Below are positions 1-62,483 of a stretch of DNA of 62,483 nucleotides, piece after piece. Source of the stretch: a virus. Taxonomy: Duplodnaviria > Caudoviricetes. The translations under genes and the position numbers were made by a program. Under the pieces are notes generated by a model. It ran no database searches. It saw only the letters and a program-made list of their open reading frames with translations, and was not told the DNA's origin. Where the stretch lies: the IMG/VR virus record IMGVR_UViG_3300038832_000018, positions 1 to 62,483 of that record; one strand, 5' to 3'. How positions within the stretch are numbered: position 1 is the first letter of the stretch; each line of letters starts with the position of its first letter.

Positions 1-55
1 TCATACCCTTTTAGATCAACTAACATTTATGAGGCTTATCGTACTATAGTCACAT
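1..55. repeat. 55-bp terminal overlap (circular assembly), copy 1
   Basis: Identical to 62429-62483. Confidence 0.95.
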
Positions 56-1325
56 ACCCGCTGATGACATAGGAGCTCCCCGCCATAGAGCACTGCAGTT
101 GATAGTTGTATACATCGCTAGGGACATAGTATTCGTCACCACCCAACCAAATATCGTTGGGGTCTTCACTTTCCCAAACCACATCGCCATATCGAGAGTA
201 AACCCGCAACACCCATGTGAGCCAGCAAGACTCGTTGGTTTCAGCCCCCCAAACATCGTTCAGCCCGTCGTTGTCTGGGGTGAAAGCGTTTGGCAGATAA
301 ATAGGGCACTCAGGAATCGGCTCTAGGCACGGGAGCCCTGTGTCGCACTCTACACCGACCAGGTCATATTCATAGGTGGATACGGTGTCATATACATATT
401 CTGTGGATAGTACAGTGTCAAGTATATAGACATAGGTTGTGTCGTATATATACTGATCCACCCATGCTGTGTCATATACATAGTAGGGTACGTAGATTGT
501 ATCTGTAAGATACTCAGTTAGATAGAGCGTATCAGTGGAGTATATATAGGTGGTGTCATAGAAATACCAGTTGATCGCAACAGGTATCGTGTCATACTCA
601 TAAATGACTACGGTGTCTGGCGGCAGGTCTACATAGACCGTGTCGCAGACGGCCTCTGGGATCGGGTCGCCACATGGGCCCACAATCACCCAGTTGTCTA
701 AGAAATTGTCGTCATCATATATGCCGCAACAAGGAGGGGTGATACCCCCACCAAGGCTCCCCACTTCTGCCCACCCTCCGTTGTCAGCGTACATAGTGGG
801 GCCGTAACTGATCTGCCAGATTACTGCCTGTATACTCAGGTCCTGATCTAGCCAGAAGTCAAATGCATTCAGCAGATTGGAGTAAAGGCTGTTGCTGGAA
901 GCCTGATAGAAGTCCCCCAAGGGGAACGTAATTGTATCTCCAGCATAGTACGGGGGGTCTACGTCGTAGTCCGCCCACACGTCCAGGTTGGTCCAGTTGC
1001 TCGACTCCACCGAGGTCGTGGGAGAATATATCCATCCAGGGTGGTTGCTATCGTCTGGCGTGCTCAACCCCCAGGGAAAGTCCCACCCCTGGTTCATGGC
1101 GTTGCAATCTACATCTAGGGCCTGAAACCCAAACTGCACCTCTGCTATGCCCGTTGGGCCAGCCGTCCCCCCGCAGCTCTGAGTGTTGTTGAACGCCACC
1201 GTAATGGTGCCTTCGACTACGTCAAACTCTAAAATCTCTAGGTCACACTGAGCATGTAACGAAAGAGGGAAGTACAGTAGTAAGAGAAGCCCTCTTAAAA
1301 CTCGTCTGGGTGACCTATGTCGCAT
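36..1325 (-). CDS. Secreted protein with T9SS type B (gliding-motility-associated/CHU_C) C-terminal domain and DT-repeat stalk
   Basis: Signal peptide LLLLLYFPLSLHA-Q; C-terminus IYLPNAFTPDNDGLND...VYSRYG...W.G...VYNY...GYVTIVR. Confidence 0.85.
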   Translation of the reverse strand: MRHRSPRRVLRGLLLLLYFPLSLHAQCDLEILEFDVVEGTITVAFNNTQSCGGTAGPTGIAEVQFGFQALDVDCNAMNQGWDFPWGLSTPDDSNHPGWIYSPTTSVESSNWTNLDVWADYDVDPPYYAGDTITFPLGDFYQASSNSLYSNLLNAFDFWLDQDLSIQAVIWQISYGPTMYADNGGWAEVGSLGGGITPPCCGIYDDDNFLDNWVIVGPCGDPIPEAVCDTVYVDLPPDTVVIYEYDTIPVAINWYFYDTTYIYSTDTLYLTEYLTDTIYVPYYVYDTAWVDQYIYDTTYVYILDTVLSTEYVYDTVSTYEYDLVGVECDTGLPCLEPIPECPIYLPNAFTPDNDGLNDVWGAETNESCWLTWVLRVYSRYGDVVWESEDPNDIWLGGDEYYVPSDVYNYQLQCSMAGSSYVISGYVTIVR

Positions 1326-1600
1326 GCCCTGCCAAAATCTAGATCGATGTACATCGGGGTCTTCTCCCCCACATAGGCATCGAAAACATTGAATTCTAAA
1401 TACTCTCGAGCGTCCTCTGGAGTCATGTCCTCTTTTCTAAAGAGATGCTCAATCATTTTATTGATGTCGTAAACCGCTACGGGGTTGATGCCCGTGGTGA
1501 TGCCGATCAGGGCAGAGTCAAAGCCATCGGCCAGCAGGCACTCGTTTTCTTCCAGCGCCTCCATGAGATTGTCATAGGAAAGTGTATCGTCTACTTTCAT
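1295..1600 (-). CDS. Acidic hypothetical phage protein
   Basis: 101-aa ORF overlapping both neighbours in an operon. Confidence 0.7.
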   Translation of the reverse strand: MKVDDTLSYDNLMEALEENECLLADGFDSALIGITTGINPVAVYDINKMIEHLFRKEDMTPEDAREYLEFNVFDAYVGEKTPMYIDLDFGRACDIGHPDEF

Positions 1601-1890
1601 TTTTTACTGAATTTTTCTGCGAAGCCGCCCGTGTAGTCTTTTCCTTCAGCGACGTCGTTACCCAAAGTAAGGTCCTTCATCATCTGCTCCAACTTCTGCC
1701 TTTCAACAAGCAGCTCTTTGCAATCCACTGCTGTCTGCTTAATAGATTGCAGCTCAGCCTTTCTGGCACTACCGTTTACCTCAGAGTCAACGGGTTTCTT
1801 GATCTCCTCGATCATATTGTCGATCGCGATTTCCATGCTCCCCATCAGGCGACGAGCTGCATCGATCGTGGTAAACTTCTTAGAGGGCAT
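1597..1890 (-). CDS. Putative terminase small subunit
   Basis: 97-aa helical protein upstream of TerL on the circular map; assignment is positional only. Confidence 0.4.
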   Translation of the reverse strand: MPSKKFTTIDAARRLMGSMEIAIDNMIEEIKKPVDSEVNGSARKAELQSIKQTAVDCKELLVERQKLEQMMKDLTLGNDVAEGKDYTGGFAEKFSKK

Positions 1891-2455
1891 ACAACAAGTC
1901 TTGAGTTCGAGTCCTGAAGTACTCCCTGTCGTTTGCCTTGAACGTATAGTCCATGTTTTTTCTAAACCCGACAGTATCCCCCACTTTCAGCCCCAAGTCC
2001 TCCAGATCTTTACTGGGGGCAGCCACAACCCCAGTCGTCCTGACCTTGTCTTTCAACTTAACTACGTCAAACATGGCGTGCTCGACCTCCTCTTCAAAGG
2101 CAGGCTCTAGGATACTCCACCCATCTAGCGGCAAGATGTCGTCCTTGCCTTTGGGCTTGTACGCATACGCATGACTGTTTACGGCCACCTTGGGGTCGAA
2201 GCTGACGACATAATGGTCCTTGTAGTCAGCAAACGGCATACCCCCGTTGATCACGACATTATGATGAAAGTACAGGGTGTCTCCAGGTTTGACGGGGGTG
2301 TCAAACTTGAGTGGGGTGTGAACCACCTCACCTTCGTTCACCCTATGTTCAAACTCGTCGAACTTCGTCTCGAGGTAAATTTTTTGATCGCCCAACGCGA
2401 CCTCGTCGTGAAAAAGCTTCGGCAGCTTGACGACGAAATAGTAAAGTAGATTCAT
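1880..2455 (-). CDS. GroES-like co-chaperonin, two GroES-like units
   Basis: GEVVHTP...VKPGDTLYF and TGVV...LKVGDTVGF motifs. Confidence 0.65.
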   Translation of the reverse strand: MNLLYYFVVKLPKLFHDEVALGDQKIYLETKFDEFEHRVNEGEVVHTPLKFDTPVKPGDTLYFHHNVVINGGMPFADYKDHYVVSFDPKVAVNSHAYAYKPKGKDDILPLDGWSILEPAFEEEVEHAMFDVVKLKDKVRTTGVVAAPSKDLEDLGLKVGDTVGFRKNMDYTFKANDREYFRTRTQDLLYAL

Positions 2456-2456
2456 A

Positions 2457-2696
2457 TTAAAAGTTGCAGTCAAACTCTACGATGCACGGCATGTCATCGA
2501 CAGCCTTCCACAGAACCTGACTGTTGTCGACGTCTAGGTATACCAAGTAGCGAGTCTTGGAGTATCGATACAGGTGCTCTTCGTCGATGACTATCGCTGC
2601 CACCCTTCCGTCGTTGCCAGCTCGCATCCCGACGTAATACGCCATTGCGTCCTTCGGGTCTCTCCCGATGACGATCTTACGGATCAGGCCATTCAT
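2457..2696 (-). CDS. Hypothetical phage protein
   Basis: 79-aa ORF coupled to its neighbours. Confidence 0.7.
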   Translation of the reverse strand: MNGLIRKIVIGRDPKDAMAYYVGMRAGNDGRVAAIVIDEEHLYRYSKTRYLVYLDVDNSQVLWKAVDDMPCIVEFDCNF

Positions 2697-3040
2697 TAGT
2701 TTAAATTTTCGGGGGAGTCCAAGTCATCAAGCAGGTCCTTCCACCAGTTTTCGCTTTCGTATTCCTCGTCCTCATCTCGATACTCGTTCGACAACGGGAA
2801 CCCTCCTTCATAAGAAAACTTCAAGAACTCAAGCGCCTCTGCCAGGATCTCCTCGTTATCTACATCAAGAGAAAAAACCGCTTTCAATATCGGCTCCCCA
2901 AACGCGTCGTAATCTACCACTCCAGTAAGCATAATGTTTACCGCCTCACCCTTCATGCCAAACGAGTGCGTCAACGCATCCAACTCGACGTGCAGGATCT
3001 GTATCGCGTGCAAAAACTTGTCTGTATGTTCGCTATCCAT
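2696..3040 (-). CDS. Highly acidic hypothetical protein
   Basis: ATG at 3040, D/E-rich, 114 aa. Confidence 0.65.
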   Translation of the reverse strand: MDSEHTDKFLHAIQILHVELDALTHSFGMKGEAVNIMLTGVVDYDAFGEPILKAVFSLDVDNEEILAEALEFLKFSYEGGFPLSNEYRDEDEEYESENWWKDLLDDLDSPENLN

Positions 3041-3455
3041 GCCTAGGAGTAAAGTAAGCAAAAAGAAAATGTTCAGGGAATTTTCTTTGCTAGATCAAAA
3101 GTACGTAAATCACAACCACCTAAAACACCTAAGGCTGCGGTTGACGCAGGCTGAAGAGGCGAATGAGATCTACAGAAAAGAACTTATGTTCCTACTGTGG
3201 GCGTACGACCTGGAGTTCTTTACTCTGGATTACGCATCCAAAGATTACGGCATGCGCAAAAACCACCTGGGGGACAGGATCATATACCCTCTAGTAAGAG
3301 AGGGGTGGCTATACAAGCACTTCGATAAGATGACCCCAAGCAAGAAGCGAGAAGACCACCTCTTTCGAGAAGAGACCAAGTTCAACTACAGGGTGCGATA
3401 CGCCCTCACACAGAAGGCTCGGCTGATGCTGCAGCGATTCTATAACTCCCTTTAG
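3039..3455 (+). CDS. Hypothetical protein, possible winged-helix DNA-binding protein
   Basis: ATG at 3039; ends with a YALTQKAR wing-like motif; only clear + gene in the late region. Confidence 0.6.
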   Translation: MPRSKVSKKKMFREFSLLDQKYVNHNHLKHLRLRLTQAEEANEIYRKELMFLLWAYDLEFFTLDYASKDYGMRKNHLGDRIIYPLVREGWLYKHFDKMTPSKKREDHLFREETKFNYRVRYALTQKARLMLQRFYNSL

Positions 3456-3940
3456 ATACAGTCGCTGTATCGGATCGTAACGCGGTTTCCGTCACGAAGC
3501 TGATTGGCAACCAGTGGGTAGAGTCGAAAATACGCTCGTGTAGAGTGGCCGATAAAGCCACCCTTCTTCACTTGGTTGTTCTCTTGCGAGTCACCCACGA
3601 GGAGACAGCCCGACGTGTGTTCGTCAGTATTTCCGCAATGAATGAGAATATCCGAGAACTCAGGGACGTCACGTACCCACAGCATTCCCAGATGTATATC
3701 AGCGAATCGTTTCGCATATCGATTATGAAATCCACCAAACGTGCGTAGCGTGATTTCATATTCTCCTTCAGGGATTCTAGTCTCCCCTTTAATCTTTTGT
3801 TCTCTAAGCTCATCCTCTAGTGTGTAGCATAAAAACTCACGGGTTCCCCCCGTGATATCGAACAGCAGGCCGTTGGTGCTGTCGCTCTCGCTGCTGAAGC
3901 GCACTACCTCGAGCTGCAAGCTTGGTTCTTTTAAGGTCAT
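3452..3940 (-). CDS. DUF5675-type putative endolysin
   Basis: YTLED, RIPEGEY and ILIHCGN...GCLLVG motifs. Confidence 0.75.
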   Translation of the reverse strand: MTLKEPSLQLEVVRFSSESDSTNGLLFDITGGTREFLCYTLEDELREQKIKGETRIPEGEYEITLRTFGGFHNRYAKRFADIHLGMLWVRDVPEFSDILIHCGNTDEHTSGCLLVGDSQENNQVKKGGFIGHSTRAYFRLYPLVANQLRDGNRVTIRYSDCI

Positions 3941-3995
3941 TGTACCGTTTCAGTCTGGGGTTAAAGTAGCCCTTACTCCCCATATTAACAATCAC

Positions 3996-4322
3996 TCATG
4001 GTCGGGACACCTGCCCTTGCATTTCATAGAACCTCATGAGCCTGGGGTCGCCAAGGCTACCTGAGTACTCAAACACCCCCTTCTGTTTGTTGAACTTCGG
4101 AGCATACCGAGCCCCAGACCTCACGTATTCGTTCAACATGCCGCTGGCGTTCCTGTCTTCTAGGGCTTTTATAAAATCCGCGATTGGAACTTTAGAACCC
4201 TTAATGTAAAAGCCAACGTTCATCTTAGAGTTGGGGTCCGTTGGGTCAACGGGCTCTGGGCGCGCAAATAGATCGTCAGATAGTTTGACGTCACCCCCTC
4301 CTGGTCCATGAACTATCCTCAT
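3996..4322 (-). CDS. Hypothetical protein
   Basis: ATG at 4322 overlaps the upstream stop codon. Confidence 0.6.
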   Translation of the reverse strand: MRIVHGPGGGDVKLSDDLFARPEPVDPTDPNSKMNVGFYIKGSKVPIADFIKALEDRNASGMLNEYVRSGARYAPKFNKQKGVFEYSGSLGDPRLMRFYEMQGQVSRP

Positions 4323-4771
4323 GCTAGAGCAGCGAAAACCTCTACTTGACAAGAAGCGGTATCCGCTCTGGCCAAGATGTTATCGATGGCGGTCAGGTTG
4401 CCTGCAGCGGCGCTGTTGTCTCCTGCTGCATTAGCATCGAGACTGCTGTTGAAGAGAACGTAGCTCTGCCCAGCTTCTAGCTTCACCATATATTCTTCAG
4501 TGCTGTCGTTCTGCACTGTGATGGCCACGAAGTTGGAGCCGTCCAGATTGGTGATACGCAAGTACTTGACGTTTGTACTAAAAAGTTTACCACCAGCTGA
4601 GTTCCCCTCTGTGGCATCCATCTCTAAGATCGTCTGTGTCCCCGAGGTCTTCACATCCATAATGCGGTGGAAGGTCTCAGTGATACTGGAAATGTCTTTA
4701 GATATAACGCTGCCACGGTCCTTACCGTTCAGGTTAAGCTTCTCAGCGATAGAAACTGATAGTGTTGACAT
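4319..4771 (-). CDS. Putative virion protein, paralog of 48228-48635 and 48635-49030
   Basis: Beta-rich; YLRITNLD motif. Confidence 0.6.
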   Translation of the reverse strand: MSTLSVSIAEKLNLNGKDRGSVISKDISSITETFHRIMDVKTSGTQTILEMDATEGNSAGGKLFSTNVKYLRITNLDGSNFVAITVQNDSTEEYMVKLEAGQSYVLFNSSLDANAAGDNSAAAGNLTAIDNILARADTASCQVEVFAALA

Positions 4772-4775
4772 ACTA

Positions 4776-4785
4776 CAAATATAAT
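4776..4785 (-). promoter_or_regulatory. Bacteroidota-type -7 promoter element ATTATATTTG
   Basis: Matches TAnnTTTG, 4 nt upstream of the ATG. Confidence 0.6.
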
Positions 4786-4789
4786 ATGA

Positions 4790-4921
4790 TTACCCGCTGC
4801 AGGATTCGCAGTCCTCGGGGGAGTCTATGTTACAAGAAATCTCCCCGCTCTCGAGTTTCTCTTCGGTCTTCTTCACCCGCTCAGGGTTGAGGAAGCTGAT
4901 GTCGTCTTCTTCAAAGTTCAT
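4790..4921 (-). CDS. 43-aa peptide ending CNIDSPEDCESCSG
   Basis: Translated by hand; fills the gap between neighbours and overlaps the end of the upstream gene. Confidence 0.65.
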   Translation of the reverse strand: MNFEEDDISFLNPERVKKTEEKLESGEISCNIDSPEDCESCSG

Positions 4922-6662
4922 TTCTGTCTCTCATAGATAGTGCGATGGCTACGGCTTGGTCGTGTGGGCGTCCCTCTTTCTTCAGCACCTTGATTTTTTT
5001 TGCAACCTTACCCCCGACGTCATATCTGAACCTAGCTCCAGTTTCAGGGACGATCTCAATAAACGGCACTGACTCCTCTACCCCTCCAGTCCTTACGACT
5101 CTGAACGGTTGCTTAGCACTTATCTGAACCTCGCTCTCTCCACCGAAGTGAATGTGCGCCCCTTGACCTCTAGAGGGTCTAAACATATCTGCTCTAAGTA
5201 CGGGGAGACCTTTAGTATCTGTAATCTTGAACCCAGGTCTGTTCGGGTCTAAAACTGGATCCCCACCTAATTTCTTTTGGATCAGTTTCATCTCATCTAC
5301 ACCCCCCATATCCATCAGTGAGAGATACTCACTTACTTCTTTGTCGATCCCATATCCAAAGCCCATGTCATCCAAAATCTCAGCGGCATCTAGATCTCCA
5401 TATTTTTGAAGTAGCTCAATTTGGGTTTTGACGTTTTCCTTTTGAGTCTGACTAAGGGCATCAAAGGCGGGTGACTTAAAAATCACATCTTCAGGAATGT
5501 TAGTAGAACCCACATTTCCAAAAGCTGCCATAAGATGTCCGAGGTCTCTGTCTGAGAAGCTCACCATTCTATCCGTCCCCTGCATCGCACGTTCTGCTTT
5601 CTGAGATAGAGTAGGCAAGATATCTCCTGGCTGGATTTTGTGGGCGGGGATATTCAAAACATCAGAGCCTCGAATCACATTATACTTTGCGCCCGCCACG
5701 GGGACCCTCTGAAGCGAGATGTTTTCCGCCATGCGTTGCATCTCGTCAGAGGCGATGAGCCCAGTTCCTTGCGCAGTACCGTGGCTCTGGTGCCGAAGCG
5801 ATTGGGTGACGGCTCTTTCTGACGGGGTCCCCTCGATCATGGACATCCCCCTGGGATCGATAGTGGTGATCGGCGGTCCCCCCAAAAGCTCAGTGCTCAT
5901 CCCTGGCTGTATGCCTGCCTGAGTCAAATCGACTGGGTCGAGCCCCGTATACCCCAACTGCCTCTGTCTTGTGCTGACGACGTCAGCCAACGTGATATCC
6001 TCACTCGAGAGTCGGCTCACTGGCGTCCCAGCCAAATCGATCCCCGTCCTACTTGACTCCTCTACTGCCTCTTTCAGCGCCTGATCGAACTCCCGTGGGT
6101 TGGCGGATCTGGCCTGTACGATGTTTTGAGCCTGAACCTGCATATCACCAAGGACCTGTGCGACCTCTTGGTTTCTCTGCATGGGGTCTTTGATGGCTCG
6201 AGCTCGGCGCAATCTCTTCTGCGTCTCCAACATCCCGTCTCTTACGGATCGTGGGAGAACCATCAACAGCGGGCCGAGCGCCTGCTCAAGATCGTTGTCT
6301 GAGGCGAGGGAGGTGAGGAAGAACGCGACGTCATCGATTGGGTTGAGCGCCTGCATAGTCGCCCCCATCGGCGTCTCGACAGACCTCATCTGACCGCGAG
6401 TTGGGAAAAACGTGTCGTATCTACTCGCCGCTTTGATCGCATCAAGAGGGTTTGCGAACATGTTGGCTAAATCGGCAAACCGATCCAGGATGCCATATTC
6501 TGGGGTGGGGCGGATTTCACCTTGGTCGAGGCGAGCCCTCTGATCTGCGAGGAGCTGAGCAAAAGCCGCTCTCTCTGCCTCCCTTACGGGGTCCCCATGG
6601 TACCCACCATGGCGGTATTTCTTAACCTGTACGCCTGGTTTGCGCTTTTTCTTTTGCCGCAT
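4911..6662 (-). CDS. 583-aa late protein with putative R-S-E ADP-ribosyltransferase domain
   Basis: VIRG, SFS and ESEV motifs in the expected order; C-terminal QAVAIALS motif. Confidence 0.5.
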   Translation of the reverse strand: MRQKKKRKPGVQVKKYRHGGYHGDPVREAERAAFAQLLADQRARLDQGEIRPTPEYGILDRFADLANMFANPLDAIKAASRYDTFFPTRGQMRSVETPMGATMQALNPIDDVAFFLTSLASDNDLEQALGPLLMVLPRSVRDGMLETQKRLRRARAIKDPMQRNQEVAQVLGDMQVQAQNIVQARSANPREFDQALKEAVEESSRTGIDLAGTPVSRLSSEDITLADVVSTRQRQLGYTGLDPVDLTQAGIQPGMSTELLGGPPITTIDPRGMSMIEGTPSERAVTQSLRHQSHGTAQGTGLIASDEMQRMAENISLQRVPVAGAKYNVIRGSDVLNIPAHKIQPGDILPTLSQKAERAMQGTDRMVSFSDRDLGHLMAAFGNVGSTNIPEDVIFKSPAFDALSQTQKENVKTQIELLQKYGDLDAAEILDDMGFGYGIDKEVSEYLSLMDMGGVDEMKLIQKKLGGDPVLDPNRPGFKITDTKGLPVLRADMFRPSRGQGAHIHFGGESEVQISAKQPFRVVRTGGVEESVPFIEIVPETGARFRYDVGGKVAKKIKVLKKEGRPHDQAVAIALSMRDRNEL

Positions 6663-6689
6663 GACCGTAAAGATACAAATGTGATCTGT

Positions 6690-7520
6690 TACACGTGTTT
6701 AGTTAAAGTATCACTTTAAGTGTGAGTGACTTTTAAACACAAGCAGCCCCAATCACAACCCATCTTACCAACGATACTTGGAGGGTCCGAAATCCCCCTC
6801 CATACTCGAGTTGGGTTCCGATAGGATACTGCAAAGTTACAACAGAAAATTGACAATGTCAAGCCCTGTTAAGAAGCATAGGTGTTTTTATGCGGCCCAT
6901 TCTGGTCGGCGGGGCTTTGAGAGCCCGCCACCAGGGCCGCTATCAACAAAGAAGCCCCGCATAAGCTTTCGCGTCGGCGAAATGTTGACGCTTTTTAGGC
7001 AAAAGGGCGAGAAGATCGCAGTCAGGGGATTATGTATATATACGCACGGTGCCGCGCCCAAACCGAACTCAACGCGCACGACCCCCCACCCCTCGCTAAC
7101 TCGTTGATTCTCAGGAATTTCTGCCTTTTTACTGCGCGTGTGTGCGGTAGTCTGCCGTACCCTGTCCCTCGCCGATGGGGGTCAACCTACGACCCCCTAA
7201 GTCGCTGATTCCCAAGCCCATCCCGACAAGGGTGGCCTCGCACGCGCTGACAAAGACTCTATCAATCGCCTGTGCGTAGCGCCTTGCGGTAGTTTACCGT
7301 CACTCCATTGTTGATAAATCCTCCACGGTTATTTACCGCGTGTGCGACCCTCTCTTCGGGGCTAACTCCCTGATTCTCAGTACTTTCCGTTTGGAGTGGC
7401 GGCCACGGTATTCTACCGCGCGGGCACTGATTAAAGACTCTAATCAATCGGGGGTGCGATTGTTGAGAACTTTATCAACTTTTGTCTTTGAGAGTACGTC
7501 GGACCACCCCGATTTTCCGA
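6690..7520. promoter_or_regulatory. Non-coding divergent control region (candidate origin or packaging site)
   Basis: Strand switch; IHF-like boxes at 7097, 7198 and 7363; four CGGTA-N3-TACCG-type palindromes. Confidence 0.55.
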
Positions 7521-7524
7521 ACCA

Positions 7525-7590
7525 TTAGTAACTCTAAGTTTAATACACTCTCTTCATTTATGAAGAGTGTATTAAACATAGAGATACTTA
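7525..7590. repeat. Intergenic hairpin repeat E1 (subtype A)
   Basis: gtttaatacactct-cttcatttatga-agagtgtattaaac with ctcta/tagag outer stem. Confidence 0.9.
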
Positions 7591-7611
7591 CCCCCTAAAC
7601 CCCCAACCACC

Positions 7612-8034
7612 ATGGCAAACTCCGCCACCCCCTCCAAGACCTTCTACACCCCAACCCACAAGGCCGACGGCACGAAGCTGAGCCGAGCCGAGCGGAAGGC
7701 CGCCAACAAGGCCAAGTGGGCCGCCGAGCAGGCCGCGAAGCGCAAGGCTTCAAAGTCAAAGAAGAAGACCAAAGCAAAGGCAAAGGTCAAGACTGCCGAG
7801 GTCAAGCCGTCTGCCGACCGCATGAAGCTGACCGACATCAAGCAGTGGTCGGAAGCACACCCCACACGGAAAACTATGTCAGCTCTTGACTTGTCTGATT
7901 GGATGACTCAAGGTCGGACCAAGACCGCCAAGCGCCTCGACCGCAAGGGCCGCATAGACTCACAGATGTCGAAGCGGAACAACCGCCTCGAGGTTCAGGC
8001 TCAGTACAAGGGCGGACAGCTCGCCGCCTTCTGA
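7612..8034 (+). CDS. Lys/Ala-rich basic first early protein
   Basis: 140 aa, C/A-rich leader. Confidence 0.75.
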   Translation: MANSATPSKTFYTPTHKADGTKLSRAERKAANKAKWAAEQAAKRKASKSKKKTKAKAKVKTAEVKPSADRMKLTDIKQWSEAHPTRKTMSALDLSDWMTQGRTKTAKRLDRKGRIDSQMSKRNNRLEVQAQYKGGQLAAF

Positions 8035-8104
8035 GCGCACGGATCCACGGACAAGCGTACACGGTGGCCCACATGGGCGAGGGGTTCGACTCCCCTCTGC
8101 GCTC
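8033..8104 (+). ncRNA. tRNA-like element (acceptor stem plus T-arm, aberrant middle)
   Basis: GAGCGCA/TGCGCTC and GAGGGG-TTCGACT-CCCCTC. Confidence 0.55.
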
Positions 8105-8129
8105 CAACAAACCCCCAAACCCCACACAT

Positions 8130-8351
8130 ATGCCCCTTTCCACCCGCTTCAGCAAGCGCCAAGCCGCCTTCCTTGAGGTCGTCAACAACTACCACGGGAA
8201 CGCGCCCACGTTCAAGTTCGACCCTACCTTCGAGCGCATCACTCTGATTGAAGCACCGTCAGGCTTCCTCCGCGAGCTCATGGACGCAGACGCGTCTCTG
8301 TTTCTCAAGCGCGATGGCCTCATCGTCGAATTCCTCAACGAAAACAGCTGA
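8130..8351 (+). CDS. Hypothetical early protein
   Basis: ATG follows a C/A-rich leader, 73 aa. Confidence 0.7.
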   Translation: MPLSTRFSKRQAAFLEVVNNYHGNAPTFKFDPTFERITLIEAPSGFLRELMDADASLFLKRDGLIVEFLNENS

Positions 8352-8364
8352 ACCCGACTGACCC

Positions 8365-8424
8365 TTACTCACTCTAAGTATACACTCTCTTCATTTATGA
8401 AGAGTGTATACATAGAGAGAGTTA
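8365..8424. repeat. Hairpin repeat E2 (subtype A)
   Basis: gtatacactct-cttcatttatga-agagtgtatac. Confidence 0.9.
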
Positions 8425-8452
8425 CCCCAACAGAAACCCCAACCCCAACCCC

Positions 8453-8671
8453 ATGACCCAATCCCAACGCATCGCCGCCAACATCGGCGCCCTCCGCGAG
8501 ACCACCAACAAGGCTCTCGACCTGCTCACCAAGACCGCCACGGACGCTTCCCGTGCGGAACTCGAACGACTTGAGGCCAAGCACGCTTGGCTCACCGCTG
8601 ACGGACCTGATGCGCTCCCCACGAGCGTGTGGTTCGACCTCCCGCCGAACGAGTGGTGGGACGCCAACTAA
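8453..8671 (+). CDS. Hypothetical early protein
   Basis: 72 aa, directly after E2. Confidence 0.7.
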   Translation: MTQSQRIAANIGALRETTNKALDLLTKTATDASRAELERLEAKHAWLTADGPDALPTSVWFDLPPNEWWDAN

Positions 8672-8682
8672 TCAGGCACTCA

Positions 8683-8726
8683 AGCGCACATGGTGTACAG
8701 GGGAGGTTCGATTCCTCCCTGCGCTC
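8683..8726 (+). ncRNA. tRNA minihelix-like element
   Basis: AGCGCA-12 nt-GGGAGG-TTCGATT-CCTCCC-TGCGCT. Confidence 0.55.
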
Positions 8727-8920
8727 AAACCATCCCGCAAGGGTGCAAGTGTCCGAATCACCGACTACGGACACCCACAGACCTAAACATCGGTGTACCC
8801 CGATACTCGTGGGGGACTTAAGCATCGAGTAGAGTAGGTGAAGCGCGTGTGACACTGACCCTCTGAGGGCAGGCGCACACCGACTCGACCCTTTAAAATG
8901 CAACCCCTAAACCCCGAACA

Positions 8921-9067
8921 ATGAAACGTTCAAACTTCGCCCCTCTGCTCGTGGGCGGCATCATCCTGCTCGCCTGCCTGGTGTCCTCGTGCGCCACGAC
9001 CGAATATACTTCGAGCACCTACCGACACCATAACCACGGCGCGTGTGCCGCATACCAAAACCCCTGA
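8921..9067 (+). CDS. 48-aa putative lipoprotein
   Basis: MKR + hydrophobic stretch + VSS-C lipobox; translated by hand. Confidence 0.65.
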   Translation: MKRSNFAPLLVGGIILLACLVSSCATTEYTSSTYRHHNHGACAAYQNP

Positions 9068-9071
9068 AACC

Positions 9072-9461
9072 ATGACTGAACAACAACTCGGCTACATCCC
9101 TCACGAGGGTATGCCCGTGAACTTGTACATGGGTCCGATGTCACAGCGCAACTACGATGCCCTGTGGAACTACCAAAAGACGGCAGGTTCCTTCGCATCC
9201 TCGCTCATCCAAGCGTTCTGGAACGCTGACGGCAACAACCGCATCAAGTTGCTCGATGCCTTCCCGTGGCTGTTCGTCCTGCGCGAGGAAATGATCGCGG
9301 AGGCGGAGACGTGGTGGGAGGAGTACGAGGAGGAGAACAAAGTCTGCTCCACCTGCGATGGCAACGGCTCCTACCTGAGCGGCCACTACGCTGACCCCGA
9401 CTCGTACGAGGTCACCTGCCCTGACTGCGACACCTACGACCCTGACACCCGCGACCGCTGA
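9072..9461 (+). CDS. Early protein with C-terminal zinc finger
   Basis: CSTCDGNG...CPDC. Confidence 0.7.
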   Translation: MTEQQLGYIPHEGMPVNLYMGPMSQRNYDALWNYQKTAGSFASSLIQAFWNADGNNRIKLLDAFPWLFVLREEMIAEAETWWEEYEEENKVCSTCDGNGSYLSGHYADPDSYEVTCPDCDTYDPDTRDR

Positions 9462-9471
9462 AATCCAACCC

Positions 9472-9535
9472 TTAGTATCTCTTAGTATATACACTCTCTT
9501 CATTTATGAAGAGTGTATATACTAAGAGAGACTTA
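9472..9535. repeat. Hairpin repeat E3 (subtype A)
   Basis: tagtatatacactct-cttcatttatga-agagtgtatatacta. Confidence 0.9.
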
Positions 9536-9554
9536 CCCCAAACCCCAAACCACT

Positions 9555-9962
9555 ATGGCAAAGAGAGAAAGAAAGAATGACGGCTACCTCGGGAAGGTAG
9601 AGTTCTGGACCGAGCAGTTGGCTCTCGCAAAAGAGGCGGAACAGCTCGGCCTTGAGGACCACTCACGCTACCCCATCGAGCGGTGCGAAGAGAGCCTCGC
9701 CTACTTCAAGGGCAAGCGGGCGGACTACCTCGCCAAGCACGGCGAGACCTCCGAGGCCGATGTTGAATCCGCGAAGGACCGCGCCATCCGCAAGTGTCAG
9801 GAGCGCTTCGAGGGCCTGAACGAGAGCGAGCGCATGATGCTGGCCAACAAGGTCATCAAGGATGCCACAGGCATGGGCATCAGCGTGAACGAAACGATGG
9901 CCTTCCTCAAGGACGCGGAGGTCATGAGCGACACCGAACTGATTCACTCCGTCACCTTTTAG
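9555..9962 (+). CDS. Hypothetical early protein
   Basis: ATG 9555; stop codon lies within E4. Confidence 0.7.
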   Translation: MAKRERKNDGYLGKVEFWTEQLALAKEAEQLGLEDHSRYPIERCEESLAYFKGKRADYLAKHGETSEADVESAKDRAIRKCQERFEGLNESERMMLANKVIKDATGMGISVNETMAFLKDAEVMSDTELIHSVTF

Positions 9963-10014
9963 ACACTCTAATAATACTCTGAACAAAGTGAAGAGTATTA
10001 TATAGAGAGTCTTA
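9959..10014. repeat. Hairpin repeat E4 (subtype B)
   Basis: ataatactct-gaacaaagtga-agagtattat. Confidence 0.9.
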
Positions 10015-10032
10015 CCCCAAACCCCAACCCCA

Positions 10033-10767
10033 ATGTCAAAAGTTCCATCTCGAATTGCATGGCATGACGGCAAAGTTCTGCACGTCATCCGCCTCGGCAA
10101 GACCACCAACGCAAAGATTGCACGCCCCACAGACAAGGTGTTGCAGACCTACCACTTCGACCTTCGGCAGTTGGCCCTCGTGCGGTCACACCTCGACGGC
10201 AAGCGCAAGATTCCGATGTCGGATTTCTTCGACCTCGATGCCGCCAACTGCATGGACTGCCCGCTCTCAAGCAACAGCGGCAACGGCAAGTGTTACACAC
10301 ACAAGTACATGCAGTTCAGCGGGTTCGTGTCCATGCTCAAGTCCCTGTGCAACGAGGACATCCACGAAGGTTTGGATGACGTGCACCGATTGGGTATCAA
10401 GCTGATGGCCGAACGTGCGGACTTCATCCGCTTCGGTACATACGGTGAGCCATCGCTACTCCCCATCGACCTTGTGGGCGACATCGTGGTGGCAGGGCAA
10501 TGCAAGTGGACGGGGTACACACACCAGGCGCGCAAGCCTTGGGCGCAAGACTACTCCGCCTACTTCATGGCTTCGGCCCACTCTGACAAAGACGCCGCAT
10601 CGATTACGGGGTGGCGGGCCTTCGTCTGCGTCGAGCCTGACGACACCTCCACGGGTGTGCAATGCCCTGCATCCAAGGAACTGAGCGTATCCAACTGCTC
10701 CACCTGCGGGCTGTGCTCAGGGATCTTGGGCAAGGGCAAGAAGAACATCAAAATCAATATGCACTGA
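10033..10767 (+). CDS. GP88-like / radical-SAM-like Fe-S protein
   Basis: CMDC-x10-CY, RFGTYGEP, GYTH and CPA...CSTCGLC motifs. Confidence 0.55.
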   Translation: MSKVPSRIAWHDGKVLHVIRLGKTTNAKIARPTDKVLQTYHFDLRQLALVRSHLDGKRKIPMSDFFDLDAANCMDCPLSSNSGNGKCYTHKYMQFSGFVSMLKSLCNEDIHEGLDDVHRLGIKLMAERADFIRFGTYGEPSLLPIDLVGDIVVAGQCKWTGYTHQARKPWAQDYSAYFMASAHSDKDAASITGWRAFVCVEPDDTSTGVQCPASKELSVSNCSTCGLCSGILGKGKKNIKINMH

Positions 10768-10844
10768 CATGCCAAAAGCAGAACTCATCAAGGCGCTCGA
10801 CGGCGTTCCAGAACACATCCCGCTGTACGTTATGCTCTGAACCA

Positions 10845-10903
10845 TTAGATACTCTATAGATATACTCTGAACATAGTGAAGAGTATATCGATAGAGAATC
10901 TTA
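10845..10903. repeat. Hairpin repeat E5 (subtype B)
   Basis: gatatactct-gaacatagtga-agagtatatc. Confidence 0.9.
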
Positions 10904-10918
10904 GAAACCCTGACCCCA

Positions 10919-11632
10919 ATGATTGACCTCAAGAAATCCCCCCGCACCATGGAACTCCCTCCGAACCCCCTCCGTACCCTGTACCGCCGCCGCTGTAGCG
11001 TGACGGGTGAAGGCATGAACTCTGGTTGGCTCTTCGAAGACGACCACGACACCATCAAGTACAAGCGTGACGTGGTCCGCGTCATCAAAGATTGCGCCCC
11101 CAACTACGGCCTCAATGTCGAGGGCCGTTCGGACGACGACATCCTGCAAGCCGCATTCGAACTCGACATCTGCTATTGGACCGAGTGGGAGGAGGAGATT
11201 GGTCCCGACGACGAGTGCTACACCCTGCACGGGGTGACCTTGCACACGGAAGCGGACCGCAAAGCCTACCGCAACAACCTCCCCTGCTCTGACGTGGAGC
11301 GGGCCGCAGTAGTCCTGGCGGACCGTGGTTACCACGTGTGGGTCATCGAAGGTGAGGGCGAGGAGTACGGGGATCCACGACTGTGGACAGGCAAGCAGTT
11401 CCTCTGCATCGGAAATATTTGGGACCACAAACTGACGGAGGCCATTGCAGTCGAGGTTGGCAAGCGCGAGTTGAAGCACTACTCCGACCACTACCTCGCC
11501 GACCCTGACAAGTTCTTGGGCACTGCGATGAACCCCAATCGGTGGCGCTTCATCGGATGGGAGAGCATCCACAAGACCCTCCCCGAACTCATGCCCAAAG
11601 AGTACGGCGCTGAAGACATCCCATTTGACTGA
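10919..11632 (+). CDS. Acidic hypothetical early protein
   Basis: 237 aa between E5 and E6. Confidence 0.75.
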   Translation: MIDLKKSPRTMELPPNPLRTLYRRRCSVTGEGMNSGWLFEDDHDTIKYKRDVVRVIKDCAPNYGLNVEGRSDDDILQAAFELDICYWTEWEEEIGPDDECYTLHGVTLHTEADRKAYRNNLPCSDVERAAVVLADRGYHVWVIEGEGEEYGDPRLWTGKQFLCIGNIWDHKLTEAIAVEVGKRELKHYSDHYLADPDKFLGTAMNPNRWRFIGWESIHKTLPELMPKEYGAEDIPFD

Positions 11633-11638
11633 ACCCCA

Positions 11639-11697
11639 TTAGATACTCTAAGTATATACTCTGAACAAAGTGAAGAGTATATACATAGAGAATCTTA
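11639..11697. repeat. Hairpin repeat E6 (subtype B)
   Basis: gtatatactct-gaacaaagtga-agagtatatac. Confidence 0.9.
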
Positions 11698-11710
11698 AAC
11701 CCCTAACCCC

Positions 11711-12043
11711 ATGAAGTTTTACAACGTCGACCCCAAGAAAGGTATCACCGACCACCTGAAGGATGCACTCGAAGACAGCATGAGACTCGAACGCATCTTG
11801 AATTACTGCGCCGAGGTTGACATCAACCCGTATGCAGAGAACCCGCTCGATGCGAGTTCCTCGACCCCCTTCATCGAGTTCCTGCCCGACACCAACCTCG
11901 CGAACGTTTCGTGGCGAGAGGAAGACATGATGACCGACGACTACACCTCCCCGTCATGGCTGATGGGGAACATCCAAGAGGCGTTGCAATCCATCATCGC
12001 ACTCTACCTCGAACACGACAAGCAAGCCACCATCGACCTCTAA
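11711..12043 (+). CDS. Hypothetical early protein
   Basis: 110 aa, directly after E6. Confidence 0.7.
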   Translation: MKFYNVDPKKGITDHLKDALEDSMRLERILNYCAEVDINPYAENPLDASSSTPFIEFLPDTNLANVSWREEDMMTDDYTSPSWLMGNIQEALQSIIALYLEHDKQATIDL

Positions 12044-12046
12044 GCT

Positions 12047-12265
12047 ATGGACTCATACGGAATCTACGTGATGGCTACCATCATCGAACACCACTGCGGA
12101 TTGCACGGAGATGCAATGGACCTGCATTGGGAGTTTTCTGCCGCACATTATGCCAACTTCTACCGCTCCCGTTGGGATAGCGAGGACCGCAGTCAGGCCG
12201 ACTGCATTGAAACATACGTCAAACACCAATCTGAGAACGACCCCGATTGGTTAAACCCTGAGTAA
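12047..12265 (+). CDS. Hypothetical early protein
   Basis: Coupled 72-aa ORF. Confidence 0.65.
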   Translation: MDSYGIYVMATIIEHHCGLHGDAMDLHWEFSAAHYANFYRSRWDSEDRSQADCIETYVKHQSENDPDWLNPE

Positions 12266-12726
12266 TGATTGACAGACAAGTAAACGCTAAGGTCATCTAT
12301 CCTACCCTTGGCTACACCGTACTCAGTACGGGACAGGATATCCGCCGAGACGAGAACGTCGAGGTCATCGTTCACGTTGGACACGCCGCCCATGGAAGGG
12401 CGTGGTTCGAGTTCTACGACAGGAAGACAGAGGGGGAGGCGTACCACGCCGAGGGAGAACTCGAGGTCGAGGACGGCAAGCTCGTGGGGTACGATGGTGT
12501 CGGAGAACTCCCGACTGTGGTGATGGACATCGCACGGGACAAGTTCGGTGTCGACGTGTCGGAGGTGTACCACGATGACGGACAGCCCAACGAATACGAG
12601 ATGTTCATGTACTGGGTGGACGGCAAGTGCTTCCACACCATGCATGACGCCCGACAATACATCCACTCCCTCAAGCTCGATCTTGACGCGAACCGCGCCA
12701 AGTTCAAGGAGATTCAGAGGAAGTGA
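12265..12726 (+). CDS. Hypothetical early protein
   Basis: TAATG start/stop overlap, 153 aa. Confidence 0.7.
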   Translation: MIDRQVNAKVIYPTLGYTVLSTGQDIRRDENVEVIVHVGHAAHGRAWFEFYDRKTEGEAYHAEGELEVEDGKLVGYDGVGELPTVVMDIARDKFGVDVSEVYHDDGQPNEYEMFMYWVDGKCFHTMHDARQYIHSLKLDLDANRAKFKEIQRK

Positions 12727-12813
12727 ACGTGGTGGGGACCACGGGGAAGAGGGTGAGAGCGCACCACCCGTCATCGAATACATCGTGCGCCGAAGGGGTG
12801 AGAGGCCCCTACA

Positions 12814-12855
12814 TGATGCGAATGGTTAATGAGGGTTCGATTCCCTCCCGCATCA
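12814..12855 (+). ncRNA. tRNA minihelix-like element
   Basis: TGATGCG-10 nt-GAGGG-TTCGATT-CCCTC-c-CGCATCA. Confidence 0.5.
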
Positions 12856-12988
12856 CCTCCTGTTCAGAGGTGTGAATTGGTATAGGGGTAGCCTATGCCC
12901 GACCTCACCACAGAAGGGAACAGGTAGCGGAACGCCTCATCCGATAAAACGACAGGGGGAAGTCGTCGAACTGCAGTCGGCGCACACT

Positions 12989-13061
12989 GCCCACGTAGCT
13001 CAGGGGATAGAGCAACTGCCTTCTAAGCAGTCGGTCGCAGGTTCGAATCCTGCCGTGGGTA
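12989..13061 (+). tRNA. tRNA-Arg(TCT)
   Basis: Full cloverleaf: acceptor GCCCACG/CGTGGGT, TAGCTCAG..GGATAGAGC D-arm, CTTCTAA anticodon loop, GGTTCGAATCC; CCA not encoded. Confidence 0.92.
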
Positions 13062-13084
13062 CTAACCCCCAAACACACACAATC

Positions 13085-13213
13085 ATGGACAAAGAAATCA
13101 TCGACGAACTCTGCAACAAAGTAGCAGACATCAAGTACGAACTACAACAGGTCCTTGACGTCCTGTACAGATTACAAAGCGAAGAAGAGAACACATGGAC
13201 AACGAAATTATAA
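13085..13213 (+). CDS. Small hypothetical protein
   Basis: 42 aa, helical, follows a C/A-rich leader. Confidence 0.5.
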   Translation: MDKEIIDELCNKVADIKYELQQVLDVLYRLQSEEENTWTTKL

Positions 13214-13677
13214 AGCGCCTTGAGTGGCATGACGGCGGCGATGGTGTCGATTACGAGTTCTGGAAAGACCCTGATACAGGAAAGCTGTACAAGGTGCCAA
13301 TCCAAATCGAGCGGCTGTTCGACCAGGCAGAAGCAGTGGATAGAGTCTCAAAATTCTTCTACATGAATCATTTTGACAAGACCGTACTGGAGACGGTACA
13401 GAAAGACATCGAAGCCGTCGAGCGGGTCGGCAGTATGCGGGGACTGATTGGATGGTGGTCTGTCACAGACGCCCACGGTACGGGCCTCGCAGGTGAAGAC
13501 CAATGGAACTTCGTCACGGATAGCTACCCCAAGTTCGTGGAGTGGGTGCTGAAGCAGTACATGGAGAACGAGCCTCACCCGATGTACACCGACCGCAAAA
13601 TTCACTGGAGAGACATCGATGACTACGAGGTCATGACCGCATACATCGAAGAGATGGGAAGCATCGACAACATTTGA
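13195..13677 (+). CDS. Hypothetical protein
   Basis: 160-aa ORF. Confidence 0.7.
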   Translation: MDNEIIKRLEWHDGGDGVDYEFWKDPDTGKLYKVPIQIERLFDQAEAVDRVSKFFYMNHFDKTVLETVQKDIEAVERVGSMRGLIGWWSVTDAHGTGLAGEDQWNFVTDSYPKFVEWVLKQYMENEPHPMYTDRKIHWRDIDDYEVMTAYIEEMGSIDNI

Positions 13678-13688
13678 CACACACAATC

Positions 13689-14036
13689 ATGAGTTATTAC
13701 TACACCAAACCCGACCAGCCGCTGAACGCGTACAACCAACTATGTTGCATCCAAGGCATCACCGATGACCTCGATGCTCTGAAGCCCCTGCTCGAAGAGC
13801 AGTTCGATATCCGCGTCAAGATGGCTGACGAATATTTCACTCTGCCCACCCCTGGGGAACCAGACACGGGGGGCAGGCGTGACATCCTCTTCTATGTCCA
13901 CGACGACGACACCATGAAGTTCGCCGTACCTCGATTGCAGTTCGGCATCAGGTGGTGGGAGGACATCCTCGGCAACGGCCACGGCCCGACGATTCCGCAG
14001 GAGATTCTTGACAAATACCCAAACACATGGACATGA
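13689..14036 (+). CDS. Hypothetical protein
   Basis: ATG at 13689. Confidence 0.7.
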   Translation: MSYYYTKPDQPLNAYNQLCCIQGITDDLDALKPLLEEQFDIRVKMADEYFTLPTPGEPDTGGRRDILFYVHDDDTMKFAVPRLQFGIRWWEDILGNGHGPTIPQEILDKYPNTWT

Positions 14037-14314
14037 GTTTCCTTACACGCACCCCAGCACTCGACCAACACGTATCTATTCGATTGAATCTGCGTGCTGA
14101 GCAAATCTCCGACAGGGTCAAGCGCGAAAGCGAGCGACACGGAGAGAACTACAAAGACCTGGACGGCCCCCCGATGCGCTGTCTGGCGAACATGTTTGTC
14201 AATCACGCAGACACTGAAGTCATCACCGCGTGGTTGGAGAGGCAGGACACCGCGTTCCGTGACTACGTCCCGCGTATGGTGTTCGAAATCCTGAAGGACA
14301 ACACGTACGAATGA
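14027..14314 (+). CDS. Hypothetical protein
   Basis: Coupled ORF. Confidence 0.6.
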   Translation: MDMSFLTRTPALDQHVSIRLNLRAEQISDRVKRESERHGENYKDLDGPPMRCLANMFVNHADTEVITAWLERQDTAFRDYVPRMVFEILKDNTYE

Positions 14315-14472
14315 CGCAAGCATACCTCGACGAACTACAGGCTCGCATTGACGAGCTGTATGATAGGCTTCTCGATGATCCTGAGTGCAGGGCCACAGCA
14401 ATCCTGCTGTCTGCGTGCATCGACAACTACAATGCGAAACTCAAACTCCTACAGAAACCATGCGCCAACTAA
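14311..14472 (+). CDS. Small hypothetical protein
   Basis: ATGA overlap, 53 aa; translated by hand. Confidence 0.5.
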   Translation: MTQAYLDELQARIDELYDRLLDDPECRATAILLSACIDNYNAKLKLLQKPCAN

Positions 14473-15329
14473 AAATCACACAACAAGTCACACGTAGAGA
14501 CGCTGAGTCGCTCAACAAGTACCTGACTGACATCTCACCGATTGGACTGATTGACGCACAGCGAGAGGCAGAGCTGGCCTATCGCATCCGTGTGCACGGA
14601 GACAAGCAAGCCATGGACGAGTTGGTCAAGGCTAATCTGCGCTTTGTGGTCTCCGTTGCCAAGCAGTATCAGGGGCAGGGATTGAGCCTGCAAGACCTCA
14701 TCAACGAAGGCAACCTCGGGCTCATTAAAGCGGCCACTCGCTTCGACGAGACCAAGGGGTTTAAGTTCATCTCGTATGCGGTCTGGTGGATTCGACAGCA
14801 CATCTTGCAGGGGATCAGCACGCAGGGTCGTACGGTGCGTCTGCCACAGAACAAGATTGCTACGGTGGTCAAGATTCGCAACGCCACGTCAGACCTCATG
14901 CAAGAGAACGAACGGCCCCCTACGATTTACGAGTTGGCCGAACACCTTGGCGTTTCTGTAAAGGAGATTGAGCTATGCATCTCAAACACAGGGGCAGTAC
15001 CGTCCCTGGACGCGCCATTGTCCTCCGACAGCTCTTCGAGTCCATTCATCGACATCGTCCCTGATTCCGAGGGCGACCACCCCGACCAACTCATGGACCT
15101 GATGTCCATGCGACAAGACATAGCTGAAGCGCTCAAGGTGTGCAGTCCGCGCGAGCAGAAAATCCTGTGCATGTGTTACGGCATTGGCACAGAACACCCA
15201 CACACGCTGGATGAAATCGCCGAGCACTTCGACGTCACTCGTGAACGCGTCCGACAAATCAAAGACAAAGCCATCAGACGACTGCGCCGTCCGATGATTA
15301 ACAATATGCTCCGAAGCCATTTGGGTTAG
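14460..15329 (+). CDS. rpoD: RNA polymerase sigma-70 factor, Bacteroidota primary-sigma type (no region 1.1)
   Basis: MRQLKITQQVT start; NLRFVVSVAKQY, DLINEGNLGL, KFISYAVWWIRQ and TRERVRQI motifs. Confidence 0.92.
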   Translation: MRQLKITQQVTRRDAESLNKYLTDISPIGLIDAQREAELAYRIRVHGDKQAMDELVKANLRFVVSVAKQYQGQGLSLQDLINEGNLGLIKAATRFDETKGFKFISYAVWWIRQHILQGISTQGRTVRLPQNKIATVVKIRNATSDLMQENERPPTIYELAEHLGVSVKEIELCISNTGAVPSLDAPLSSDSSSSPFIDIVPDSEGDHPDQLMDLMSMRQDIAEALKVCSPREQKILCMCYGIGTEHPHTLDEIAEHFDVTRERVRQIKDKAIRRLRRPMINNMLRSHLG

Positions 15330-15384
15330 ACACTCTAAGTATATACTATGAACATAGTGAATAGTATATACATAGAGAGTCTTA
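15326..15384. repeat. Hairpin repeat E7 (subtype B)
   Basis: gtatatactat-gaacatagtga-atagtatatac; contains the sigma-factor stop codon. Confidence 0.9.
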
Positions 15385-15567
15385 ATGATAGAGACCATGA
15401 CACTGAAAGAACAACGAGACCTGCAAGACAAACATCGAATCATGACGGCATTGATAAACAACAAGGGCCATCGACGTGCGGCCAGCATCGATCTCTGCAT
15501 GAGCGAACGCACCCTGTACCGCTACCTCCGCCGCCTTGATTTGCAAAAATTTGCCAAGAGCACTTGA
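15385..15567 (+). CDS. Fis-type HTH protein
   Basis: ALINNKGHRRAASIDLCMSERTLYRYL. Confidence 0.7.
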   Translation: MIETMTLKEQRDLQDKHRIMTALINNKGHRRAASIDLCMSERTLYRYLRRLDLQKFAKST

Positions 15568-15616
15568 CAAACCACCAACACCCCGTATCTTTACAAACCC
15601 TCAACACCCTAACCCC

Positions 15617-16120
15617 ATGAATGAGAACACCGAACACAACGGCATCCTTGTCGTTGCCAACACCTACCGCCGCCCCTGGGGCACAGGAAAGACTGTGCAA
15701 CAAGCCCGCAAGAACGGCTACGGAATCCGCAAGACGGACCACCAAACCATTTACTACTTCCGCCACAGTCATTGGGCTGTGAGTGGTTACGGCAACCCCG
15801 TCTACCCACCTGACGTCGAGCCCCCCGTGGAAGTGACCATGTACAAGGGGGAGATCATCAAGATGACCCTCCATGGACGTGGTGAAGCTTATGAGAATGG
15901 CTGGAAGAGCGAGGTGTACATCATGGAGCACCCCGACTCCGATGCCGCTGAGAAGGACCGCGTCAAAGGTAAGATGGTGTACGAGGAGCAGGACTCCGAG
16001 TACGAATTCAACGAGGCCAACGACAACTTCAACAGCCCGACCTACATGAAGAAGACAGACATGGTCGAGTACGAGCCAGGCAAGTGGCGTGACAAGAAGT
16101 ATGCAAACGAAGCGGCATGA
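15617..16120 (+). CDS. Hypothetical protein
   Basis: ATG at 15617 after a TATCTTTA promoter-like site and C/A-rich leader. Confidence 0.7.
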   Translation: MNENTEHNGILVVANTYRRPWGTGKTVQQARKNGYGIRKTDHQTIYYFRHSHWAVSGYGNPVYPPDVEPPVEVTMYKGEIIKMTLHGRGEAYENGWKSEVYIMEHPDSDAAEKDRVKGKMVYEEQDSEYEFNEANDNFNSPTYMKKTDMVEYEPGKWRDKKYANEAA

Positions 16121-16275
16121 TTACTGACGGCGAGAAAGACATCCGAACCTGCCTGTTCGAACTCGAGCAGTCCGCAGTGGGGCGTGACGACATGGAGGAC
16201 CTGGAGCTGGTGCAACGGGTACAGAAGTTTGTCGACGACCAAGAGAACACCATCCTAAATCTTTTCAAGCAATGA
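16117..16275 (+). CDS. Small hypothetical protein
   Basis: ATGA overlaps at both ends. Confidence 0.55.
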   Translation: MITDGEKDIRTCLFELEQSAVGRDDMEDLELVQRVQKFVDDQENTILNLFKQ

Positions 16276-16556
16276 GCGACCACATCTACATCAAGTGCCT
16301 TGGAGAACCCTTCGACGGGTACTCTCCATACAAAGTGTACGAAACCGACGACTGGCTGGCCGTCATGTACGACAGCAGTGATAGGGGCAGGCCCACTGAG
16401 CACGACCTGAACATCTGGTGGGACGAGAACAAAGAGAAGTGGCAATGGGCCATCTACAGCCTTCGTAAGGACCGCGAAGGCATGATGCAGACGGATGGTC
16501 GTCTGGCCATCGCCAGCGGTGACGCAGAAGTAGCAGAAGATTATGCAGGACACTAA
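16272..16556 (+). CDS. Hypothetical protein
   Basis: Coupled ORF. Confidence 0.65.
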   Translation: MSDHIYIKCLGEPFDGYSPYKVYETDDWLAVMYDSSDRGRPTEHDLNIWWDENKEKWQWAIYSLRKDREGMMQTDGRLAIASGDAEVAEDYAGH

Positions 16557-16566
16557 CGAAGAACAC

Positions 16567-16875
16567 ATGAGCCACGATCACGTAGACCCCCTATTCAAGA
16601 ACATCTTGAACGCAGTCAGCGGACAGATGGAGTTCGTTGCCAAGCGCATCGACATCAAACTCAAAGAGAAAATGCCAGACACACAACGCCTGACCGTTCA
16701 GCAGGCCCAAGCACTGAACAAATTGCTCGACCTCATCCACGACCTCATGCACGAAGTGGATGACCAGCACAGACAAGACAAGTACGAACGCAGATTCCAA
16801 CTCATCCTCGACAAGCTGTTCCCTGAACGCGTGCAGTGGAGAAACACCAATGCTGATGGCACGAAACAATCCTGA
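16567..16875 (+). CDS. Hypothetical protein
   Basis: ORF within the operon. Confidence 0.6.
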   Translation: MSHDHVDPLFKNILNAVSGQMEFVAKRIDIKLKEKMPDTQRLTVQQAQALNKLLDLIHDLMHEVDDQHRQDKYERRFQLILDKLFPERVQWRNTNADGTKQS

Positions 16876-17050
16876 GGACTTCAACTACATCGTTGCCTAC
16901 ATGGGGGGCACGGAGATGGAGGGGGTGACCGAGGGGTTCTTTCCGTGCAAAACCATGGATGACGTGGTCGATACCATGGACGATATCAAAGAATCGCACG
17001 GCTTCTGGAAGCTGGCCGTGTGTCAAATCATAGAAGAGTATGAAAGCTAA
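16856..17050 (+). CDS. Small acidic hypothetical protein
   Basis: ORF within the operon. Confidence 0.55.
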   Translation: MARNNPEDFNYIVAYMGGTEMEGVTEGFFPCKTMDDVVDTMDDIKESHGFWKLAVCQIIEEYES

Positions 17051-17414
17051 AATTAGATTCCACTTGGGGCGCGGCCCCAACTACCAGAGATGGCAAGTCA
17101 AGTATGATGATGCCGTCGAGTACTACGACCCCGAGGACGTGATCCTGGAGATGCATGATGCCAAGCTGTGTAACAACCGCAAGACTGCCGAGCGCATCTG
17201 CAACGGGGAAAACAAAACTGTGTGCGCATGGGTAGAGTGCGATGAGGTGGTCGTCCTCCCATCGAACCCTGACAGCGCACCGCAAGTGCGTGACTTCGCT
17301 CACTACAACCCGAAGCGCCGACCGTTTTGGCACAACACCGCCCGAGAAGACTTGGACAACACCGAGTACCCGAGGCTTGCAACCTATGGCAAACTCATAA
17401 TCATCCCGACATGA
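17040..17414 (+). CDS. Hypothetical phage protein
   Basis: 124 aa, coupled. Confidence 0.7.
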   Translation: MKAKIRFHLGRGPNYQRWQVKYDDAVEYYDPEDVILEMHDAKLCNNRKTAERICNGENKTVCAWVECDEVVVLPSNPDSAPQVRDFAHYNPKRRPFWHNTAREDLDNTEYPRLATYGKLIIIPT

Positions 17415-18049
17415 CCGAGAAACATACACCAGCACAGCGATTCCAGCTGGCGGCGGAGAGAATTGAGATAGAGAGGAAGCAACTGAGGGGCATGTCTACC
17501 ACCATGCGCATCAGAGGAGAGTCTTCGGAGTCTATCATGAAGGAGATTATGGAGATTGTCTGTAACGCCTACGCCGTGTCTAAAGAGGAGGTGTGCAGTC
17601 CAAACCGAGTGAAGGCGATTGCCCATGCTCGACATGCATACTGCTACCTCTGCACCAAGCTGGACCCCATGATCACCCTCAAAGAGGTTGGAGCGACCAT
17701 CAACAGAGACCACAGCACTGTCATCAACAGTATCAAAAAGACAGAGGATTTGCGTCTCACTGATTACCACTTCATGGCCTCGTTCAATGTGTGCCTCGAC
17801 AGTATCGCAGACAGCAACAGCAAGTACATGCGACGACTGGACGTAGGGGGGCACGGCCTGGAACAAGGCGGAGAAGACGCGGGAGAAAACGAACTTCACA
17901 AGTCGGTTCGTGCCCTCGGTATCGTGCATGACTTCATGCTTGCCTACTCGGCATACGACCTACGTAAAAGTGACGGTGACCCGTCGACTCACGACCTGTT
18001 GCTTGACCTTCAAGACATCAGATACAAAGCACTCAAACAAGGATTTTAA
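17411..18049 (+). CDS. Protein with DnaA domain IV-like HTH
   Basis: ARHAYCYLC...TLKEVGATINRDHSTVINSIKK resembles the DnaA C-terminal signature. Confidence 0.75.
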   Translation: MTEKHTPAQRFQLAAERIEIERKQLRGMSTTMRIRGESSESIMKEIMEIVCNAYAVSKEEVCSPNRVKAIAHARHAYCYLCTKLDPMITLKEVGATINRDHSTVINSIKKTEDLRLTDYHFMASFNVCLDSIADSNSKYMRRLDVGGHGLEQGGEDAGENELHKSVRALGIVHDFMLAYSAYDLRKSDGDPSTHDLLLDLQDIRYKALKQGF

Positions 18050-18060
18050 TTCACACCCCC

Positions 18061-18411
18061 ATGAAAAAGTGGAAAGCCTGGTCGGATGATGACCTCCGTA
18101 TTGTGCACAGCTCAATGCGCCTCATTTTGAAAACCTCAGGTGGCCGTGGCGTCAGCCTGAAGAACAGAATTCTGCAGGCAGTGGCGAAGGATGTAGACCG
18201 TAGCGTCGACGCCGTAGCCGCCAGAGTTCGGATCGAGCTAACAAAGCAAGGGCTGTTGCCTGCACCAAAACCTAGGTCCAAGTCCCATCCTAAGATGGTC
18301 ATGCAATACACCCCGCCCGAACCAACCCAAGCCAGTGTGGCCGCCGTCCCACTAAGAAAGCTGTACGGCAAAGTCGATTTTGAAACCTTTATGTCCCTCA
18401 TCAATGAGTAA
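18061..18411 (+). CDS. Hypothetical protein, possibly DNA-binding
   Basis: Basic 116-aa ORF. Confidence 0.6.
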   Translation: MKKWKAWSDDDLRIVHSSMRLILKTSGGRGVSLKNRILQAVAKDVDRSVDAVAARVRIELTKQGLLPAPKPRSKSHPKMVMQYTPPEPTQASVAAVPLRKLYGKVDFETFMSLINE

Positions 18412-19009
18412 CTACAAATTCAAGACCACGAACATCCGTGGCAAGCAGTACGTTGAAGTCAACGAACGCATCAAGTTCTTCCGTCAGGAGAAGCGCTACG
18501 AGAACTGGGCCATCAACACCGAGTTCCCTATGCTCACCACAGACGAGGCGTTGTGCCGCTGTACCATCACGGATCGTGACGGCATGGTCGTAGCTGTCGG
18601 TCACGCCCACGAGGTGAAGGCGGCCAGCAACATCAACAAGACCAGCTACGTCGAGAACTGCGAGACGTCAGCTGTGGGGCGCGCCCTTGCTATGCTGGGT
18701 ATTGGCATCGATGCGTCCATCGCATCGGCCAACGAGGTTGAGACCGCCATCGAGCAGCAGGAAGAGGAGAAGCCCGCCCCCAAGAAGCGGACGACCAAGA
18801 AGGCCCCTGCCAAGAAGGCTCCCGCTAAGAAGGCTGAGCCCAAGATTGAGGTGGCGCCCACCCAACCTGTCGATGACATCATGGACAAGGCGGTCAACTA
18901 CGTCAAGGGTGCGACTGACAAGCGCAAGTCGTATGACCAGATCATCGCCAAGTACGGCGACCAGCTGAGCGAGGCACAACAGGCAGGACTCTTCAAGTTT
19001 GTGCGATGA
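18404..19009 (+). CDS. Putative ssDNA annealing protein (Rad52-like)
   Basis: YVEVNERI and ENCETSAVGRAL motifs; adjacent to an exonuclease. Confidence 0.6.
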   Translation: MSNYKFKTTNIRGKQYVEVNERIKFFRQEKRYENWAINTEFPMLTTDEALCRCTITDRDGMVVAVGHAHEVKAASNINKTSYVENCETSAVGRALAMLGIGIDASIASANEVETAIEQQEEEKPAPKKRTTKKAPAKKAPAKKAEPKIEVAPTQPVDDIMDKAVNYVKGATDKRKSYDQIIAKYGDQLSEAQQAGLFKFVR

Positions 19010-19776
19010 GTATGCGAGACCAACTGCAAGAGAGGTACGGGAAACCGCACCTCTCTTACTCCTCCCTGAAGCAAGCCCTCGGGGACATGCGACAGTTCGA
19101 GATGTACATGCGAGGCGAACTGTACAAGACCTCCGATGCGTTGACCTTTGGCAGTCTATACGACTGCTTGCTGTTGACCCCGAGTGAAGCGCCCGATCAG
19201 TACGTCATCCTGCCTGATGAGGAGATGATGAAAGGCATCCAAGCCAAAAACGTTAAGGCCACCAAGGAGTACAAGAAGCGTGTGCAAGACTGGACAGACG
19301 CTATGGTTGATTCTGGCAAGACTGTCGTTACCGAGGAGGACTGGACTCGAGCGCGCGGTATGATAGACCGCCTTAGCGACGAAGGTCTACTGGACGAGGT
19401 GCTGTCTCTGGGTCAGGCTCAAGTTGAGTTCAATGAGGACATCGATGGTATCCCGCTCAAGGGGTTCATCGACTACTTGCACCCCGACTTTGTACTGGAC
19501 AGCAAGTCCACACGAAGTATGAGCAAGTTCCGCTACGATGTGAACAGCTTCTGCTACGATATCCAAGCCTATATCTACACGCTGGTCACTGGCAAGCGTG
19601 ACTTCTACTGGTTGGTGCAGGAGAAGACCGAGCCCTTCTACCCAGGACTGGTGAAGTGCTCAGAGAAGACCCTGTTCTCAGGAGAAATGAAGTTTAACGA
19701 AGCTGTAGAGAACATCCGCGAGTGGTTGTCTACAGACGCAAGTGAACAAAATGGCATCGCCAGATTCGAAGTTTGA
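19006..19776 (+). CDS. PD-(D/E)XK exonuclease (RecE/DUF3799-like)
   Basis: LSYSSLK, KGFID...DSKS and YDIQAYIY motifs. Confidence 0.75.
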   Translation: MSMRDQLQERYGKPHLSYSSLKQALGDMRQFEMYMRGELYKTSDALTFGSLYDCLLLTPSEAPDQYVILPDEEMMKGIQAKNVKATKEYKKRVQDWTDAMVDSGKTVVTEEDWTRARGMIDRLSDEGLLDEVLSLGQAQVEFNEDIDGIPLKGFIDYLHPDFVLDSKSTRSMSKFRYDVNSFCYDIQAYIYTLVTGKRDFYWLVQEKTEPFYPGLVKCSEKTLFSGEMKFNEAVENIREWLSTDASEQNGIARFEV

Positions 19777-19842
19777 CTGGGACTTTGACTTGGTCTATGC
19801 CATAGTCTTGTATATATTTATTCTCGCACAAATCATTTTAGC

Positions 19843-20136
19843 ATGAGTGAAGAAAAGAAGTACGACAGCATTCTTGTCGGCTGGGTCGACGACCCGAACT
19901 ACACGGAGGACGGGCAGTTGATGAACTGGCGCGTCAAACTGAAAGAGCACGAGTTGCAAGACATGCTCGACAAGTACCTCACCGCCAAAACTGAGCGTGG
20001 TGGAGGCAACGTTTACCTGACGCTGTTCGTCAGCAAGAGTGGGCGGTCGTGCTGCAGGGTCTACGATCCTAATAGCGAAGGAGCAAAGAAAGCACGAACA
20101 GAGAAGGCCAACGTGGCCGATGACCTCCCGTTCTAA
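19843..20136 (+). CDS. Putative ssDNA-binding protein
   Basis: C-terminal DDLPF; gene context. Confidence 0.55.
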   Translation: MSEEKKYDSILVGWVDDPNYTEDGQLMNWRVKLKEHELQDMLDKYLTAKTERGGGNVYLTLFVSKSGRSCCRVYDPNSEGAKKARTEKANVADDLPF

Positions 20137-20404
20137 GAAAATACTGTACCACACCATTAAGGTGAGTTACCTGAGGCACAAACGCGAAGTGTTCTCAGAA
20201 GAGTGGGCAGTGACTCGCCAGCGTAATCCTGAGGACATCATGATGTATGATGACCACACGATGCAACGCTTGCGCAGAAAGTTCTATGGGAACCGCAAGG
20301 TCAAGAACAAGAAGGTCACGATCCACGAAATACTCGACACGGTGGTGCTCGGTAGAGAAAACAACAGGGATGACAAGAGAGGACCAGATAGTAGCGGCCT
20401 GTAA
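20120..20404 (+). CDS. Hypothetical protein
   Basis: ATG at 20120, overlaps neighbours. Confidence 0.5.
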   Translation: MTSRSKKILYHTIKVSYLRHKREVFSEEWAVTRQRNPEDIMMYDDHTMQRLRRKFYGNRKVKNKKVTIHEILDTVVLGRENNRDDKRGPDSSGL

Positions 20405-20729
20405 CAGAGTCAGGGAGTTGCTTCTTGAGAAGAACCATGCTTATGGAGATAGCGCGTTGTCTCCGCTAAACATTTTTTCTCAGGCCAGTGCCGAGTATGG
20501 GATACGACAGCGTATCGACGACAAGCTGAAGCGCATTAAGAATGCTGGCTTGAACGACGCTACGGAGGACACCCTACTCGACCTGGCTGGTTATCTCATC
20601 CTGCTTATCATTGCGCGCGATGAAGGCCACGATATTCAAAACCATATACGCCAAAAACGAGCCTCATCAGATATCAATCACCCGAGCACTACAGCGGATT
20701 CGCGATGGGGCATCACGTACGACGGTTGA
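20370..20729 (+). CDS. DUF1599-like nucleotide-modification-associated protein
   Basis: KNHAYGDS, RIDDKLKRI and DTLLDLAGY motifs. Confidence 0.7.
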   Translation: MTREDQIVAACNRVRELLLEKNHAYGDSALSPLNIFSQASAEYGIRQRIDDKLKRIKNAGLNDATEDTLLDLAGYLILLIIARDEGHDIQNHIRQKRASSDINHPSTTADSRWGITYDG

Positions 20730-22506
20730 GTCTGTACGATCGGGAAACAAAGAGGACAAACTGCAACTCCCTGCTGTTCTTTTCAGTGGGGAGTTCTCGT
20801 CTAGACACGATGATGACATCCACGAGCACAGTGGGTTCATCGTCTTAGACTTCGATCACGTCGAAGTAGAAAGCACTAAGAGAGCGCTGGCCACAGACGC
20901 TTTCATCTACAGCTGTTGGGTCTCCCCTTCAGGGACTGGCATTAAGGCGCTAGTCAAAATCGTCAGCCCTGAGCGGCATCGCGATCACTTCCGCGCACTC
21001 GTTCGATACTTCGATGAGCGCTACGGATTGAGTCTCGATGAGAGCGGCATCAATGAAAGCCGCGCGTGCTTCGAGTCGTACGACCCAGACATAATCATCA
21101 AGCAGAGCTATGAAAGCTTTGCGATGCTGTTGAGCGAGGAGTCTGCCACGGCAGAACCCGAGGGACCAACACAAACCCTTACCGACTATACCAAGCTAAA
21201 CATAGCTGCCCGCATGGTGCGCTCTGCACCCGATGGGGAGAAGCACAACACACTGATCAAGGCCGCCACGCTGTGCGGTGGGTATGTGGCGGCAGGCCGC
21301 ATGGAGGAAGATGAAGTCGTTCGCATCTTGTCTCGAGAGATACAGAAGCGCGACATCGACAACCTTGATGCGGCCATCTCTGACATCAAACAGGGGATTG
21401 AGCATGGCAAGACTCGACCGATACGCGACGTAGTCCAGGAGGAAGAGGAGGCTATCCGCCGCATGCAGATTGAGGACGGAGACTTCTCTTTTCTCAGCGA
21501 GGACGACAGTGACTTTGCGTGGATTCAGGCATACAGTGAAGGCAGGATCCCGCACGGGCTGGACACGGGGAGTGAGGAGCTGGACAAGTACTTTAGGTAC
21601 AAGAAGGAGTTGGTCATCCTAAACGGACACAGCAACGTCGGTAAGACTACCGTAGCCTTGTACATGATCGCAAACAGCACAGTGCGGCATGGCTGGAAGT
21701 GGCTTATCTACAGCGCAGAGAACAAGACCAGCAGCATCAAGATGCAGCTGATGCAGATGTACTTAGACAAGCGCGCAGGCAGCATGTCGTATGCAGAGCG
21801 CAAGGCTTCGTACAAGTGGGTGCAGGACAACTTCTATATCATCAACAACGACAAAGTGTACAGCTACTTGGACATCATGTTGTTCATGGAGAAGGTTAAG
21901 CACCAGTATCACATCGACGCAGTCTTCGTGGACCCCTACAACTCTTTGCGTTTAGACTTGCGCAGATCGGAGATGCAGAACACGCATGACTACCACTACG
22001 AAGCAGCGACTGCCTTCCTTACGTTCAGCAACACCCACGATACGGCAGTGTGGTTGAACATGCACGCTGTGACGGAGGCTCAACGACAGAAGGGGGCCGA
22101 TGGCTTGCCCCGCGCCCCGTACGCTGAGGACACCGAGGGTGGTGGAAAGTTTGTGAACAGGGCCGACTGCTTCCTCACCATACACCGTAAGGTTCAGGCG
22201 CCAGACCCACACACCCGCATGATGTCAGAGATACACGTCCGCAAGGTTCGTGAAACCGAGACGGGCGGGCGCCCCACCCCTGTCGATGAGCCGTTCAAAC
22301 TGATAATGAATACCAGCCACACGGGGTTTATCGAGTGGGGTAATCAAAAGAAAATGCTTCAGGCATACTCAGTAGACACGGGCAAGCAGGTTGAGATGCC
22401 TCTCGATAGTATGCGCTTTGAAATCGGGCCCAACGAAAATTTTATACGTACCTTACCTACCGATGAAGAAGCGGAAGGCGGGGACAAGGCCCAGCAGGAA
22501 ACGTAA
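20620..22506 (+). CDS. Primase-helicase (BT4734/VirE-N-like primase plus DnaB-like helicase)
   Basis: VLDFDH, SPSGTGIK and RACFESYD; Walker A GHSNVGKT; FVDPYN. Confidence 0.85.
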   Translation: MKATIFKTIYAKNEPHQISITRALQRIRDGASRTTVESVRSGNKEDKLQLPAVLFSGEFSSRHDDDIHEHSGFIVLDFDHVEVESTKRALATDAFIYSCWVSPSGTGIKALVKIVSPERHRDHFRALVRYFDERYGLSLDESGINESRACFESYDPDIIIKQSYESFAMLLSEESATAEPEGPTQTLTDYTKLNIAARMVRSAPDGEKHNTLIKAATLCGGYVAAGRMEEDEVVRILSREIQKRDIDNLDAAISDIKQGIEHGKTRPIRDVVQEEEEAIRRMQIEDGDFSFLSEDDSDFAWIQAYSEGRIPHGLDTGSEELDKYFRYKKELVILNGHSNVGKTTVALYMIANSTVRHGWKWLIYSAENKTSSIKMQLMQMYLDKRAGSMSYAERKASYKWVQDNFYIINNDKVYSYLDIMLFMEKVKHQYHIDAVFVDPYNSLRLDLRRSEMQNTHDYHYEAATAFLTFSNTHDTAVWLNMHAVTEAQRQKGADGLPRAPYAEDTEGGGKFVNRADCFLTIHRKVQAPDPHTRMMSEIHVRKVRETETGGRPTPVDEPFKLIMNTSHTGFIEWGNQKKMLQAYSVDTGKQVEMPLDSMRFEIGPNENFIRTLPTDEEAEGGDKAQQET

Positions 22507-22906
22507 CCTGGGCAAGTTCAAGAGTGCGATCGAGAAGTATTGCAATGATTCATTGCGGGCTGCAGGTCTTGACTTCTATTACGAACAGAAAGAGTTTGAG
22601 CTGATGCCGTCGTTCAGATACCCGCAGCGGTACCTGAAGATGACAGCCAAGAAGAAGGTCCTAAGCGACAGGAGTAATTCTGTTCAACTCCCTATCCGCT
22701 ACACCCCAGACTTTGTGGCGAAGGACGGGAGCTGGATTATAGAGACGAAGGGCTACCTCCCATCGCATCACGACTTTCCGATGCGCTGGAAACTTTTCCT
22801 CAAGCACCTCGTTGACAACAACCTTGACTGTGCTGTTTACATAGCCAAGAATAAGCAGCAAATTGATGAGGTGATCAAGGACATACAGACCCATGGAGAG
22901 GGCTGA
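22463..22906 (+). CDS. Endonuclease I-like PD-(D/E)XK nuclease
   Basis: YTPDF...IIETKG. Confidence 0.75.
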   Translation: MKKRKAGTRPSRKRNLGKFKSAIEKYCNDSLRAAGLDFYYEQKEFELMPSFRYPQRYLKMTAKKKVLSDRSNSVQLPIRYTPDFVAKDGSWIIETKGYLPSHHDFPMRWKLFLKHLVDNNLDCAVYIAKNKQQIDEVIKDIQTHGEG

Positions 22907-23102
22907 GCTGAGTAAGATTTACGGGGGGGCTTGCAACAGAATGCATGAGGCGGTGACGCATCTATACGAGGCTCTGCATGATTACCAGGGAGACCCACAC
23001 ATTGATGTGGGGTATGTTGTAGATCGAGTATCGGAGTACCGACGATGGCTGCTGATCGAGGCAGACATGATACGCGAAGCCGTCAAAGAGTTCCATGAGT
23101 AG
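22893..23102 (+). CDS. Hypothetical protein
   Basis: Coupled ORF. Confidence 0.6.
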   Translation: MERAELSKIYGGACNRMHEAVTHLYEALHDYQGDPHIDVGYVVDRVSEYRRWLLIEADMIREAVKEFHE

Positions 23103-23610
23103 CCCCGTTTCCATAAGCAAGCGGATGCGCTCTTGGAAAGCAGGCAGCATGGCTGAGCTGCGATACCAGCGTTGCTACCCGAAGGCCCGAAAGTCAAGTC
23201 GGGCAGAAGATATTTTTATGCATGTCGACTTTTGGCATGGCGATGTGGGCGTCGACGTCAAGGGCAACAACTTGCCCGACGAAATCTGGGTCGAGTTCAA
23301 GAACGTAAGGGGCGAGCCTGGCTGGGTCTTTGGTGAGGCCACCTACATTGCGTTCGACATCCCTGAACTACACGGATTTGTTCTGGTGGAGAGGCAGGAG
23401 TTGCAGAACTACTGTCGTCAGAACGTAGACTTCAGTGGTCTGGTCGCCAAGCAGGACGCATACAAGAAGTGCTATCAGAGAAAGGATCGTGAGGACCTGA
23501 TCACGAAGCTAATACTACAAGACCTGCAGGAGTTAAACAGCTTCACAATCACAGAGTATTGTGCTACATATTTTCACCCTGAGAGCGGGGAGATTTGTTA
23601 TGTATCTTAG
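23095..23610 (+). CDS. Putative PD-(D/E)XK nuclease
   Basis: HVDF...VDVKG...IWVEF. Confidence 0.55.
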   Translation: MSSPVSISKRMRSWKAGSMAELRYQRCYPKARKSSRAEDIFMHVDFWHGDVGVDVKGNNLPDEIWVEFKNVRGEPGWVFGEATYIAFDIPELHGFVLVERQELQNYCRQNVDFSGLVAKQDAYKKCYQRKDREDLITKLILQDLQELNSFTITEYCATYFHPESGEICYVS

Positions 23611-23662
23611 AGTCTCTCCCTAAGGGGTTAGGGGGGTGGGTGTTTATAACACCTTGTTGAGA

Positions 23663-23693
23663 AAAAGAGGGGGCGCAACGGCGTCCCCTCTTT
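23663..23693. terminator. Bidirectional terminator-like hairpin
   Basis: aaagagggggcgcaacggcgtcccctcttt. Confidence 0.7.
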
Positions 23694-23737
23694 ATATTTG
23701 TGTGAGTCACAGAAGCATCGTGATGATTTTGGTTTTT

Positions 23738-23770
23738 GGGAGGGGGCGCAACGGCGTCCCTTCTTTTTTT
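23738..23770 (+). terminator. Rho-independent terminator, duplicate of the preceding hairpin
   Basis: gggagggggcgcaacggcgtcccttc followed by a T-tract. Confidence 0.75.
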
Positions 23771-23773
23771 ACC

Positions 23774-24223
23774 TCACTTCTTAGCCTTCTCGATGGTACG
23801 TCCAGCGAAGTACGCACCGAAGGCTGTCAGCATAAGGATCTGCAGTAGATCCACATAGCTGTCCTTGACATTGAAGGCCCAGTTGTCCATGCTGTCTGCC
23901 ACCATCGTCACCATAAACATCGTCATCAGTGAGATGAGGGTGACGGGGCGGATCAGCTTGGCCAGCTTTACGTCGCTCCCCATGTCTGCTTTCCAGCGCT
24001 CGGTCACTTGCTTTTGTGCTTCTACCTCTTGTTGCTGCTTGAGTTTTTCAAACTCCAGCTTGTCCTCTACAGACACATTCGGATCCTTGTCTACCAGGTT
24101 CTTTACCATCCCCAGCACGCCTTGGTCTGGCAACGCATCGCCGACTACATCGAGGACAGACGGGACCTTTTCTCTCAGCCACTGGCCGAGCTTCGTGTCT
24201 TTTACTTTCTTGTCTTTGCTCAT
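23774..24223 (-). CDS. Putative holin (GTA 3TM-holin-like)
   Basis: RWKADM.SD..LAKLIRP motif, hydrophobic helices, AYFAGRTIEK. Confidence 0.7.
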   Translation of the reverse strand: MSKDKKVKDTKLGQWLREKVPSVLDVVGDALPDQGVLGMVKNLVDKDPNVSVEDKLEFEKLKQQQEVEAQKQVTERWKADMGSDVKLAKLIRPVTLISLMTMFMVTMVADSMDNWAFNVKDSYVDLLQILMLTAFGAYFAGRTIEKAKK

Positions 24224-27200
24224 TTGTCATATTTTTTTCCTGGCAGCATGTCGTACGAGATGTTCAACACCAGAGCCATGTTTGCCATCAGTAGTACCTC
24301 TGCGTCCTCAATCTCTTTCTGACGCAGGGCGTATGCCTTGAGTTCTTCATCGCTGGATAGGAACGTCACGGGGTTCTCTCTCTGTTCGTCCATAGCCATG
24401 GAGCGCAGGTTCCACAAGGCGAATGCGCTTCGATCGACCTTCTCCATCAGCTTCAGGGCGCCAGAGGGAGCAGCGTAACGGAAGTCCATGGGACCCTGCA
24501 GGTCATCTGGCAACGGGTTATCTAGCTGTCGCATCAACTCTTGAGGGTCGCGCATTTCCTTCCCGACAGGCTTGATGCGCTGCTTGAGTTGGAAGTACTG
24601 CGACATCACGTCGTCCTTCATGCCGTCGCTGTAGAAGTCTCGGACAAATGGGAGGTCGTCGGCATCAAACAGGCGGTCAGCCCTCTGTCCATCGGGAAGC
24701 TGTCTGATAGCACGCCAATCCTTAATTGACTTTGTCGTTCTGTTGTACGTAGAGTACAGGCCACCCATGTAGTACTGAGCAAAGTAGTCGCCGAGGTTGG
24801 CAGGCAGGTCGGTCGTAACTCCGTTCTTCTGACCAGACAGATACTTCGATCCACCACCCAGACTTTCGTTCCAGTCTTGGAAGAACTGGTTCATGAGCTG
24901 AAAGTCAGATTCGTTGCTCATCACCCTCGCCTTGCCTTCTCTGTCGTAGAATACGTTGCCACCAAAAGAATTTTTGTTCGTGGCAAAGTCAACAAGGCCA
25001 CCTAAAGGACCGCTACCCAGGGGAATGTTAACGACTTTTGCAGCAAGCTGTTGGGCGATCATGCCTTCCTTGGCGGGGTCTTCCTGTCTCGCAGCACCTG
25101 ATATGGGGGTAAGGTTATGCTCCAAAGAAGACATAATGTAAAATCCAGCGTCTTCCTCTCGGCGAATCCCGCTCATCACCTCGCCAGCAGCTAGACCAAC
25201 GTCAAGGAACTGTCCGTATCCGTACGGCTTGGGTAGGGTGACGTACTCCTTAGTCCCTGGGATCATGAAGATCTGAAACTGCTTCTTCTCGTAGTCAGGG
25301 ATTTTGGAGTACTCCGATCGTCCTGTCATATCCACGGCAGATACAGCTTCGTTGAACATAGTCAGGGTCATACCCCATGTTGTGATGCCGCCGAGGACTG
25401 TAGCCATAGGGCCGTACCTTGCCGCGCCTTCGAGCGGGTCACCATCTGGCGTGTATCTTGGGCGTGGTGCAGACATTGTTCCTGCCGCCTGGTCGATACC
25501 CTGAGCAGTAGCATTGTAGAAGTACATGACCCCACCCAACTCTGCACCATAGTTGCCCCTGCGGTTGAAGTCTACTGTAACGTACTTAGCCAGAGCAGCA
25601 GCGCGTTCGATACTGACTCCCTGCCTGCGGGCGGCGACGTAAGACGCAAAGCGCGGTGCCTGCTCATAGACGTCGTTGATTGCTTCGATCCACTTTAGCG
25701 GCTCTTTCAGAATGGAGAGCTTGCTGGTAATAGAGTTTCTCTTCTTGGGGTCTGTCTCTCTACGCAGTTGGTCCATGACTGACCGAAGCTCATCGATGTG
25801 GGCATAGCCTGTCTTACCTTGCGCGTTGTACTCTGCTGCATACCTGGCCATCTCTGAATTGCCAGACTTGGCAATGAGCTTCTCGTCACCCATAGCCATG
25901 AACCTCAGAGCTTGTGGGTAAAGCTGCCCCATCTCTCTCACCAGCTGCCCAGAGTTTACTGGGGTGCCATCCTCTGCGTACAGGGCGTAGCCAAACTCCC
26001 GCGAAGACTGAGATAGGGCTTGCAACAGTGCTGTCTGTCCATCACGAGCAAACGCTTTCGGACCGAACTCAAGGCTAAAGTTGGTGTGGACCTTCTTGAG
26101 CTGGGCAGCTTGACGCATAAATCGATTGAACGCAGTGTACATACTATTAGCGTCCATGCCTGTGCCGCGCTTGAACTGACGGACAACGTCAGGATCCCTA
26201 AAGTATACTTTTTGCGGAACCCCATCGAAGTATGCGGTGAGAGTGTGCGTGTCTGGAAGGTTCTCGTCTGGACCGACGAGTCTATAGTATGGGTCCGTGA
26301 TGGATGGATCGACAGGGTATTGCCTGACAAACTCGACGACCGACTGGGTCAGGCGGTTGCGCTCAGACAACATGATAGAGTTGGCCTCCTGCATGACGGA
26401 CTTTCCAAGGATGTCTACAGTCTCCGCCGATCTACCCTCTGCTTCGAAGAAATACTTTCCGTTCACATCGATACCCTTGGGCGCGTTAAGGTATCCAGCA
26501 TCGTCACGCAACATCGGGTCATCTCCTGATCGAACCAGCATCTCATCGATAGACAATCCGTGCAGGCCGACGTAGTTCTCGAACGTGTTCATACTGGCAT
26601 CGTACTGTGCCTGACTGTAGATACCAGATGCAAGGTAGTTATCCCTAGTGCGCTGCTGCATAGCTCTAAAGGCAGGCAGGGCCTCATCAAACTTAGCCCT
26701 GACGTCATCGGGTAAGCCCTCAAGGAATGCCACTGCATCGTCGTTAGACATACCGCTGCCCTTGTTGGCTCGGATTCGATCTTCAGTAAGCATCAATATC
26801 TCTTTCTCCCTGGGGGTGAGGCTGCTTTTTGCCCGAAGCTCTTCTGCAACTTCCTGATTCTTTTGTCTGATGTTCAGGTTGCGCTCTTTAGCATGCAGCG
26901 CGTACAGGTATCGCCCGAACAGCCCAACGTTGTCTTTGACGTAGCCTTCTGGCAAAAGAGCACGGAGCTCGTCAGTCATCTTGACCTCGGAGAGTTTATC
27001 CAGCAACCCAGAATCCTTTCTGAGCTTGGCTGCATCCTTCAAGCGCTGAGCAGTACGTGGTTCAAACAGGCGCAACCGTACGTCGATATCGGCCTCCTCT
27101 ACCACACGTCTGCCTTCAACTCCGCCTGGCTGCTGTTTCTCAACTGCACGCTGCCATTTACGCAGAAGCTCGAAAGTGTCTACGAAATTCTCGTACATCG

Positions 27201-29490
27201 GGGCGCGCTTGATGTCCTCCTCGATCCTCACAAACTTCGATCCTTCAGGACGCGATCTAACCAATACGTTGTCAGGGTCATTGGGGTCGTCACCCTTGTA
27301 CTTCGGCGTAAGAATTCCGACCTGTCCGATGCCGTCTACTTGCTCGTACACCATCTCCTCAGCAAAGGGGCGTTGAGCATCATATATAGACTCGATGTCG
27401 ATGCGCTGGTCTTGAAGCTCGTCGAATCGAGTGGCCATAGCCTTCATCTCATCGCTCCCCTCTTTTGCCTTCATCATAGAGCGGTACAGCCTGTTCTGCT
27501 CCAGCGAAATGTTGTAGACCTTTTCAAGGTCTGTGTCTGACATCTGTTTGTAATAGTCAGCGTCGTCCAGCATCTGCTGGTTGCGAGCCAACAATAGTTG
27601 TCCGTACTGATCATTCAGGTTTTGCTGCATCAGTGGATCTTCAGTCTCAGAGAGAGCAGCTAATAGTCTATTCTCTTCAAGGGTAAACCGTAAGCCACTG
27701 CCATTGCGTCCCACAGGGTCACGAGCAACAGCGAGGTTTAGCAGTCCACCACTTGCGGCCAAACCACCACCTAACGTAGCGCCAGTAAGAGCCATGTCGT
27801 AGCCGACCTCTCTTACTTCTTGCCACGTGTACTCCTCACCAACAGCATCCTTGGCCGCCATGTATTGCTTCATGGCAACGAGCGAGCCCGTAGTGCCACC
27901 CACACCAATTGACAGCCCAGTGTTTGCAAAATTGTATCTCAACCACACGTCCAGATCGCGAGCCCCCTGCTTGAGTCCAGGCATAGGGACTTGACGCAGA
28001 GCACGCATGAACGTAAACGTAGAGAACCCGTCTGCGATGAAGGACCCACCAGCCACATTGCTGAGGTATCCTGCCTTGCCCCAGAAGTTGTCGTCCACCG
28101 TAAACTCAGACATCAACCTTTCGGGGTCGCCCCCGACAGCTTCAAGTGCCTGATTGTAACTGTAGCTCTGTCCGTCCCTGATGTACAGGTTCCATGCGGG
28201 GTTGCCTGACATGCGTGCGGACTCCTGGAACGTAGCTACCGTTGCGTTTTCGAGTCCAACCAGAGCGGCAGTAGACATAGGGCCTAATCCCAACCCGCCT
28301 GTAGCTACACCGACAGGCAGCATTACTGATAGGTTCGGTCCAGCCTCAGCGATATTACCGAACAGCTGCGCCACGCCGTTGCCAAGATTGCCGCTGGTCA
28401 TCCCATCCACAAACTGCAAAGTCTCTGCACGGATCTGTTCTGCCTCTTCTCTACGCTCCACAATTTCTGGTCCGCCCCTAAAGCCTGTCATAGCATAGGC
28501 AAAGCCGTTGATCATATCGAGTTCTCCTGCCTTCCAGCGGTCAGCTAAGTACCCAGAAAACTGAGGTATGGGCATAACTACATCACCAGAACGAACGACA
28601 TCAAACCCATCGAAGCTGAGAAGCGGCTTGTTGCCCACCTGCCCCTCACCAGTCAGGTCGATCATCGCGCCGTAGTCCTCCAGCATAGACTGCTCGAGAT
28701 TCTTCAGTGCTTCGGGATCGTTCTTCATCTCCTCTGGCATCGCCTTGAGAAGGTCCTCTCCCATGCGGTCGTACACCACGCGAGTGAAGTGTCTATTCAG
28801 TGCAATCTCCCGCTCCCTGATGACAGTCTCTCTGGGTTTTTGGCTGACGATGGGCATCGTTCCAGGAATCAATCCCGTACCGTAGTTGGTTACAGTCTCG
28901 GTCACGTCGATCCCCATCTCTTCCATGAGAGCATCGTTGCCTGCAAGATCCTTAGACACCTTGCTGTACACGTTGTGCAGCATGGATCCTTGCAGCCCCT
29001 CTTGAAGGTGCTCTGCAACAATGTCTGCCTCGTCCCCCATCAACTGCATGTAAGGACTGAGGTCTTTGTCCAGTGCGTCTAGCCCACCGAACTGATAGAG
29101 GCTCGAGAATCCCCGAGCATCGATGTTGAAATCATACTGGTTTGGTGCTGAAGCCAAGCTGCCAGAGCTTGGTTCTGTAGGCAAGGGTGAATCCAAAGAA
29201 GGATCCGTCCCATCCAAAGGCAAGGATGCAGGTTCGGGGACCTGTGGGACGCTCTCGTCTTTTTTTTTTACGACACCAAAAAGCTCGGGGAACTTGGCGT
29301 TCACCACAGTGGTGTCCTGGCCGTATTCAGGGTTGTTGTACGTCGCCACGTAATCATGAAGCACGTTCTTGTCGTACTTAGCAAGCTCAGGAAACTTAGA
29401 ATCTACTACATCCCAGTCCTGATTGTACTTAGGATTGTTGTAGGTAGCTGCGTAATCCAAAAGCAGCTGTCCCAGTTCTTCTTCTTCCAT
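24220..29490 (-). CDS. Large internal virion/ejection protein with LPD38-like C-terminal region
   Basis: 1756 aa from ATG 29490; TVDFNRRG...FYNATAQG motif; position after tail genes. Confidence 0.65.
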   Translation of the reverse strand: MEEEELGQLLLDYAATYNNPKYNQDWDVVDSKFPELAKYDKNVLHDYVATYNNPEYGQDTTVVNAKFPELFGVVKKKDESVPQVPEPASLPLDGTDPSLDSPLPTEPSSGSLASAPNQYDFNIDARGFSSLYQFGGLDALDKDLSPYMQLMGDEADIVAEHLQEGLQGSMLHNVYSKVSKDLAGNDALMEEMGIDVTETVTNYGTGLIPGTMPIVSQKPRETVIREREIALNRHFTRVVYDRMGEDLLKAMPEEMKNDPEALKNLEQSMLEDYGAMIDLTGEGQVGNKPLLSFDGFDVVRSGDVVMPIPQFSGYLADRWKAGELDMINGFAYAMTGFRGGPEIVERREEAEQIRAETLQFVDGMTSGNLGNGVAQLFGNIAEAGPNLSVMLPVGVATGGLGLGPMSTAALVGLENATVATFQESARMSGNPAWNLYIRDGQSYSYNQALEAVGGDPERLMSEFTVDDNFWGKAGYLSNVAGGSFIADGFSTFTFMRALRQVPMPGLKQGARDLDVWLRYNFANTGLSIGVGGTTGSLVAMKQYMAAKDAVGEEYTWQEVREVGYDMALTGATLGGGLAASGGLLNLAVARDPVGRNGSGLRFTLEENRLLAALSETEDPLMQQNLNDQYGQLLLARNQQMLDDADYYKQMSDTDLEKVYNISLEQNRLYRSMMKAKEGSDEMKAMATRFDELQDQRIDIESIYDAQRPFAEEMVYEQVDGIGQVGILTPKYKGDDPNDPDNVLVRSRPEGSKFVRIEEDIKRAPMYENFVDTFELLRKWQRAVEKQQPGGVEGRRVVEEADIDVRLRLFEPRTAQRLKDAAKLRKDSGLLDKLSEVKMTDELRALLPEGYVKDNVGLFGRYLYALHAKERNLNIRQKNQEVAEELRAKSSLTPREKEILMLTEDRIRANKGSGMSNDDAVAFLEGLPDDVRAKFDEALPAFRAMQQRTRDNYLASGIYSQAQYDASMNTFENYVGLHGLSIDEMLVRSGDDPMLRDDAGYLNAPKGIDVNGKYFFEAEGRSAETVDILGKSVMQEANSIMLSERNRLTQSVVEFVRQYPVDPSITDPYYRLVGPDENLPDTHTLTAYFDGVPQKVYFRDPDVVRQFKRGTGMDANSMYTAFNRFMRQAAQLKKVHTNFSLEFGPKAFARDGQTALLQALSQSSREFGYALYAEDGTPVNSGQLVREMGQLYPQALRFMAMGDEKLIAKSGNSEMARYAAEYNAQGKTGYAHIDELRSVMDQLRRETDPKKRNSITSKLSILKEPLKWIEAINDVYEQAPRFASYVAARRQGVSIERAAALAKYVTVDFNRRGNYGAELGGVMYFYNATAQGIDQAAGTMSAPRPRYTPDGDPLEGAARYGPMATVLGGITTWGMTLTMFNEAVSAVDMTGRSEYSKIPDYEKKQFQIFMIPGTKEYVTLPKPYGYGQFLDVGLAAGEVMSGIRREEDAGFYIMSSLEHNLTPISGAARQEDPAKEGMIAQQLAAKVVNIPLGSGPLGGLVDFATNKNSFGGNVFYDREGKARVMSNESDFQLMNQFFQDWNESLGGGSKYLSGQKNGVTTDLPANLGDYFAQYYMGGLYSTYNRTTKSIKDWRAIRQLPDGQRADRLFDADDLPFVRDFYSDGMKDDVMSQYFQLKQRIKPVGKEMRDPQELMRQLDNPLPDDLQGPMDFRYAAPSGALKLMEKVDRSAFALWNLRSMAMDEQRENPVTFLSSDEELKAYALRQKEIEDAEVLLMANMALVLNISYDMLPGKKYDK

Positions 29491-29491
29491 G

Positions 29492-31192
29492 TTATCTACT
29501 TGTTCCTGCGGATGGGGTGGTGGTAGGAGTACCGAACTTGCTGACAGCATCGTCCCACAAATCGTCGTGAGTAAGGTTGGCTTTAGCCAAACCAATATTT
29601 AGTGAGGCGTGGATCATCTGGTCCTCTGCGTTATTGAGATTGGATCGGTCGATAAGCAGCTGAGGTCCGTCAACAAGAGACAGGACGTACTTGGTTGGGT
29701 TGTTCTCATACACGCGGTACCCGTCAACAGCAGACTCAGTTTGGAAGTCCGACTCTTGCATCATCGTAGCAATAGCCTGTGCCGTAAGACGATCCTGCTG
29801 GGTGGGATTTTCTGGAACACCCAACTCGATCTTACCGAAATCGTTGATCGTAGCGTACGCTTTTCCTTCTGAGTTTGCTGTGTTCAAGTACAGGCGCAAG
29901 TCATCGTAGTACTTGGGGTTGACGTACGTGACCTTGATGTTCTCTGCTTGAGCAGTAGGAATCTCTTGAATTGGATATACCACCGAGCGAACTTTTTCGG
30001 TATCCGCATTCATGACAATCCCCTGTATAGGCTTGTTTGTCTCAGGATTGATGGGGAGATCGGTAATCCCCAGCGTACCAGAGACACCAGCGTTCAAAAT
30101 GTCCAGCTTAATCTTACCTGCAGACTTAGTGTCCTTAATCTCCCACTTCGTGTGAGGCAGCGTCCCTGTAGTCCAGGCATCTTTGATCGCCCCCTTGACC
30201 AAGTCGTAGAGTGCGGCATCGCCGCTCTCTCTTTTGCGTGGGTCTAGCTGGTAGTACTCCAGGAGCTGCTCCTCGTTTTTAAAAGATGCGGCAGTAGGGT
30301 TACGATCGATAATGTCTTGTCTGGTCCTGAAGTATGAGGCAAGCCGAAATGCATACTCATCGTTGTCTGTCTCTGCCATAGCATCAAAGTCAACGTAGTT
30401 CTCGTACAGGTTTGCATACTTGCCCGTCACCCTATCAGCACTCCAGCCTGAATTGGCAGCGGCACTCTTGTCCTCACTTTTGATCCCCTCTCCGATCTGT
30501 TGCAGGCTCATCACATTGGCTCGCGTCGTACCGTACTGGTATTCGGCAGGGTCGTTGAAGAACGGAGAGACGGACAGCTCCGTAACCTCGTCCGCTACTT
30601 GCCCAGTCCTCCGATCGAAAGCTTGCCCCTCAATCTTGAACCTACCGTTGTTGTAATCCAACTTGGCATTACGCAACAGGTCTCGGTTTTGGTGATTGTC
30701 TGCTGCAAACACCATGTCTTCGGTGGCTACGGGCAGGTATAAATTACCCAGTGTCTTGTTCTCAGCCCTGTAAGCCTCGCTCGTCTTGTCGGTCATAGCC
30801 GCCAAACGGTTTCTAGACTTCATCATTTCGGCGTTCAGCTCATACGGCGCTACGCTGGCCTTGAAATCTGCGATCATGGGTTTGGCTAACTCCGCGCCGT
30901 TGGCCAAAGGCAGCAGTTTCATTACGTCTTGTTCAAGCTGTGCTGCCGCCTGCTCGACAAATGGCAGGGCAAACGGGTGAACGTTCTCATACAATCCCCC
31001 TAGCTGCGACTTGAGCGCAGCCTGGTTGGCCATCTGGTCTTGCAGCGCCTTGGTTCTGGCAGCCTGTTGCTTTGCAGCAAGCGCACCAGATCGCATTTGC
31101 AGCTGTTGCTGCCTGCTGACCTCACCAGATAGGTCACCAACCTGCTTCAGGTTAGGGATTGGGATCTTACCCGTAAATCCGAGTTCGCTCAT
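29492..31192 (-). CDS. Putative internal virion protein
   Basis: 566 aa, helical; gene context. Confidence 0.55.
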   Translation of the reverse strand: MSELGFTGKIPIPNLKQVGDLSGEVSRQQQLQMRSGALAAKQQAARTKALQDQMANQAALKSQLGGLYENVHPFALPFVEQAAAQLEQDVMKLLPLANGAELAKPMIADFKASVAPYELNAEMMKSRNRLAAMTDKTSEAYRAENKTLGNLYLPVATEDMVFAADNHQNRDLLRNAKLDYNNGRFKIEGQAFDRRTGQVADEVTELSVSPFFNDPAEYQYGTTRANVMSLQQIGEGIKSEDKSAAANSGWSADRVTGKYANLYENYVDFDAMAETDNDEYAFRLASYFRTRQDIIDRNPTAASFKNEEQLLEYYQLDPRKRESGDAALYDLVKGAIKDAWTTGTLPHTKWEIKDTKSAGKIKLDILNAGVSGTLGITDLPINPETNKPIQGIVMNADTEKVRSVVYPIQEIPTAQAENIKVTYVNPKYYDDLRLYLNTANSEGKAYATINDFGKIELGVPENPTQQDRLTAQAIATMMQESDFQTESAVDGYRVYENNPTKYVLSLVDGPQLLIDRSNLNNAEDQMIHASLNIGLAKANLTHDDLWDDAVSKFGTPTTTPSAGTSR

Positions 31193-32226
31193 GCGTCTTG
31201 AAATTGTTCGCCCTCAAGAAATGCGAGAAGCTCAGCAGCCTTTTTGATTTCCGCTGACGCGGAGGGGGAGGCTGCAAGTTTATCAAGCAGGGCTTTGACA
31301 GAGTTCAAGTTTTTAAACTGATTGGGGTTGAGGATACCCTCACCACCCGTGACCTCCCCTAATTTTTCCCCATCTTCCTGATCTACCAGTGCAATCTTGT
31401 TGGTTTTGTGACTGAACTCACCGTCTGTCACCCCACCTTCTTTGCCGATGTAGCCACCTAGGTCATAGATGCCGTCTCCCATGATCACTTCCTCTTCTTC
31501 TTCAGAAAAACTTTGATCTGTTGTAGGCACAAACCCTTCATCTTCATCAGTAGATCTAGTCCCGTAGAGAGTAGACATCAAATCCATCTGTCTGTCGAGA
31601 GCAGTTTGCTGATCTGCGCGAGCGTCAATTGCCCCACCCAGAGCCACAGCTGTCTCACCTAATTCAGAGAGCAGAGCCCTGTTCCCCTCTGCCCTTGCGG
31701 CTCGCTCACCATACATAGCTTCAGTAAACGTATCGAAAGAGCGACCAGCCCTCTCCATATCTATCTGATCGAGCATCATGTCTCGCTGACGTGTCTTGTC
31801 TGCAGCAGCCTCTTCGGCTTTGGTGGTGGTGGCTGTAGCGTCGACCTTCATCTGCCCTGTCTGCAACTGCGCTTTCTGCTGGGCGTCTTCAGACTGAGAA
31901 ATGATGCGCGGGGCAAGGGCTTGCATCATACGCGGGGAGTCCTGCAAAGCAGACAGCGCTCGGGCTTCGCGCTCGTCGCCACGGCGTACAGATTCAGACC
32001 CCAAGAGCTCGGCCTGCAGCTTGCGCTCTTGCTCTAGCTCGTATACACCGCTGCCTGGAGAGAAGTCTATATCGGCAATGCGCTGTCGAGCTGCCTCCAT
32101 AGCCCGCTCCTGATCAGAAGTTTCCCCCTTGTACTCAGCCTCTCTCCTTTTGCTCTCTCGATTGGAGAGATACTGCTGTCCCGCTTGAAGGCCAGCCGCG
32201 AGGAGTGTGGATGCTAGTAGTGCCAT
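31189..32226 (-). CDS. Putative internal virion protein
   Basis: 345 aa, coiled-coil, hydrophobic N-terminus. Confidence 0.55.
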   Translation of the reverse strand: MALLASTLLAAGLQAGQQYLSNRESKRREAEYKGETSDQERAMEAARQRIADIDFSPGSGVYELEQERKLQAELLGSESVRRGDEREARALSALQDSPRMMQALAPRIISQSEDAQQKAQLQTGQMKVDATATTTKAEEAAADKTRQRDMMLDQIDMERAGRSFDTFTEAMYGERAARAEGNRALLSELGETAVALGGAIDARADQQTALDRQMDLMSTLYGTRSTDEDEGFVPTTDQSFSEEEEEVIMGDGIYDLGGYIGKEGGVTDGEFSHKTNKIALVDQEDGEKLGEVTGGEGILNPNQFKNLNSVKALLDKLAASPSASAEIKKAAELLAFLEGEQFQDA

Positions 32227-32246
32227 GTGTTGCGAAATTACAAAAT

Positions 32247-33155
32247 TTATTGACGCCGCCTTCTGCTACGCCCACGCCTGCTGGGCATTGCAGCTGCCTT
32301 GCTGTGGTCATAGGTTGTGGGTTCGTACTCCAAGTTCACAGCAAAAACCTCCCAGTTTTGATTGCCGAAAGTGAACACGGCGTCAGCGTACTGCCCGCGA
32401 AGCATATCTCCGTTGACAACCGTAGGGGTGACAGCGTATACGTAGATGTTGGTTTGATCGGGGAGTTGAGCTGCAAGACCCTCAGATAGCTCATTGATTG
32501 TAAGCGTATTGTCCCCGCCAAAAACTATGTTGTCAGGCACCTCTGCAAACGTACCCGAGAGGTCTACGGGATCGATGGTGTTGCTTACAATCTCAGGGCC
32601 AGACTCGAGGTTGACGCCTAGAACATACGGGATGTCGTTTAGTACATGACTCTGCCCTCCATCATGGTATATGAACGTCCCGTTTACCGCACCCCCATCA
32701 ACAGAAAAAGAATCGTTGACAACAATCCTGCCTACCAAATTGATATTGGCCGTGCTGTTTCTGTTTAGCCCCTGTATTACCCCGTACATAATGCCGCCGT
32801 GGTCATCGAAAGCAATGACATCTGACTGCTTCGCCTGTCCCGCTACAGTGCTGTTGTTGGCCACTACAAACGCGTCAGGAGTTGAGTTGCTTGTCCCCTC
32901 AACAGAAATGCTTTTGAGGATTTTGTTTTCAGATGGCCGTTGGTTAAAACTAACAGCAAATCCCGAGCCCGCTGGGCTACCATAAAACGTATTGTAGCCC
33001 CCAGCATTGTGCCTGTAGAACGGATTTCTGTTTTCTATTTGAGTCTGAAAGCTGGCAAACACCTTGTCCATATACGCATAGCAAGTAGAAAAAAAGCTGT
33101 AGCGCGTTTTCCAATACCCACCGCGATGAGAGAATGCAAAGGTCCTATTAGCCAT
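32247..33155 (-). CDS. C-terminal part of tail stabilisation/nozzle protein
   Basis: TFAFS..GYWKTRYSF, NTFYG and GDMLRGQY motifs. Confidence 0.55.
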   Translation of the reverse strand: MANRTFAFSHRGGYWKTRYSFFSTCYAYMDKVFASFQTQIENRNPFYRHNAGGYNTFYGSPAGSGFAVSFNQRPSENKILKSISVEGTSNSTPDAFVVANNSTVAGQAKQSDVIAFDDHGGIMYGVIQGLNRNSTANINLVGRIVVNDSFSVDGGAVNGTFIYHDGGQSHVLNDIPYVLGVNLESGPEIVSNTIDPVDLSGTFAEVPDNIVFGGDNTLTINELSEGLAAQLPDQTNIYVYAVTPTVVNGDMLRGQYADAVFTFGNQNWEVFAVNLEYEPTTYDHSKAAAMPSRRGRSRRRRQ

Positions 33156-36100
33156 TGTACGAGCTTGCTATGTTGTTAGTCAGATCGATATACTCCGCTT
33201 CAGAGATGGGGTCGGGGCCAAATTGGTCGAAGTCAGCGAGGAACGCGAGGAGATCAGCTGTGCCGACAAGACCGTCAAGATCTGCTGCCCCCCCTGCACT
33301 AGAAATAATATCTGACCTGTTCGCGGTGGACGCCCGAGCCAACCGCAAGCCACTGGTAGGAAGGGCGGGTTGATAAGAAAGCAAGGTGTTCGGTATGTTT
33401 CGGAAACTCTGTTCTAGGTCCCCTAGCAACTGCCTCAGCAAGTCACCTGTAATCTCAATTCCGTTTGAACTTAAGAATTCCAACTGCTGGGCAAGCACGT
33501 TGGCGGACTGAACATCTTCAGGCTCTATAGCCGTTCCGCTACCACCAAGCACAGCAAGCGCACCGAGTGTGCTGAAGTTGTCGTTTGATGATTGAACATT
33601 GGGGATCAGCGTATTGGCTTCGGCATCAACAACCGTAGGTGCTGAGGAAGCTTCTTCAAGCTGGTTGGTTACAACGTCGAGGCTCGCCCTAAGGCTGTCT
33701 ATCGTCGCGCTCATAGAGTCAAAAACAGAATCTGGATCAGTCAGCGTGTTCGGGTCTATGGAGTTTGCCACAGTTTGCAAATCCTCGATGGCGAGCTGTA
33801 CCCCGACTAGGAGTGGTCCTGGTTGATTCAGGATGTTGTTTGGTATCTCCCTATAGTCGTACCCAAAACCCGTAGGATAAACCATAGTTTCTCCTGTTTT
33901 TAAGTTCTGCTCGGTGATTTCGACGCTGCTGTATGGGATAGCGTTACTAGCAGACTGAAGAGCAGAGGTGGCGCTAATAATATCAGCACCAAAGTTGGTG
34001 AGAGTTGTATTGGTTGGGTCAAACTCCAAGGCCAGAGTACCAATTCTGTTACCCTCTTCGATCAAATCGTCTACAGCGTTTGTGATCGCCACCTCCTCTA
34101 TAGTCCTGTCCTCAACAAGCCTCTCAAGAGCAGTCCCTTGCACCCTCTGTCCAAGAACATAGCAGTGATCCCCTACTGTTCTCGGTGTATCAAACTCTGC
34201 AGGAGCAGAGTAGCCTGGCGGGACCAAGTGAGCTTGAAGCGTGTTCCATAAAAGCGCCTGTGCAGCACCAGGATTTGCGCCATATTGACTCCTTATACTA
34301 GGGTCTGTAATCATCAGGTACCCCGCCCCATTATTGTTGAAGTCTGAGTTTACCACACCCCTTCCGTACCACAACTGCCCAATAACCGTGTTAGGGTCAT
34401 CGTATGTGGAAACTGGTTTTGCTTGAAACCCTGTGTCAAGTTCAAGAAACGGGTTGGAGAAACCAAGACCCGAGAGATCCAACAGGAGACCTGGCCCTAA
34501 GACGGGCGGTGTTTGACTACTATGGTTGTTTTGGACAGTCACGTTTGACCCAAGAACGACGTCACTAAGTGCAACGTCTGCAGGCCACGTTGCCTGTTGG
34601 TATGATTGAATAGCGTTGTAAATGACTCCCTCGCCAGTGGTAGCTTTATAGTAAAAGGACATTGTACCCCAAGTACCCCCCCAAAAAACGACAGGGTCTA
34701 GGGCGTTAAGAGCGGCGACATCAAACCCTGACAGTGGTACATCAAACGCCTCGTCAAAAACGTCGGCATTGGGGTCTCCCCCATCACCTGAGTCTCCCCC
34801 ATCACCTGGGCCTCCCCCACCAGTAAAGTCATCAGGTGGTCCGATAGGATCGTCAGTGCTGGGGTTGTACACCCCGTCTTCCGTCTCGTTAAAGTTGAAC
34901 GGCTGGAGTAGCGGTTGCCTAAACAGCGTCGGCAAGGCATACGAGATGGCGTCAATGTTCAACATCGACACGATGTACTCGTCTTTGAGTGGGTCATAGC
35001 CACTGACCACCCGTACGTTCCCACCGAAAATAACATCTTGGAATGCGTCGTAGAGCTGTGCTGCTATGCCCTTGCGTCCAATCACATCGATCTTACCGCC
35101 TTGAAAGCGATAGACCTCCCCCTTTCCCTTATGAGCGAAGTACACAGACTCATCGACTTTGACCACCGACTCCCTGTTGTTGTCAGCCCCGTACTTACCA
35201 CCGATAAACTTCTGCTTACCGATGATTTTGTCTGAGCTGATAAGTTGATCGCCGCCAGAGGCGTCAGCCAGAATGTTTCTGTTGATCGGGACTACACTAG
35301 CCTTGTCTTCTTGGACGACAAACACAAACTCACTGAACTCCACAAGGGCGTTGATAGCGCCATGCTGGTTGGGCAAGTCTTTGAACGGGGCTTGGAAGGG
35401 GTTGAAGCTCGTGAACCTGACCCTTCGCGTGCTGAAATCGTTTGCATCGCTGTAGGTAACCGAAGACTCTCGGCGCACCTCAGCGGCCTCAGGAGAGTAA
35501 AACTTTCGCTTCCCATAACCATTGACATCAGCCCCCGCAAAAGTGTCCGTAAAAGCCCTGCACTCCAGATACCTGTTTCGGAAACGAGGCTGATAGTCGA
35601 CCTCAATGATTTCGCCGTCGCCGTCGGCCTGTTCTTGAGATTCGGGTATCAGGGATACAAATGCCTGTTCGTCTTCGGAGTACTCTTGCAGGTTTACTGG
35701 CACCCGTCGCCACCACACGTCTCCTCTGCGCATGCGGATTCGAGGAGTTTGGTGTACGACCCCAGTATTTCCAGATCGGCTGACATTAAACACCAACCCA
35801 GTTTCTTGATAGCTCCTGATATCTGCATCAGCACCTGCTTTCGGCCTTACAATCTCGACGATGCACCTTTTGCTCCAGTTAGACAGCACCCCGCTGAAGT
35901 TGTTGCCCTGAGCGTTGACAGAAGCCCAGTTGAATCCTGTCGCTTCAGGGTCGTTGCGCAACTTCAAGAACGACCCTCTCAAGAACAGGGGGGTCTCTCC
36001 ACTCCCGCTGTCTAGTGGGTTTCTGGTTTCTTCTGTCTCTGCATCTCCGTTGCCTGTAAGGAGGACTTGGTCCACAACATCGAACACGAGCTGGTTGGGG

Positions 36101-39100
36101 AACACAGTGTTTCCTGGCTCGCTCTCAAAAGAGATTACCCTGACCTGATCGCCTGGCACAAACGTGTATAGGTCCTTGTTGCCGTTAGGATCAACAGCAC
36201 CAAAAGCCTGAGCATAGCTTACATAGCGATCAGACTGCAGGTGGTTGAGACTTAGGTATATATTTCTTGCGGTATTGGCATCACCCACCTCATCGACAAA
36301 AGCGCCAGCCACAGAGTACTGCACGAAGTCCTGATATGTGCTGTTGCCTGCGTACACAATTTGATACTGGTGCGCCCACGGCGGGGGGAAGCTATTCAGC
36401 TCGATGTCGAGCTCTACCCTACCCTTGTTGCCGCGCTCTTCGTTGCTGTAGCCTGCGACGTAGACTCGAGGCAACTGGTTTACGTTGCCTGGTCGTCCAC
36501 GGTCGTCGTAGTAGACAACTCCAAGGTCGTGATACGCGGAGCTCTTGAACGACCTGTACGCTCCAGAGACCTCAATCTCATCCAAGAAACCGTTGAACGA
36601 CACCTCCACCTCTTGAAACTGGTCTTCTGCCCCATCGGGAACTACAAATGCAGTTTGACCCGTATACAGGACAGAGGTGGGGAACAAGGGAGAAATAGAA
36701 TTTGTGAGTATGGTCGCAGCCGACCCTGCAGAAGTGCCACTGGGGCTGTATGAAACAAGGTTAAATGTTCCTTGTATATAACTTGACTGAAAGCTTGGCC
36801 CCATTAAGGACTTGAAAAACAAACTCTGTTGGGCCGCATCGTCGTTAGGGATCTCACCATTAAGCAAAAGGGTAACTACTAACCCCACTTGCCCACTAGG
36901 GCGAGCCATAACAGCTCCGTTGAGAATCATCAAACTGCTGACCCCACCTTCATCAGCATCATCGTTTTCGTACTGCAAGCGAAAAAAGATGGGATCATCC
37001 ACACCCGTACCACCGAAAATAGTGCTGGTGGGTACAGAAAGTAGTTGACCTTTTACTCTGGGAGTTTGAAACTGAAACCCCCCCTCAGTATCAAACATGC
37101 TGGTCCCCACCTCATTCGTGGTGGCCAGTATCACATCGTTTACCTGAGGGATCAGAGCGAGATCTTCTCTTTTTTTGGCGTTAGTCTCAAAAAGGTCTGT
37201 GCCTGCTACCGAGCCTCCGTTCGCAGTCAAGTACCCTACTACTTTTTTTCTTTGTGACTGATGTGCAGAGAAAAAGTCTAATCCAACTGCTGGGGTGCCG
37301 AAGATAGAATTTAGACCAAGAGCATGAAAAACTGCTGAAGTAGTCTGCTGTGGAGTGCCGCTAAATGCAAAATCAGAACCCAAGCTAAAGCCCTCATATT
37401 CAGACTCTACATCTAGAATTTGGTTGTTACTAAGGTAATCTGCATCGTAAATCCTCCACTGACGCACTCTAAGATCGGGGAGAGTCATACAGGGGACGCA
37501 GGTCAGGACGTCCACATTAGTCAAAGAGCTAATCTCTAGCGTCAAGATGCATTCCCCTAGCGGGTCATTTATCATATGAGGCTGATGAACCAGCTGCATG
37601 CCGACATTAGCCTCGTTCACAATAACGTATCCCACGGGACATGGATTGGCACCTGCAGAATCCTCAAACACGGGGGTAATGCAGTCCAATGCATCAAGCT
37701 GCTCACTGCCTGCGGGGACGTTGATGGCAATTTCCCCATTGAAAGTAGTGCCCCCTTTCCCCAGTCTAAACAAGCGGCCGTCCTCGTTTCCGTTGGGGGC
37801 CCTCAGACCAAAGTTGTAGTTATACGAAGACTGCACATTAGCTTGTGCTACCTCGATTTCATCAGGCAACGAGTCAAAGTTTCCTGAAAAGGCCAAACCG
37901 ATAGCAGCAGCCACCACAGAGGGGGCGTCTTCTAACTCAGCCGTAATGGCTAGTTCAATAGAAAAATTACACTGCCCCCCTTTGATTTTTAAAGGGGCTG
38001 CAGCAGAAGTTCCGATGCGGACATCAGTGACACTAGTCTCCCCTTCAATAAACCCTTCAGTTTGCTGCCACTGTAGGGAGAGGCCAACACCAGATCCGAT
38101 GCCTGTAGCATTTAGAACCTTGTTCTCAGCCAACTCCGCATTGCCGTCTACGCCATTAACAAAAAGATCTGCATAAGCGGGGTTTGTTGTAAGGTCAAAT
38201 ACTTGACTTGCAGGGGCTACGTTGTAGGCAATGTCCTCTTTGACTCCCCCAGTAATTGTAGAGTTGTGATACCCCCCAGCAACATCGTATAGAGCCAAGT
38301 TTTTAGCTGGTTCAAATTCAAAACTGACGCTAATGCTCGTGCCAGATGCTAACGTAGCAGGCAGTGAACTGGTATCGATAGCTACTCCTGGCAGCCTCTG
38401 AGGCACCACGTCACCCTGCAGGTCCGTGCTTGTCGTACTGGCACTGATCGGGACCATAATGGGTGTGGCCGTCAGTTCGAAGGCGGACTCCGAGGTAGAG
38501 CCCTGCATGTAGACAGGCTCAACTGTACCGTCAAACGGCACTTCATCAAACCCCTCGATGTAGTTACCAAAAAACAACCTGTTTTCTACTGCCGTCAGGG
38601 CTTGCGCCACCCTAGGGAGATTGTCAAACTGCTTGTTTTCTTCAGACTCGGTGATGCCAATCAACACCTTGTCGTTGAAAAAGTCATATTGGGTCACACC
38701 CCCCACGACTCGATCTACTTCGTCAACAATAAAGAACGGACCGTCATTGCCGCGACGCACAAGGATCTTGAAGGCGACAACCTCCTCGCTGATGACCACT
38801 GCACCAGTGTTGGCCCCTAGGTTTGCATATGGCTCTGGATCGATTGTAATCGTGCATCGCTGTGGGAGGTTCAGTTCCCCCGTAATCGTGCCCTGCCGTA
38901 GATATTGTTCGGGGATGGCGATGTCGCTGTAAGTGCTGAGTGCGGATTCCTCCCCACCTGCGTATATACATTGATACGCAAACTGCACTCCAGGAACCCT
39001 TCTGAAATCGCTGGACCTGCGGTTGGCACTCCCATCAAAAGAGAATGCGAATCTTGGAGGATAGACGGGAGAGCGTGGACAGGCAGTGATAAAGTCCTTA

Positions 39101-39699
39101 TCGTTGACATCGTTTGCCACATACCCAAAGTCACTGGGAGTGTAGCCTTCCTCTAAGCACCGCTGAACGTCAATTTTTCTCGGTTCGTTCTCGTCGTCAG
39201 TGAAGTACAGGATCGGACGGAAGTCTTGATCAGACCCGCCGCTGACGTGAACGATGTCCCCAACAACTCTGCCCGTGTCAGAAAAGTTGAACTCAGGGGT
39301 GCAATAGATGGGGCGCCATTGGTTTGCCCCACCTCCGAAGTAGTTGTACGCGTCCCAGGCATACACCCCCATTTCCTGCACGTTGTTGCTGAAAACAAAG
39401 AAGTAGATGACCCCAGCCTTGGGGTCTTCAACCTTTCCGATTACCCTTCGGATAAAATCTTCGCCTGCAGAAAAAACAGAATCTAGACTAAAGGTTTTAA
39501 TCTGTGACGGCGAGTTACCCAATGCAGGCTTTACTACGCCTACGTCTCCGTCCTCCTCAAGGTCAGCCCCACCCGCTGCAAAGCCGTTGCCGTAATCAGA
39601 AGTGACTGTGACGTTCAACGCGTCTTTCATCTCCATAGCCCCTCGAACTCTACTGTCCTTCGAGGAGTTCAGGACTCTGGGGAACAACTTATTGATCAT
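33148..39699 (-). CDS. Tail stabilisation/nozzle protein, crAss-type, with large insertions
   Basis: DALNV, LYFTDDENEPRKI, FAYQ, NRLFFGNY, GVVYYDDRGR and GYDPLKDEY motifs. Confidence 0.7.
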   Translation of the reverse strand: MINKLFPRVLNSSKDSRVRGAMEMKDALNVTVTSDYGNGFAAGGADLEEDGDVGVVKPALGNSPSQIKTFSLDSVFSAGEDFIRRVIGKVEDPKAGVIYFFVFSNNVQEMGVYAWDAYNYFGGGANQWRPIYCTPEFNFSDTGRVVGDIVHVSGGSDQDFRPILYFTDDENEPRKIDVQRCLEEGYTPSDFGYVANDVNDKDFITACPRSPVYPPRFAFSFDGSANRRSSDFRRVPGVQFAYQCIYAGGEESALSTYSDIAIPEQYLRQGTITGELNLPQRCTITIDPEPYANLGANTGAVVISEEVVAFKILVRRGNDGPFFIVDEVDRVVGGVTQYDFFNDKVLIGITESEENKQFDNLPRVAQALTAVENRLFFGNYIEGFDEVPFDGTVEPVYMQGSTSESAFELTATPIMVPISASTTSTDLQGDVVPQRLPGVAIDTSSLPATLASGTSISVSFEFEPAKNLALYDVAGGYHNSTITGGVKEDIAYNVAPASQVFDLTTNPAYADLFVNGVDGNAELAENKVLNATGIGSGVGLSLQWQQTEGFIEGETSVTDVRIGTSAAAPLKIKGGQCNFSIELAITAELEDAPSVVAAAIGLAFSGNFDSLPDEIEVAQANVQSSYNYNFGLRAPNGNEDGRLFRLGKGGTTFNGEIAINVPAGSEQLDALDCITPVFEDSAGANPCPVGYVIVNEANVGMQLVHQPHMINDPLGECILTLEISSLTNVDVLTCVPCMTLPDLRVRQWRIYDADYLSNNQILDVESEYEGFSLGSDFAFSGTPQQTTSAVFHALGLNSIFGTPAVGLDFFSAHQSQRKKVVGYLTANGGSVAGTDLFETNAKKREDLALIPQVNDVILATTNEVGTSMFDTEGGFQFQTPRVKGQLLSVPTSTIFGGTGVDDPIFFRLQYENDDADEGGVSSLMILNGAVMARPSGQVGLVVTLLLNGEIPNDDAAQQSLFFKSLMGPSFQSSYIQGTFNLVSYSPSGTSAGSAATILTNSISPLFPTSVLYTGQTAFVVPDGAEDQFQEVEVSFNGFLDEIEVSGAYRSFKSSAYHDLGVVYYDDRGRPGNVNQLPRVYVAGYSNEERGNKGRVELDIELNSFPPPWAHQYQIVYAGNSTYQDFVQYSVAGAFVDEVGDANTARNIYLSLNHLQSDRYVSYAQAFGAVDPNGNKDLYTFVPGDQVRVISFESEPGNTVFPNQLVFDVVDQVLLTGNGDAETEETRNPLDSGSGETPLFLRGSFLKLRNDPEATGFNWASVNAQGNNFSGVLSNWSKRCIVEIVRPKAGADADIRSYQETGLVFNVSRSGNTGVVHQTPRIRMRRGDVWWRRVPVNLQEYSEDEQAFVSLIPESQEQADGDGEIIEVDYQPRFRNRYLECRAFTDTFAGADVNGYGKRKFYSPEAAEVRRESSVTYSDANDFSTRRVRFTSFNPFQAPFKDLPNQHGAINALVEFSEFVFVVQEDKASVVPINRNILADASGGDQLISSDKIIGKQKFIGGKYGADNNRESVVKVDESVYFAHKGKGEVYRFQGGKIDVIGRKGIAAQLYDAFQDVIFGGNVRVVSGYDPLKDEYIVSMLNIDAISYALPTLFRQPLLQPFNFNETEDGVYNPSTDDPIGPPDDFTGGGGPGDGGDSGDGGDPNADVFDEAFDVPLSGFDVAALNALDPVVFWGGTWGTMSFYYKATTGEGVIYNAIQSYQQATWPADVALSDVVLGSNVTVQNNHSSQTPPVLGPGLLLDLSGLGFSNPFLELDTGFQAKPVSTYDDPNTVIGQLWYGRGVVNSDFNNNGAGYLMITDPSIRSQYGANPGAAQALLWNTLQAHLVPPGYSAPAEFDTPRTVGDHCYVLGQRVQGTALERLVEDRTIEEVAITNAVDDLIEEGNRIGTLALEFDPTNTTLTNFGADIISATSALQSASNAIPYSSVEITEQNLKTGETMVYPTGFGYDYREIPNNILNQPGPLLVGVQLAIEDLQTVANSIDPNTLTDPDSVFDSMSATIDSLRASLDVVTNQLEEASSAPTVVDAEANTLIPNVQSSNDNFSTLGALAVLGGSGTAIEPEDVQSANVLAQQLEFLSSNGIEITGDLLRQLLGDLEQSFRNIPNTLLSYQPALPTSGLRLARASTANRSDIISSAGGAADLDGLVGTADLLAFLADFDQFGPDPISEAEYIDLTNNIASSYNG

Positions 39700-40556
39700 C
39701 AGTACTTAGGCGATTGCTTGAAGTTCTGCCTGATCGTCTTGAGAGCCTCTGTCTTGGTGAAGTTGCTCATGCGACCCTTGGCCTTTCTACGCTCGTTGTA
39801 GTATTCAGCTCGGGCGCGCGCCTTCTCACCTGCAGGGACAGTCGACTTTCTCTCGATCAGCTTGTAGTATAGGTAGCAACGCAGAGCCTCCTCAGCGTAG
39901 ACATGAATAACGGGGAAGGTGTTGCGCGCTTCGTCAGCAACGTACTCGAGCACCACCTCGCTGATGGCGTCTTCGGTGCTCATCTCGATTCTGTTTTGGT
40001 CTAGATCGATGCGGTACTCTCCGCGTAGGTGGCCACCGCCAGCACCATACAGCCTGCCCAGCCCTCCCTGATAGAGGTAGTTTTGGAACACGTAGTAATC
40101 GTAATCCTTGTCCCCATCGCCAGAAGTTCCTGCCGTATCCGCCACACTTCTATCGCGATCAGCGATCTCATTGGCTTCAATGTTGAGCGGCCCAAGCTGA
40201 CTGTCTCCCTCGCCCGCATCGCTGCCCGTCACGACAGCCATGGACATGTTCAAGTTCTTGTTTTCGCCCAGCACGTATACGATCCCGTCTGTGACAATGC
40301 CGATCTTGATGAGGTCAACATAATCATCAGGCAGAGTGACAGTATTGTTGCTTTCTACCGACAGCTTCAATGACCGAATTCGGTTGGTGACATCAAATCC
40401 AAACTCTCGGATCCCACGCAAAGCAATGTTGCGGATAGCCACGTCAGATACATTGCTGACATAGTCGTCGCCATCCATAGTAATGATGAAATCGTCGACC
40501 ACCTGGCGGAGGCCGACGTAGTTCATCGCTGCTGTCTCTACGTTCTGTCTTGGCAT
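39699..40556 (-). CDS. Tail tubular/ring protein
   Basis: LPDDYVD and VLEYVAD motifs; gene context. Confidence 0.6.
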   Translation of the reverse strand: MPRQNVETAAMNYVGLRQVVDDFIITMDGDDYVSNVSDVAIRNIALRGIREFGFDVTNRIRSLKLSVESNNTVTLPDDYVDLIKIGIVTDGIVYVLGENKNLNMSMAVVTGSDAGEGDSQLGPLNIEANEIADRDRSVADTAGTSGDGDKDYDYYVFQNYLYQGGLGRLYGAGGGHLRGEYRIDLDQNRIEMSTEDAISEVVLEYVADEARNTFPVIHVYAEEALRCYLYYKLIERKSTVPAGEKARARAEYYNERRKAKGRMSNFTKTEALKTIRQNFKQSPKY

Positions 40557-41452
40557 TACTCAGCTTTTGTTTCTCCCAGAGCATACTGAACCAGCAATGG
40601 ATCACGGAGACGGATACCGATCAGTTCGCACAACTCGTACACCAGTTCAGAGATGTAGTGTGCAGGGAGATCGAAGTTGATGGATTGATCTGGATCAGCG
40701 ATGAACAGCCCGTCTACCTGATTTACGTCAAATGTGACAAATGCAGGGTAGGCGGTGGTATAAGTAGAGTTTTGGTTTCTGCCTCTGGGTTGGCGATAGT
40801 ACCTCATGACAACCCCATCGATAGTTGATGGAAAGACTTGATAGGTGTTAGTCATGGCCAGCGCCACGGGGAAATCGTCCGTAGGGGTAGAAATATTGCT
40901 GTTCAGTAGCCTAGACAACTTCTCGTTGTCGTACAGAATCTCTATCGAAGTGTTAGTCCCAGAGACAGACATCGATATCAGCCTGCCAAAGTCGCTAGGC
41001 TCAGCAAACGTGAATGCCCCGTCAGGATTAAAGAAAAACTGATCCCCGTCCGATGAGGTCGATGAGCTAACATAGTCGTCCCCCTCGACCAGAAGTGTAG
41101 TGTCGTCAAACCCTACCGCATCCCCATCTAGGTTAATATAGCCTACATCATTACCCTCAGCATCGAACAAAAACACAATCGCAACTTGATCACTATCAGT
41201 TGTGACTTGCAAGGTTCTGATGTACGTAGACAGGTCCTCCTCCACCATCTTGTACGCAGACTTGTCTCGGCCTGCGTCACGGCGAGAGGCACGCAGGGCT
41301 ACAGCCCCGCGCAGCTCGTTGAACATCTCGTTGTATACGTTCTGTTGCGCTACCCTAGCGAGGGTGTTGAACACATTGGGGGTAACGAAGCCCTTCTGGT
41401 CTTTGTTGCAGATATCCCGAACAATAGCATAAACCCTCTCTACACTAATCAT
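40556..41452 (-). CDS. Tail tubular/ring (adaptor) protein
   Basis: NKDQKGFVTPNVFN..A..AQ and YYRQP motifs. Confidence 0.6.
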   Translation of the reverse strand: MISVERVYAIVRDICNKDQKGFVTPNVFNTLARVAQQNVYNEMFNELRGAVALRASRRDAGRDKSAYKMVEEDLSTYIRTLQVTTDSDQVAIVFLFDAEGNDVGYINLDGDAVGFDDTTLLVEGDDYVSSSTSSDGDQFFFNPDGAFTFAEPSDFGRLISMSVSGTNTSIEILYDNEKLSRLLNSNISTPTDDFPVALAMTNTYQVFPSTIDGVVMRYYRQPRGRNQNSTYTTAYPAFVTFDVNQVDGLFIADPDQSINFDLPAHYISELVYELCELIGIRLRDPLLVQYALGETKAE

Positions 41453-41457
41453 GATAA

Positions 41458-41467
41458 CAAATATAAA
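41458..41467 (-). promoter_or_regulatory. -7 promoter element TTTATATTTG
   Basis: 5 nt upstream of ATG 41452, directly after a terminator. Confidence 0.6.
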
Positions 41468-41469
41468 AA

Positions 41470-41498
41470 AGAAAAGGCCGCGCTAGGCGGCCCTTTCT
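41470..41498 (-). terminator. Rho-independent terminator
   Basis: ggccgc-gcta-ggcggcc hairpin with T-tract on the - strand. Confidence 0.65.
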
Positions 41499-41514
41499 CC
41501 TCTATACCAGCGGC

Positions 41515-42342
41515 TTACGCCAGCTTAGAAAGCTTCTCTTCGAGATTGCTCAGGACAGAAGCTCCCTTTTCTGTCATGCAGAATCGGGTCATCACATCTA
41601 CAGGGTCCATACCTGCAGGGACTGAGACAATCAGCTGGCCGCTATCAAACCAATGCACCCCACTCTCTCTGGTGGCGATGAACTGATACTCTTTTGCCTG
41701 CTGCACCACCGATCTCACTTGCACCTGCGGGCTATCGAAGGATTCGATAAACTCCTGTGGGCTCCTCTTGGCTTTCTGCAAAAGGTTGAAGCGGATGTCG
41801 CTAGTAGAAGCGTTGATGTTATAGCCGAAGTAGATGGCTACAGGCAAGAGCTCTTCGATGGCCTTCTCCCTCACCATACTGATAGCATCGTTGAGCAAGA
41901 ACTCCCGATTGAGCTCCTTCTCTGCATCGGCCTTCTTGTCGACCAAACGAAACAGTTTGCCCCCGTTGGCTTCGTTGCCTGGGTGAATCTCCAAGAACTT
42001 CTTGAGGTTTGGCTTCTCCTTCGGAACAAAGATGCGGCTATCCCTGAAGATCACTGCCTCTCGCTTGGCCTTGTCGCCTTGCTCGTCACTCCAGATGCTG
42101 GGCTCGTTAGGGCAGTAGCGGATCTCTCTTACCGTATCCTTTTCAGGATCATAAACGGTCACACCTTTTTGCGGTAGCATAGTAACGATGCCCCCTGCGT
42201 TGATGATTTCGTACTCTGCGTGGTACTTAACCTCCTGCTTACGGCGAACTACAGATCGCTTTGCTTTCGGTGCTGCTTTAGGCTCTGTGGTAGCAGCTTT
42301 CTTAGGACGGCCTGGCCGCCTTTGTGTGGTGGTTTCACTCAT
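41515..42342 (-). CDS. Conserved-looking phage protein of the structural module
   Basis: 275 aa, with its own ATTATATTTG element at 42361-42370. Confidence 0.7.
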   Translation of the reverse strand: MSETTTQRRPGRPKKAATTEPKAAPKAKRSVVRRKQEVKYHAEYEIINAGGIVTMLPQKGVTVYDPEKDTVREIRYCPNEPSIWSDEQGDKAKREAVIFRDSRIFVPKEKPNLKKFLEIHPGNEANGGKLFRLVDKKADAEKELNREFLLNDAISMVREKAIEELLPVAIYFGYNINASTSDIRFNLLQKAKRSPQEFIESFDSPQVQVRSVVQQAKEYQFIATRESGVHWFDSGQLIVSVPAGMDPVDVMTRFCMTEKGASVLSNLEEKLSKLA

Positions 42343-42369
42343 GTTAAATTGAATTTGCTACAAATATAA

Positions 42370-43620
42370 TCAGAATACCTTCTTGTATTTCTCAAACAGG
42401 TCCTGAGCTAGTTTTGATGCGTTGTTGCTGCCGATATCTGTAGAAATAACTCCGATCCTTGGCAAAAAGCCACGGAACCCAGTGCCGATATCGTCCACCT
42501 TTAAAGGCCCATCGGTAGCAAAATCCCCCTGACCAGTCAAAGCCTCCACATACCCCACAATGTCGCCAGTGTGGTTGTGCAGATACAGGTTCAGGTCTTT
42601 GTCTCGACGAAGAACAAACACATACGTCTGCTGACCCTCAAACCCTATCGTGTTTACATCGGGGTCGTCTAGCATTAGGTCGGGGAATTTATATGCTTTT
42701 GTCCCACTATCAGTGTTGTCGAGCTGCATGTACGCGGGACGCCGCGCAACAGCTGTATCATGGCGCACCCAGAACTCACTATTGGTGTTCTCTTCGCCCG
42801 CACCCGCAGCGAAACCAATGTGCGTAGCCCCATTATCTAGGATGCTGTGACCTAGGCTGCCATATCCGACCATCCCGATTACCATATAGATGGTATACGC
42901 CCCCTCTATTTCTAAGGCGTTGGCCATAATGAGGTTGTCAGCAGCAGCGATGTCTACAGCGTTTACCGACGTTCCGTTGTCTCTGTTGACTGCGGGGGTG
43001 CCCGTGTCGTTGGTGATATGATAGGTGCTGCCCCCAGAACCAGAGTTGTTCCAGTTGTTTGCCGCCCCCACAGCGGAGCCATGGGAAGGCAGCGTGGTTT
43101 CGTTGTAGTCCACGATCGGCATCAACGACGGGGCAGGGAACGTGATGTCAGCGATAGTAGTCGTGGTAGTCTGTGTAAGGTCTGTAGCGGCAGGATCGTC
43201 GCTAATCTCCTGTGTAGACATGACCACAGGTAGCTTGGGGAGCAAAGGCAATAGACTCTTTGGACTAGAGTCTTTGAAACTGCTAGTGCCAGATACAGCG
43301 TCGAACTGCAAAACCCTACGGACAGGCGAGGGATTGGTGATGAACTCCGTGATTTTTCTAATCAGCTGAAACTCTTGCCCCTGACCGCATTCTATCTCCA
43401 TGCGGGTTTTAATCAGAGCCTCCCTGGTGTCCCCCTGGAATCGCTCATACAGCCCCGCGTTGTTAAACACGATAACTACGCTACCCCTTTTTGCCGTGAT
43501 ATACGCTACATGGTCGGTACTGATAGACAGCACGGACAGGCTACTCCCAGAATCAGAAAACACTTCACTGAACTCAGTGATATCCGCTGTCCTAAACAGG
43601 AAGTACTTATCGCTTGCCAT
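42370..43620 (-). CDS. Putative virion decoration protein with concanavalin/LamG-like domain
   Basis: Beta-sandwich pattern YTIYMV...YVFVLRRD..LYL. Confidence 0.5.
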   Translation of the reverse strand: MASDKYFLFRTADITEFSEVFSDSGSSLSVLSISTDHVAYITAKRGSVVIVFNNAGLYERFQGDTREALIKTRMEIECGQGQEFQLIRKITEFITNPSPVRRVLQFDAVSGTSSFKDSSPKSLLPLLPKLPVVMSTQEISDDPAATDLTQTTTTTIADITFPAPSLMPIVDYNETTLPSHGSAVGAANNWNNSGSGGSTYHITNDTGTPAVNRDNGTSVNAVDIAAADNLIMANALEIEGAYTIYMVIGMVGYGSLGHSILDNGATHIGFAAGAGEENTNSEFWVRHDTAVARRPAYMQLDNTDSGTKAYKFPDLMLDDPDVNTIGFEGQQTYVFVLRRDKDLNLYLHNHTGDIVGYVEALTGQGDFATDGPLKVDDIGTGFRGFLPRIGVISTDIGSNNASKLAQDLFEKYKKVF

Positions 43621-43638
43621 CACTCAAAAATACGAAAT

Positions 43639-43664
43639 AAAAAAGGCCCCCGAAGGAGCCTTTC
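43639..43664 (-). terminator. Rho-independent terminator
   Basis: aaaggc-ccccgaagga-gccttt next to an A-tract on +. Confidence 0.6.
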
Positions 43665-43691
43665 TCGTAACAGAATGGTATTGACAAATGC

Positions 43692-44462
43692 TTATGCAAA
43701 TGGAGTGGCCAAAGTGCCATTGCCAAAGAGGACACCATTCAAGTGCCAAACAGCAGTAGCTGATCCTTGACCTCCAGCAGCAACGCCAGTACAAGTAAAT
43801 GTCCCGCCAACATGACGGCCATTGTCATCAGCATCCAAAACCATTTTATCATCATCAGTTCCGTCCGCATGGAACTGCTTCAACGAAACAGTGCCTGGCG
43901 CATCTTTATCAGATATGATCACTGTCGACCCTGCTGTAAAGATATCGTTTGCAGAAGCGCCGTCAAGACTAAACGTACCAGTGAAAGTGGTTTCAATAAC
44001 AAAATCATAAGTCAATCCAACTTGAGCAACTGGAAGAGTAGCTACGATGCCACCAGCTCTGTTTAATCGGAACAATGTTCCAGACTCAGAAGCCGCGATA
44101 CTCTTAGTTGCATCAGTTAGATTTTCTACTTTTGTTTTTGGACCCACGTCTCTGCCGATAGAAGCAACTACAGACCCCGAGGTCCCCACGTTACTAGAAG
44201 CATACACCTTGTCTTCGTCATCTGCGATAACAAGGAACTGATCCTTTCCAAAAGCGATAGCTTCTGAAACCTCTTTCATGAATTCTTTTTCTTTGTCAGC
44301 AGCGGTAGTAACTGTAATAGCAACATTACCGTTCACCTTATCCGTTAAGAATTCAAACACAACGGTGTTAGCCCCATTGTGATTCATTGATTGCAATGCC
44401 TCTACTGGTAGCGTAACAGCGTCGTCAGCAGCGGCATTAAAGTACAAATATTTTGCAGCCAT
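43692..44462 (-). CDS. Putative capsid decoration/fibre protein
   Basis: Beta-rich; TLPVAQVGLTYDF motif; downstream of MCP. Confidence 0.5.
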   Translation of the reverse strand: MAAKYLYFNAAADDAVTLPVEALQSMNHNGANTVVFEFLTDKVNGNVAITVTTAADKEKEFMKEVSEAIAFGKDQFLVIADDEDKVYASSNVGTSGSVVASIGRDVGPKTKVENLTDATKSIAASESGTLFRLNRAGGIVATLPVAQVGLTYDFVIETTFTGTFSLDGASANDIFTAGSTVIISDKDAPGTVSLKQFHADGTDDDKMVLDADDNGRHVGGTFTCTGVAAGGQGSATAVWHLNGVLFGNGTLATPFA

Positions 44463-44535
44463 TTTTTTAGTTTATGTAGTAAAACAAATCATACGAAGAA
44501 AAAAGTAGGGCCGAAGCCCCCTTTCTTAGTTCGGT

Positions 44536-45018
44536 TTATCCAACCACGTCGAAGAACAACGTGACTGCAAGATCACCGTTAGTGGTGATCGCGTGATCGC
44601 TTGTGATAATTGTCACAAACAATTCTCTTTCCTCAGTGGCGTATGAAGTCGACGCAGTGCTAACCGCAGAAGTCACCCCTGCGTCGTGCTGACCGACAAA
44701 GTCGAGAATATCAAACACTACGACAGAGTTTTCTGCTGGGTCTGCTGCATTAGCCGCCATCAGGGACCCACCATCAATGATTGAGTCTTTATCTGCAGAG
44801 GGGCCGATGTCAACTGTAAACGTAGAAGTGCTGGCTGCGTTTACTGCACTAGCAAATCGAAAGACGGCTTTAGTCAGGATCGTACCTTTTGGCTGGCGGA
44901 TTGCAACCTCAGTGTCTGCTGAATTTTGCACAAAGGCGTTCTTGATGAGGACGCTTCTGTTCGTTCTTACAGCACCTGGAGAGTGATCGTGAACCGTATA
45001 TACTGTGTTATTTGCCAT
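44536..45018 (-). CDS. Putative auxiliary capsid protein
   Basis: 160 aa, beta-rich, directly after MCP. Confidence 0.5.
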   Translation of the reverse strand: MANNTVYTVHDHSPGAVRTNRSVLIKNAFVQNSADTEVAIRQPKGTILTKAVFRFASAVNAASTSTFTVDIGPSADKDSIIDGGSLMAANAADPAENSVVVFDILDFVGQHDAGVTSAVSTASTSYATEERELFVTIITSDHAITTNGDLAVTLFFDVVG

Positions 45019-45039
45019 GTCTTAGAATATTATGAAGCT

Positions 45040-45066
45040 AAGGGAAGGGCCGAAGCCCCTCCCTTT
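45040..45066 (-). terminator. Terminator-like hairpin after MCP
   Basis: aagggaagggccgaagcccctcccttt; a similar hairpin lies at 44497-44527. Confidence 0.6.
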
Positions 45067-45078
45067 CACTTCAAGTTA

Positions 45079-46530
45079 TTAGCCCTTGATGACCACGTGC
45101 TTGTTAGCAGCGCGGACACAGAGAGCGACTTCAGAGCGGTAGTGGAACGTAGCCACGTCTGCACCAGCGTCACCGTTGTTGGTGTGTCCGAGGACGCCAC
45201 CACCAGTGATCCAGTGCTCCATCTCGCGGCTGTATCCGTTAGCCTCCTTGTAGTACATAGCCAGCGAAGGAGCGTTACCACCCGTGCGGGGGTCAACGAC
45301 GTTCGCAAGCGGCACCATAGCTCCCTGCAGGAAGTTAGAAGCACCCAAGAGGGTAGGATCATTCAGCAGCTTCCAATCGTGCTTGTGGAAGGTATAACCA
45401 CCACGCGTGAAGGTTTTGAATCCCAGCTGCACCGCCATGTCGGCGTTGTTTTGGAAAGCACCAAACTGACCAGGCAAACCAGCCGAGACGGCAGAAGAGA
45501 TGCCAGAGGCAAGCATATCGTCGATAGCGAGGTCTTGCTTCCGATTCAAGTACATAGCGTACTCAGCAGGAGCGCCTTGCTTGTCGAGCTCGAGGATGAG
45601 GTCGTCAAACTCAGCGAAGCTGTCCATCGGATTTGCATTCGCATTGGTGATCACAATACCGCGATCTTCGATAGCAGAGATGTAACCCTCAGAACCAGCC
45701 AGATCGGGACCGATGTCGGCAGCAACATCTTCTACGGTAGCTGCGTTCTTTTGACCGAAGAGCATCATCATTTCGCGGCGATCCTCGAAACGCTTCCGTG
45801 CCTCTTGCTCGCCGTACATAAACCAGCGGTACTCACCGCCACCGACGTTGACCCACCCAATGTTCGTGGCCTGAGAGCCATTCACTTGGTAGCGGTCTTT
45901 GACGATCATAAACGGATTGCTCCGCTTCTTAACGTCAGCGTCTTGGAATTTAGCAGGCTGATCAGTGCCCTGAGCATAAAGATTGCCCAAGTGAATCAAC
46001 GTGCTGGCATTAGAAGAAGTGGATTCCGAAGGGGCATCATTGCTTCCGTCCAGAGGTTCCAAAACGATAACAGGGTCAGCTGCAGTACTTGCCGATTGCA
46101 CAATGTAGCGCGTACCAGTAGCAGCAGACATAACGACATCATTAGCCTGCAGGAATCCGCTGACGTGAGCAGCCTGGTTTCCCGCATGAGCCATAGCAGA
46201 GGTGTCGATAGTTGCCTGGATTGTGCCTGGAGCATTGGCGTCACTACCTGCTGCGGCCGACGCAAATGTAACGGCGTCAAGCAAGGTGTGGCGACGGCCT
46301 GCCTCCCACCAATCGACTTGGTCAGAAGTTCCGCCGCTGATAACAGCACCAGTAAGCTGAAGGAATCCCGTGATACCCTGATCGCCGTAGGTCTCTACGA
46401 GATCGGGCATGACGAAGTCCTTCGTCGTCTTGATCAGGGTGTTGAGCGTCGTATAAGTTTCGGGCGTCAGACGCAGATCGGCAGGAGCCTGATTTACTGC
46501 GGCGTTAGTGCCCGTTCCAATTGTTGCCAT
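45079..46530 (-). CDS. Major capsid protein
   Basis: 483 aa after the scaffold gene; strongly biased codons; RFED.REM.M and GSEGY motifs. Confidence 0.8.
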   Translation of the reverse strand: MATIGTGTNAAVNQAPADLRLTPETYTTLNTLIKTTKDFVMPDLVETYGDQGITGFLQLTGAVISGGTSDQVDWWEAGRRHTLLDAVTFASAAAGSDANAPGTIQATIDTSAMAHAGNQAAHVSGFLQANDVVMSAATGTRYIVQSASTAADPVIVLEPLDGSNDAPSESTSSNASTLIHLGNLYAQGTDQPAKFQDADVKKRSNPFMIVKDRYQVNGSQATNIGWVNVGGGEYRWFMYGEQEARKRFEDRREMMMLFGQKNAATVEDVAADIGPDLAGSEGYISAIEDRGIVITNANANPMDSFAEFDDLILELDKQGAPAEYAMYLNRKQDLAIDDMLASGISSAVSAGLPGQFGAFQNNADMAVQLGFKTFTRGGYTFHKHDWKLLNDPTLLGASNFLQGAMVPLANVVDPRTGGNAPSLAMYYKEANGYSREMEHWITGGGVLGHTNNGDAGADVATFHYRSEVALCVRAANKHVVIKG

Positions 46531-46548
46531 GTTTTCTTATTGTTTGTT

Positions 46549-47697
46549 TTAGATGTTGAAGGTCATGGTGGACCGATTTCTTTGAAGGATCTGCTTGACC
46601 TGTTCGCCAAGCGGATTTGAGTTTTGCTGGCCAGACACATCGTCTGGTGCCTTAGCCTGCACGTTTGCTGCGTTCTGAACCACTCCACGCTGACCCTCGC
46701 TCATGCCTTGCCGATAGGCGGACTGAACAATTGTATCGATGTTATCGATAACAGCGCGGTGTGACGAAAGCAGGTCGTAGTCCCAGCTACCGTCTTCACG
46801 GACGTATGGGTCGAAGTAGTTCTCAAGATTTGCATTCTTGTGCTTCAACACATTTTTGTAGTCGTCTTCCAGACCGAACGTAAACGTGTTCTCGTTGCCG
46901 AGATCGAACTCGAGCCCCGTCATTGCGTCTACGTTTTGAGTCATCTCAGAGACCCACGCCTCATCAACCAGTTTCTCTGGCTCTGTTGCAGTGGGTTGCA
47001 CCTCTGGGGCTTTGTACCCCTGGCGCAAATCTTCGATGGCCGCTTTGGCCTTCTGACCGTCCATCTTCATCTGAAGCTGGACCAATCGCTTATCATCTTC
47101 CGAAGCCTCGGAAGACAAGCGATACTTGCTCTGCACAAGGAGATTGATCTCATCGTTGCTTAGGGTCGGGTTGTCTGCAGCCATCTGCACACGGATAGCG
47201 GTCATATCGTCCATCTCAGACGTATTCAACCGCTGGTATGCAAACCAGTCTTCAGGTCGCTTCCCTGTTTCTTCTACGAAACGAGCGATGGTTTCAATCC
47301 TCTCATCGAGCTGACGCGGCTGTGCAAAATCATCAAAGGAAGTCACCTGCCTCCCCAGCCTCTCGCTAAGGAATCCAAGCACTGCGCCTTCAACATCTTC
47401 TTGCGTGTACTGCGCTTGTTGAGGTTCGGGCTGAACAGCCTGTGGCTCAACTGGATTGGGTGCCTCGGGTTGAGGCGTGACATCTTGCTGAACGGATGCA
47501 GCCTCTGCAGCCTCTCGCTGCATGCTGGCCGCCAGATCGGCAGGGTTGTCAAAAATCTCGAACGGAGCTTTAGTCTCAGGTGCAGGGGCTTCCTGAACCT
47601 GTGGCTCTTGCACAGGGGCTTCCTGTGGTGTCTCCGTTACCGCTTCTTGTGCGGGAGCCTGCTCGACGGCAGGCTCTTGAGTTTGTGCTTCTTCCAT
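46549..47697 (-). CDS. Putative scaffold protein
   Basis: Acidic E/Q/P-rich N-terminus, directly upstream of MCP. Confidence 0.65.
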   Translation of the reverse strand: MEEAQTQEPAVEQAPAQEAVTETPQEAPVQEPQVQEAPAPETKAPFEIFDNPADLAASMQREAAEAASVQQDVTPQPEAPNPVEPQAVQPEPQQAQYTQEDVEGAVLGFLSERLGRQVTSFDDFAQPRQLDERIETIARFVEETGKRPEDWFAYQRLNTSEMDDMTAIRVQMAADNPTLSNDEINLLVQSKYRLSSEASEDDKRLVQLQMKMDGQKAKAAIEDLRQGYKAPEVQPTATEPEKLVDEAWVSEMTQNVDAMTGLEFDLGNENTFTFGLEDDYKNVLKHKNANLENYFDPYVREDGSWDYDLLSSHRAVIDNIDTIVQSAYRQGMSEGQRGVVQNAANVQAKAPDDVSGQQNSNPLGEQVKQILQRNRSTMTFNI

Positions 47698-47710
47698 TTT
47701 ATTTAATTAA

Positions 47711-48217
47711 TTAGTACTCGAAATGCAGAATGATTTCTAACGCATCGGCTGCCGAAAAGTTGGGTCCAGTAGAAACAGTGCTCAACACAGCGGACGCATA
47801 AATTTTGTAACCCGTATCCACGCTTGTTAAAACAGGCCCCAGCACACGTCCTGGATCGTCGTCAGAAACATTAGCGTCTCCAAAAGTTGACAACACATAA
47901 GGGGTGAGGTTGTCGAGCTGGTTGGAGGGTGCCGTGCTGCCTTTTGTAATAGAGCCCAGATACTGGTTCAACTTAAAATTAGCATCTGTAATGTCTGCGG
48001 TTGCATTTATCGTCCCTAGCTCCGCATTGTTGACTTGAAAAAAGTGGATGTTGAAGACATCAGACGTGGTCTGCGCTTCATAATCGACAACCAATCCTCC
48101 TACCAATCTACAAGACCTAGACGGAAGTGTGACCTCAGTCATAGAGAAGAGCACGTCTCCGTTTGCGTATGCGTCGGTAGAGAGAGTAGGAGTAAATCTT
48201 GAAATTCCGAATGCCAT
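47711..48217 (-). CDS. Putative virion protein
   Basis: 168 aa, beta-rich. Confidence 0.55.
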   Translation of the reverse strand: MAFGISRFTPTLSTDAYANGDVLFSMTEVTLPSRSCRLVGGLVVDYEAQTTSDVFNIHFFQVNNAELGTINATADITDANFKLNQYLGSITKGSTAPSNQLDNLTPYVLSTFGDANVSDDDPGRVLGPVLTSVDTGYKIYASAVLSTVSTGPNFSAADALEIILHFEY

Positions 48218-48227
48218 GTCTTATCTA

Positions 48228-48635
48228 TTAGCTGCCCCCGTAAGGATTAGCAGAGTTGTCGTTACCGAACACACCGTACTCGATCATCTGATCGACGCGA
48301 GTACCGTACACTTCGTACTTCTTGTCAGGTGAGACAGGGATGAATGCAAACTCTCCACCACCAATCTTGGCCACCAAGCCAGTGTCGGTGTCGTTGTGGA
48401 TGTAGATGTAGTTCTCCAGCTCCGTCTCGAGGTTCTTGATGTACAAGTACGCTCGCTCAGAACACTGATTAGCGATGTAGATCGCCAAGTCGTTAGTGTC
48501 TGCAGCCACACCCTTGACCTTGGCGCGGATCAGACTGCCTGAGTCAACAACCAGAGAGGCGTTGACAGACAGACTCAACGGGGAAGTAAGAACCCCGTTG
48601 CTGCTCAAAGAAAGGGCGGCACGAACAGTTGCCAT
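48228..48635 (-). CDS. Putative virion protein (paralog family)
   Basis: YLYIKN and IGGGEFAFIP motifs. Confidence 0.6.
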   Translation of the reverse strand: MATVRAALSLSSNGVLTSPLSLSVNASLVVDSGSLIRAKVKGVAADTNDLAIYIANQCSERAYLYIKNLETELENYIYIHNDTDTGLVAKIGGGEFAFIPVSPDKKYEVYGTRVDQMIEYGVFGNDNSANPYGGS

Positions 48636-49030
48636 TAGGCTTCGTAAATAACCAAGAACTCAATAGTGAAGGCAGTCGCCACACTAGGGGTGATCTTAAT
48701 GTCCTGATCTCCGTTGTAGGGGAGAAGGCACCAGTCGCCTGCGTAGAGGCGGCCAAGGAGTTGGGACTCCACAGTGATCACGGCGTTCTCCGTGGCCACA
48801 GTGCTGGTGTTCTTGATGTACACTTTGTGAGCCTTATCGTCAGCGTAGTCAGCCTTGTCGACAAGAGTGTACTGAGAAGTAGACGTGGTCGTCTTGCGAC
48901 CCACGCCCGTGGTTTGATCTAATCCCGTGGTCGTGCCCGCTTTAGTGAGCGTAGCGGTGGTAGTCAGAGCAAGCGCATCACCAGTGAGGTCTGCGCTGGA
49001 CAGTGTAATTGATGCGGTTGTAGTTGGCAT
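48635..49030 (-). CDS. Putative virion protein (paralog family)
   Basis: VYIKN and LYAGDWCLLP motifs. Confidence 0.6.
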   Translation of the reverse strand: MPTTTASITLSSADLTGDALALTTTATLTKAGTTTGLDQTTGVGRKTTTSTSQYTLVDKADYADDKAHKVYIKNTSTVATENAVITVESQLLGRLYAGDWCLLPYNGDQDIKITPSVATAFTIEFLVIYEA

Positions 49031-49046
49031 ACCTAGTTATTTACAG

Positions 49047-49056
49047 CAAATATAAT
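49047..49056 (-). promoter_or_regulatory. -7 promoter element ATTATATTTG
   Basis: Intergenic exact copy. Confidence 0.6.
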
Positions 49057-49057
49057 A

Positions 49058-49312
49058 CTATTTCTTTTTAGACTTTTTCTTGGCTTTGGCAGCAATCTTA
49101 GCGGCCTCCTTCTTGCCAAAGGCAGATTTAACCCGAGCCATAGCCCAAGCGTGCTGAGAAACTTTAGGTCTGTTTCCGCTACTCATGTACGCCGCTAGTC
49201 CACGACGATACACTTCTTTTTGAGCGGCAGACAAACCTGCCATACCCCCGCCTTTCTTTTTGGTCTTCCCGCCTTTCTTTTTGGTCTTCCCGCCTTTTTT
49301 GTAGACCTTCAT
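49058..49312 (-). CDS. Small basic protein (DUF5824-like)
   Basis: VYRRGLAAY...HAWAMARV. Confidence 0.55.
   Translation of the reverse strand: MKVYKKGGKTKKKGGKTKKKGGGMAGLSAAQKEVYRRGLAAYMSSGNRPKVSQHAWAMARVKSAFGKKEAAKIAAKAKKKSKKK
49247..49298. repeat. 21-bp in-frame tandem repeat, about 2.5 copies
   Basis: cccgcctttctttttggtctt repeated; encodes KTKKKGG. Confidence 0.85.
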
Positions 49313-49518
49313 TTAGCTCCCATCTGCTTCTTGACGTTGGGGTGTGCTGCCGCCCTTTTAGCCTGTGCAGGATCGTCTAGGATGCCATCTAACATCTTAC
49401 CGCCTTCCGCAAAGACCTTGCCCCCGTACATGTACATAGGCATCTTGCCGCCACCTGGCATCTTCTTCATCTCACCTCCCATCATGTACTTGGGGGTGTC
49501 TTTCTTTTTCATCTTCAT
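49309..49518 (-). CDS. Small Met/Lys/Gly-rich protein with four xxGG repeats
   Basis: YMMGG, MPGGG, YMYGG, FAEGG. Confidence 0.65.
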   Translation of the reverse strand: MKMKKKDTPKYMMGGEMKKMPGGGKMPMYMYGGKVFAEGGKMLDGILDDPAQAKRAAAHPNVKKQMGAK

Positions 49519-49706
49519 ATCTGATCTCTTCTTTTCATGAGTTGTTTTAGCCTCTCCGCAACCGCTGGCGGGAATCCTTTCTTTTTTCTTTTACCCTTAG
49601 TGCCACGGTGCTTATCGTAGATAGCAGCAATCTGACTCATCAGCTTCTTGCGCTCCGCTACGTTCGAGCTCCCCTTAGTGTACTTCGGGTTGAACTTCTT
49701 AGCCAT
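49515..49706 (-). CDS. Small basic protein
   Basis: Coupled 63-aa ORF. Confidence 0.6.
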   Translation of the reverse strand: MAKKFNPKYTKGSSNVAERKKLMSQIAAIYDKHRGTKGKRKKKGFPPAVAERLKQLMKRRDQI

Positions 49707-49884
49707 GACTAACGAGCTTGAAGTTGGCCTTTTTGACTGCTCCTGGGTGAGGCTTGTACTCCCCCTTCATGAGAAAGTACCTGCCGTTTTCGAGCATCCA
49801 GTGGTGACCAGCAGGCGGGTCAACGCTTGCAGTCTTCTGGCTAATCTTCAACTTTCCTCCCTTGTTATACTTCACGGTATTCAT
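49699..49884 (-). CDS. Small basic protein
   Basis: KYNKGG and PPAGHHWM motifs. Confidence 0.6.
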   Translation of the reverse strand: MNTVKYNKGGKLKISQKTASVDPPAGHHWMLENGRYFLMKGEYKPHPGAVKKANFKLVSHG

Positions 49885-50249
49885 TAGAACGAACTCATTA
49901 GAATCTCATCTACACTCTCTTGAACATCAGACTTTGAGGCTTCTATAGCCATCATAATGTTTGCCTGAAATCTCTCTACCTCCTCCCCGTCGTTAAAGAT
50001 AATAATAGTAGGGACCACTACGATCTTGTACTCTTGCTGCAGCTCTGGGCTAGATGCAATGTCTACTCGAGATGTGGTACAGTCGCTAAGGTCTTCAATC
50101 CATTCGACGCTGTTCGCCGCATTGAAGCTCGCGTTGAACTCCACGACGCAAACGCCAGACTCGCACACTTCACTCTCCGCAGGCACAGCCACATACACAG
50201 CAGCCGAGAACAGAGCAGAGAAGGCCAAGAGGGCAAGCACACTTTTCAT
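49884..50249 (-). CDS. Exported thioredoxin-fold protein lacking CxxC
   Basis: Signal peptide; VVEFNASFN; YKIVVVPTIIIFNDGEEVERF. Confidence 0.7.
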   Translation of the reverse strand: MKSVLALLAFSALFSAAVYVAVPAESEVCESGVCVVEFNASFNAANSVEWIEDLSDCTTSRVDIASSPELQQEYKIVVVPTIIIFNDGEEVERFQANIMMAIEASKSDVQESVDEILMSSF

Positions 50250-50257
50250 TGTTCATG

Positions 50258-50542
50258 TTATTTGAGTTGATCGATTTTTTCTTCGATGCGTTTGATGTCC
50301 TGCTTAATCTCCCCGACGTCCTCCTGCGTAGACATGATGGTCTGACGAATCAGCTGATCCTTCATGTCGAACTCCATGCGAGAAACCTCCGACGGGAGTG
50401 GCTCAGGCAGTTCCTTCGCCTCGGCGATGTCGGCCTGCAGGGTAAACCACATTCCGATTAGAGATGCCATCCCCACTCCAATCCCCGCCAGCGACTTGAT
50501 GCTGACGTTGAACCCCATATCCTCGTTAATCTCTTTTGCCAT
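50258..50542 (-). CDS. Single-TM coiled-coil protein
   Basis: TM segment LAGIGVGMASLIGMWF; heptad-repeat C-terminus. Confidence 0.65.
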   Translation of the reverse strand: MAKEINEDMGFNVSIKSLAGIGVGMASLIGMWFTLQADIAEAKELPEPLPSEVSRMEFDMKDQLIRQTIMSTQEDVGEIKQDIKRIEEKIDQLK

Positions 50543-50543
50543 A

Positions 50544-51578
50544 TTAGAATATTACGTAGTTGACCCCCACCGAGAAGTCGTGCCACTCCCTGTTCCAGTA
50601 CTTGTTGTATCTCCCCTCCAGGAAGCAGCCAAGGGATCTGTTCAGCTTCCAACCAAAAATCAACCCGCCGCTGTAGTCAACCCACTGCCCCCCGTTGAGC
50701 TGGAAGTAAGAAAACTCTGACCCAGTATCTAGGTGACGAGGCAACACATTCCCCCAAGAGTGCAACCAGAAGTCTTTGGTGTAGTGGTAGTAGTCGAAAC
50801 CAGCCACGAGAGAGTAGTTCCACTCTGTGTCTAGCTCACCACGCTTGCGCTGAACGTATTCGTCAAGGACCTGCGGTATGATAACCTCTCGCCACACCTC
50901 AAAGCTGTTGGCGACAACAGTCCCGTCGGGGTCCATGTACTCCCCCGTAGAGAAGTCGTAGCTGTACCCCTCGCTGAAGGCGAGCTGAGTATAGTGCAGG
51001 CTTCCGTTCGGGAGCTCCCATTGCTTTAGCGGATCATACCCGTATGGCTCAGAGATGCGCTGTGCCGCCCCGATATTGAAAGACAGCTTCCCCTTGCTGT
51101 TAATGCGCAGTCTCTGCGAAGCCTCGAGGTAACTGACGTCAGCAAAGCCGTCCTGCACGTACTCCACTTTGCCTACAAACCTGCCCCCGACATATCTGAG
51201 GAAGTGGTTCTGGTCTAGGTACAGCACCCCCTGCTGTCTGCGGTAGTCGCTTTCGAACAGGAACTCGAAACCTTTGACCGTACCGATCGTAGCTGCATCA
51301 GAGTACGAGTGCTCCTCACCATTATAGAACACGTTGGCCCTGTTCTCATACTTGAACCTGGCGATCTTACGGATGCCAAGAGTCAAGGAGTAATCGAACG
51401 GAGTCTCCACAATGTCCGTGGAGAGCGGTCCGTTGACTACAGAGTACGTATTGTAATCAGACAAGGAGTTGTTCCCATTGACAGCCGCGTAGAAGGTCGA
51501 GAATCGAAACGCCTTCTTCAGAGTCTGAGCCCCACTCACCAGTGGGATGCACAGAAGTAGAGCCAGTATTAGCCTCAT
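50544..51578 (-). CDS. Putative outer-membrane beta-barrel protein
   Basis: Signal peptide, alternating aromatic strands, C-terminal VGVNYVIF. Confidence 0.65.
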   Translation of the reverse strand: MRLILALLLCIPLVSGAQTLKKAFRFSTFYAAVNGNNSLSDYNTYSVVNGPLSTDIVETPFDYSLTLGIRKIARFKYENRANVFYNGEEHSYSDAATIGTVKGFEFLFESDYRRQQGVLYLDQNHFLRYVGGRFVGKVEYVQDGFADVSYLEASQRLRINSKGKLSFNIGAAQRISEPYGYDPLKQWELPNGSLHYTQLAFSEGYSYDFSTGEYMDPDGTVVANSFEVWREVIIPQVLDEYVQRKRGELDTEWNYSLVAGFDYYHYTKDFWLHSWGNVLPRHLDTGSEFSYFQLNGGQWVDYSGGLIFGWKLNRSLGCFLEGRYNKYWNREWHDFSVGVNYVIF

Positions 51579-54235
51579 AGCTTCACAATAGTTTGCTTGA
51601 ACATGCGATTGTCAGACACCAAGATCAAGTGATACACCCCTACAGGCCACTGCGATGCGTCTTGTGTAGAGCTAGAGGACCGCAGCACCTCTCTGCCAGT
51701 AGCATCAAAGACAGTCAAAACAAACGGGTATGGGGAGTCCACATAGAACTGACGCTCTACAACCGTCGGGCGGATCGCAACCTCTTCTTCTAGATCAGGG
51801 ACGCCCGTTGGCCAGCCTTGCTGACAGTAGTCGTACAGGCCGATGCACTCACTGTCCCACTCAGCCTCACAGCAGTAGGGGTCAACCTCAATTACCCAGC
51901 CGTAGCAAGAGTCGTTCAGCCAGTACGGGACACCTGGGCCCGTAGCACACCCCGCGTCATACAGGCAGTCCCCTTCAGTGTTCGCCTCAGGGTTGTAGTT
52001 GTACGCCGATACATCCATACACCCCAGCACAAACGGGATACAGCTCTCGTTATCTACGTTAGCCTCCTCGTCGAAGTTCAAGGCGTTCGGATCCGTGCAG
52101 CCAAAAACCGCAAGGGTTTCGCAACTGCCGTCATCAAAGTCTGCCACATATCCCTGCTCATAGTACTCAAGGTATCCAGCCTGCATACACCCAGCGGCAT
52201 AGTAGCAACTGCTGTCAGGGCTATTAGCGAACTCGTCGTAGTTCTGAGCCAAAGTATCCAAGCACCCGTACGCATACTCTTCACAAAAGTTCCCACAATA
52301 AGTCGTGGCCTTATAAGTGTAAGGGAACGGGATGATGCTCCACTGGGGGACGTTAATGAGCGTGTCCCCCGTAGGTCCCTCAAGCATAAACCCACATTGA
52401 GCGATGCTAAACATAGACTGAGGAGTGGGGAAGAAGTAAAGCTCTACTTCCTCTTCGCTAGACAGGTACAACTCGAAAGACTCTTCTAGTCCGTCGTCGG
52501 GCCCCACCTTATACTGTGGGGACAACCACTCACCCTGACGTACCCCCAGCCAGCTACCGAACCATCCGTCTGCAGCACCGTCAGTAAGAGTCAGTGTATA
52601 GAAGCAAGAGTCGGGCTGCAGCTCTACGTTTGCGAGCGTGTCGTAGTTGTAGTACGCACTGTCAATACACCCATACACCACAGGGGTTTCACATAGCTCC
52701 TCTAGAAACAGTGTTGCGTCAGGGTTGTATTCGAGATAGTCAGGGTCACCACACCCTACGATGTCCTCCACCTGAAGGCATTCAGGGGTCTGGAAAACGT
52801 GCTGGAAGTTGTAGCCGAAGTTGGCCTGTGCGGGATCCATAGCATACACCTCCTCACCGCAAGCAAGGATGCCAAACCCACCGTCCTCTCCCCCCCACTG
52901 AGCGCCGTTCAAGCCATCACCATAGACATCGCTGATGGTAAACGAGACCTGACTGCCGATAGGAGCACAGACACTATTGAAGATCGGGATTCCTGTGGGC
53001 TCCCCCGAGTACTCGCCAGCCAAAACAGCTGCAAGGATTTCGTCGTTGGTGACATCTGCCAGTGACCACCCCGTCTCCCCTGGGTAGTTGTCAGGTACAA
53101 TTACCACTGTGATCTCAGTTTCTGTGACATCACAATCCGCAGACTCAAGGATGTTGCAGTTCTGATCGAAGTTGGCCCACGGGTTCCAGTTGATTGCATC
53201 GGGGTTCGTACAGCCTGGGATAGCTCCGCAGGGCAGGCAACTCTCCCAGCAAAACGCAGGCAGGGCCATAGGGCCCTGCACGTTTACCGAGCGGTTGACA
53301 TAACCGAACTCATCGAAAAGGAAACACGGGGATTCCGCAACGCCGACAGGTAGCTCCTGATACTCCCAGTTGTCGGCAGAGAACTTCCACAGGTACTGCC
53401 CCGCAGCCATGTCAACAGTGGCCTCCCACACCCCATCTCCATCGGGGTCTTCCATCGGGACGCAGGCGCCACACCAACCGAAGTAGTCTGAGTTGACCTC
53501 GGGCGTTACAATCCCCTCTGGGTGTGGGCCGTTTAGGTCTAGCCTAAACGTAACCTCATAGAGGCAAGGCTCCCCTTCGAAAATGGCGGCTGGGTTATAA
53601 TTAGAAGCCTCGTCATCCATGCAGCCCAGCACGGGCGGTGGGCAAGGCAACAGGTTGATAGGGATGTCGAGCTGCGCGGTATTGAAGTCCAATACTTCGA
53701 TGTTCAGCCCACACGCATTGCTTAATACGATATACCCTTCCCCGTACTCGCAACAGATTCCGTCCCCGAAGCTGTCGTACGCCACAAACGTATACGGGCC
53801 AGGTGGTAGGTTGACCAGCGTCTCTCCTGCCACACCCGAGGCCACAACAACTGTGTCCGAGAGAATCTCCCAGCTACTTTCCGCTGCGTACTGGTCAGAG
53901 ACAAAGTCCACGTTCACCCAGCTCTGAGCCTGCAAGGATAGGATGGGGAAAAGCAAACACCACTTGACTTTGTTGGCCCAGTAAGCTGCGCTCATCTTGC
54001 CCTTGTTGATGTTCTTTCTGTGACGCGCTTTGAACGAAGCTCTCTGCTTTGCGTTCTGATTGGTCTTTGCCCCTTGCTCTCCGAATCGGATCAGCTTCAC
54101 TTTGTTACCGTCTTTAGCCAAAACGATATGAGATTTCTTAGGGTGCTTAGGCGTTCTCTTTGCTTTGTTGACGCCCTTTAGCCCGTGCTTTTTCAGCAAC
54201 CTTTTGACCCTGTTTCTTACTGGTTCTGAGGACAT
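51575..54235 (-). CDS. DUF6321-like basic domain fused to secreted GCxD-repeat protein with T9SS type A C-terminal domain
   Basis: LIRFG..G...SFKARH...AAYWANKVKW; GCMD/GCTD repeats; C-terminal P...VFDATGREV...GVY...IVKL. Confidence 0.75.
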   Translation of the reverse strand: MSSEPVRNRVKRLLKKHGLKGVNKAKRTPKHPKKSHIVLAKDGNKVKLIRFGEQGAKTNQNAKQRASFKARHRKNINKGKMSAAYWANKVKWCLLFPILSLQAQSWVNVDFVSDQYAAESSWEILSDTVVVASGVAGETLVNLPPGPYTFVAYDSFGDGICCEYGEGYIVLSNACGLNIEVLDFNTAQLDIPINLLPCPPPVLGCMDDEASNYNPAAIFEGEPCLYEVTFRLDLNGPHPEGIVTPEVNSDYFGWCGACVPMEDPDGDGVWEATVDMAAGQYLWKFSADNWEYQELPVGVAESPCFLFDEFGYVNRSVNVQGPMALPAFCWESCLPCGAIPGCTNPDAINWNPWANFDQNCNILESADCDVTETEITVVIVPDNYPGETGWSLADVTNDEILAAVLAGEYSGEPTGIPIFNSVCAPIGSQVSFTISDVYGDGLNGAQWGGEDGGFGILACGEEVYAMDPAQANFGYNFQHVFQTPECLQVEDIVGCGDPDYLEYNPDATLFLEELCETPVVYGCIDSAYYNYDTLANVELQPDSCFYTLTLTDGAADGWFGSWLGVRQGEWLSPQYKVGPDDGLEESFELYLSSEEEVELYFFPTPQSMFSIAQCGFMLEGPTGDTLINVPQWSIIPFPYTYKATTYCGNFCEEYAYGCLDTLAQNYDEFANSPDSSCYYAAGCMQAGYLEYYEQGYVADFDDGSCETLAVFGCTDPNALNFDEEANVDNESCIPFVLGCMDVSAYNYNPEANTEGDCLYDAGCATGPGVPYWLNDSCYGWVIEVDPYCCEAEWDSECIGLYDYCQQGWPTGVPDLEEEVAIRPTVVERQFYVDSPYPFVLTVFDATGREVLRSSSSTQDASQWPVGVYHLILVSDNRMFKQTIVKL

Positions 54236-54251
54236 TACGCAAATGTAACAA

Positions 54252-54506
54252 TCAAGGCTTTACCCCATACTCGCCTGCTGATAGTGTATACGTCGTCTCC
54301 CCGTTAGTTGGGTGGACGTATGTATAGCTTTTGTCTGAAGGCAATACCATGCTCTCGTATGTCGCGGTATACGTGCCGTCGCCGTTGTCTCGGCACTCTG
54401 ACAACTCAACCTCGTTGTACCCAAAGTTCATGTGATGAACCCTAGAGTCCAACCAAGACTCCAACAGGTCTTCTTCAGATGTAATTGTAACTGAGTATGT
54501 AGCCAT
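54252..54506 (-). CDS. Small protein after the RCC1-repeat gene
   Basis: 84-aa coupled ORF. Confidence 0.6.
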   Translation of the reverse strand: MATYSVTITSEEDLLESWLDSRVHHMNFGYNEVELSECRDNGDGTYTATYESMVLPSDKSYTYVHPTNGETTYTLSAGEYGVKP

Positions 54507-54508
54507 GA

Positions 54509-55828
54509 TTAGTAGATTCCAGCAACCCCGTACTTTGTACTAGATCCGAAGTTCACGAATGGGGTCCAGTAGTTTCCCGAGGCAAGGTCTTGAGCATAAA
54601 TCTCCGTGGCAGTAAAGGTGTTACTCAAACTTCCATCAATCACACCTCCGTATTGATTGTACCCCCAATAGAACAACCTGTTGCCCTTTTGCGCAGACAT
54701 CCCGTAGTCACTACTGGACTGACCAGTTGGGTCGGCCTCTACTCTCACCCAGTTCGTGTCACTACCTATCTGAACAAAGTTGCCAGCCTTGTTGTCGGTG
54801 TTGGAGCCGTCACCTCTACGGGCTGTACCCTCTCCTGTGTGATACAGCTCCCCCGAAGTATTGATCAGAAGCATCGCATTGTTTGTAAGACAGCCCTGAA
54901 CCCAATCGCTTTGTAGGCTGCCTCCGACATTCCCAGTTTGGGTCGGCTTAGTCAAGTCGGACGAGGAGTTCAGACCGAACCTTTCTTGGCTATCCTCGTC
55001 TCCCCAAGCGTACACTTCCCCACCCCTGATCAAGAAGCCTCCGTCGTAGTTGACAGTAAAGAAGGTGATGTTCGTATTGGTGAAGTTGTCGCTGTTGATG
55101 GCAGTCCAGCTGGTTGTGTTCCCACTGTTTGTGTCAAGCCCAGTCATGTACTGATAGTTTCTACCCGCCACATAAAGAACATCGCTGCTCGTCTTCGTCG
55201 CCAAGGAGTAAAACCTACTTCTCTTGACGTCTTGCCAGTCCGAGTCAGAACCAACCTGAGCCCAAGAACTATATTGGGCTGTGGTATTGCCCGTTCCTGC
55301 CTGACCATAGCTGTTTGCACCGATGTAATACATCTTGCCGCTATTGATCGCCAACCCCCCGTCATAGGTAGAAGAGGCCGCTGTCCAACCAGTATCGGAG
55401 TCTCCGACACCCGTGACTTGCTGCCAAGTGTTTGATGATGACCCCTCCATATAACTAGACTGTGAGCCGATTTCCCAAAGCTGTCCTGACGCTGTAATCG
55501 CATAGGCAGCATACCTCCCGTAAGAGATTTTAGTGAAGTCGCTCTTTGACTCGGCAACTCTAACGTATGTCCCGTCTTTGTCGCAAGACAGGTTAACTAC
55601 TGGATTGGCCCCGTAGGCGTGCTTAGGTTGCATGTTACTGGAGTCAGTTCCAGTAGTGCTTATCCTCATGCCACCAAACTTTATAAGTCCAGAAGTAGGC
55701 ACTGTCTCGGTGTATGTCCCGCTGTCAGATACGGGGTTGTAGGCGCCCCCTCCAGAGGCGATGTCTTGACCGTTGATTGATGCTATGTTACCCACGTCGA
55801 TTGCGTTGTACGATGCTATGTCTGGCAT
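54509..55828 (-). CDS. RCC1-like repeat beta-propeller, putative receptor-binding/fibre tip protein
   Basis: Repeated G.N.YGQ.G.G and QVGSDSDW motifs. Confidence 0.7.
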   Translation of the reverse strand: MPDIASYNAIDVGNIASINGQDIASGGGAYNPVSDSGTYTETVPTSGLIKFGGMRISTTGTDSSNMQPKHAYGANPVVNLSCDKDGTYVRVAESKSDFTKISYGRYAAYAITASGQLWEIGSQSSYMEGSSSNTWQQVTGVGDSDTGWTAASSTYDGGLAINSGKMYYIGANSYGQAGTGNTTAQYSSWAQVGSDSDWQDVKRSRFYSLATKTSSDVLYVAGRNYQYMTGLDTNSGNTTSWTAINSDNFTNTNITFFTVNYDGGFLIRGGEVYAWGDEDSQERFGLNSSSDLTKPTQTGNVGGSLQSDWVQGCLTNNAMLLINTSGELYHTGEGTARRGDGSNTDNKAGNFVQIGSDTNWVRVEADPTGQSSSDYGMSAQKGNRLFYWGYNQYGGVIDGSLSNTFTATEIYAQDLASGNYWTPFVNFGSSTKYGVAGIY

Positions 55829-57453
55829 TAGGAAAGAACAATGAAGTCATTGGACGGATTGAACCAGATCTGACCATTGGTACTGTCGAGGCAATACCCC
55901 ACTACGCGAACTACGTCTCCGCTGCCAGAGGGTGCGGTACCAGTAATGTCCCCTGCCGTAGTAGAGACATACAGTTCGTCAGCGATAGTGCCTGGGTCGT
56001 GGTCCAAAGTGAACATCCCGCGAAGCAGCATTCCATCTACGTCTGGGTCTGTGCCTAACGCGATAGCCAGCAGGCACCCCCCAGAGGTAGAAGCCGCATC
56101 GGCGTCTGCAGCAGCCCAAGCCCCATCAGACTTGTAGTAGCACAGCTCACCTTGAGTCGTGCTGCCAGTCCCAATCTTTACAATATCTCCTTGAACACTG
56201 AAGTCCGTGTCTGAAGTTTTAGCAAAGACATTCTTTGTTGATGTGAGCTCACCAGTAACGTCAACACCTGTATTTGTTACGCTGAGTCTCTCTGTATCAT
56301 TAATCTTAGTGTTGACCTCGTTTGCAGTGCTGAAGTCAACGTACTCTTGGTCGGTAGCCGTTCCGATCTTCGTCAGGCTGCTGTTGATGATTGAAGTGAT
56401 CGTCGTCTGAGCCGCACCGACATTCAAAGTCACAGTGCCCGTGGTGCCACCACCAGATAGTCCATCCCCTGCGGTAACGCCTTCGATGTCACCGCTGCCA
56501 CCACCGCCACCGCCAGCGGCGGCAATCGTAATGGCACCATCTGCATTGGTGATGGTTACGTTACTTCCTGCCGTCAAGGTGGCTACAGCAGGACCGCTAG
56601 TGCCCCCGATCAAAAGCTGACCGTTGGTGGACATAGCGGCGGCAGCAACTGTATCGGTGCCGCTGTCCTGCGTAATCAACACTGCCTTATCAGCAAACGA
56701 AGTAGCTCCCGTTCCACCCTGAGCCACGGTCAGGCCCCCGACTTCTAAGTCGATGGTGCCGTCGGCATCTTGATAGGTCGCAGTGATACCGCTCTCGGTG
56801 TTGCCAGTGAACATTCCACCAGCTATGTCTTGCACCTCCTCGGTAGTGAGTTGAGTGTCAGACGTTTGATTTACATACGACAGGTTGCCCGACCCGTCGG
56901 TCTTCAATACCTGACCGTCGCTCCCGTTAGACGTGGGGAGGGTAAACTGCACATCCCCTGCAAAATCAGCATGCGCTGGGGCCTGAACGGTAACCTTGTG
57001 TGCCGCAGAGCTTTCACAGTAAAAGTCAATCTTACCTGAACTGCCCGTACCGCTAAGGATTTCTACATGACCGTCAGAGACTTTGACTCCACTAGAAGAG
57101 CTTGAACTGTCAATTACGACCTTACCATTGCCATTCGGCTTGATGTCAATATCCCCGTCCGAAGTGCTGACAATGTCATTGCCGTTGACATCCAGATCCC
57201 CACCAAGTTGTGGGGAGGTGTCTACTACAATGTTTGTGCCGCCATCAGCACCCGCAGGCCCTTGTGCGCCAGTAGCTCCCGTGGCTCCTGTAGCCCCTGT
57301 AGCCCCTGTAGGCCCCGTTGCACCAGTTGCACCCGTGTCCCCCGTATCTCCTTTGTCCCCCTTTGCTCCTGGGCTCGATACGGATATGCTGCTCGACGCA
57401 GGTTGAGTTACCGTTACGGTAGTCCCATCAGTTACTGTGATCGTCGTAGACAT
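55828..57453 (-). CDS. Tail fibre protein with collagen-like repeat
   Basis: (G-X-Y)n tract at about 57245-57370; DTSPQLGGDLDVNG motif; TGSG-rich. Confidence 0.75.
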   Translation of the reverse strand: MSTTITVTDGTTVTVTQPASSSISVSSPGAKGDKGDTGDTGATGATGPTGATGATGATGATGAQGPAGADGGTNIVVDTSPQLGGDLDVNGNDIVSTSDGDIDIKPNGNGKVVIDSSSSSSGVKVSDGHVEILSGTGSSGKIDFYCESSAAHKVTVQAPAHADFAGDVQFTLPTSNGSDGQVLKTDGSGNLSYVNQTSDTQLTTEEVQDIAGGMFTGNTESGITATYQDADGTIDLEVGGLTVAQGGTGATSFADKAVLITQDSGTDTVAAAAMSTNGQLLIGGTSGPAVATLTAGSNVTITNADGAITIAAAGGGGGGSGDIEGVTAGDGLSGGGTTGTVTLNVGAAQTTITSIINSSLTKIGTATDQEYVDFSTANEVNTKINDTERLSVTNTGVDVTGELTSTKNVFAKTSDTDFSVQGDIVKIGTGSTTQGELCYYKSDGAWAAADADAASTSGGCLLAIALGTDPDVDGMLLRGMFTLDHDPGTIADELYVSTTAGDITGTAPSGSGDVVRVVGYCLDSTNGQIWFNPSNDFIVLS

Positions 57454-57866
57454 CAGGCGAGGGCTTCAGAGATGTCATCGTTCACAGTAAAGTTTCCCTT
57501 TAGGATGGTTGTTGTAACGCCATCGAGGATCTGCTGCAGGTCGTACACGTACCTACCAGGCTGAACCTTTCTCATAATCGCATCACTAGCGGTAACCGTA
57601 AGGACCCCTGAATCGGTTTTGGTGAACGTAAAATTGACCCCCTCGTCCGCAGCCTTCCCCCTGTTTGTGCTCCCAATGAGAAGCTTGCGAGAGCCCTGCG
57701 ACTTTTGGCGTCCCCGAACCTGCATCAAAAACTCATAGCCCGATGTGGTTAGCGTTAACGCTGTACCCGTCGAGTCCTTCAGGGTCAACTGGAGTTTAAA
57801 GGTGTCTCCTTTTCTACATGTGATGTCCAGCTTTTCTGAGACATCCAAGTTTACTTTACTAGCCAT
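57453..57866 (-). CDS. Fibre/baseplate adaptor-like protein
   Basis: GDTF, GRYVYDLQ and TILKG motifs. Confidence 0.55.
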   Translation of the reverse strand: MASKVNLDVSEKLDITCRKGDTFKLQLTLKDSTGTALTLTTSGYEFLMQVRGRQKSQGSRKLLIGSTNRGKAADEGVNFTFTKTDSGVLTVTASDAIMRKVQPGRYVYDLQQILDGVTTTILKGNFTVNDDISEALA

Positions 57867-60304
57867 TACTGCTTCACCATATTTAGCATCTCAAGAATAT
57901 TCGAGCGCTTCTCTTCTTGCAACTCAGGGCGCTTGCCAGTGCGTTGGGAGATCAACTTGCTCTGCTCCACAGCCTGCTTCTTGACTCTGTCATCCTTGCG
58001 ATTGTCTTTCTGAGTTTCGATTTGACTGCGGTGATTAAACTCCTCCTGCTTCTGGGCGTCGTTGCGCTGGATCTTCATGGCCTCAATTTCCTTGTTCATC
58101 TGGTGCTCTGCCTGCAAGATTGCCAGCTGACTCTGAGTCTTGAGCTCAATCATTTTTGCATCTACCTGTGCCTGCAGCTCTACCTCTTGCGCTTTTGCCT
58201 GAGCGGCAGTCATCGCGGCTTGCTGGGCCTGCTGAGCCTGCATCTGAGAGTTTTGTAACGCCTGCTGCTGAGCCCTTTCCATGCGCTTACTGCGCCTTAG
58301 AATCAGCAGCCTCTCTGCCTGGGTCACGTCTTTGAGGGAGCGGACAGCCATGGCATCCTCTAAATCGATTTCTTTTTGGCTCAAAGCAATCTGAATGTTT
58401 TGCTCCATCACCTGCTTGTCCCTGTCCTCCATGTCTCTCTGCACCTGCACACCGAAGTTGTACATGGGCAGGTTAGAGAAGGATGTCAACACGCTCATGT
58501 TGGTAGAGCCAATCGCGTTAGCATAAGCCTTGTAGATCACGCTCTCCACGGGGAGGATCTGCACGCACTTTACGACATCCTTACAAACCTTTTTGTACAG
58601 CACCATGGCTGCGTTGGTGATGTCAAACGTAGCGTTGTTGCTTGCAGCAATAGCTTGCTGCTGAACCCCCACCAAGGCATCAGTCTTTGGTGTAGAGGCA
58701 TCGACAACCTCGTTGATACCCGTGGTGTCACGGATCATACGCAGGTAGTGATTGTACAGACCAATCAGCTCGTTGATGTTTCGAATGCTGTTGCCAATCT
58801 CTCGGACTGGCGGGTTCTGGAATCCGCCCTCGGGGTTCTTGCTGCGATAGTAAAAGACTCCCGTTTGCTCATAGATATCGTGAAGGTCAAGCGGTTGAAG
58901 CTCGCCAGCCTTTCCAAGCTGCACGTTTTCCAAGCCCTCGATATCAATAATCAAACCATCAGGCTTGGCCTTAGCAATAGCTTGCTGCAGTTTCAAGTGC
59001 GTTAGCTGCAGCATGTCTGCAAAGCCTACGCAGCTGTCGACCATAGACTTCGGCTTGTTGCCAACCATGTTGGTGGCGATAACCGAGTAGGAAAGATGAG
59101 CACGACTGATATCGTGCATGTTCTTCGGGGTATTGAACTGCTTGCCGTAGTTGATCAAGTGATCAGTGCCAAGGATATATGTCCCCTTGTACACGCAGGT
59201 AATCTCCATGGTATGCGGCTGGCGGTCATAGACACTTCCCTTCCGCTCCTTGTATTCAAAACCTTCGAAGAAAAAGTTGGTGTTCCCGTACCGATTAGAC
59301 TTCTCTTCGAAGTGCATGCAGTCTACGGTCAAGAACTCAAAGTCAAGAACCTCAACTACGTATCCACCGTACTGCTCCTTCTTGGGACCACCACTAGAAT
59401 AAGGCGTATTGGGGTGCATGTTCGATGTGCTACGCCTAGCCTTCTTAGAGATCTTTTTCAGGTCTTCGTCGGTAAGCTGATCACCAGCGATACGGCGCAA
59501 CTCGTGTAGCGGAATCTCTCTGACATGACCAGCATAAACCAGGTCATCAAAGTTTGGGTCATCCGTATAGCTGTGAACGAAGTTGATCGGGTCCACGTAC
59601 TCCAACTCAATGCCGTAGTTGGGGTCGTTCTTTCTCATCACAACGGCCATGCCCAAAGCGGCAAGGTCATTTACACACCTCCGATAAGTCCCGTCTTCGA
59701 AGTTGGCCCACGAAAGAGTCAGATCCGTAGCGACTTGTGCAGCGATTTCTGCATCCGTCTTGATGTTTGTGTCCATCAAGATCTCTGCTTCCTCTTGCGT
59801 TTCTGGGATCTGCTCTGCGCTGACCCCCAACATCGGGCGGCCTAACACACCCTGCATTTCCATAAACTCCTCGCGAAGCTTAACCTGGTTGCGGATGATG
59901 TTTTTCTCCTTGTTCTTTTCGCTGGAAGACAGTGGGTCTACTGCCTCAATGTTTGGGTAGGGATTGCGAGAAAGAATCTTGTTAACTACGATACGGACGA
60001 ACTTCGGGAGAACAGGGACTGGGGTGAAGTCCATGTTCATGAGGCTGCCGTCACCATTGTTTGGGTCGGCCTGATTCAACAGCTGCTTGTAGATAGCAGT
60101 GTCTTGAGTTCCGTTTGCGTAGTCCCGATTTCTGATGAACAAGTTTCTTCTGCCGCCGTAGGCCGAAGAATTCTCCTTGGTTTCACCCCACTGACTCTCA
60201 ATTGCCTTCGCGTATTGAAGACCATACTCGTTCGTCAGCTTGGTCTTTTGAGGGGCAAGCGGATCTGGAAACCCCCCTGCAGAATCGGTTGTTTTATTGT
60301 ACAT
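57866..60304 (-). CDS. Portal protein
   Basis: 812 aa directly after TerL; PVLPKFV motif; Q-rich C-terminal barrel. Confidence 0.8.
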   Translation of the reverse strand: MYNKTTDSAGGFPDPLAPQKTKLTNEYGLQYAKAIESQWGETKENSSAYGGRRNLFIRNRDYANGTQDTAIYKQLLNQADPNNGDGSLMNMDFTPVPVLPKFVRIVVNKILSRNPYPNIEAVDPLSSSEKNKEKNIIRNQVKLREEFMEMQGVLGRPMLGVSAEQIPETQEEAEILMDTNIKTDAEIAAQVATDLTLSWANFEDGTYRRCVNDLAALGMAVVMRKNDPNYGIELEYVDPINFVHSYTDDPNFDDLVYAGHVREIPLHELRRIAGDQLTDEDLKKISKKARRSTSNMHPNTPYSSGGPKKEQYGGYVVEVLDFEFLTVDCMHFEEKSNRYGNTNFFFEGFEYKERKGSVYDRQPHTMEITCVYKGTYILGTDHLINYGKQFNTPKNMHDISRAHLSYSVIATNMVGNKPKSMVDSCVGFADMLQLTHLKLQQAIAKAKPDGLIIDIEGLENVQLGKAGELQPLDLHDIYEQTGVFYYRSKNPEGGFQNPPVREIGNSIRNINELIGLYNHYLRMIRDTTGINEVVDASTPKTDALVGVQQQAIAASNNATFDITNAAMVLYKKVCKDVVKCVQILPVESVIYKAYANAIGSTNMSVLTSFSNLPMYNFGVQVQRDMEDRDKQVMEQNIQIALSQKEIDLEDAMAVRSLKDVTQAERLLILRRSKRMERAQQQALQNSQMQAQQAQQAAMTAAQAKAQEVELQAQVDAKMIELKTQSQLAILQAEHQMNKEIEAMKIQRNDAQKQEEFNHRSQIETQKDNRKDDRVKKQAVEQSKLISQRTGKRPELQEEKRSNILEMLNMVKQ

Positions 60305-60325
60305 GCGGGGATACTACTTATCCCA

Positions 60326-60335
60326 CAAATATAAT
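60326..60335 (-). promoter_or_regulatory. -7 promoter element ATTATATTTG
   Basis: Intergenic exact copy. Confidence 0.6.
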
Positions 60336-60339
60336 AAAT

Positions 60340-62454
60340 TCACCCTCGTATTTTGTAGCGCCTAAAGAACACCTTCTCGTCGAAGGAGCTCACCTGCTTC
60401 GGTTTTACTTTTTGCGCAGCCAACAAAGCCAGCCCAGAGCTAATTGTAAGGTCAAATCGGGTTCTGTTGTTGATGTCATAACCGATCCAGTCCTCCATGG
60501 TCCGATTAAAATACATGCTCCCCATCTCGCCAGTATCGCGATTCAACCCCACGTGTGAGTGAATGTACGCCTCGATTGCCTGAGCGTGAGACTGGATGAC
60601 ATCTACCGAGTTCGATGGTATCCCCTTCGTCTTGACTTTTACTTTCTGGCTGCTGCTGGTAAGGTGTGACGGCCTATCCATGAGATATCCATCATACCCG
60701 CGAGACTCGAAATACCTGGCGATACCGTACTTATTGTTCTCGATCAGGATTGGGTAACCGTAGAAGACCGCAGCCATCAAAACGTCCTCATAAAAAATAG
60801 AGGCCAGAGGTGGCCGCGCAGCATACTCCAAAACAAACATGTTTGCTGGGACCTCCATGTTGAACTTATTGTACAGGTGCAGGGCACCCTTCGAACCCCT
60901 GCCGTCGACCGTGGCGTCAAGGTCATAGCTGTCTACCCCGCCACAACCAAGGTGAGTGTTAGGCGCAACTCTCTTCCCCCTTTCCTGAGCCTTTTTGTTT
61001 CTCAACTCTACGGGTGGCATCCAAGCAATCCGAAACCTACCCTTCGGGTCTGGGGTAAAAACAACTTCGCTATCCTTGACCCCTCCCTTCCAGGAGAACT
61101 GACCAGACACAACTGGGTTTGGAAACAGTGAGTCGTTGTGCTCTACTTGCTCGTAGATGTGCCCGATGTTGAACAGGCTCGACTCGATGCTATCACGAAA
61201 CGCTTCGTCTTCGGTGAAAGGAAACTGCCTGATGGTTTCGTTGAGCTCTGACGCATCGTGCTTCAGGCTGTCTCGTTCGTTTTTCAAAAACGTCTTGGCG
61301 CCCATATGGATGTGCTCACCATCAATACCCTCGACCAACCCCTCAGGATTTTCAACTACAGGTATCCCGTATTTGTCGAAGAACCCCTCTAGCGATTCAT
61401 AAGCAGGGATAAACAGTCGGTACAGCCCCGACCTAGTCCTCCCATTCGCATTCCTGTCCGTCGGATCCGAGTCCGCCCACAGGTCCTTGTATTCTCGTCC
61501 GCCTTTTCCCATGGGGTTGACGGTGCTTCCGACCATTGCCTTCCCCACGATTTTTCTTCCGACGATCAAACACGTCCTCTGAATCCTCCAAGCCTCTCTT
61601 ATGTCTGTGGGTTTTTCCCATTTCCCCGCCTCGTCTAGATACAGTAGGTGTAGCTTCTCTCCGTCGTATGCGTTGTTGGTGGTGTTCTTCCAGTTGATGA
61701 CCGTATTCAAGGCGTCGCCCATCGTGGCCGTCTTGTTGTTCTTGGTGATCTTCTTTGACGGCTCACGGAAGGCAAGCTCCATACGAGGGTTGGTAGTACC
61801 GTCTTGGATGGGCTTGAAGAAGAAAGGATACTTGCGGAACATGGTCACCACCTTCTTCATGAAGATGTTTTCCTGGGCATCCTTACCTGTCTTGCTCTGT
61901 ATCCCGACCAGCTTGTCTTTGACCTGCGTAGCCTCGTCTACGATAACTGAAGAACAAATGTTGGTGTATCCTGATCTACGGCACTTGGTATATAGCTGTC
62001 CAATACAACGAGGGTCCGCCTCACACGCGGCCAAATGTAAGAATATATCTCTTTGAAAATCAAGGTAGTACGGCGCGCCAACGTCTAACACCGACCACTG
62101 CAGCATCATGTAGTGACGCCCCGTGATGTATGTAGCGTTACCTCGGTTATAAAACCAAACGCCCTCACGCCGACGGCGAAATTCTTCTTCGATGTATGGA
62201 CGAAACTTCTCTCGAAACTCCCGAGGCATCTCCGCCCACTCATCCATAGAACGAATACGCGATATCTCTGCGGGTAGATCAGCTCGCCGCCAGTACTGAT
62301 CCTGCACGGGTAGATCGCAGTAGAGGATGTCTTTGATTTTAGGGGGCTTCGGAAGCACAATGAGAAGGCCACCGATTTCGACGTGGTCACCAATCGTACC
62401 GTTGGGACAAATTGCCACCGCTTTTTCTTCATACCCTTTTAGATCAACTAACAT
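60340..62454 (-). CDS. terL: Terminase large subunit
   Basis: KCRRSGYT Walker A, LYLDEAGKW Walker B, GSTVN, GGVDSYD nuclease motif, IENNK. Confidence 0.88.
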   Translation of the reverse strand: MLVDLKGYEEKAVAICPNGTIGDHVEIGGLLIVLPKPPKIKDILYCDLPVQDQYWRRADLPAEISRIRSMDEWAEMPREFREKFRPYIEEEFRRRREGVWFYNRGNATYITGRHYMMLQWSVLDVGAPYYLDFQRDIFLHLAACEADPRCIGQLYTKCRRSGYTNICSSVIVDEATQVKDKLVGIQSKTGKDAQENIFMKKVVTMFRKYPFFFKPIQDGTTNPRMELAFREPSKKITKNNKTATMGDALNTVINWKNTTNNAYDGEKLHLLYLDEAGKWEKPTDIREAWRIQRTCLIVGRKIVGKAMVGSTVNPMGKGGREYKDLWADSDPTDRNANGRTRSGLYRLFIPAYESLEGFFDKYGIPVVENPEGLVEGIDGEHIHMGAKTFLKNERDSLKHDASELNETIRQFPFTEDEAFRDSIESSLFNIGHIYEQVEHNDSLFPNPVVSGQFSWKGGVKDSEVVFTPDPKGRFRIAWMPPVELRNKKAQERGKRVAPNTHLGCGGVDSYDLDATVDGRGSKGALHLYNKFNMEVPANMFVLEYAARPPLASIFYEDVLMAAVFYGYPILIENNKYGIARYFESRGYDGYLMDRPSHLTSSSQKVKVKTKGIPSNSVDVIQSHAQAIEAYIHSHVGLNRDTGEMGSMYFNRTMEDWIGYDINNRTRFDLTISSGLALLAAQKVKPKQVSSFDEKVFFRRYKIRG

Positions 62455-62483
62455 TTATGAGGCTTATCGTACTATAGTCACAT
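62429..62483. repeat. 55-bp terminal overlap, copy 2
   Basis: Identical to 1-55. Confidence 0.95.

Follow-up and report, generated by a model that had tools for sequence, protein, structure and literature searches.

Palindromic cassettes with a recurrent apex stand before early genes of an uncultured Bacteroidota phage

Seven hairpins in the early region

Seven hairpins (E1 to E7) stand before early genes in the complete genome of an uncultured phage of Bacteroidota, all 62,483 bases of which form the window analysed here. They are members of a widely distributed family of palindromic, strand-specific cassettes, in which a small invariant apex tops a long stem and a C/A-rich, G-poor leader connects the hairpin to the next start codon. 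What is new here is that the apex of E4-E7 recurs in unrelated phages and in bacterial repeats, and since bacterial REP-like repeats share it, the whole family probably descends from such elements, as judged from the sequences. Tentatively, and at somewhat less than an even chance, the hairpins are read here as intercistronic RNA punctuation cassettes (with roles in RNA processing, stability and insulation) that descend from REP-like elements and, being repeated, also permit genes to be shuffled now and then.

A hairpin scan and inspection place the seven copies, 56-66 nt long and all on the + strand, exactly where an earlier note on this DNA had seen them. E1 (7525..7590) precedes the first + strand gene, with a C/A-rich leader of 21 nt to the ATG at 7612, and the other six occupy gene junctions, namely E2 (8365..8424; leader of 28 nt, ATG at 8453), E3 (9472..9535; 19 nt, ATG at 9555), E4 (9959..10014; 18 nt, ATG at 10033), E5 (10845..10903; 15 nt, ATG at 10919), E6 (11639..11697; 13 nt, ATG at 11711) and E7 (15326..15384), which is followed by ATGs at 15385 and 15398. 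Each hairpin ends 0-28 nt before an ATG, with the C/A-rich leader in between. Two copies contain the upstream TAG stop, as the note had claimed: in E4 it sits in the 5' base of the hairpin, and in E7 it belongs to a phage sigma-70-family gene (14460..15329, + strand), the last gene before this copy.

Between 21 and 24 of the 24-27 stem positions are paired, the mismatches falling at the same sites, and both the recurrent A.A mismatches and the compensatory changes reported earlier (such as ACTAT/ATAGT in E7) are visible in the aligned copies. A TTA...TTA direct repeat flanks all seven, which gives a T.T mismatch if counted as stem. Folded as RNA, E1-E7 reach -21 to -32 kcal/mol with z-scores of -4.8 to -8.2, and for each of them none of 200 shuffles attains the energy of the native copy. 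A scan of the 62,483 bases for hairpins with 14 or more pairs and a loop of at most 16 recovered six of the seven and no other site; E4 escapes it owing to its one bulge. A covariance model of the family, the check suggested in the note, matches within the window at the places of E1-E7 only.

An apex shared with unrelated phages and bacterial repeats

The distinction of two cores holds, with CTTCATTTATGA in E1-E3 and GAACAWAGTGA in E4-E7. In the former the 5' half has come to be complementary to the 3' half, which is conserved, giving a fully palindromised version of the same core, so that a second loop type in E1-E3 was rejected. The apex of E4-E7 reads T-GA-AC-RNA-GT-GA-A (R, purine; N, any base), with GAAC-ATA-GTGA in E5 and E7 and GAAC-AAA-GTGA in E6, and E4 has the same tandem-GA/triloop form. 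Its fold, as read here, is closed by a T-A pair, on which two sheared G.A pairs and then a 2-bp helix with an R-N-A triloop are stacked. A tip motif of this kind is described as extraordinarily stable in DNA (PMC13037366).

The exact apex occurs in 26 IMG/VR contigs, unrelated phages among them, across which its 13 nt are invariant. The 19-mer of the E4-E6 apex, from which E7 differs by one compensated pair, has 80 exact matches in bacterial and archaeal genomes. The bacterial matches are short REP-like units tagged with TGTCA or CGTCA (38 of the 80 core matches have a GTCA flank), which are spread over many phyla, reach 16 copies in 8 kb at one locus, and sit among ordinary genes in both orientations. 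The 19-nt apex equals the body of these tagged repeats, and the phage hairpins share with the CGTC/TGTC-tagged REPs an intergenic, multicopy occurrence, so far as the latter are portrayed in PMC3733652; the bacterial units are candidate members of the REP families described there, whose CGTC class has no known dedicated transposase according to that account. By contrast, the phage stems measure 21-27 bp instead of 8-9 bp and bear no CGTC tag, and the phage copies have a single orientation, form no head-to-head dimers and are fixed before start codons.

Position, relatives and recombination

All seven hairpins, and every other family member found, are sense to the downstream gene. Hairpins were compared in at least 10 phage groups, 41 in all, and in 39 cases an ATG ORF begins 0-55 nt downstream, again after a C/A-rich leader. 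GGAGG is present in the leaders of some members and absent from others, and the hosts differ, so that a universal host function fits better than a lineage-specific enzyme. No long early spacer of the window is empty: each holds a hairpin (E2-E7, preceded by E1) or, in three cases, tRNA or tRNA-like elements, always followed by a C/A-rich leader of the same kind, and a like mixture occurs in the relative L019. The hairpin-free g1|g2 spacer contains a tRNA-like element with a 7-bp acceptor stem and a T-arm (8033..8104, + strand) that neither ARAGORN nor Rfam called, the g3|g4 spacer a minihelix of acceptor stem and T-arm (8683..8725, + strand), and the g12|g13 spacer a further minihelix (12815..12854, + strand; conserved in the relative L014 within a 91% block) together with a tRNA-Arg(TCT) (12989..13062, + strand), directly after which come the leader and an ATG at 13085.

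L014 has orthologous hairpins at six of the seven window positions: that of E6 is empty, the E2 ortholog bears a GAAC-AGA-GTGA apex in place of the palindromised core, and the E7-equivalent matches E6 of the window over 60 nt at 100% identity. The more distant relatives L019 and G001 retain E1-like copies, and the equivalent spacer of G001 holds a 16-bp hairpin with four G.U pairs, stable only as sense RNA. The cultured relative elemo has no such hairpins in its first 32 kb, which holds its early block. Distribution among related phages is patchy, and copy number varies even between close relatives.

This pattern bears on a selfish-repeat view, in which the hairpins would be REP-, REPIN- or MITE-like elements lodged in tolerant early spacers and of use to the phage only as recombination homology. 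The identity of the apex with tagged repeats of many bacterial phyla fits such an origin, as do the TTA repeats, the patchiness, the variable copy number and the homogenisation within a genome (seen in the E7-equivalent and the swapped E2 apex of L014). A mitochondrial short interspersed element, Bpu of Cycas and Ginkgo, offers a further parallel: its 36-nt consensus has, by inspection only, the same fold architecture (pyrimidine-rich 5' arm, T-GA, 2-bp helix, G-N-A triloop, GA-A, purine-rich 3' arm), and it also has short terminal direct repeats (PMC8297867). Bpu is, however, shorter, resides in a eukaryotic organelle and, in that description, is not tied to gene starts, and the resemblance may be convergent. 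Selfish repeats would moreover hardly keep strictly to the sense strand and, together with a co-conserved leader, to the site before a start codon (39 of 41 cases), or remain at orthologous positions in L014, L019 and G001. The loop is conserved and the arms vary, the reverse of a transposase-recognised repeat, no Y1 transposase was found, and the conserved mismatches and asymmetric apex persist although palindromes tend toward perfection. We regard this view as decidedly unlikely.

Homologous shuffling of the PeSL type, proposed in the earlier note, stands only in part: in some variants of the population the joins fall at or beside cassettes, and some breakpoints abut the hairpins, whereas others lie away from them. 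Like the PeSLs of T4-type phages, the hairpins are repeated stem-loop regulatory cassettes flanking small orphan early genes, with divergence between close relatives concentrated around them, as far as PeSLs are characterised in PMC2839356. PeSLs are said there to hold a strong sigma-70-like promoter and a stem-loop that terminates transcription (PMC2839356), whereas the phage hairpins have neither a promoter motif nor terminator features.

Site-specific recombination fares far worse. The hairpins had been likened to integron attC, that is, to folded-strand sites at which a recombinase would capture early-gene cassettes, and they do combine conserved structure with variable sequence at cassette boundaries, some variant joins falling beside them. 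Yet attC depends on an integrase, is marked by extrahelical bases and by conserved boxes at its base, and comes after its gene, and the phage hairpins share none of these traits: conservation is apical, not in base boxes, the hairpin stands before its gene, and several breakpoints are distant from any hairpin. A six-frame search of the complete genome found no tyrosine recombinase, serine recombinase/resolvase or Y1 transposase, just as no cognate recombinase had been recognised before. The attC-like reading is largely refuted and hardly credible.

Conservation of pairing

Selection on a folded strand had been proposed from the covariation, and the maintenance of pairing is strongly supported, also in unrelated phages, whose stems differ entirely in sequence but keep complementarity (17 of 20 pairs changed on both sides). 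The stems are, however, Watson-Crick only. In 350 inner stem cells, taken from 25 family members, G.T wobble is absent and A.C occurs three times, so that part of the covariation may come from arm-to-arm copying of DNA. Selection at the RNA level normally tolerates wobble, and the pairing therefore seems, on sequence grounds, to be imposed or restored in the DNA itself.

Transcription signals and candidate enzymes

None of E1-E7 is among the 28 terminator-like sites of the window and none has a T run, so that a role as terminators was rejected; the + strand block closes with two canonical GC-stem/T-run terminators at 23664-23765. If transcribed, the hairpins must therefore be read through, and the putative early promoter or promoters should lie in the non-coding divergent region of ~860 nt upstream of E1 (6663..7524), which contains repeats and small palindromes, is conserved in L014 (71%) and is recognisable in L019. 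A promoter was sought upstream of E1 and none was recognised, and a Bacteroidota-type -7 box is absent from the + strand at 6663-23650, whereas it precedes 7 late genes. The middle gene at 15617 has a sigma-70-like promoter directly before its C/A-rich leader, at the spot taken by hairpins elsewhere. In the carrier G005, a strong sigma-70-type promoter with two genes is followed by a strong terminator and then by hairpin-led genes, with no sigma-70-like promoter between the latter and the terminator.

These features recall the hairpin promoters among the roles suggested earlier. Long palindromes could extrude from supercoiled phage DNA as cruciforms, with the stable coding-strand apex nucleating extrusion and a pyrimidine-rich 11-nt template loop left open, at which transcription would be started by a polymerase that enters the cell with the DNA or by host RNA polymerase altered by a phage factor, giving a transcript with a purine-rich beginning followed by the C/A-rich leader. 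The lack of canonical host promoters on the + strand, the spot shared with the promoter at 15617 and the layout of G005 would be explained, and stems that are Watson-Crick on both strands would be expected. The C-RNA-G triloop with sheared G.A pairs is of the kind driving extrusion of the N4 promoter hairpin; the promoters of the N4 virion RNA polymerase, as presented in PMC4496689, share a C-(G/A)NA-G triloop, sheared purine pairing, several copies before early genes and a palindrome that could extrude from supercoiled DNA. In N4, however, the stem has 5-7 bp, the structured loop belongs to the template strand, and the virion contains a T7-like polymerase of 3500 aa (PMC4496689). The phage stems of 21-27 bp are 3-4 times longer, and their structured apex lies on the coding strand, so that an N4-like enzyme would transcribe away from the genes. 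No T7-type polymerase was detected in the window by PF00940 (for which control genomes were also silent) or by a PDB sequence match, and the DxDxD motif is absent from all proteins of at least 1000 aa. Every complete carrier genome does encode giant virion proteins (1791-4111 aa), but those of the window resemble the crAss muzzle protein and a DarB/LPD-type polyvalent protein. The abundance of the same apex in bacterial repeats among ordinary genes, in both orientations, also speaks against hairpin promoters, which we consider rather unlikely.

The invariance of the 13-nt apex calls for sequence-specific recognition, and the hairpins could be sites of a specific RNA-acting protein, be it an antiterminator (nut/put-like), a translational operator or an apex-recognising shut-off nuclease. 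Their place in the 5' untranslated region near the start codon would suit such a site, as would G005, where the first hairpin comes after terminators and two immediate-early genes. Against this, E1-E3 keep position and stem without the special apex, no family assignment was found for any early protein, and no protein is common to all carriers (a primase/helicase is shared by four carrier genomes only, and a 101-aa late-block protein by three and the fragment L026). A dedicated protein site is very unlikely.

RNA punctuation as the favoured reading

Among the proposed roles, RNase III-type processing is tentatively favoured. The RNase III sites of the early operon of T7 (R0.3, R0.5 and others) are related ~60-nt hairpins with internal mismatches that lie in sense between early cistrons and before the first, without U tracts. 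The phage hairpins match them in size, orientation, placement and the lack of a U tract, and 21-24 pairs is the length class of RNase III substrates; unlike the T7 sites, they have near-perfect, Watson-Crick-only stems and an apex invariant across unrelated phages. Intergenic palindromes whose arms differ from gene to gene are also known from Mimivirus, where under the 'hairpin rule' they act at transcript 3' ends as RNA end-formation signals; they lack a conserved apex, and their setting is a giant virus of eukaryotes, with a connection to polyadenylation.

Going beyond the observed anatomy, distribution, pairing conservation and positions, we infer a polycistronic early transcript that host RNA polymerase would begin in the 860-nt region upstream of E1. 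Lacking a U tract and having a gene directly after them, the hairpins would let the polymerase pass, and once folded they would punctuate this transcript, acting mainly in RNA. A 21-27-bp helix with fixed internal mismatches would be a natural substrate for host RNase III, an enzyme present in a Bacteroidota control genome. The same helix would block 3' exonucleases, so that the upstream cistron would keep a protective 3' hairpin, and the downstream cistron would begin with the unstructured C/A-rich leader or be insulated by the hairpin down to it. In spacers without a hairpin, the tRNA and tRNA-like elements, as substrates of RNase P/Z, would do the same job. Since the cassettes are repeated, homologous recombination or gene conversion between them may now and then reshuffle early genes as a by-product.

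The sense placement before start codons, the lack of terminator features, the filling of every long early spacer and the negative searches for a phage RNA polymerase, recombinase or transposase able to use DNA sites count for RNA punctuation, as does the G.U-containing hairpin of G001. Also in its favour, roles in mRNA stabilisation, supercoiling and termination have been hypothesised for REP elements (PMC3733652), with which the hairpins have the apex in common. The missing wobble, the lack of a recognised promoter before E1, the layout of G005 and the hairpin-free early block of elemo count against it. Furthermore, RNase III requires no particular loop, so that RNA processing leaves the invariant apex, of a type noted for its stability in DNA, unexplained. 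With its near-invariant tip in unrelated phages and in bacterial repeats, the element looks like a widespread gene-punctuation signal.

Anatomy of the hairpins

The seven hairpins E1 to E7, which the earlier note had placed at 7525, 8365, 9472, 9959, 10845, 11639 and 15326, were confirmed, all of them on the + strand. Each folds strongly (z −4.8 to −8.2, with 0 of 200 shuffles equally stable), and their restriction to the early genes holds throughout the genome, where a simple hairpin finder returns six of the seven and nothing else, and the family model from the covariance-model check that the note had proposed matches only these seven places in the window. The copies are 56–66 nt long, lie on the coding strand at gene junctions, are flanked by TTAG...CTTA with a TTA...TTA direct repeat around every one, and form 21–24 pairs over 24–27 positions with mismatches at fixed places. 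An alignment of the copies also bears out the compensatory differences, the recurrent A·A mismatches and the two core types that had been described: E1–E3 are fully palindromised, the 5′ half of the core complementing the 3′ half (...ATGAAGAG), and this 3′ half resembles that of E4–E7 (...GTGAAGAG), where the apex GAACAWAGTGA combines tandem G·A pairs in a pyrimidine-GA-purine context with a C-(G/A)NA-G triloop. An ATG follows 0–28 nt beyond the end of every copy, and the leader in between, which together with the hairpin makes up a cassette, is C/A-rich and G-poor.

The window has 28 terminator-like sites, and the seven hairpins do not figure among them; the hairpins are AT-rich, lack a T run and are followed by CTTACCCC-type leaders. 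Terminator identity was rejected, since there is no U tract and a gene starts at once downstream. An operator for a dimeric repressor was rejected because the arms are wholly different between lineages yet still paired, and an origin or packaging site because there are seven copies, every one tied to a start codon. Rfam families gave only sub-threshold matches to AU-rich hairpins (the best reached 33.7 bits, the gathering threshold being 55.8).

Layout of the phage genome

The window is an entire virus record, a single contig of 62,483 bases; it has a 55-base terminal overlap and is classed as bearing direct terminal repeats and as 100% complete. Annotation with PHROGs and Pfam finds a portal protein, a large terminase, a primase/helicase and a sigma-70-family protein among its gene products. 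A 2183-aa protein (33148–39699, − strand) with weak matches to the crAss muzzle protein is probably the tail muzzle, and a 1791-aa protein (24220–29595, − strand) with an LPD38 domain is probably an injected polyvalent protein, the C-terminal half of which has relatives in cultured Stx, Vibrio and Ralstonia phages that are annotated, among 30 of the 346 matching records, as LPD5/DarB-like antirestriction proteins. The closest match of the terminase is an uncultured Caudoviricetes record (50%), followed by Flavobacterium podophages of the genus Elemovirus (41%) and Cellulophaga phages (99 records in all). These relatives point to a Bacteroidota host, as do a CHU_C domain of type IX secretion and the lack of Shine-Dalgarno sequences at start codons. 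The CHU_C sorting-domain ORF and one for a GroES-like co-chaperonin, one of each, lie in the late block on the − strand (36–1325 and 1880–2455).

Genes on the + strand span 7.6–23.6 kb and nearly all of the remaining genes lie on the − strand; where the + strand block ends and meets the late genes there are two near-identical GC-rich terminators with T runs (23664–23693 and 23738–23765). Seven boxes of the Bacteroidota −7 type (TAnnTTTG, mostly TATATTTG) lie on the − strand 2–22 nt ahead of late-gene starts (4776–4783, 41458–41465, 42361–42368, 43625–43632, 49047–49054, 54240–54247 and 60326–60333), and as their genome-wide count is at chance level only the positions carry weight. Some of them would give leaderless or near-leaderless mRNAs. 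On the + strand no such box occurs within 6663–23650 and none stands ahead of the + strand genes, and the host-type promoter TTTG-N(16–22)-TANNTTTG has zero matches anywhere. A sigma-70-like match (TTGACA-16-TATCTT, 10 of 12 positions) at 15564–15591 lies after the sigma-factor gene, E7 and one small ORF and before the next C/A-rich leader, and is a candidate middle promoter for the phage's own sigma factor.

Upstream of E1 lies a non-coding divergent region of about 860 nt (6663–7524), which is 71% conserved in L014, a close relative of the window phage, with its motifs still recognisable in contig L019; no promoter was found within it. It holds a 27-nt repeat in three copies (7095, 7196 and 7361), four small palindromes of the CGGTA...TACCG type, an AT-rich TATGTATATATAC stretch and a terminator-like hairpin at 6971–6991, and could represent an origin, operator field or small RNA.

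Within the stretch from E1 to E7, each spacer of sufficient length carries either a hairpin (E2–E7) or a tRNA or tRNA-like element. Besides a tRNA-Arg (12989–13062, + strand) there are three tRNA-like elements on the + strand (8033–8104, 8683–8725 and 12815–12854), which consist of an acceptor stem and a T-arm with a GGTTCGA(T/C)TCC loop, are called by neither ARAGORN nor Rfam, and directly follow stop codons in spacers without a hairpin. The C/A-rich leader is the same in kind after hairpins and after tRNA or tRNA-like elements, and L019 has the same mixture, with one tRNA-like element at ~5679. The tRNA-like elements could be RNase P/Z processing signals inside the early operon.

Distribution of the hairpin family among phages

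The 19-nt apex of E4–E6 (CTCT GAACAWAGTGA AGAG) has 28 exact matches in 26 IMG/VR contigs, and long complementary arms surround it in 27 of these; the exception, in L010, looks like a chance match. Carriers range from L014 through G001 (contig L031), a distant but syntenic relative, and L019, which has a few genes in common with the window, to G002 (58.6 kb), G004 (68 kb) and G005 (contig L039, a 27-kb fragment with nine long hairpins), which have almost nothing in common with it; G004 encodes a true crAss muzzle protein (E 3.7e-40).

For an alignment, 25 distinct members were picked by the core GAAC-NNN-GTGA and at least 11 of 18 arm pairs. They align gap-free, with invariant columns T-GAAC-..A-GTGA-A and an R-N-A loop (AAA, ATA, GTA, GGA or AGA). 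The 20-pair structure is paired in 88.4% of cells against 59.5% in shuffles, a figure that owes part of its height to the selection, and both-sided changes occur in 17 of the 20 pairs. The covariation that the earlier note had asked to be checked is borne out among these members by a score of 0.718, against 0.18 in shuffles (0 of 500 reach 0.718) and at most 0.33 for slid structures. Within the inner 14 pairs, 318 cells are Watson-Crick, 3 are A·C, 29 are other mismatches and 0 are G·T; the arms differ in composition, with 30% purine in the pyrimidine-rich 5′ arm and 74% in the purine-rich 3′ arm.

A model search over the phage DNA examined raised the total to 41 hairpins, all sense and all single, and in 39 of them an ATG ORF of at least 35 aa begins 0–55 nt downstream. 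Their leaders are C/A-rich irrespective of the presence of GGAGG, and the element marks the starts of early genes in ten or more phage groups, whose hosts differ. For cultured phages, querying blastn with one 47-nt member (E up to 10) gave no phage record with the apex. Of the 59.98-kb genome of the Elemovirus phage elemo, 32 kb were scanned, the early block included, and they contain no hairpin of this kind.

Few proteins accompany the hairpins. A comparison of five genomes (BLAST and phmmer) found the primase/helicase in four and a 101-aa late-block protein in three as well as in the fragment L026, and no other protein common to the carriers; the sigma factor occurs only in the window and L014. 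A Cys-rich early protein of 244 aa (10033–10767, + strand; phrog_2554) is 29% identical to one beside hairpins in L006, a contig otherwise unrelated to the window, and is one of the few early proteins common to carrier lineages. The early region of G001 also contains a 16-bp intergenic hairpin (~62091–62150, − strand) with 4 G·U pairs and no tandem-GA apex, which could be stable only as sense RNA. In G005, positions 17519–18378 hold a strong sigma-70-type promoter (11 of 12 positions), two small genes without family assignment and then terminators, one called as strong by the scanner and a second terminator-like hairpin seen by eye, after which the hairpin-led genes begin. This order reads as an immediate-early/delayed-early layout. 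Near the hairpins of G002, sigma-70-like matches are at chance level (6 found, 6.5 expected).

Related repeats in bacteria and mitochondria

The apex 19-mer also occurs in 84 stretches of bacterial and archaeal contigs taken as one genome per species, 80 of which were retrieved. Long arms are present in one of these 80, GTCA stands directly upstream in 38 (29 TGTCA, 6 CGTCA, 3 AGTCA), TCT follows in 36, and under a loose pattern an imperfect inverted partner lies 20–60 nt away in 24. In the Cyclobacteriaceae contig L108 a relaxed pattern applied to 8 kb finds 16 tandem-GA/triloop units, which lie within 4 kb (3050–6992), in both orientations and between ordinary polysaccharide-biosynthesis genes, with two subtypes that covary in a 2-bp inner helix (AC/GT and GT/AC). 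The bacterial units have the anatomy of REP-like repeats, and L108 holds a dense REP-like field. CGTC-class REPs have been described as having a tag that is often TGTC, stems of 8–9 bp starting with A-T and a short tail, as occurring in Bacteroidetes among other phyla, and as having no dedicated transposase known (PMC3733652). The bacterial apex units fit this description as worded in the text. Apex variants searched for as text led further to the "Bpu" short interspersed element of cycad mitochondria, whose 36-nt consensus shares the architecture and has terminal direct repeats (PMC8297867); we regard a relationship with the phage apex hairpins only as a lead.

A REP-like ancestry of the phage hairpins is likely, and they could in principle be selfish repeats themselves. 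Present-day copies differ from REPs in several respects, however. REPs are palindromes of 20–40 bp with a terminal GTAG or CGTC/TGTC tag, whereas the window copies have 56–66 nt and no tag; REPs and REPINs occur in both orientations and frequently as head-to-head dimers, whereas the seven window copies and all 41 phage copies are sense and single; and GTAG-class REPs are associated with a Y1 (RAYT) transposase, whereas a six-frame search for PF01797 found none in the window genome. Orientation, position and orthology of the hairpins make a purely selfish repeat quite unlikely.

Exchange and possible shuffling between copies

Six of the seven hairpin positions are orthologous in L014. Differences between orthologous hairpins are mostly double and compensatory (many in E1, one in E3, two in E7), with few single changes. 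The apex type of E2 differs between the two phages, and the L014 equivalent of E7 is identical to window E6 (100% over 60 nt), which together indicate that copies exchange sequence. On the question whether gene content changes exactly at the repeats, such changes are commoner at cassettes than expected at random, but they also occur at ordinary gene boundaries.

For shuffling of the PeSL kind between copies the observations are mixed. In its favour, the E2 cassette keeps 87% identity between flanking genes that have been replaced on both sides, extra DNA in L014 lies directly upstream of E3 and E5, and one contig continues from the E2 leader (8448) through 20 other letters into the beginning of the gene that follows E4 (10054). 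Against it, a block of E6 and two genes that is missing from L014 has one end inside a gene, and three other joints end away from hairpins. Among the joints, one contig places the end of g11, an early gene (12261), ahead of E6 (11636), and the best supported, 12041 to 12726 (three runs) and 13066 to 13362 (two runs), lie off the hairpins. All joints come from contigs of four metagenome DNA runs at 80% likeness and may derive from other organisms; the bins 9606–9939 (4 of 4 runs) and 12278–12611 (2 runs) are almost without cover, which proves nothing. PeSL cassettes differ also in their promoters, as no sigma-70-like site or −7 box lies in or beside any of the seven cassettes.

That the hairpins are attC-like recombination sites, as the earlier note had considered, is scarcely credible. 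An integron attC has conserved basal boxes and a variable centre, whereas here 13 apical columns are invariant and the base varies between lineages, and there is no integron integrase: neither a tyrosine recombinase (PF00589) nor a resolvase (PF00239) turned up when the complete genome was searched in six frames, and PF01797 is absent as well.

RNA punctuation or DNA element

The best fit is RNA punctuation of the kind known from the T7 early operon, a reading that we hold tentatively and with less than even confidence. Like a T7-type RNase III site, the hairpins have a helix of about two turns or more with internal mismatches and lie in sense orientation between cistrons that are predicted to share a single transcript. 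In this role the long helix would be a site for RNase III, would hold up 3′ exonucleases and would insulate the unstructured leader. RNase III is absent from the phage by six-frame search and present in a Bacteroidota control genome. The strict sense orientation, the fixed place ahead of starts and the read-through anatomy argue for this reading, as do the positional equivalence with tRNA-type processing signals, the independence of host type and the lack of a dedicated enzyme.

Four observations stand against RNA punctuation: there are no wobble pairs; the invariant apex, a DNA-stability motif, is unexplained by the model; the promoter was not found; and in G005 a strong terminator separates a strong sigma-70-type promoter and two genes from the hairpin-led genes that follow. 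The same four would suit DNA hairpin or cruciform promoters. The apex type has been described as an extraordinarily stable DNA mini-hairpin (PMC13037366), and the promoter hairpin of phage N4 is stabilised by the same loop type (PMC4496689). However, N4 promoters have a stem of 5–7 bp and a 3-nt loop, whereas the window stems have 21–27 bp, and the structured N4 hairpin is on the template strand upstream of +1, whereas the tandem-GA/triloop apex is on the coding strand, leaving a pyrimidine 11-nt loop to the template strand. N4 moreover packages a T7-like RNA polymerase in its virion, and no counterpart was found in the window by PF00940, PDB or DxDxD searches. The six-frame search for PF00940 gave no match, which weighs little as the control genomes were silent too; the DxDxD motif is missing from all proteins of 1000 aa or more in the five genomes, and a scan for the T7-like motif B yielded nothing credible. 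Sequence searches of the PDB with the window's 2183-aa and 1791-aa proteins, and with giant proteins of G002 and G004 (3013 and 4111 aa), returned no match, and PHROGs and Pfam yielded only a crAss muzzle protein, LPD38, virion proteins and portals. The window phage may encode a very divergent N4-like enzyme. With the apex on the strand opposite to that of N4 and no polymerase found, DNA promoters are unlikely. A specific RNA-protein site, finally, is very unlikely.

From what is established of template-switch mutation, the Watson-Crick-only pattern, the palindromised cores of E1–E3 and the exchange between copies would all be expected of templated correction of quasi-palindromes during DNA synthesis. 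Since correction at the DNA level also gives compensatory changes, covariation alone cannot decide between RNA and DNA. The asymmetric apex and the mismatches at fixed positions persist against this homogenising pressure, which indicates selection.

Significance for phage gene expression

Literature searches, exclusive of supplements, turned up no prior description of these phage elements; the supplements and figures of PMC3733652 could hold the bacterial consensus. We place the element, as a variant, among known kinds: intercistronic processing hairpins, PeSL-like cassettes and REP-like repeats. What sets it apart is an apex that stays invariant while the long stem varies freely, and that unrelated phages and bacterial repeats have in common. 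A bolder and doubtful reading would make the apex the mark of a hairpin superfamily that extends over phages, many phyla of bacteria and archaea and the mitochondria of plants, and that is read by some very widely conserved factor or process; several unrelated phage lineages would have extended it to long palindromes that replace canonical early promoters, either as a second type of DNA hairpin promoter, independent of N4, whose cruciform is kept open by the mini-hairpin of the coding strand, or as the recognition site of an early-gene regulator.

Wobble-free double "compensatory" changes in long DNA palindromes can stem from copying of one arm to the other, and such changes alone are no proof of a functional RNA fold, which calls for caution with similar elements. 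For Bacteroidota phages and many uncultured marine phages, where knowledge of how early expression begins and is organised is scant, the hairpins offer a concrete and easily searched signal: a 13-nt apex that does not vary, carried on a free stem and with a C/A-rich leader behind it. The element also ties regulatory DNA of phages to REP-like repeats of bacteria. Should the hairpins serve processing or stability, they would provide a natural insulator set for the design of Bacteroidota operons; if they are promoters or protein-binding sites, they would belong to a new recognition system still to be found.
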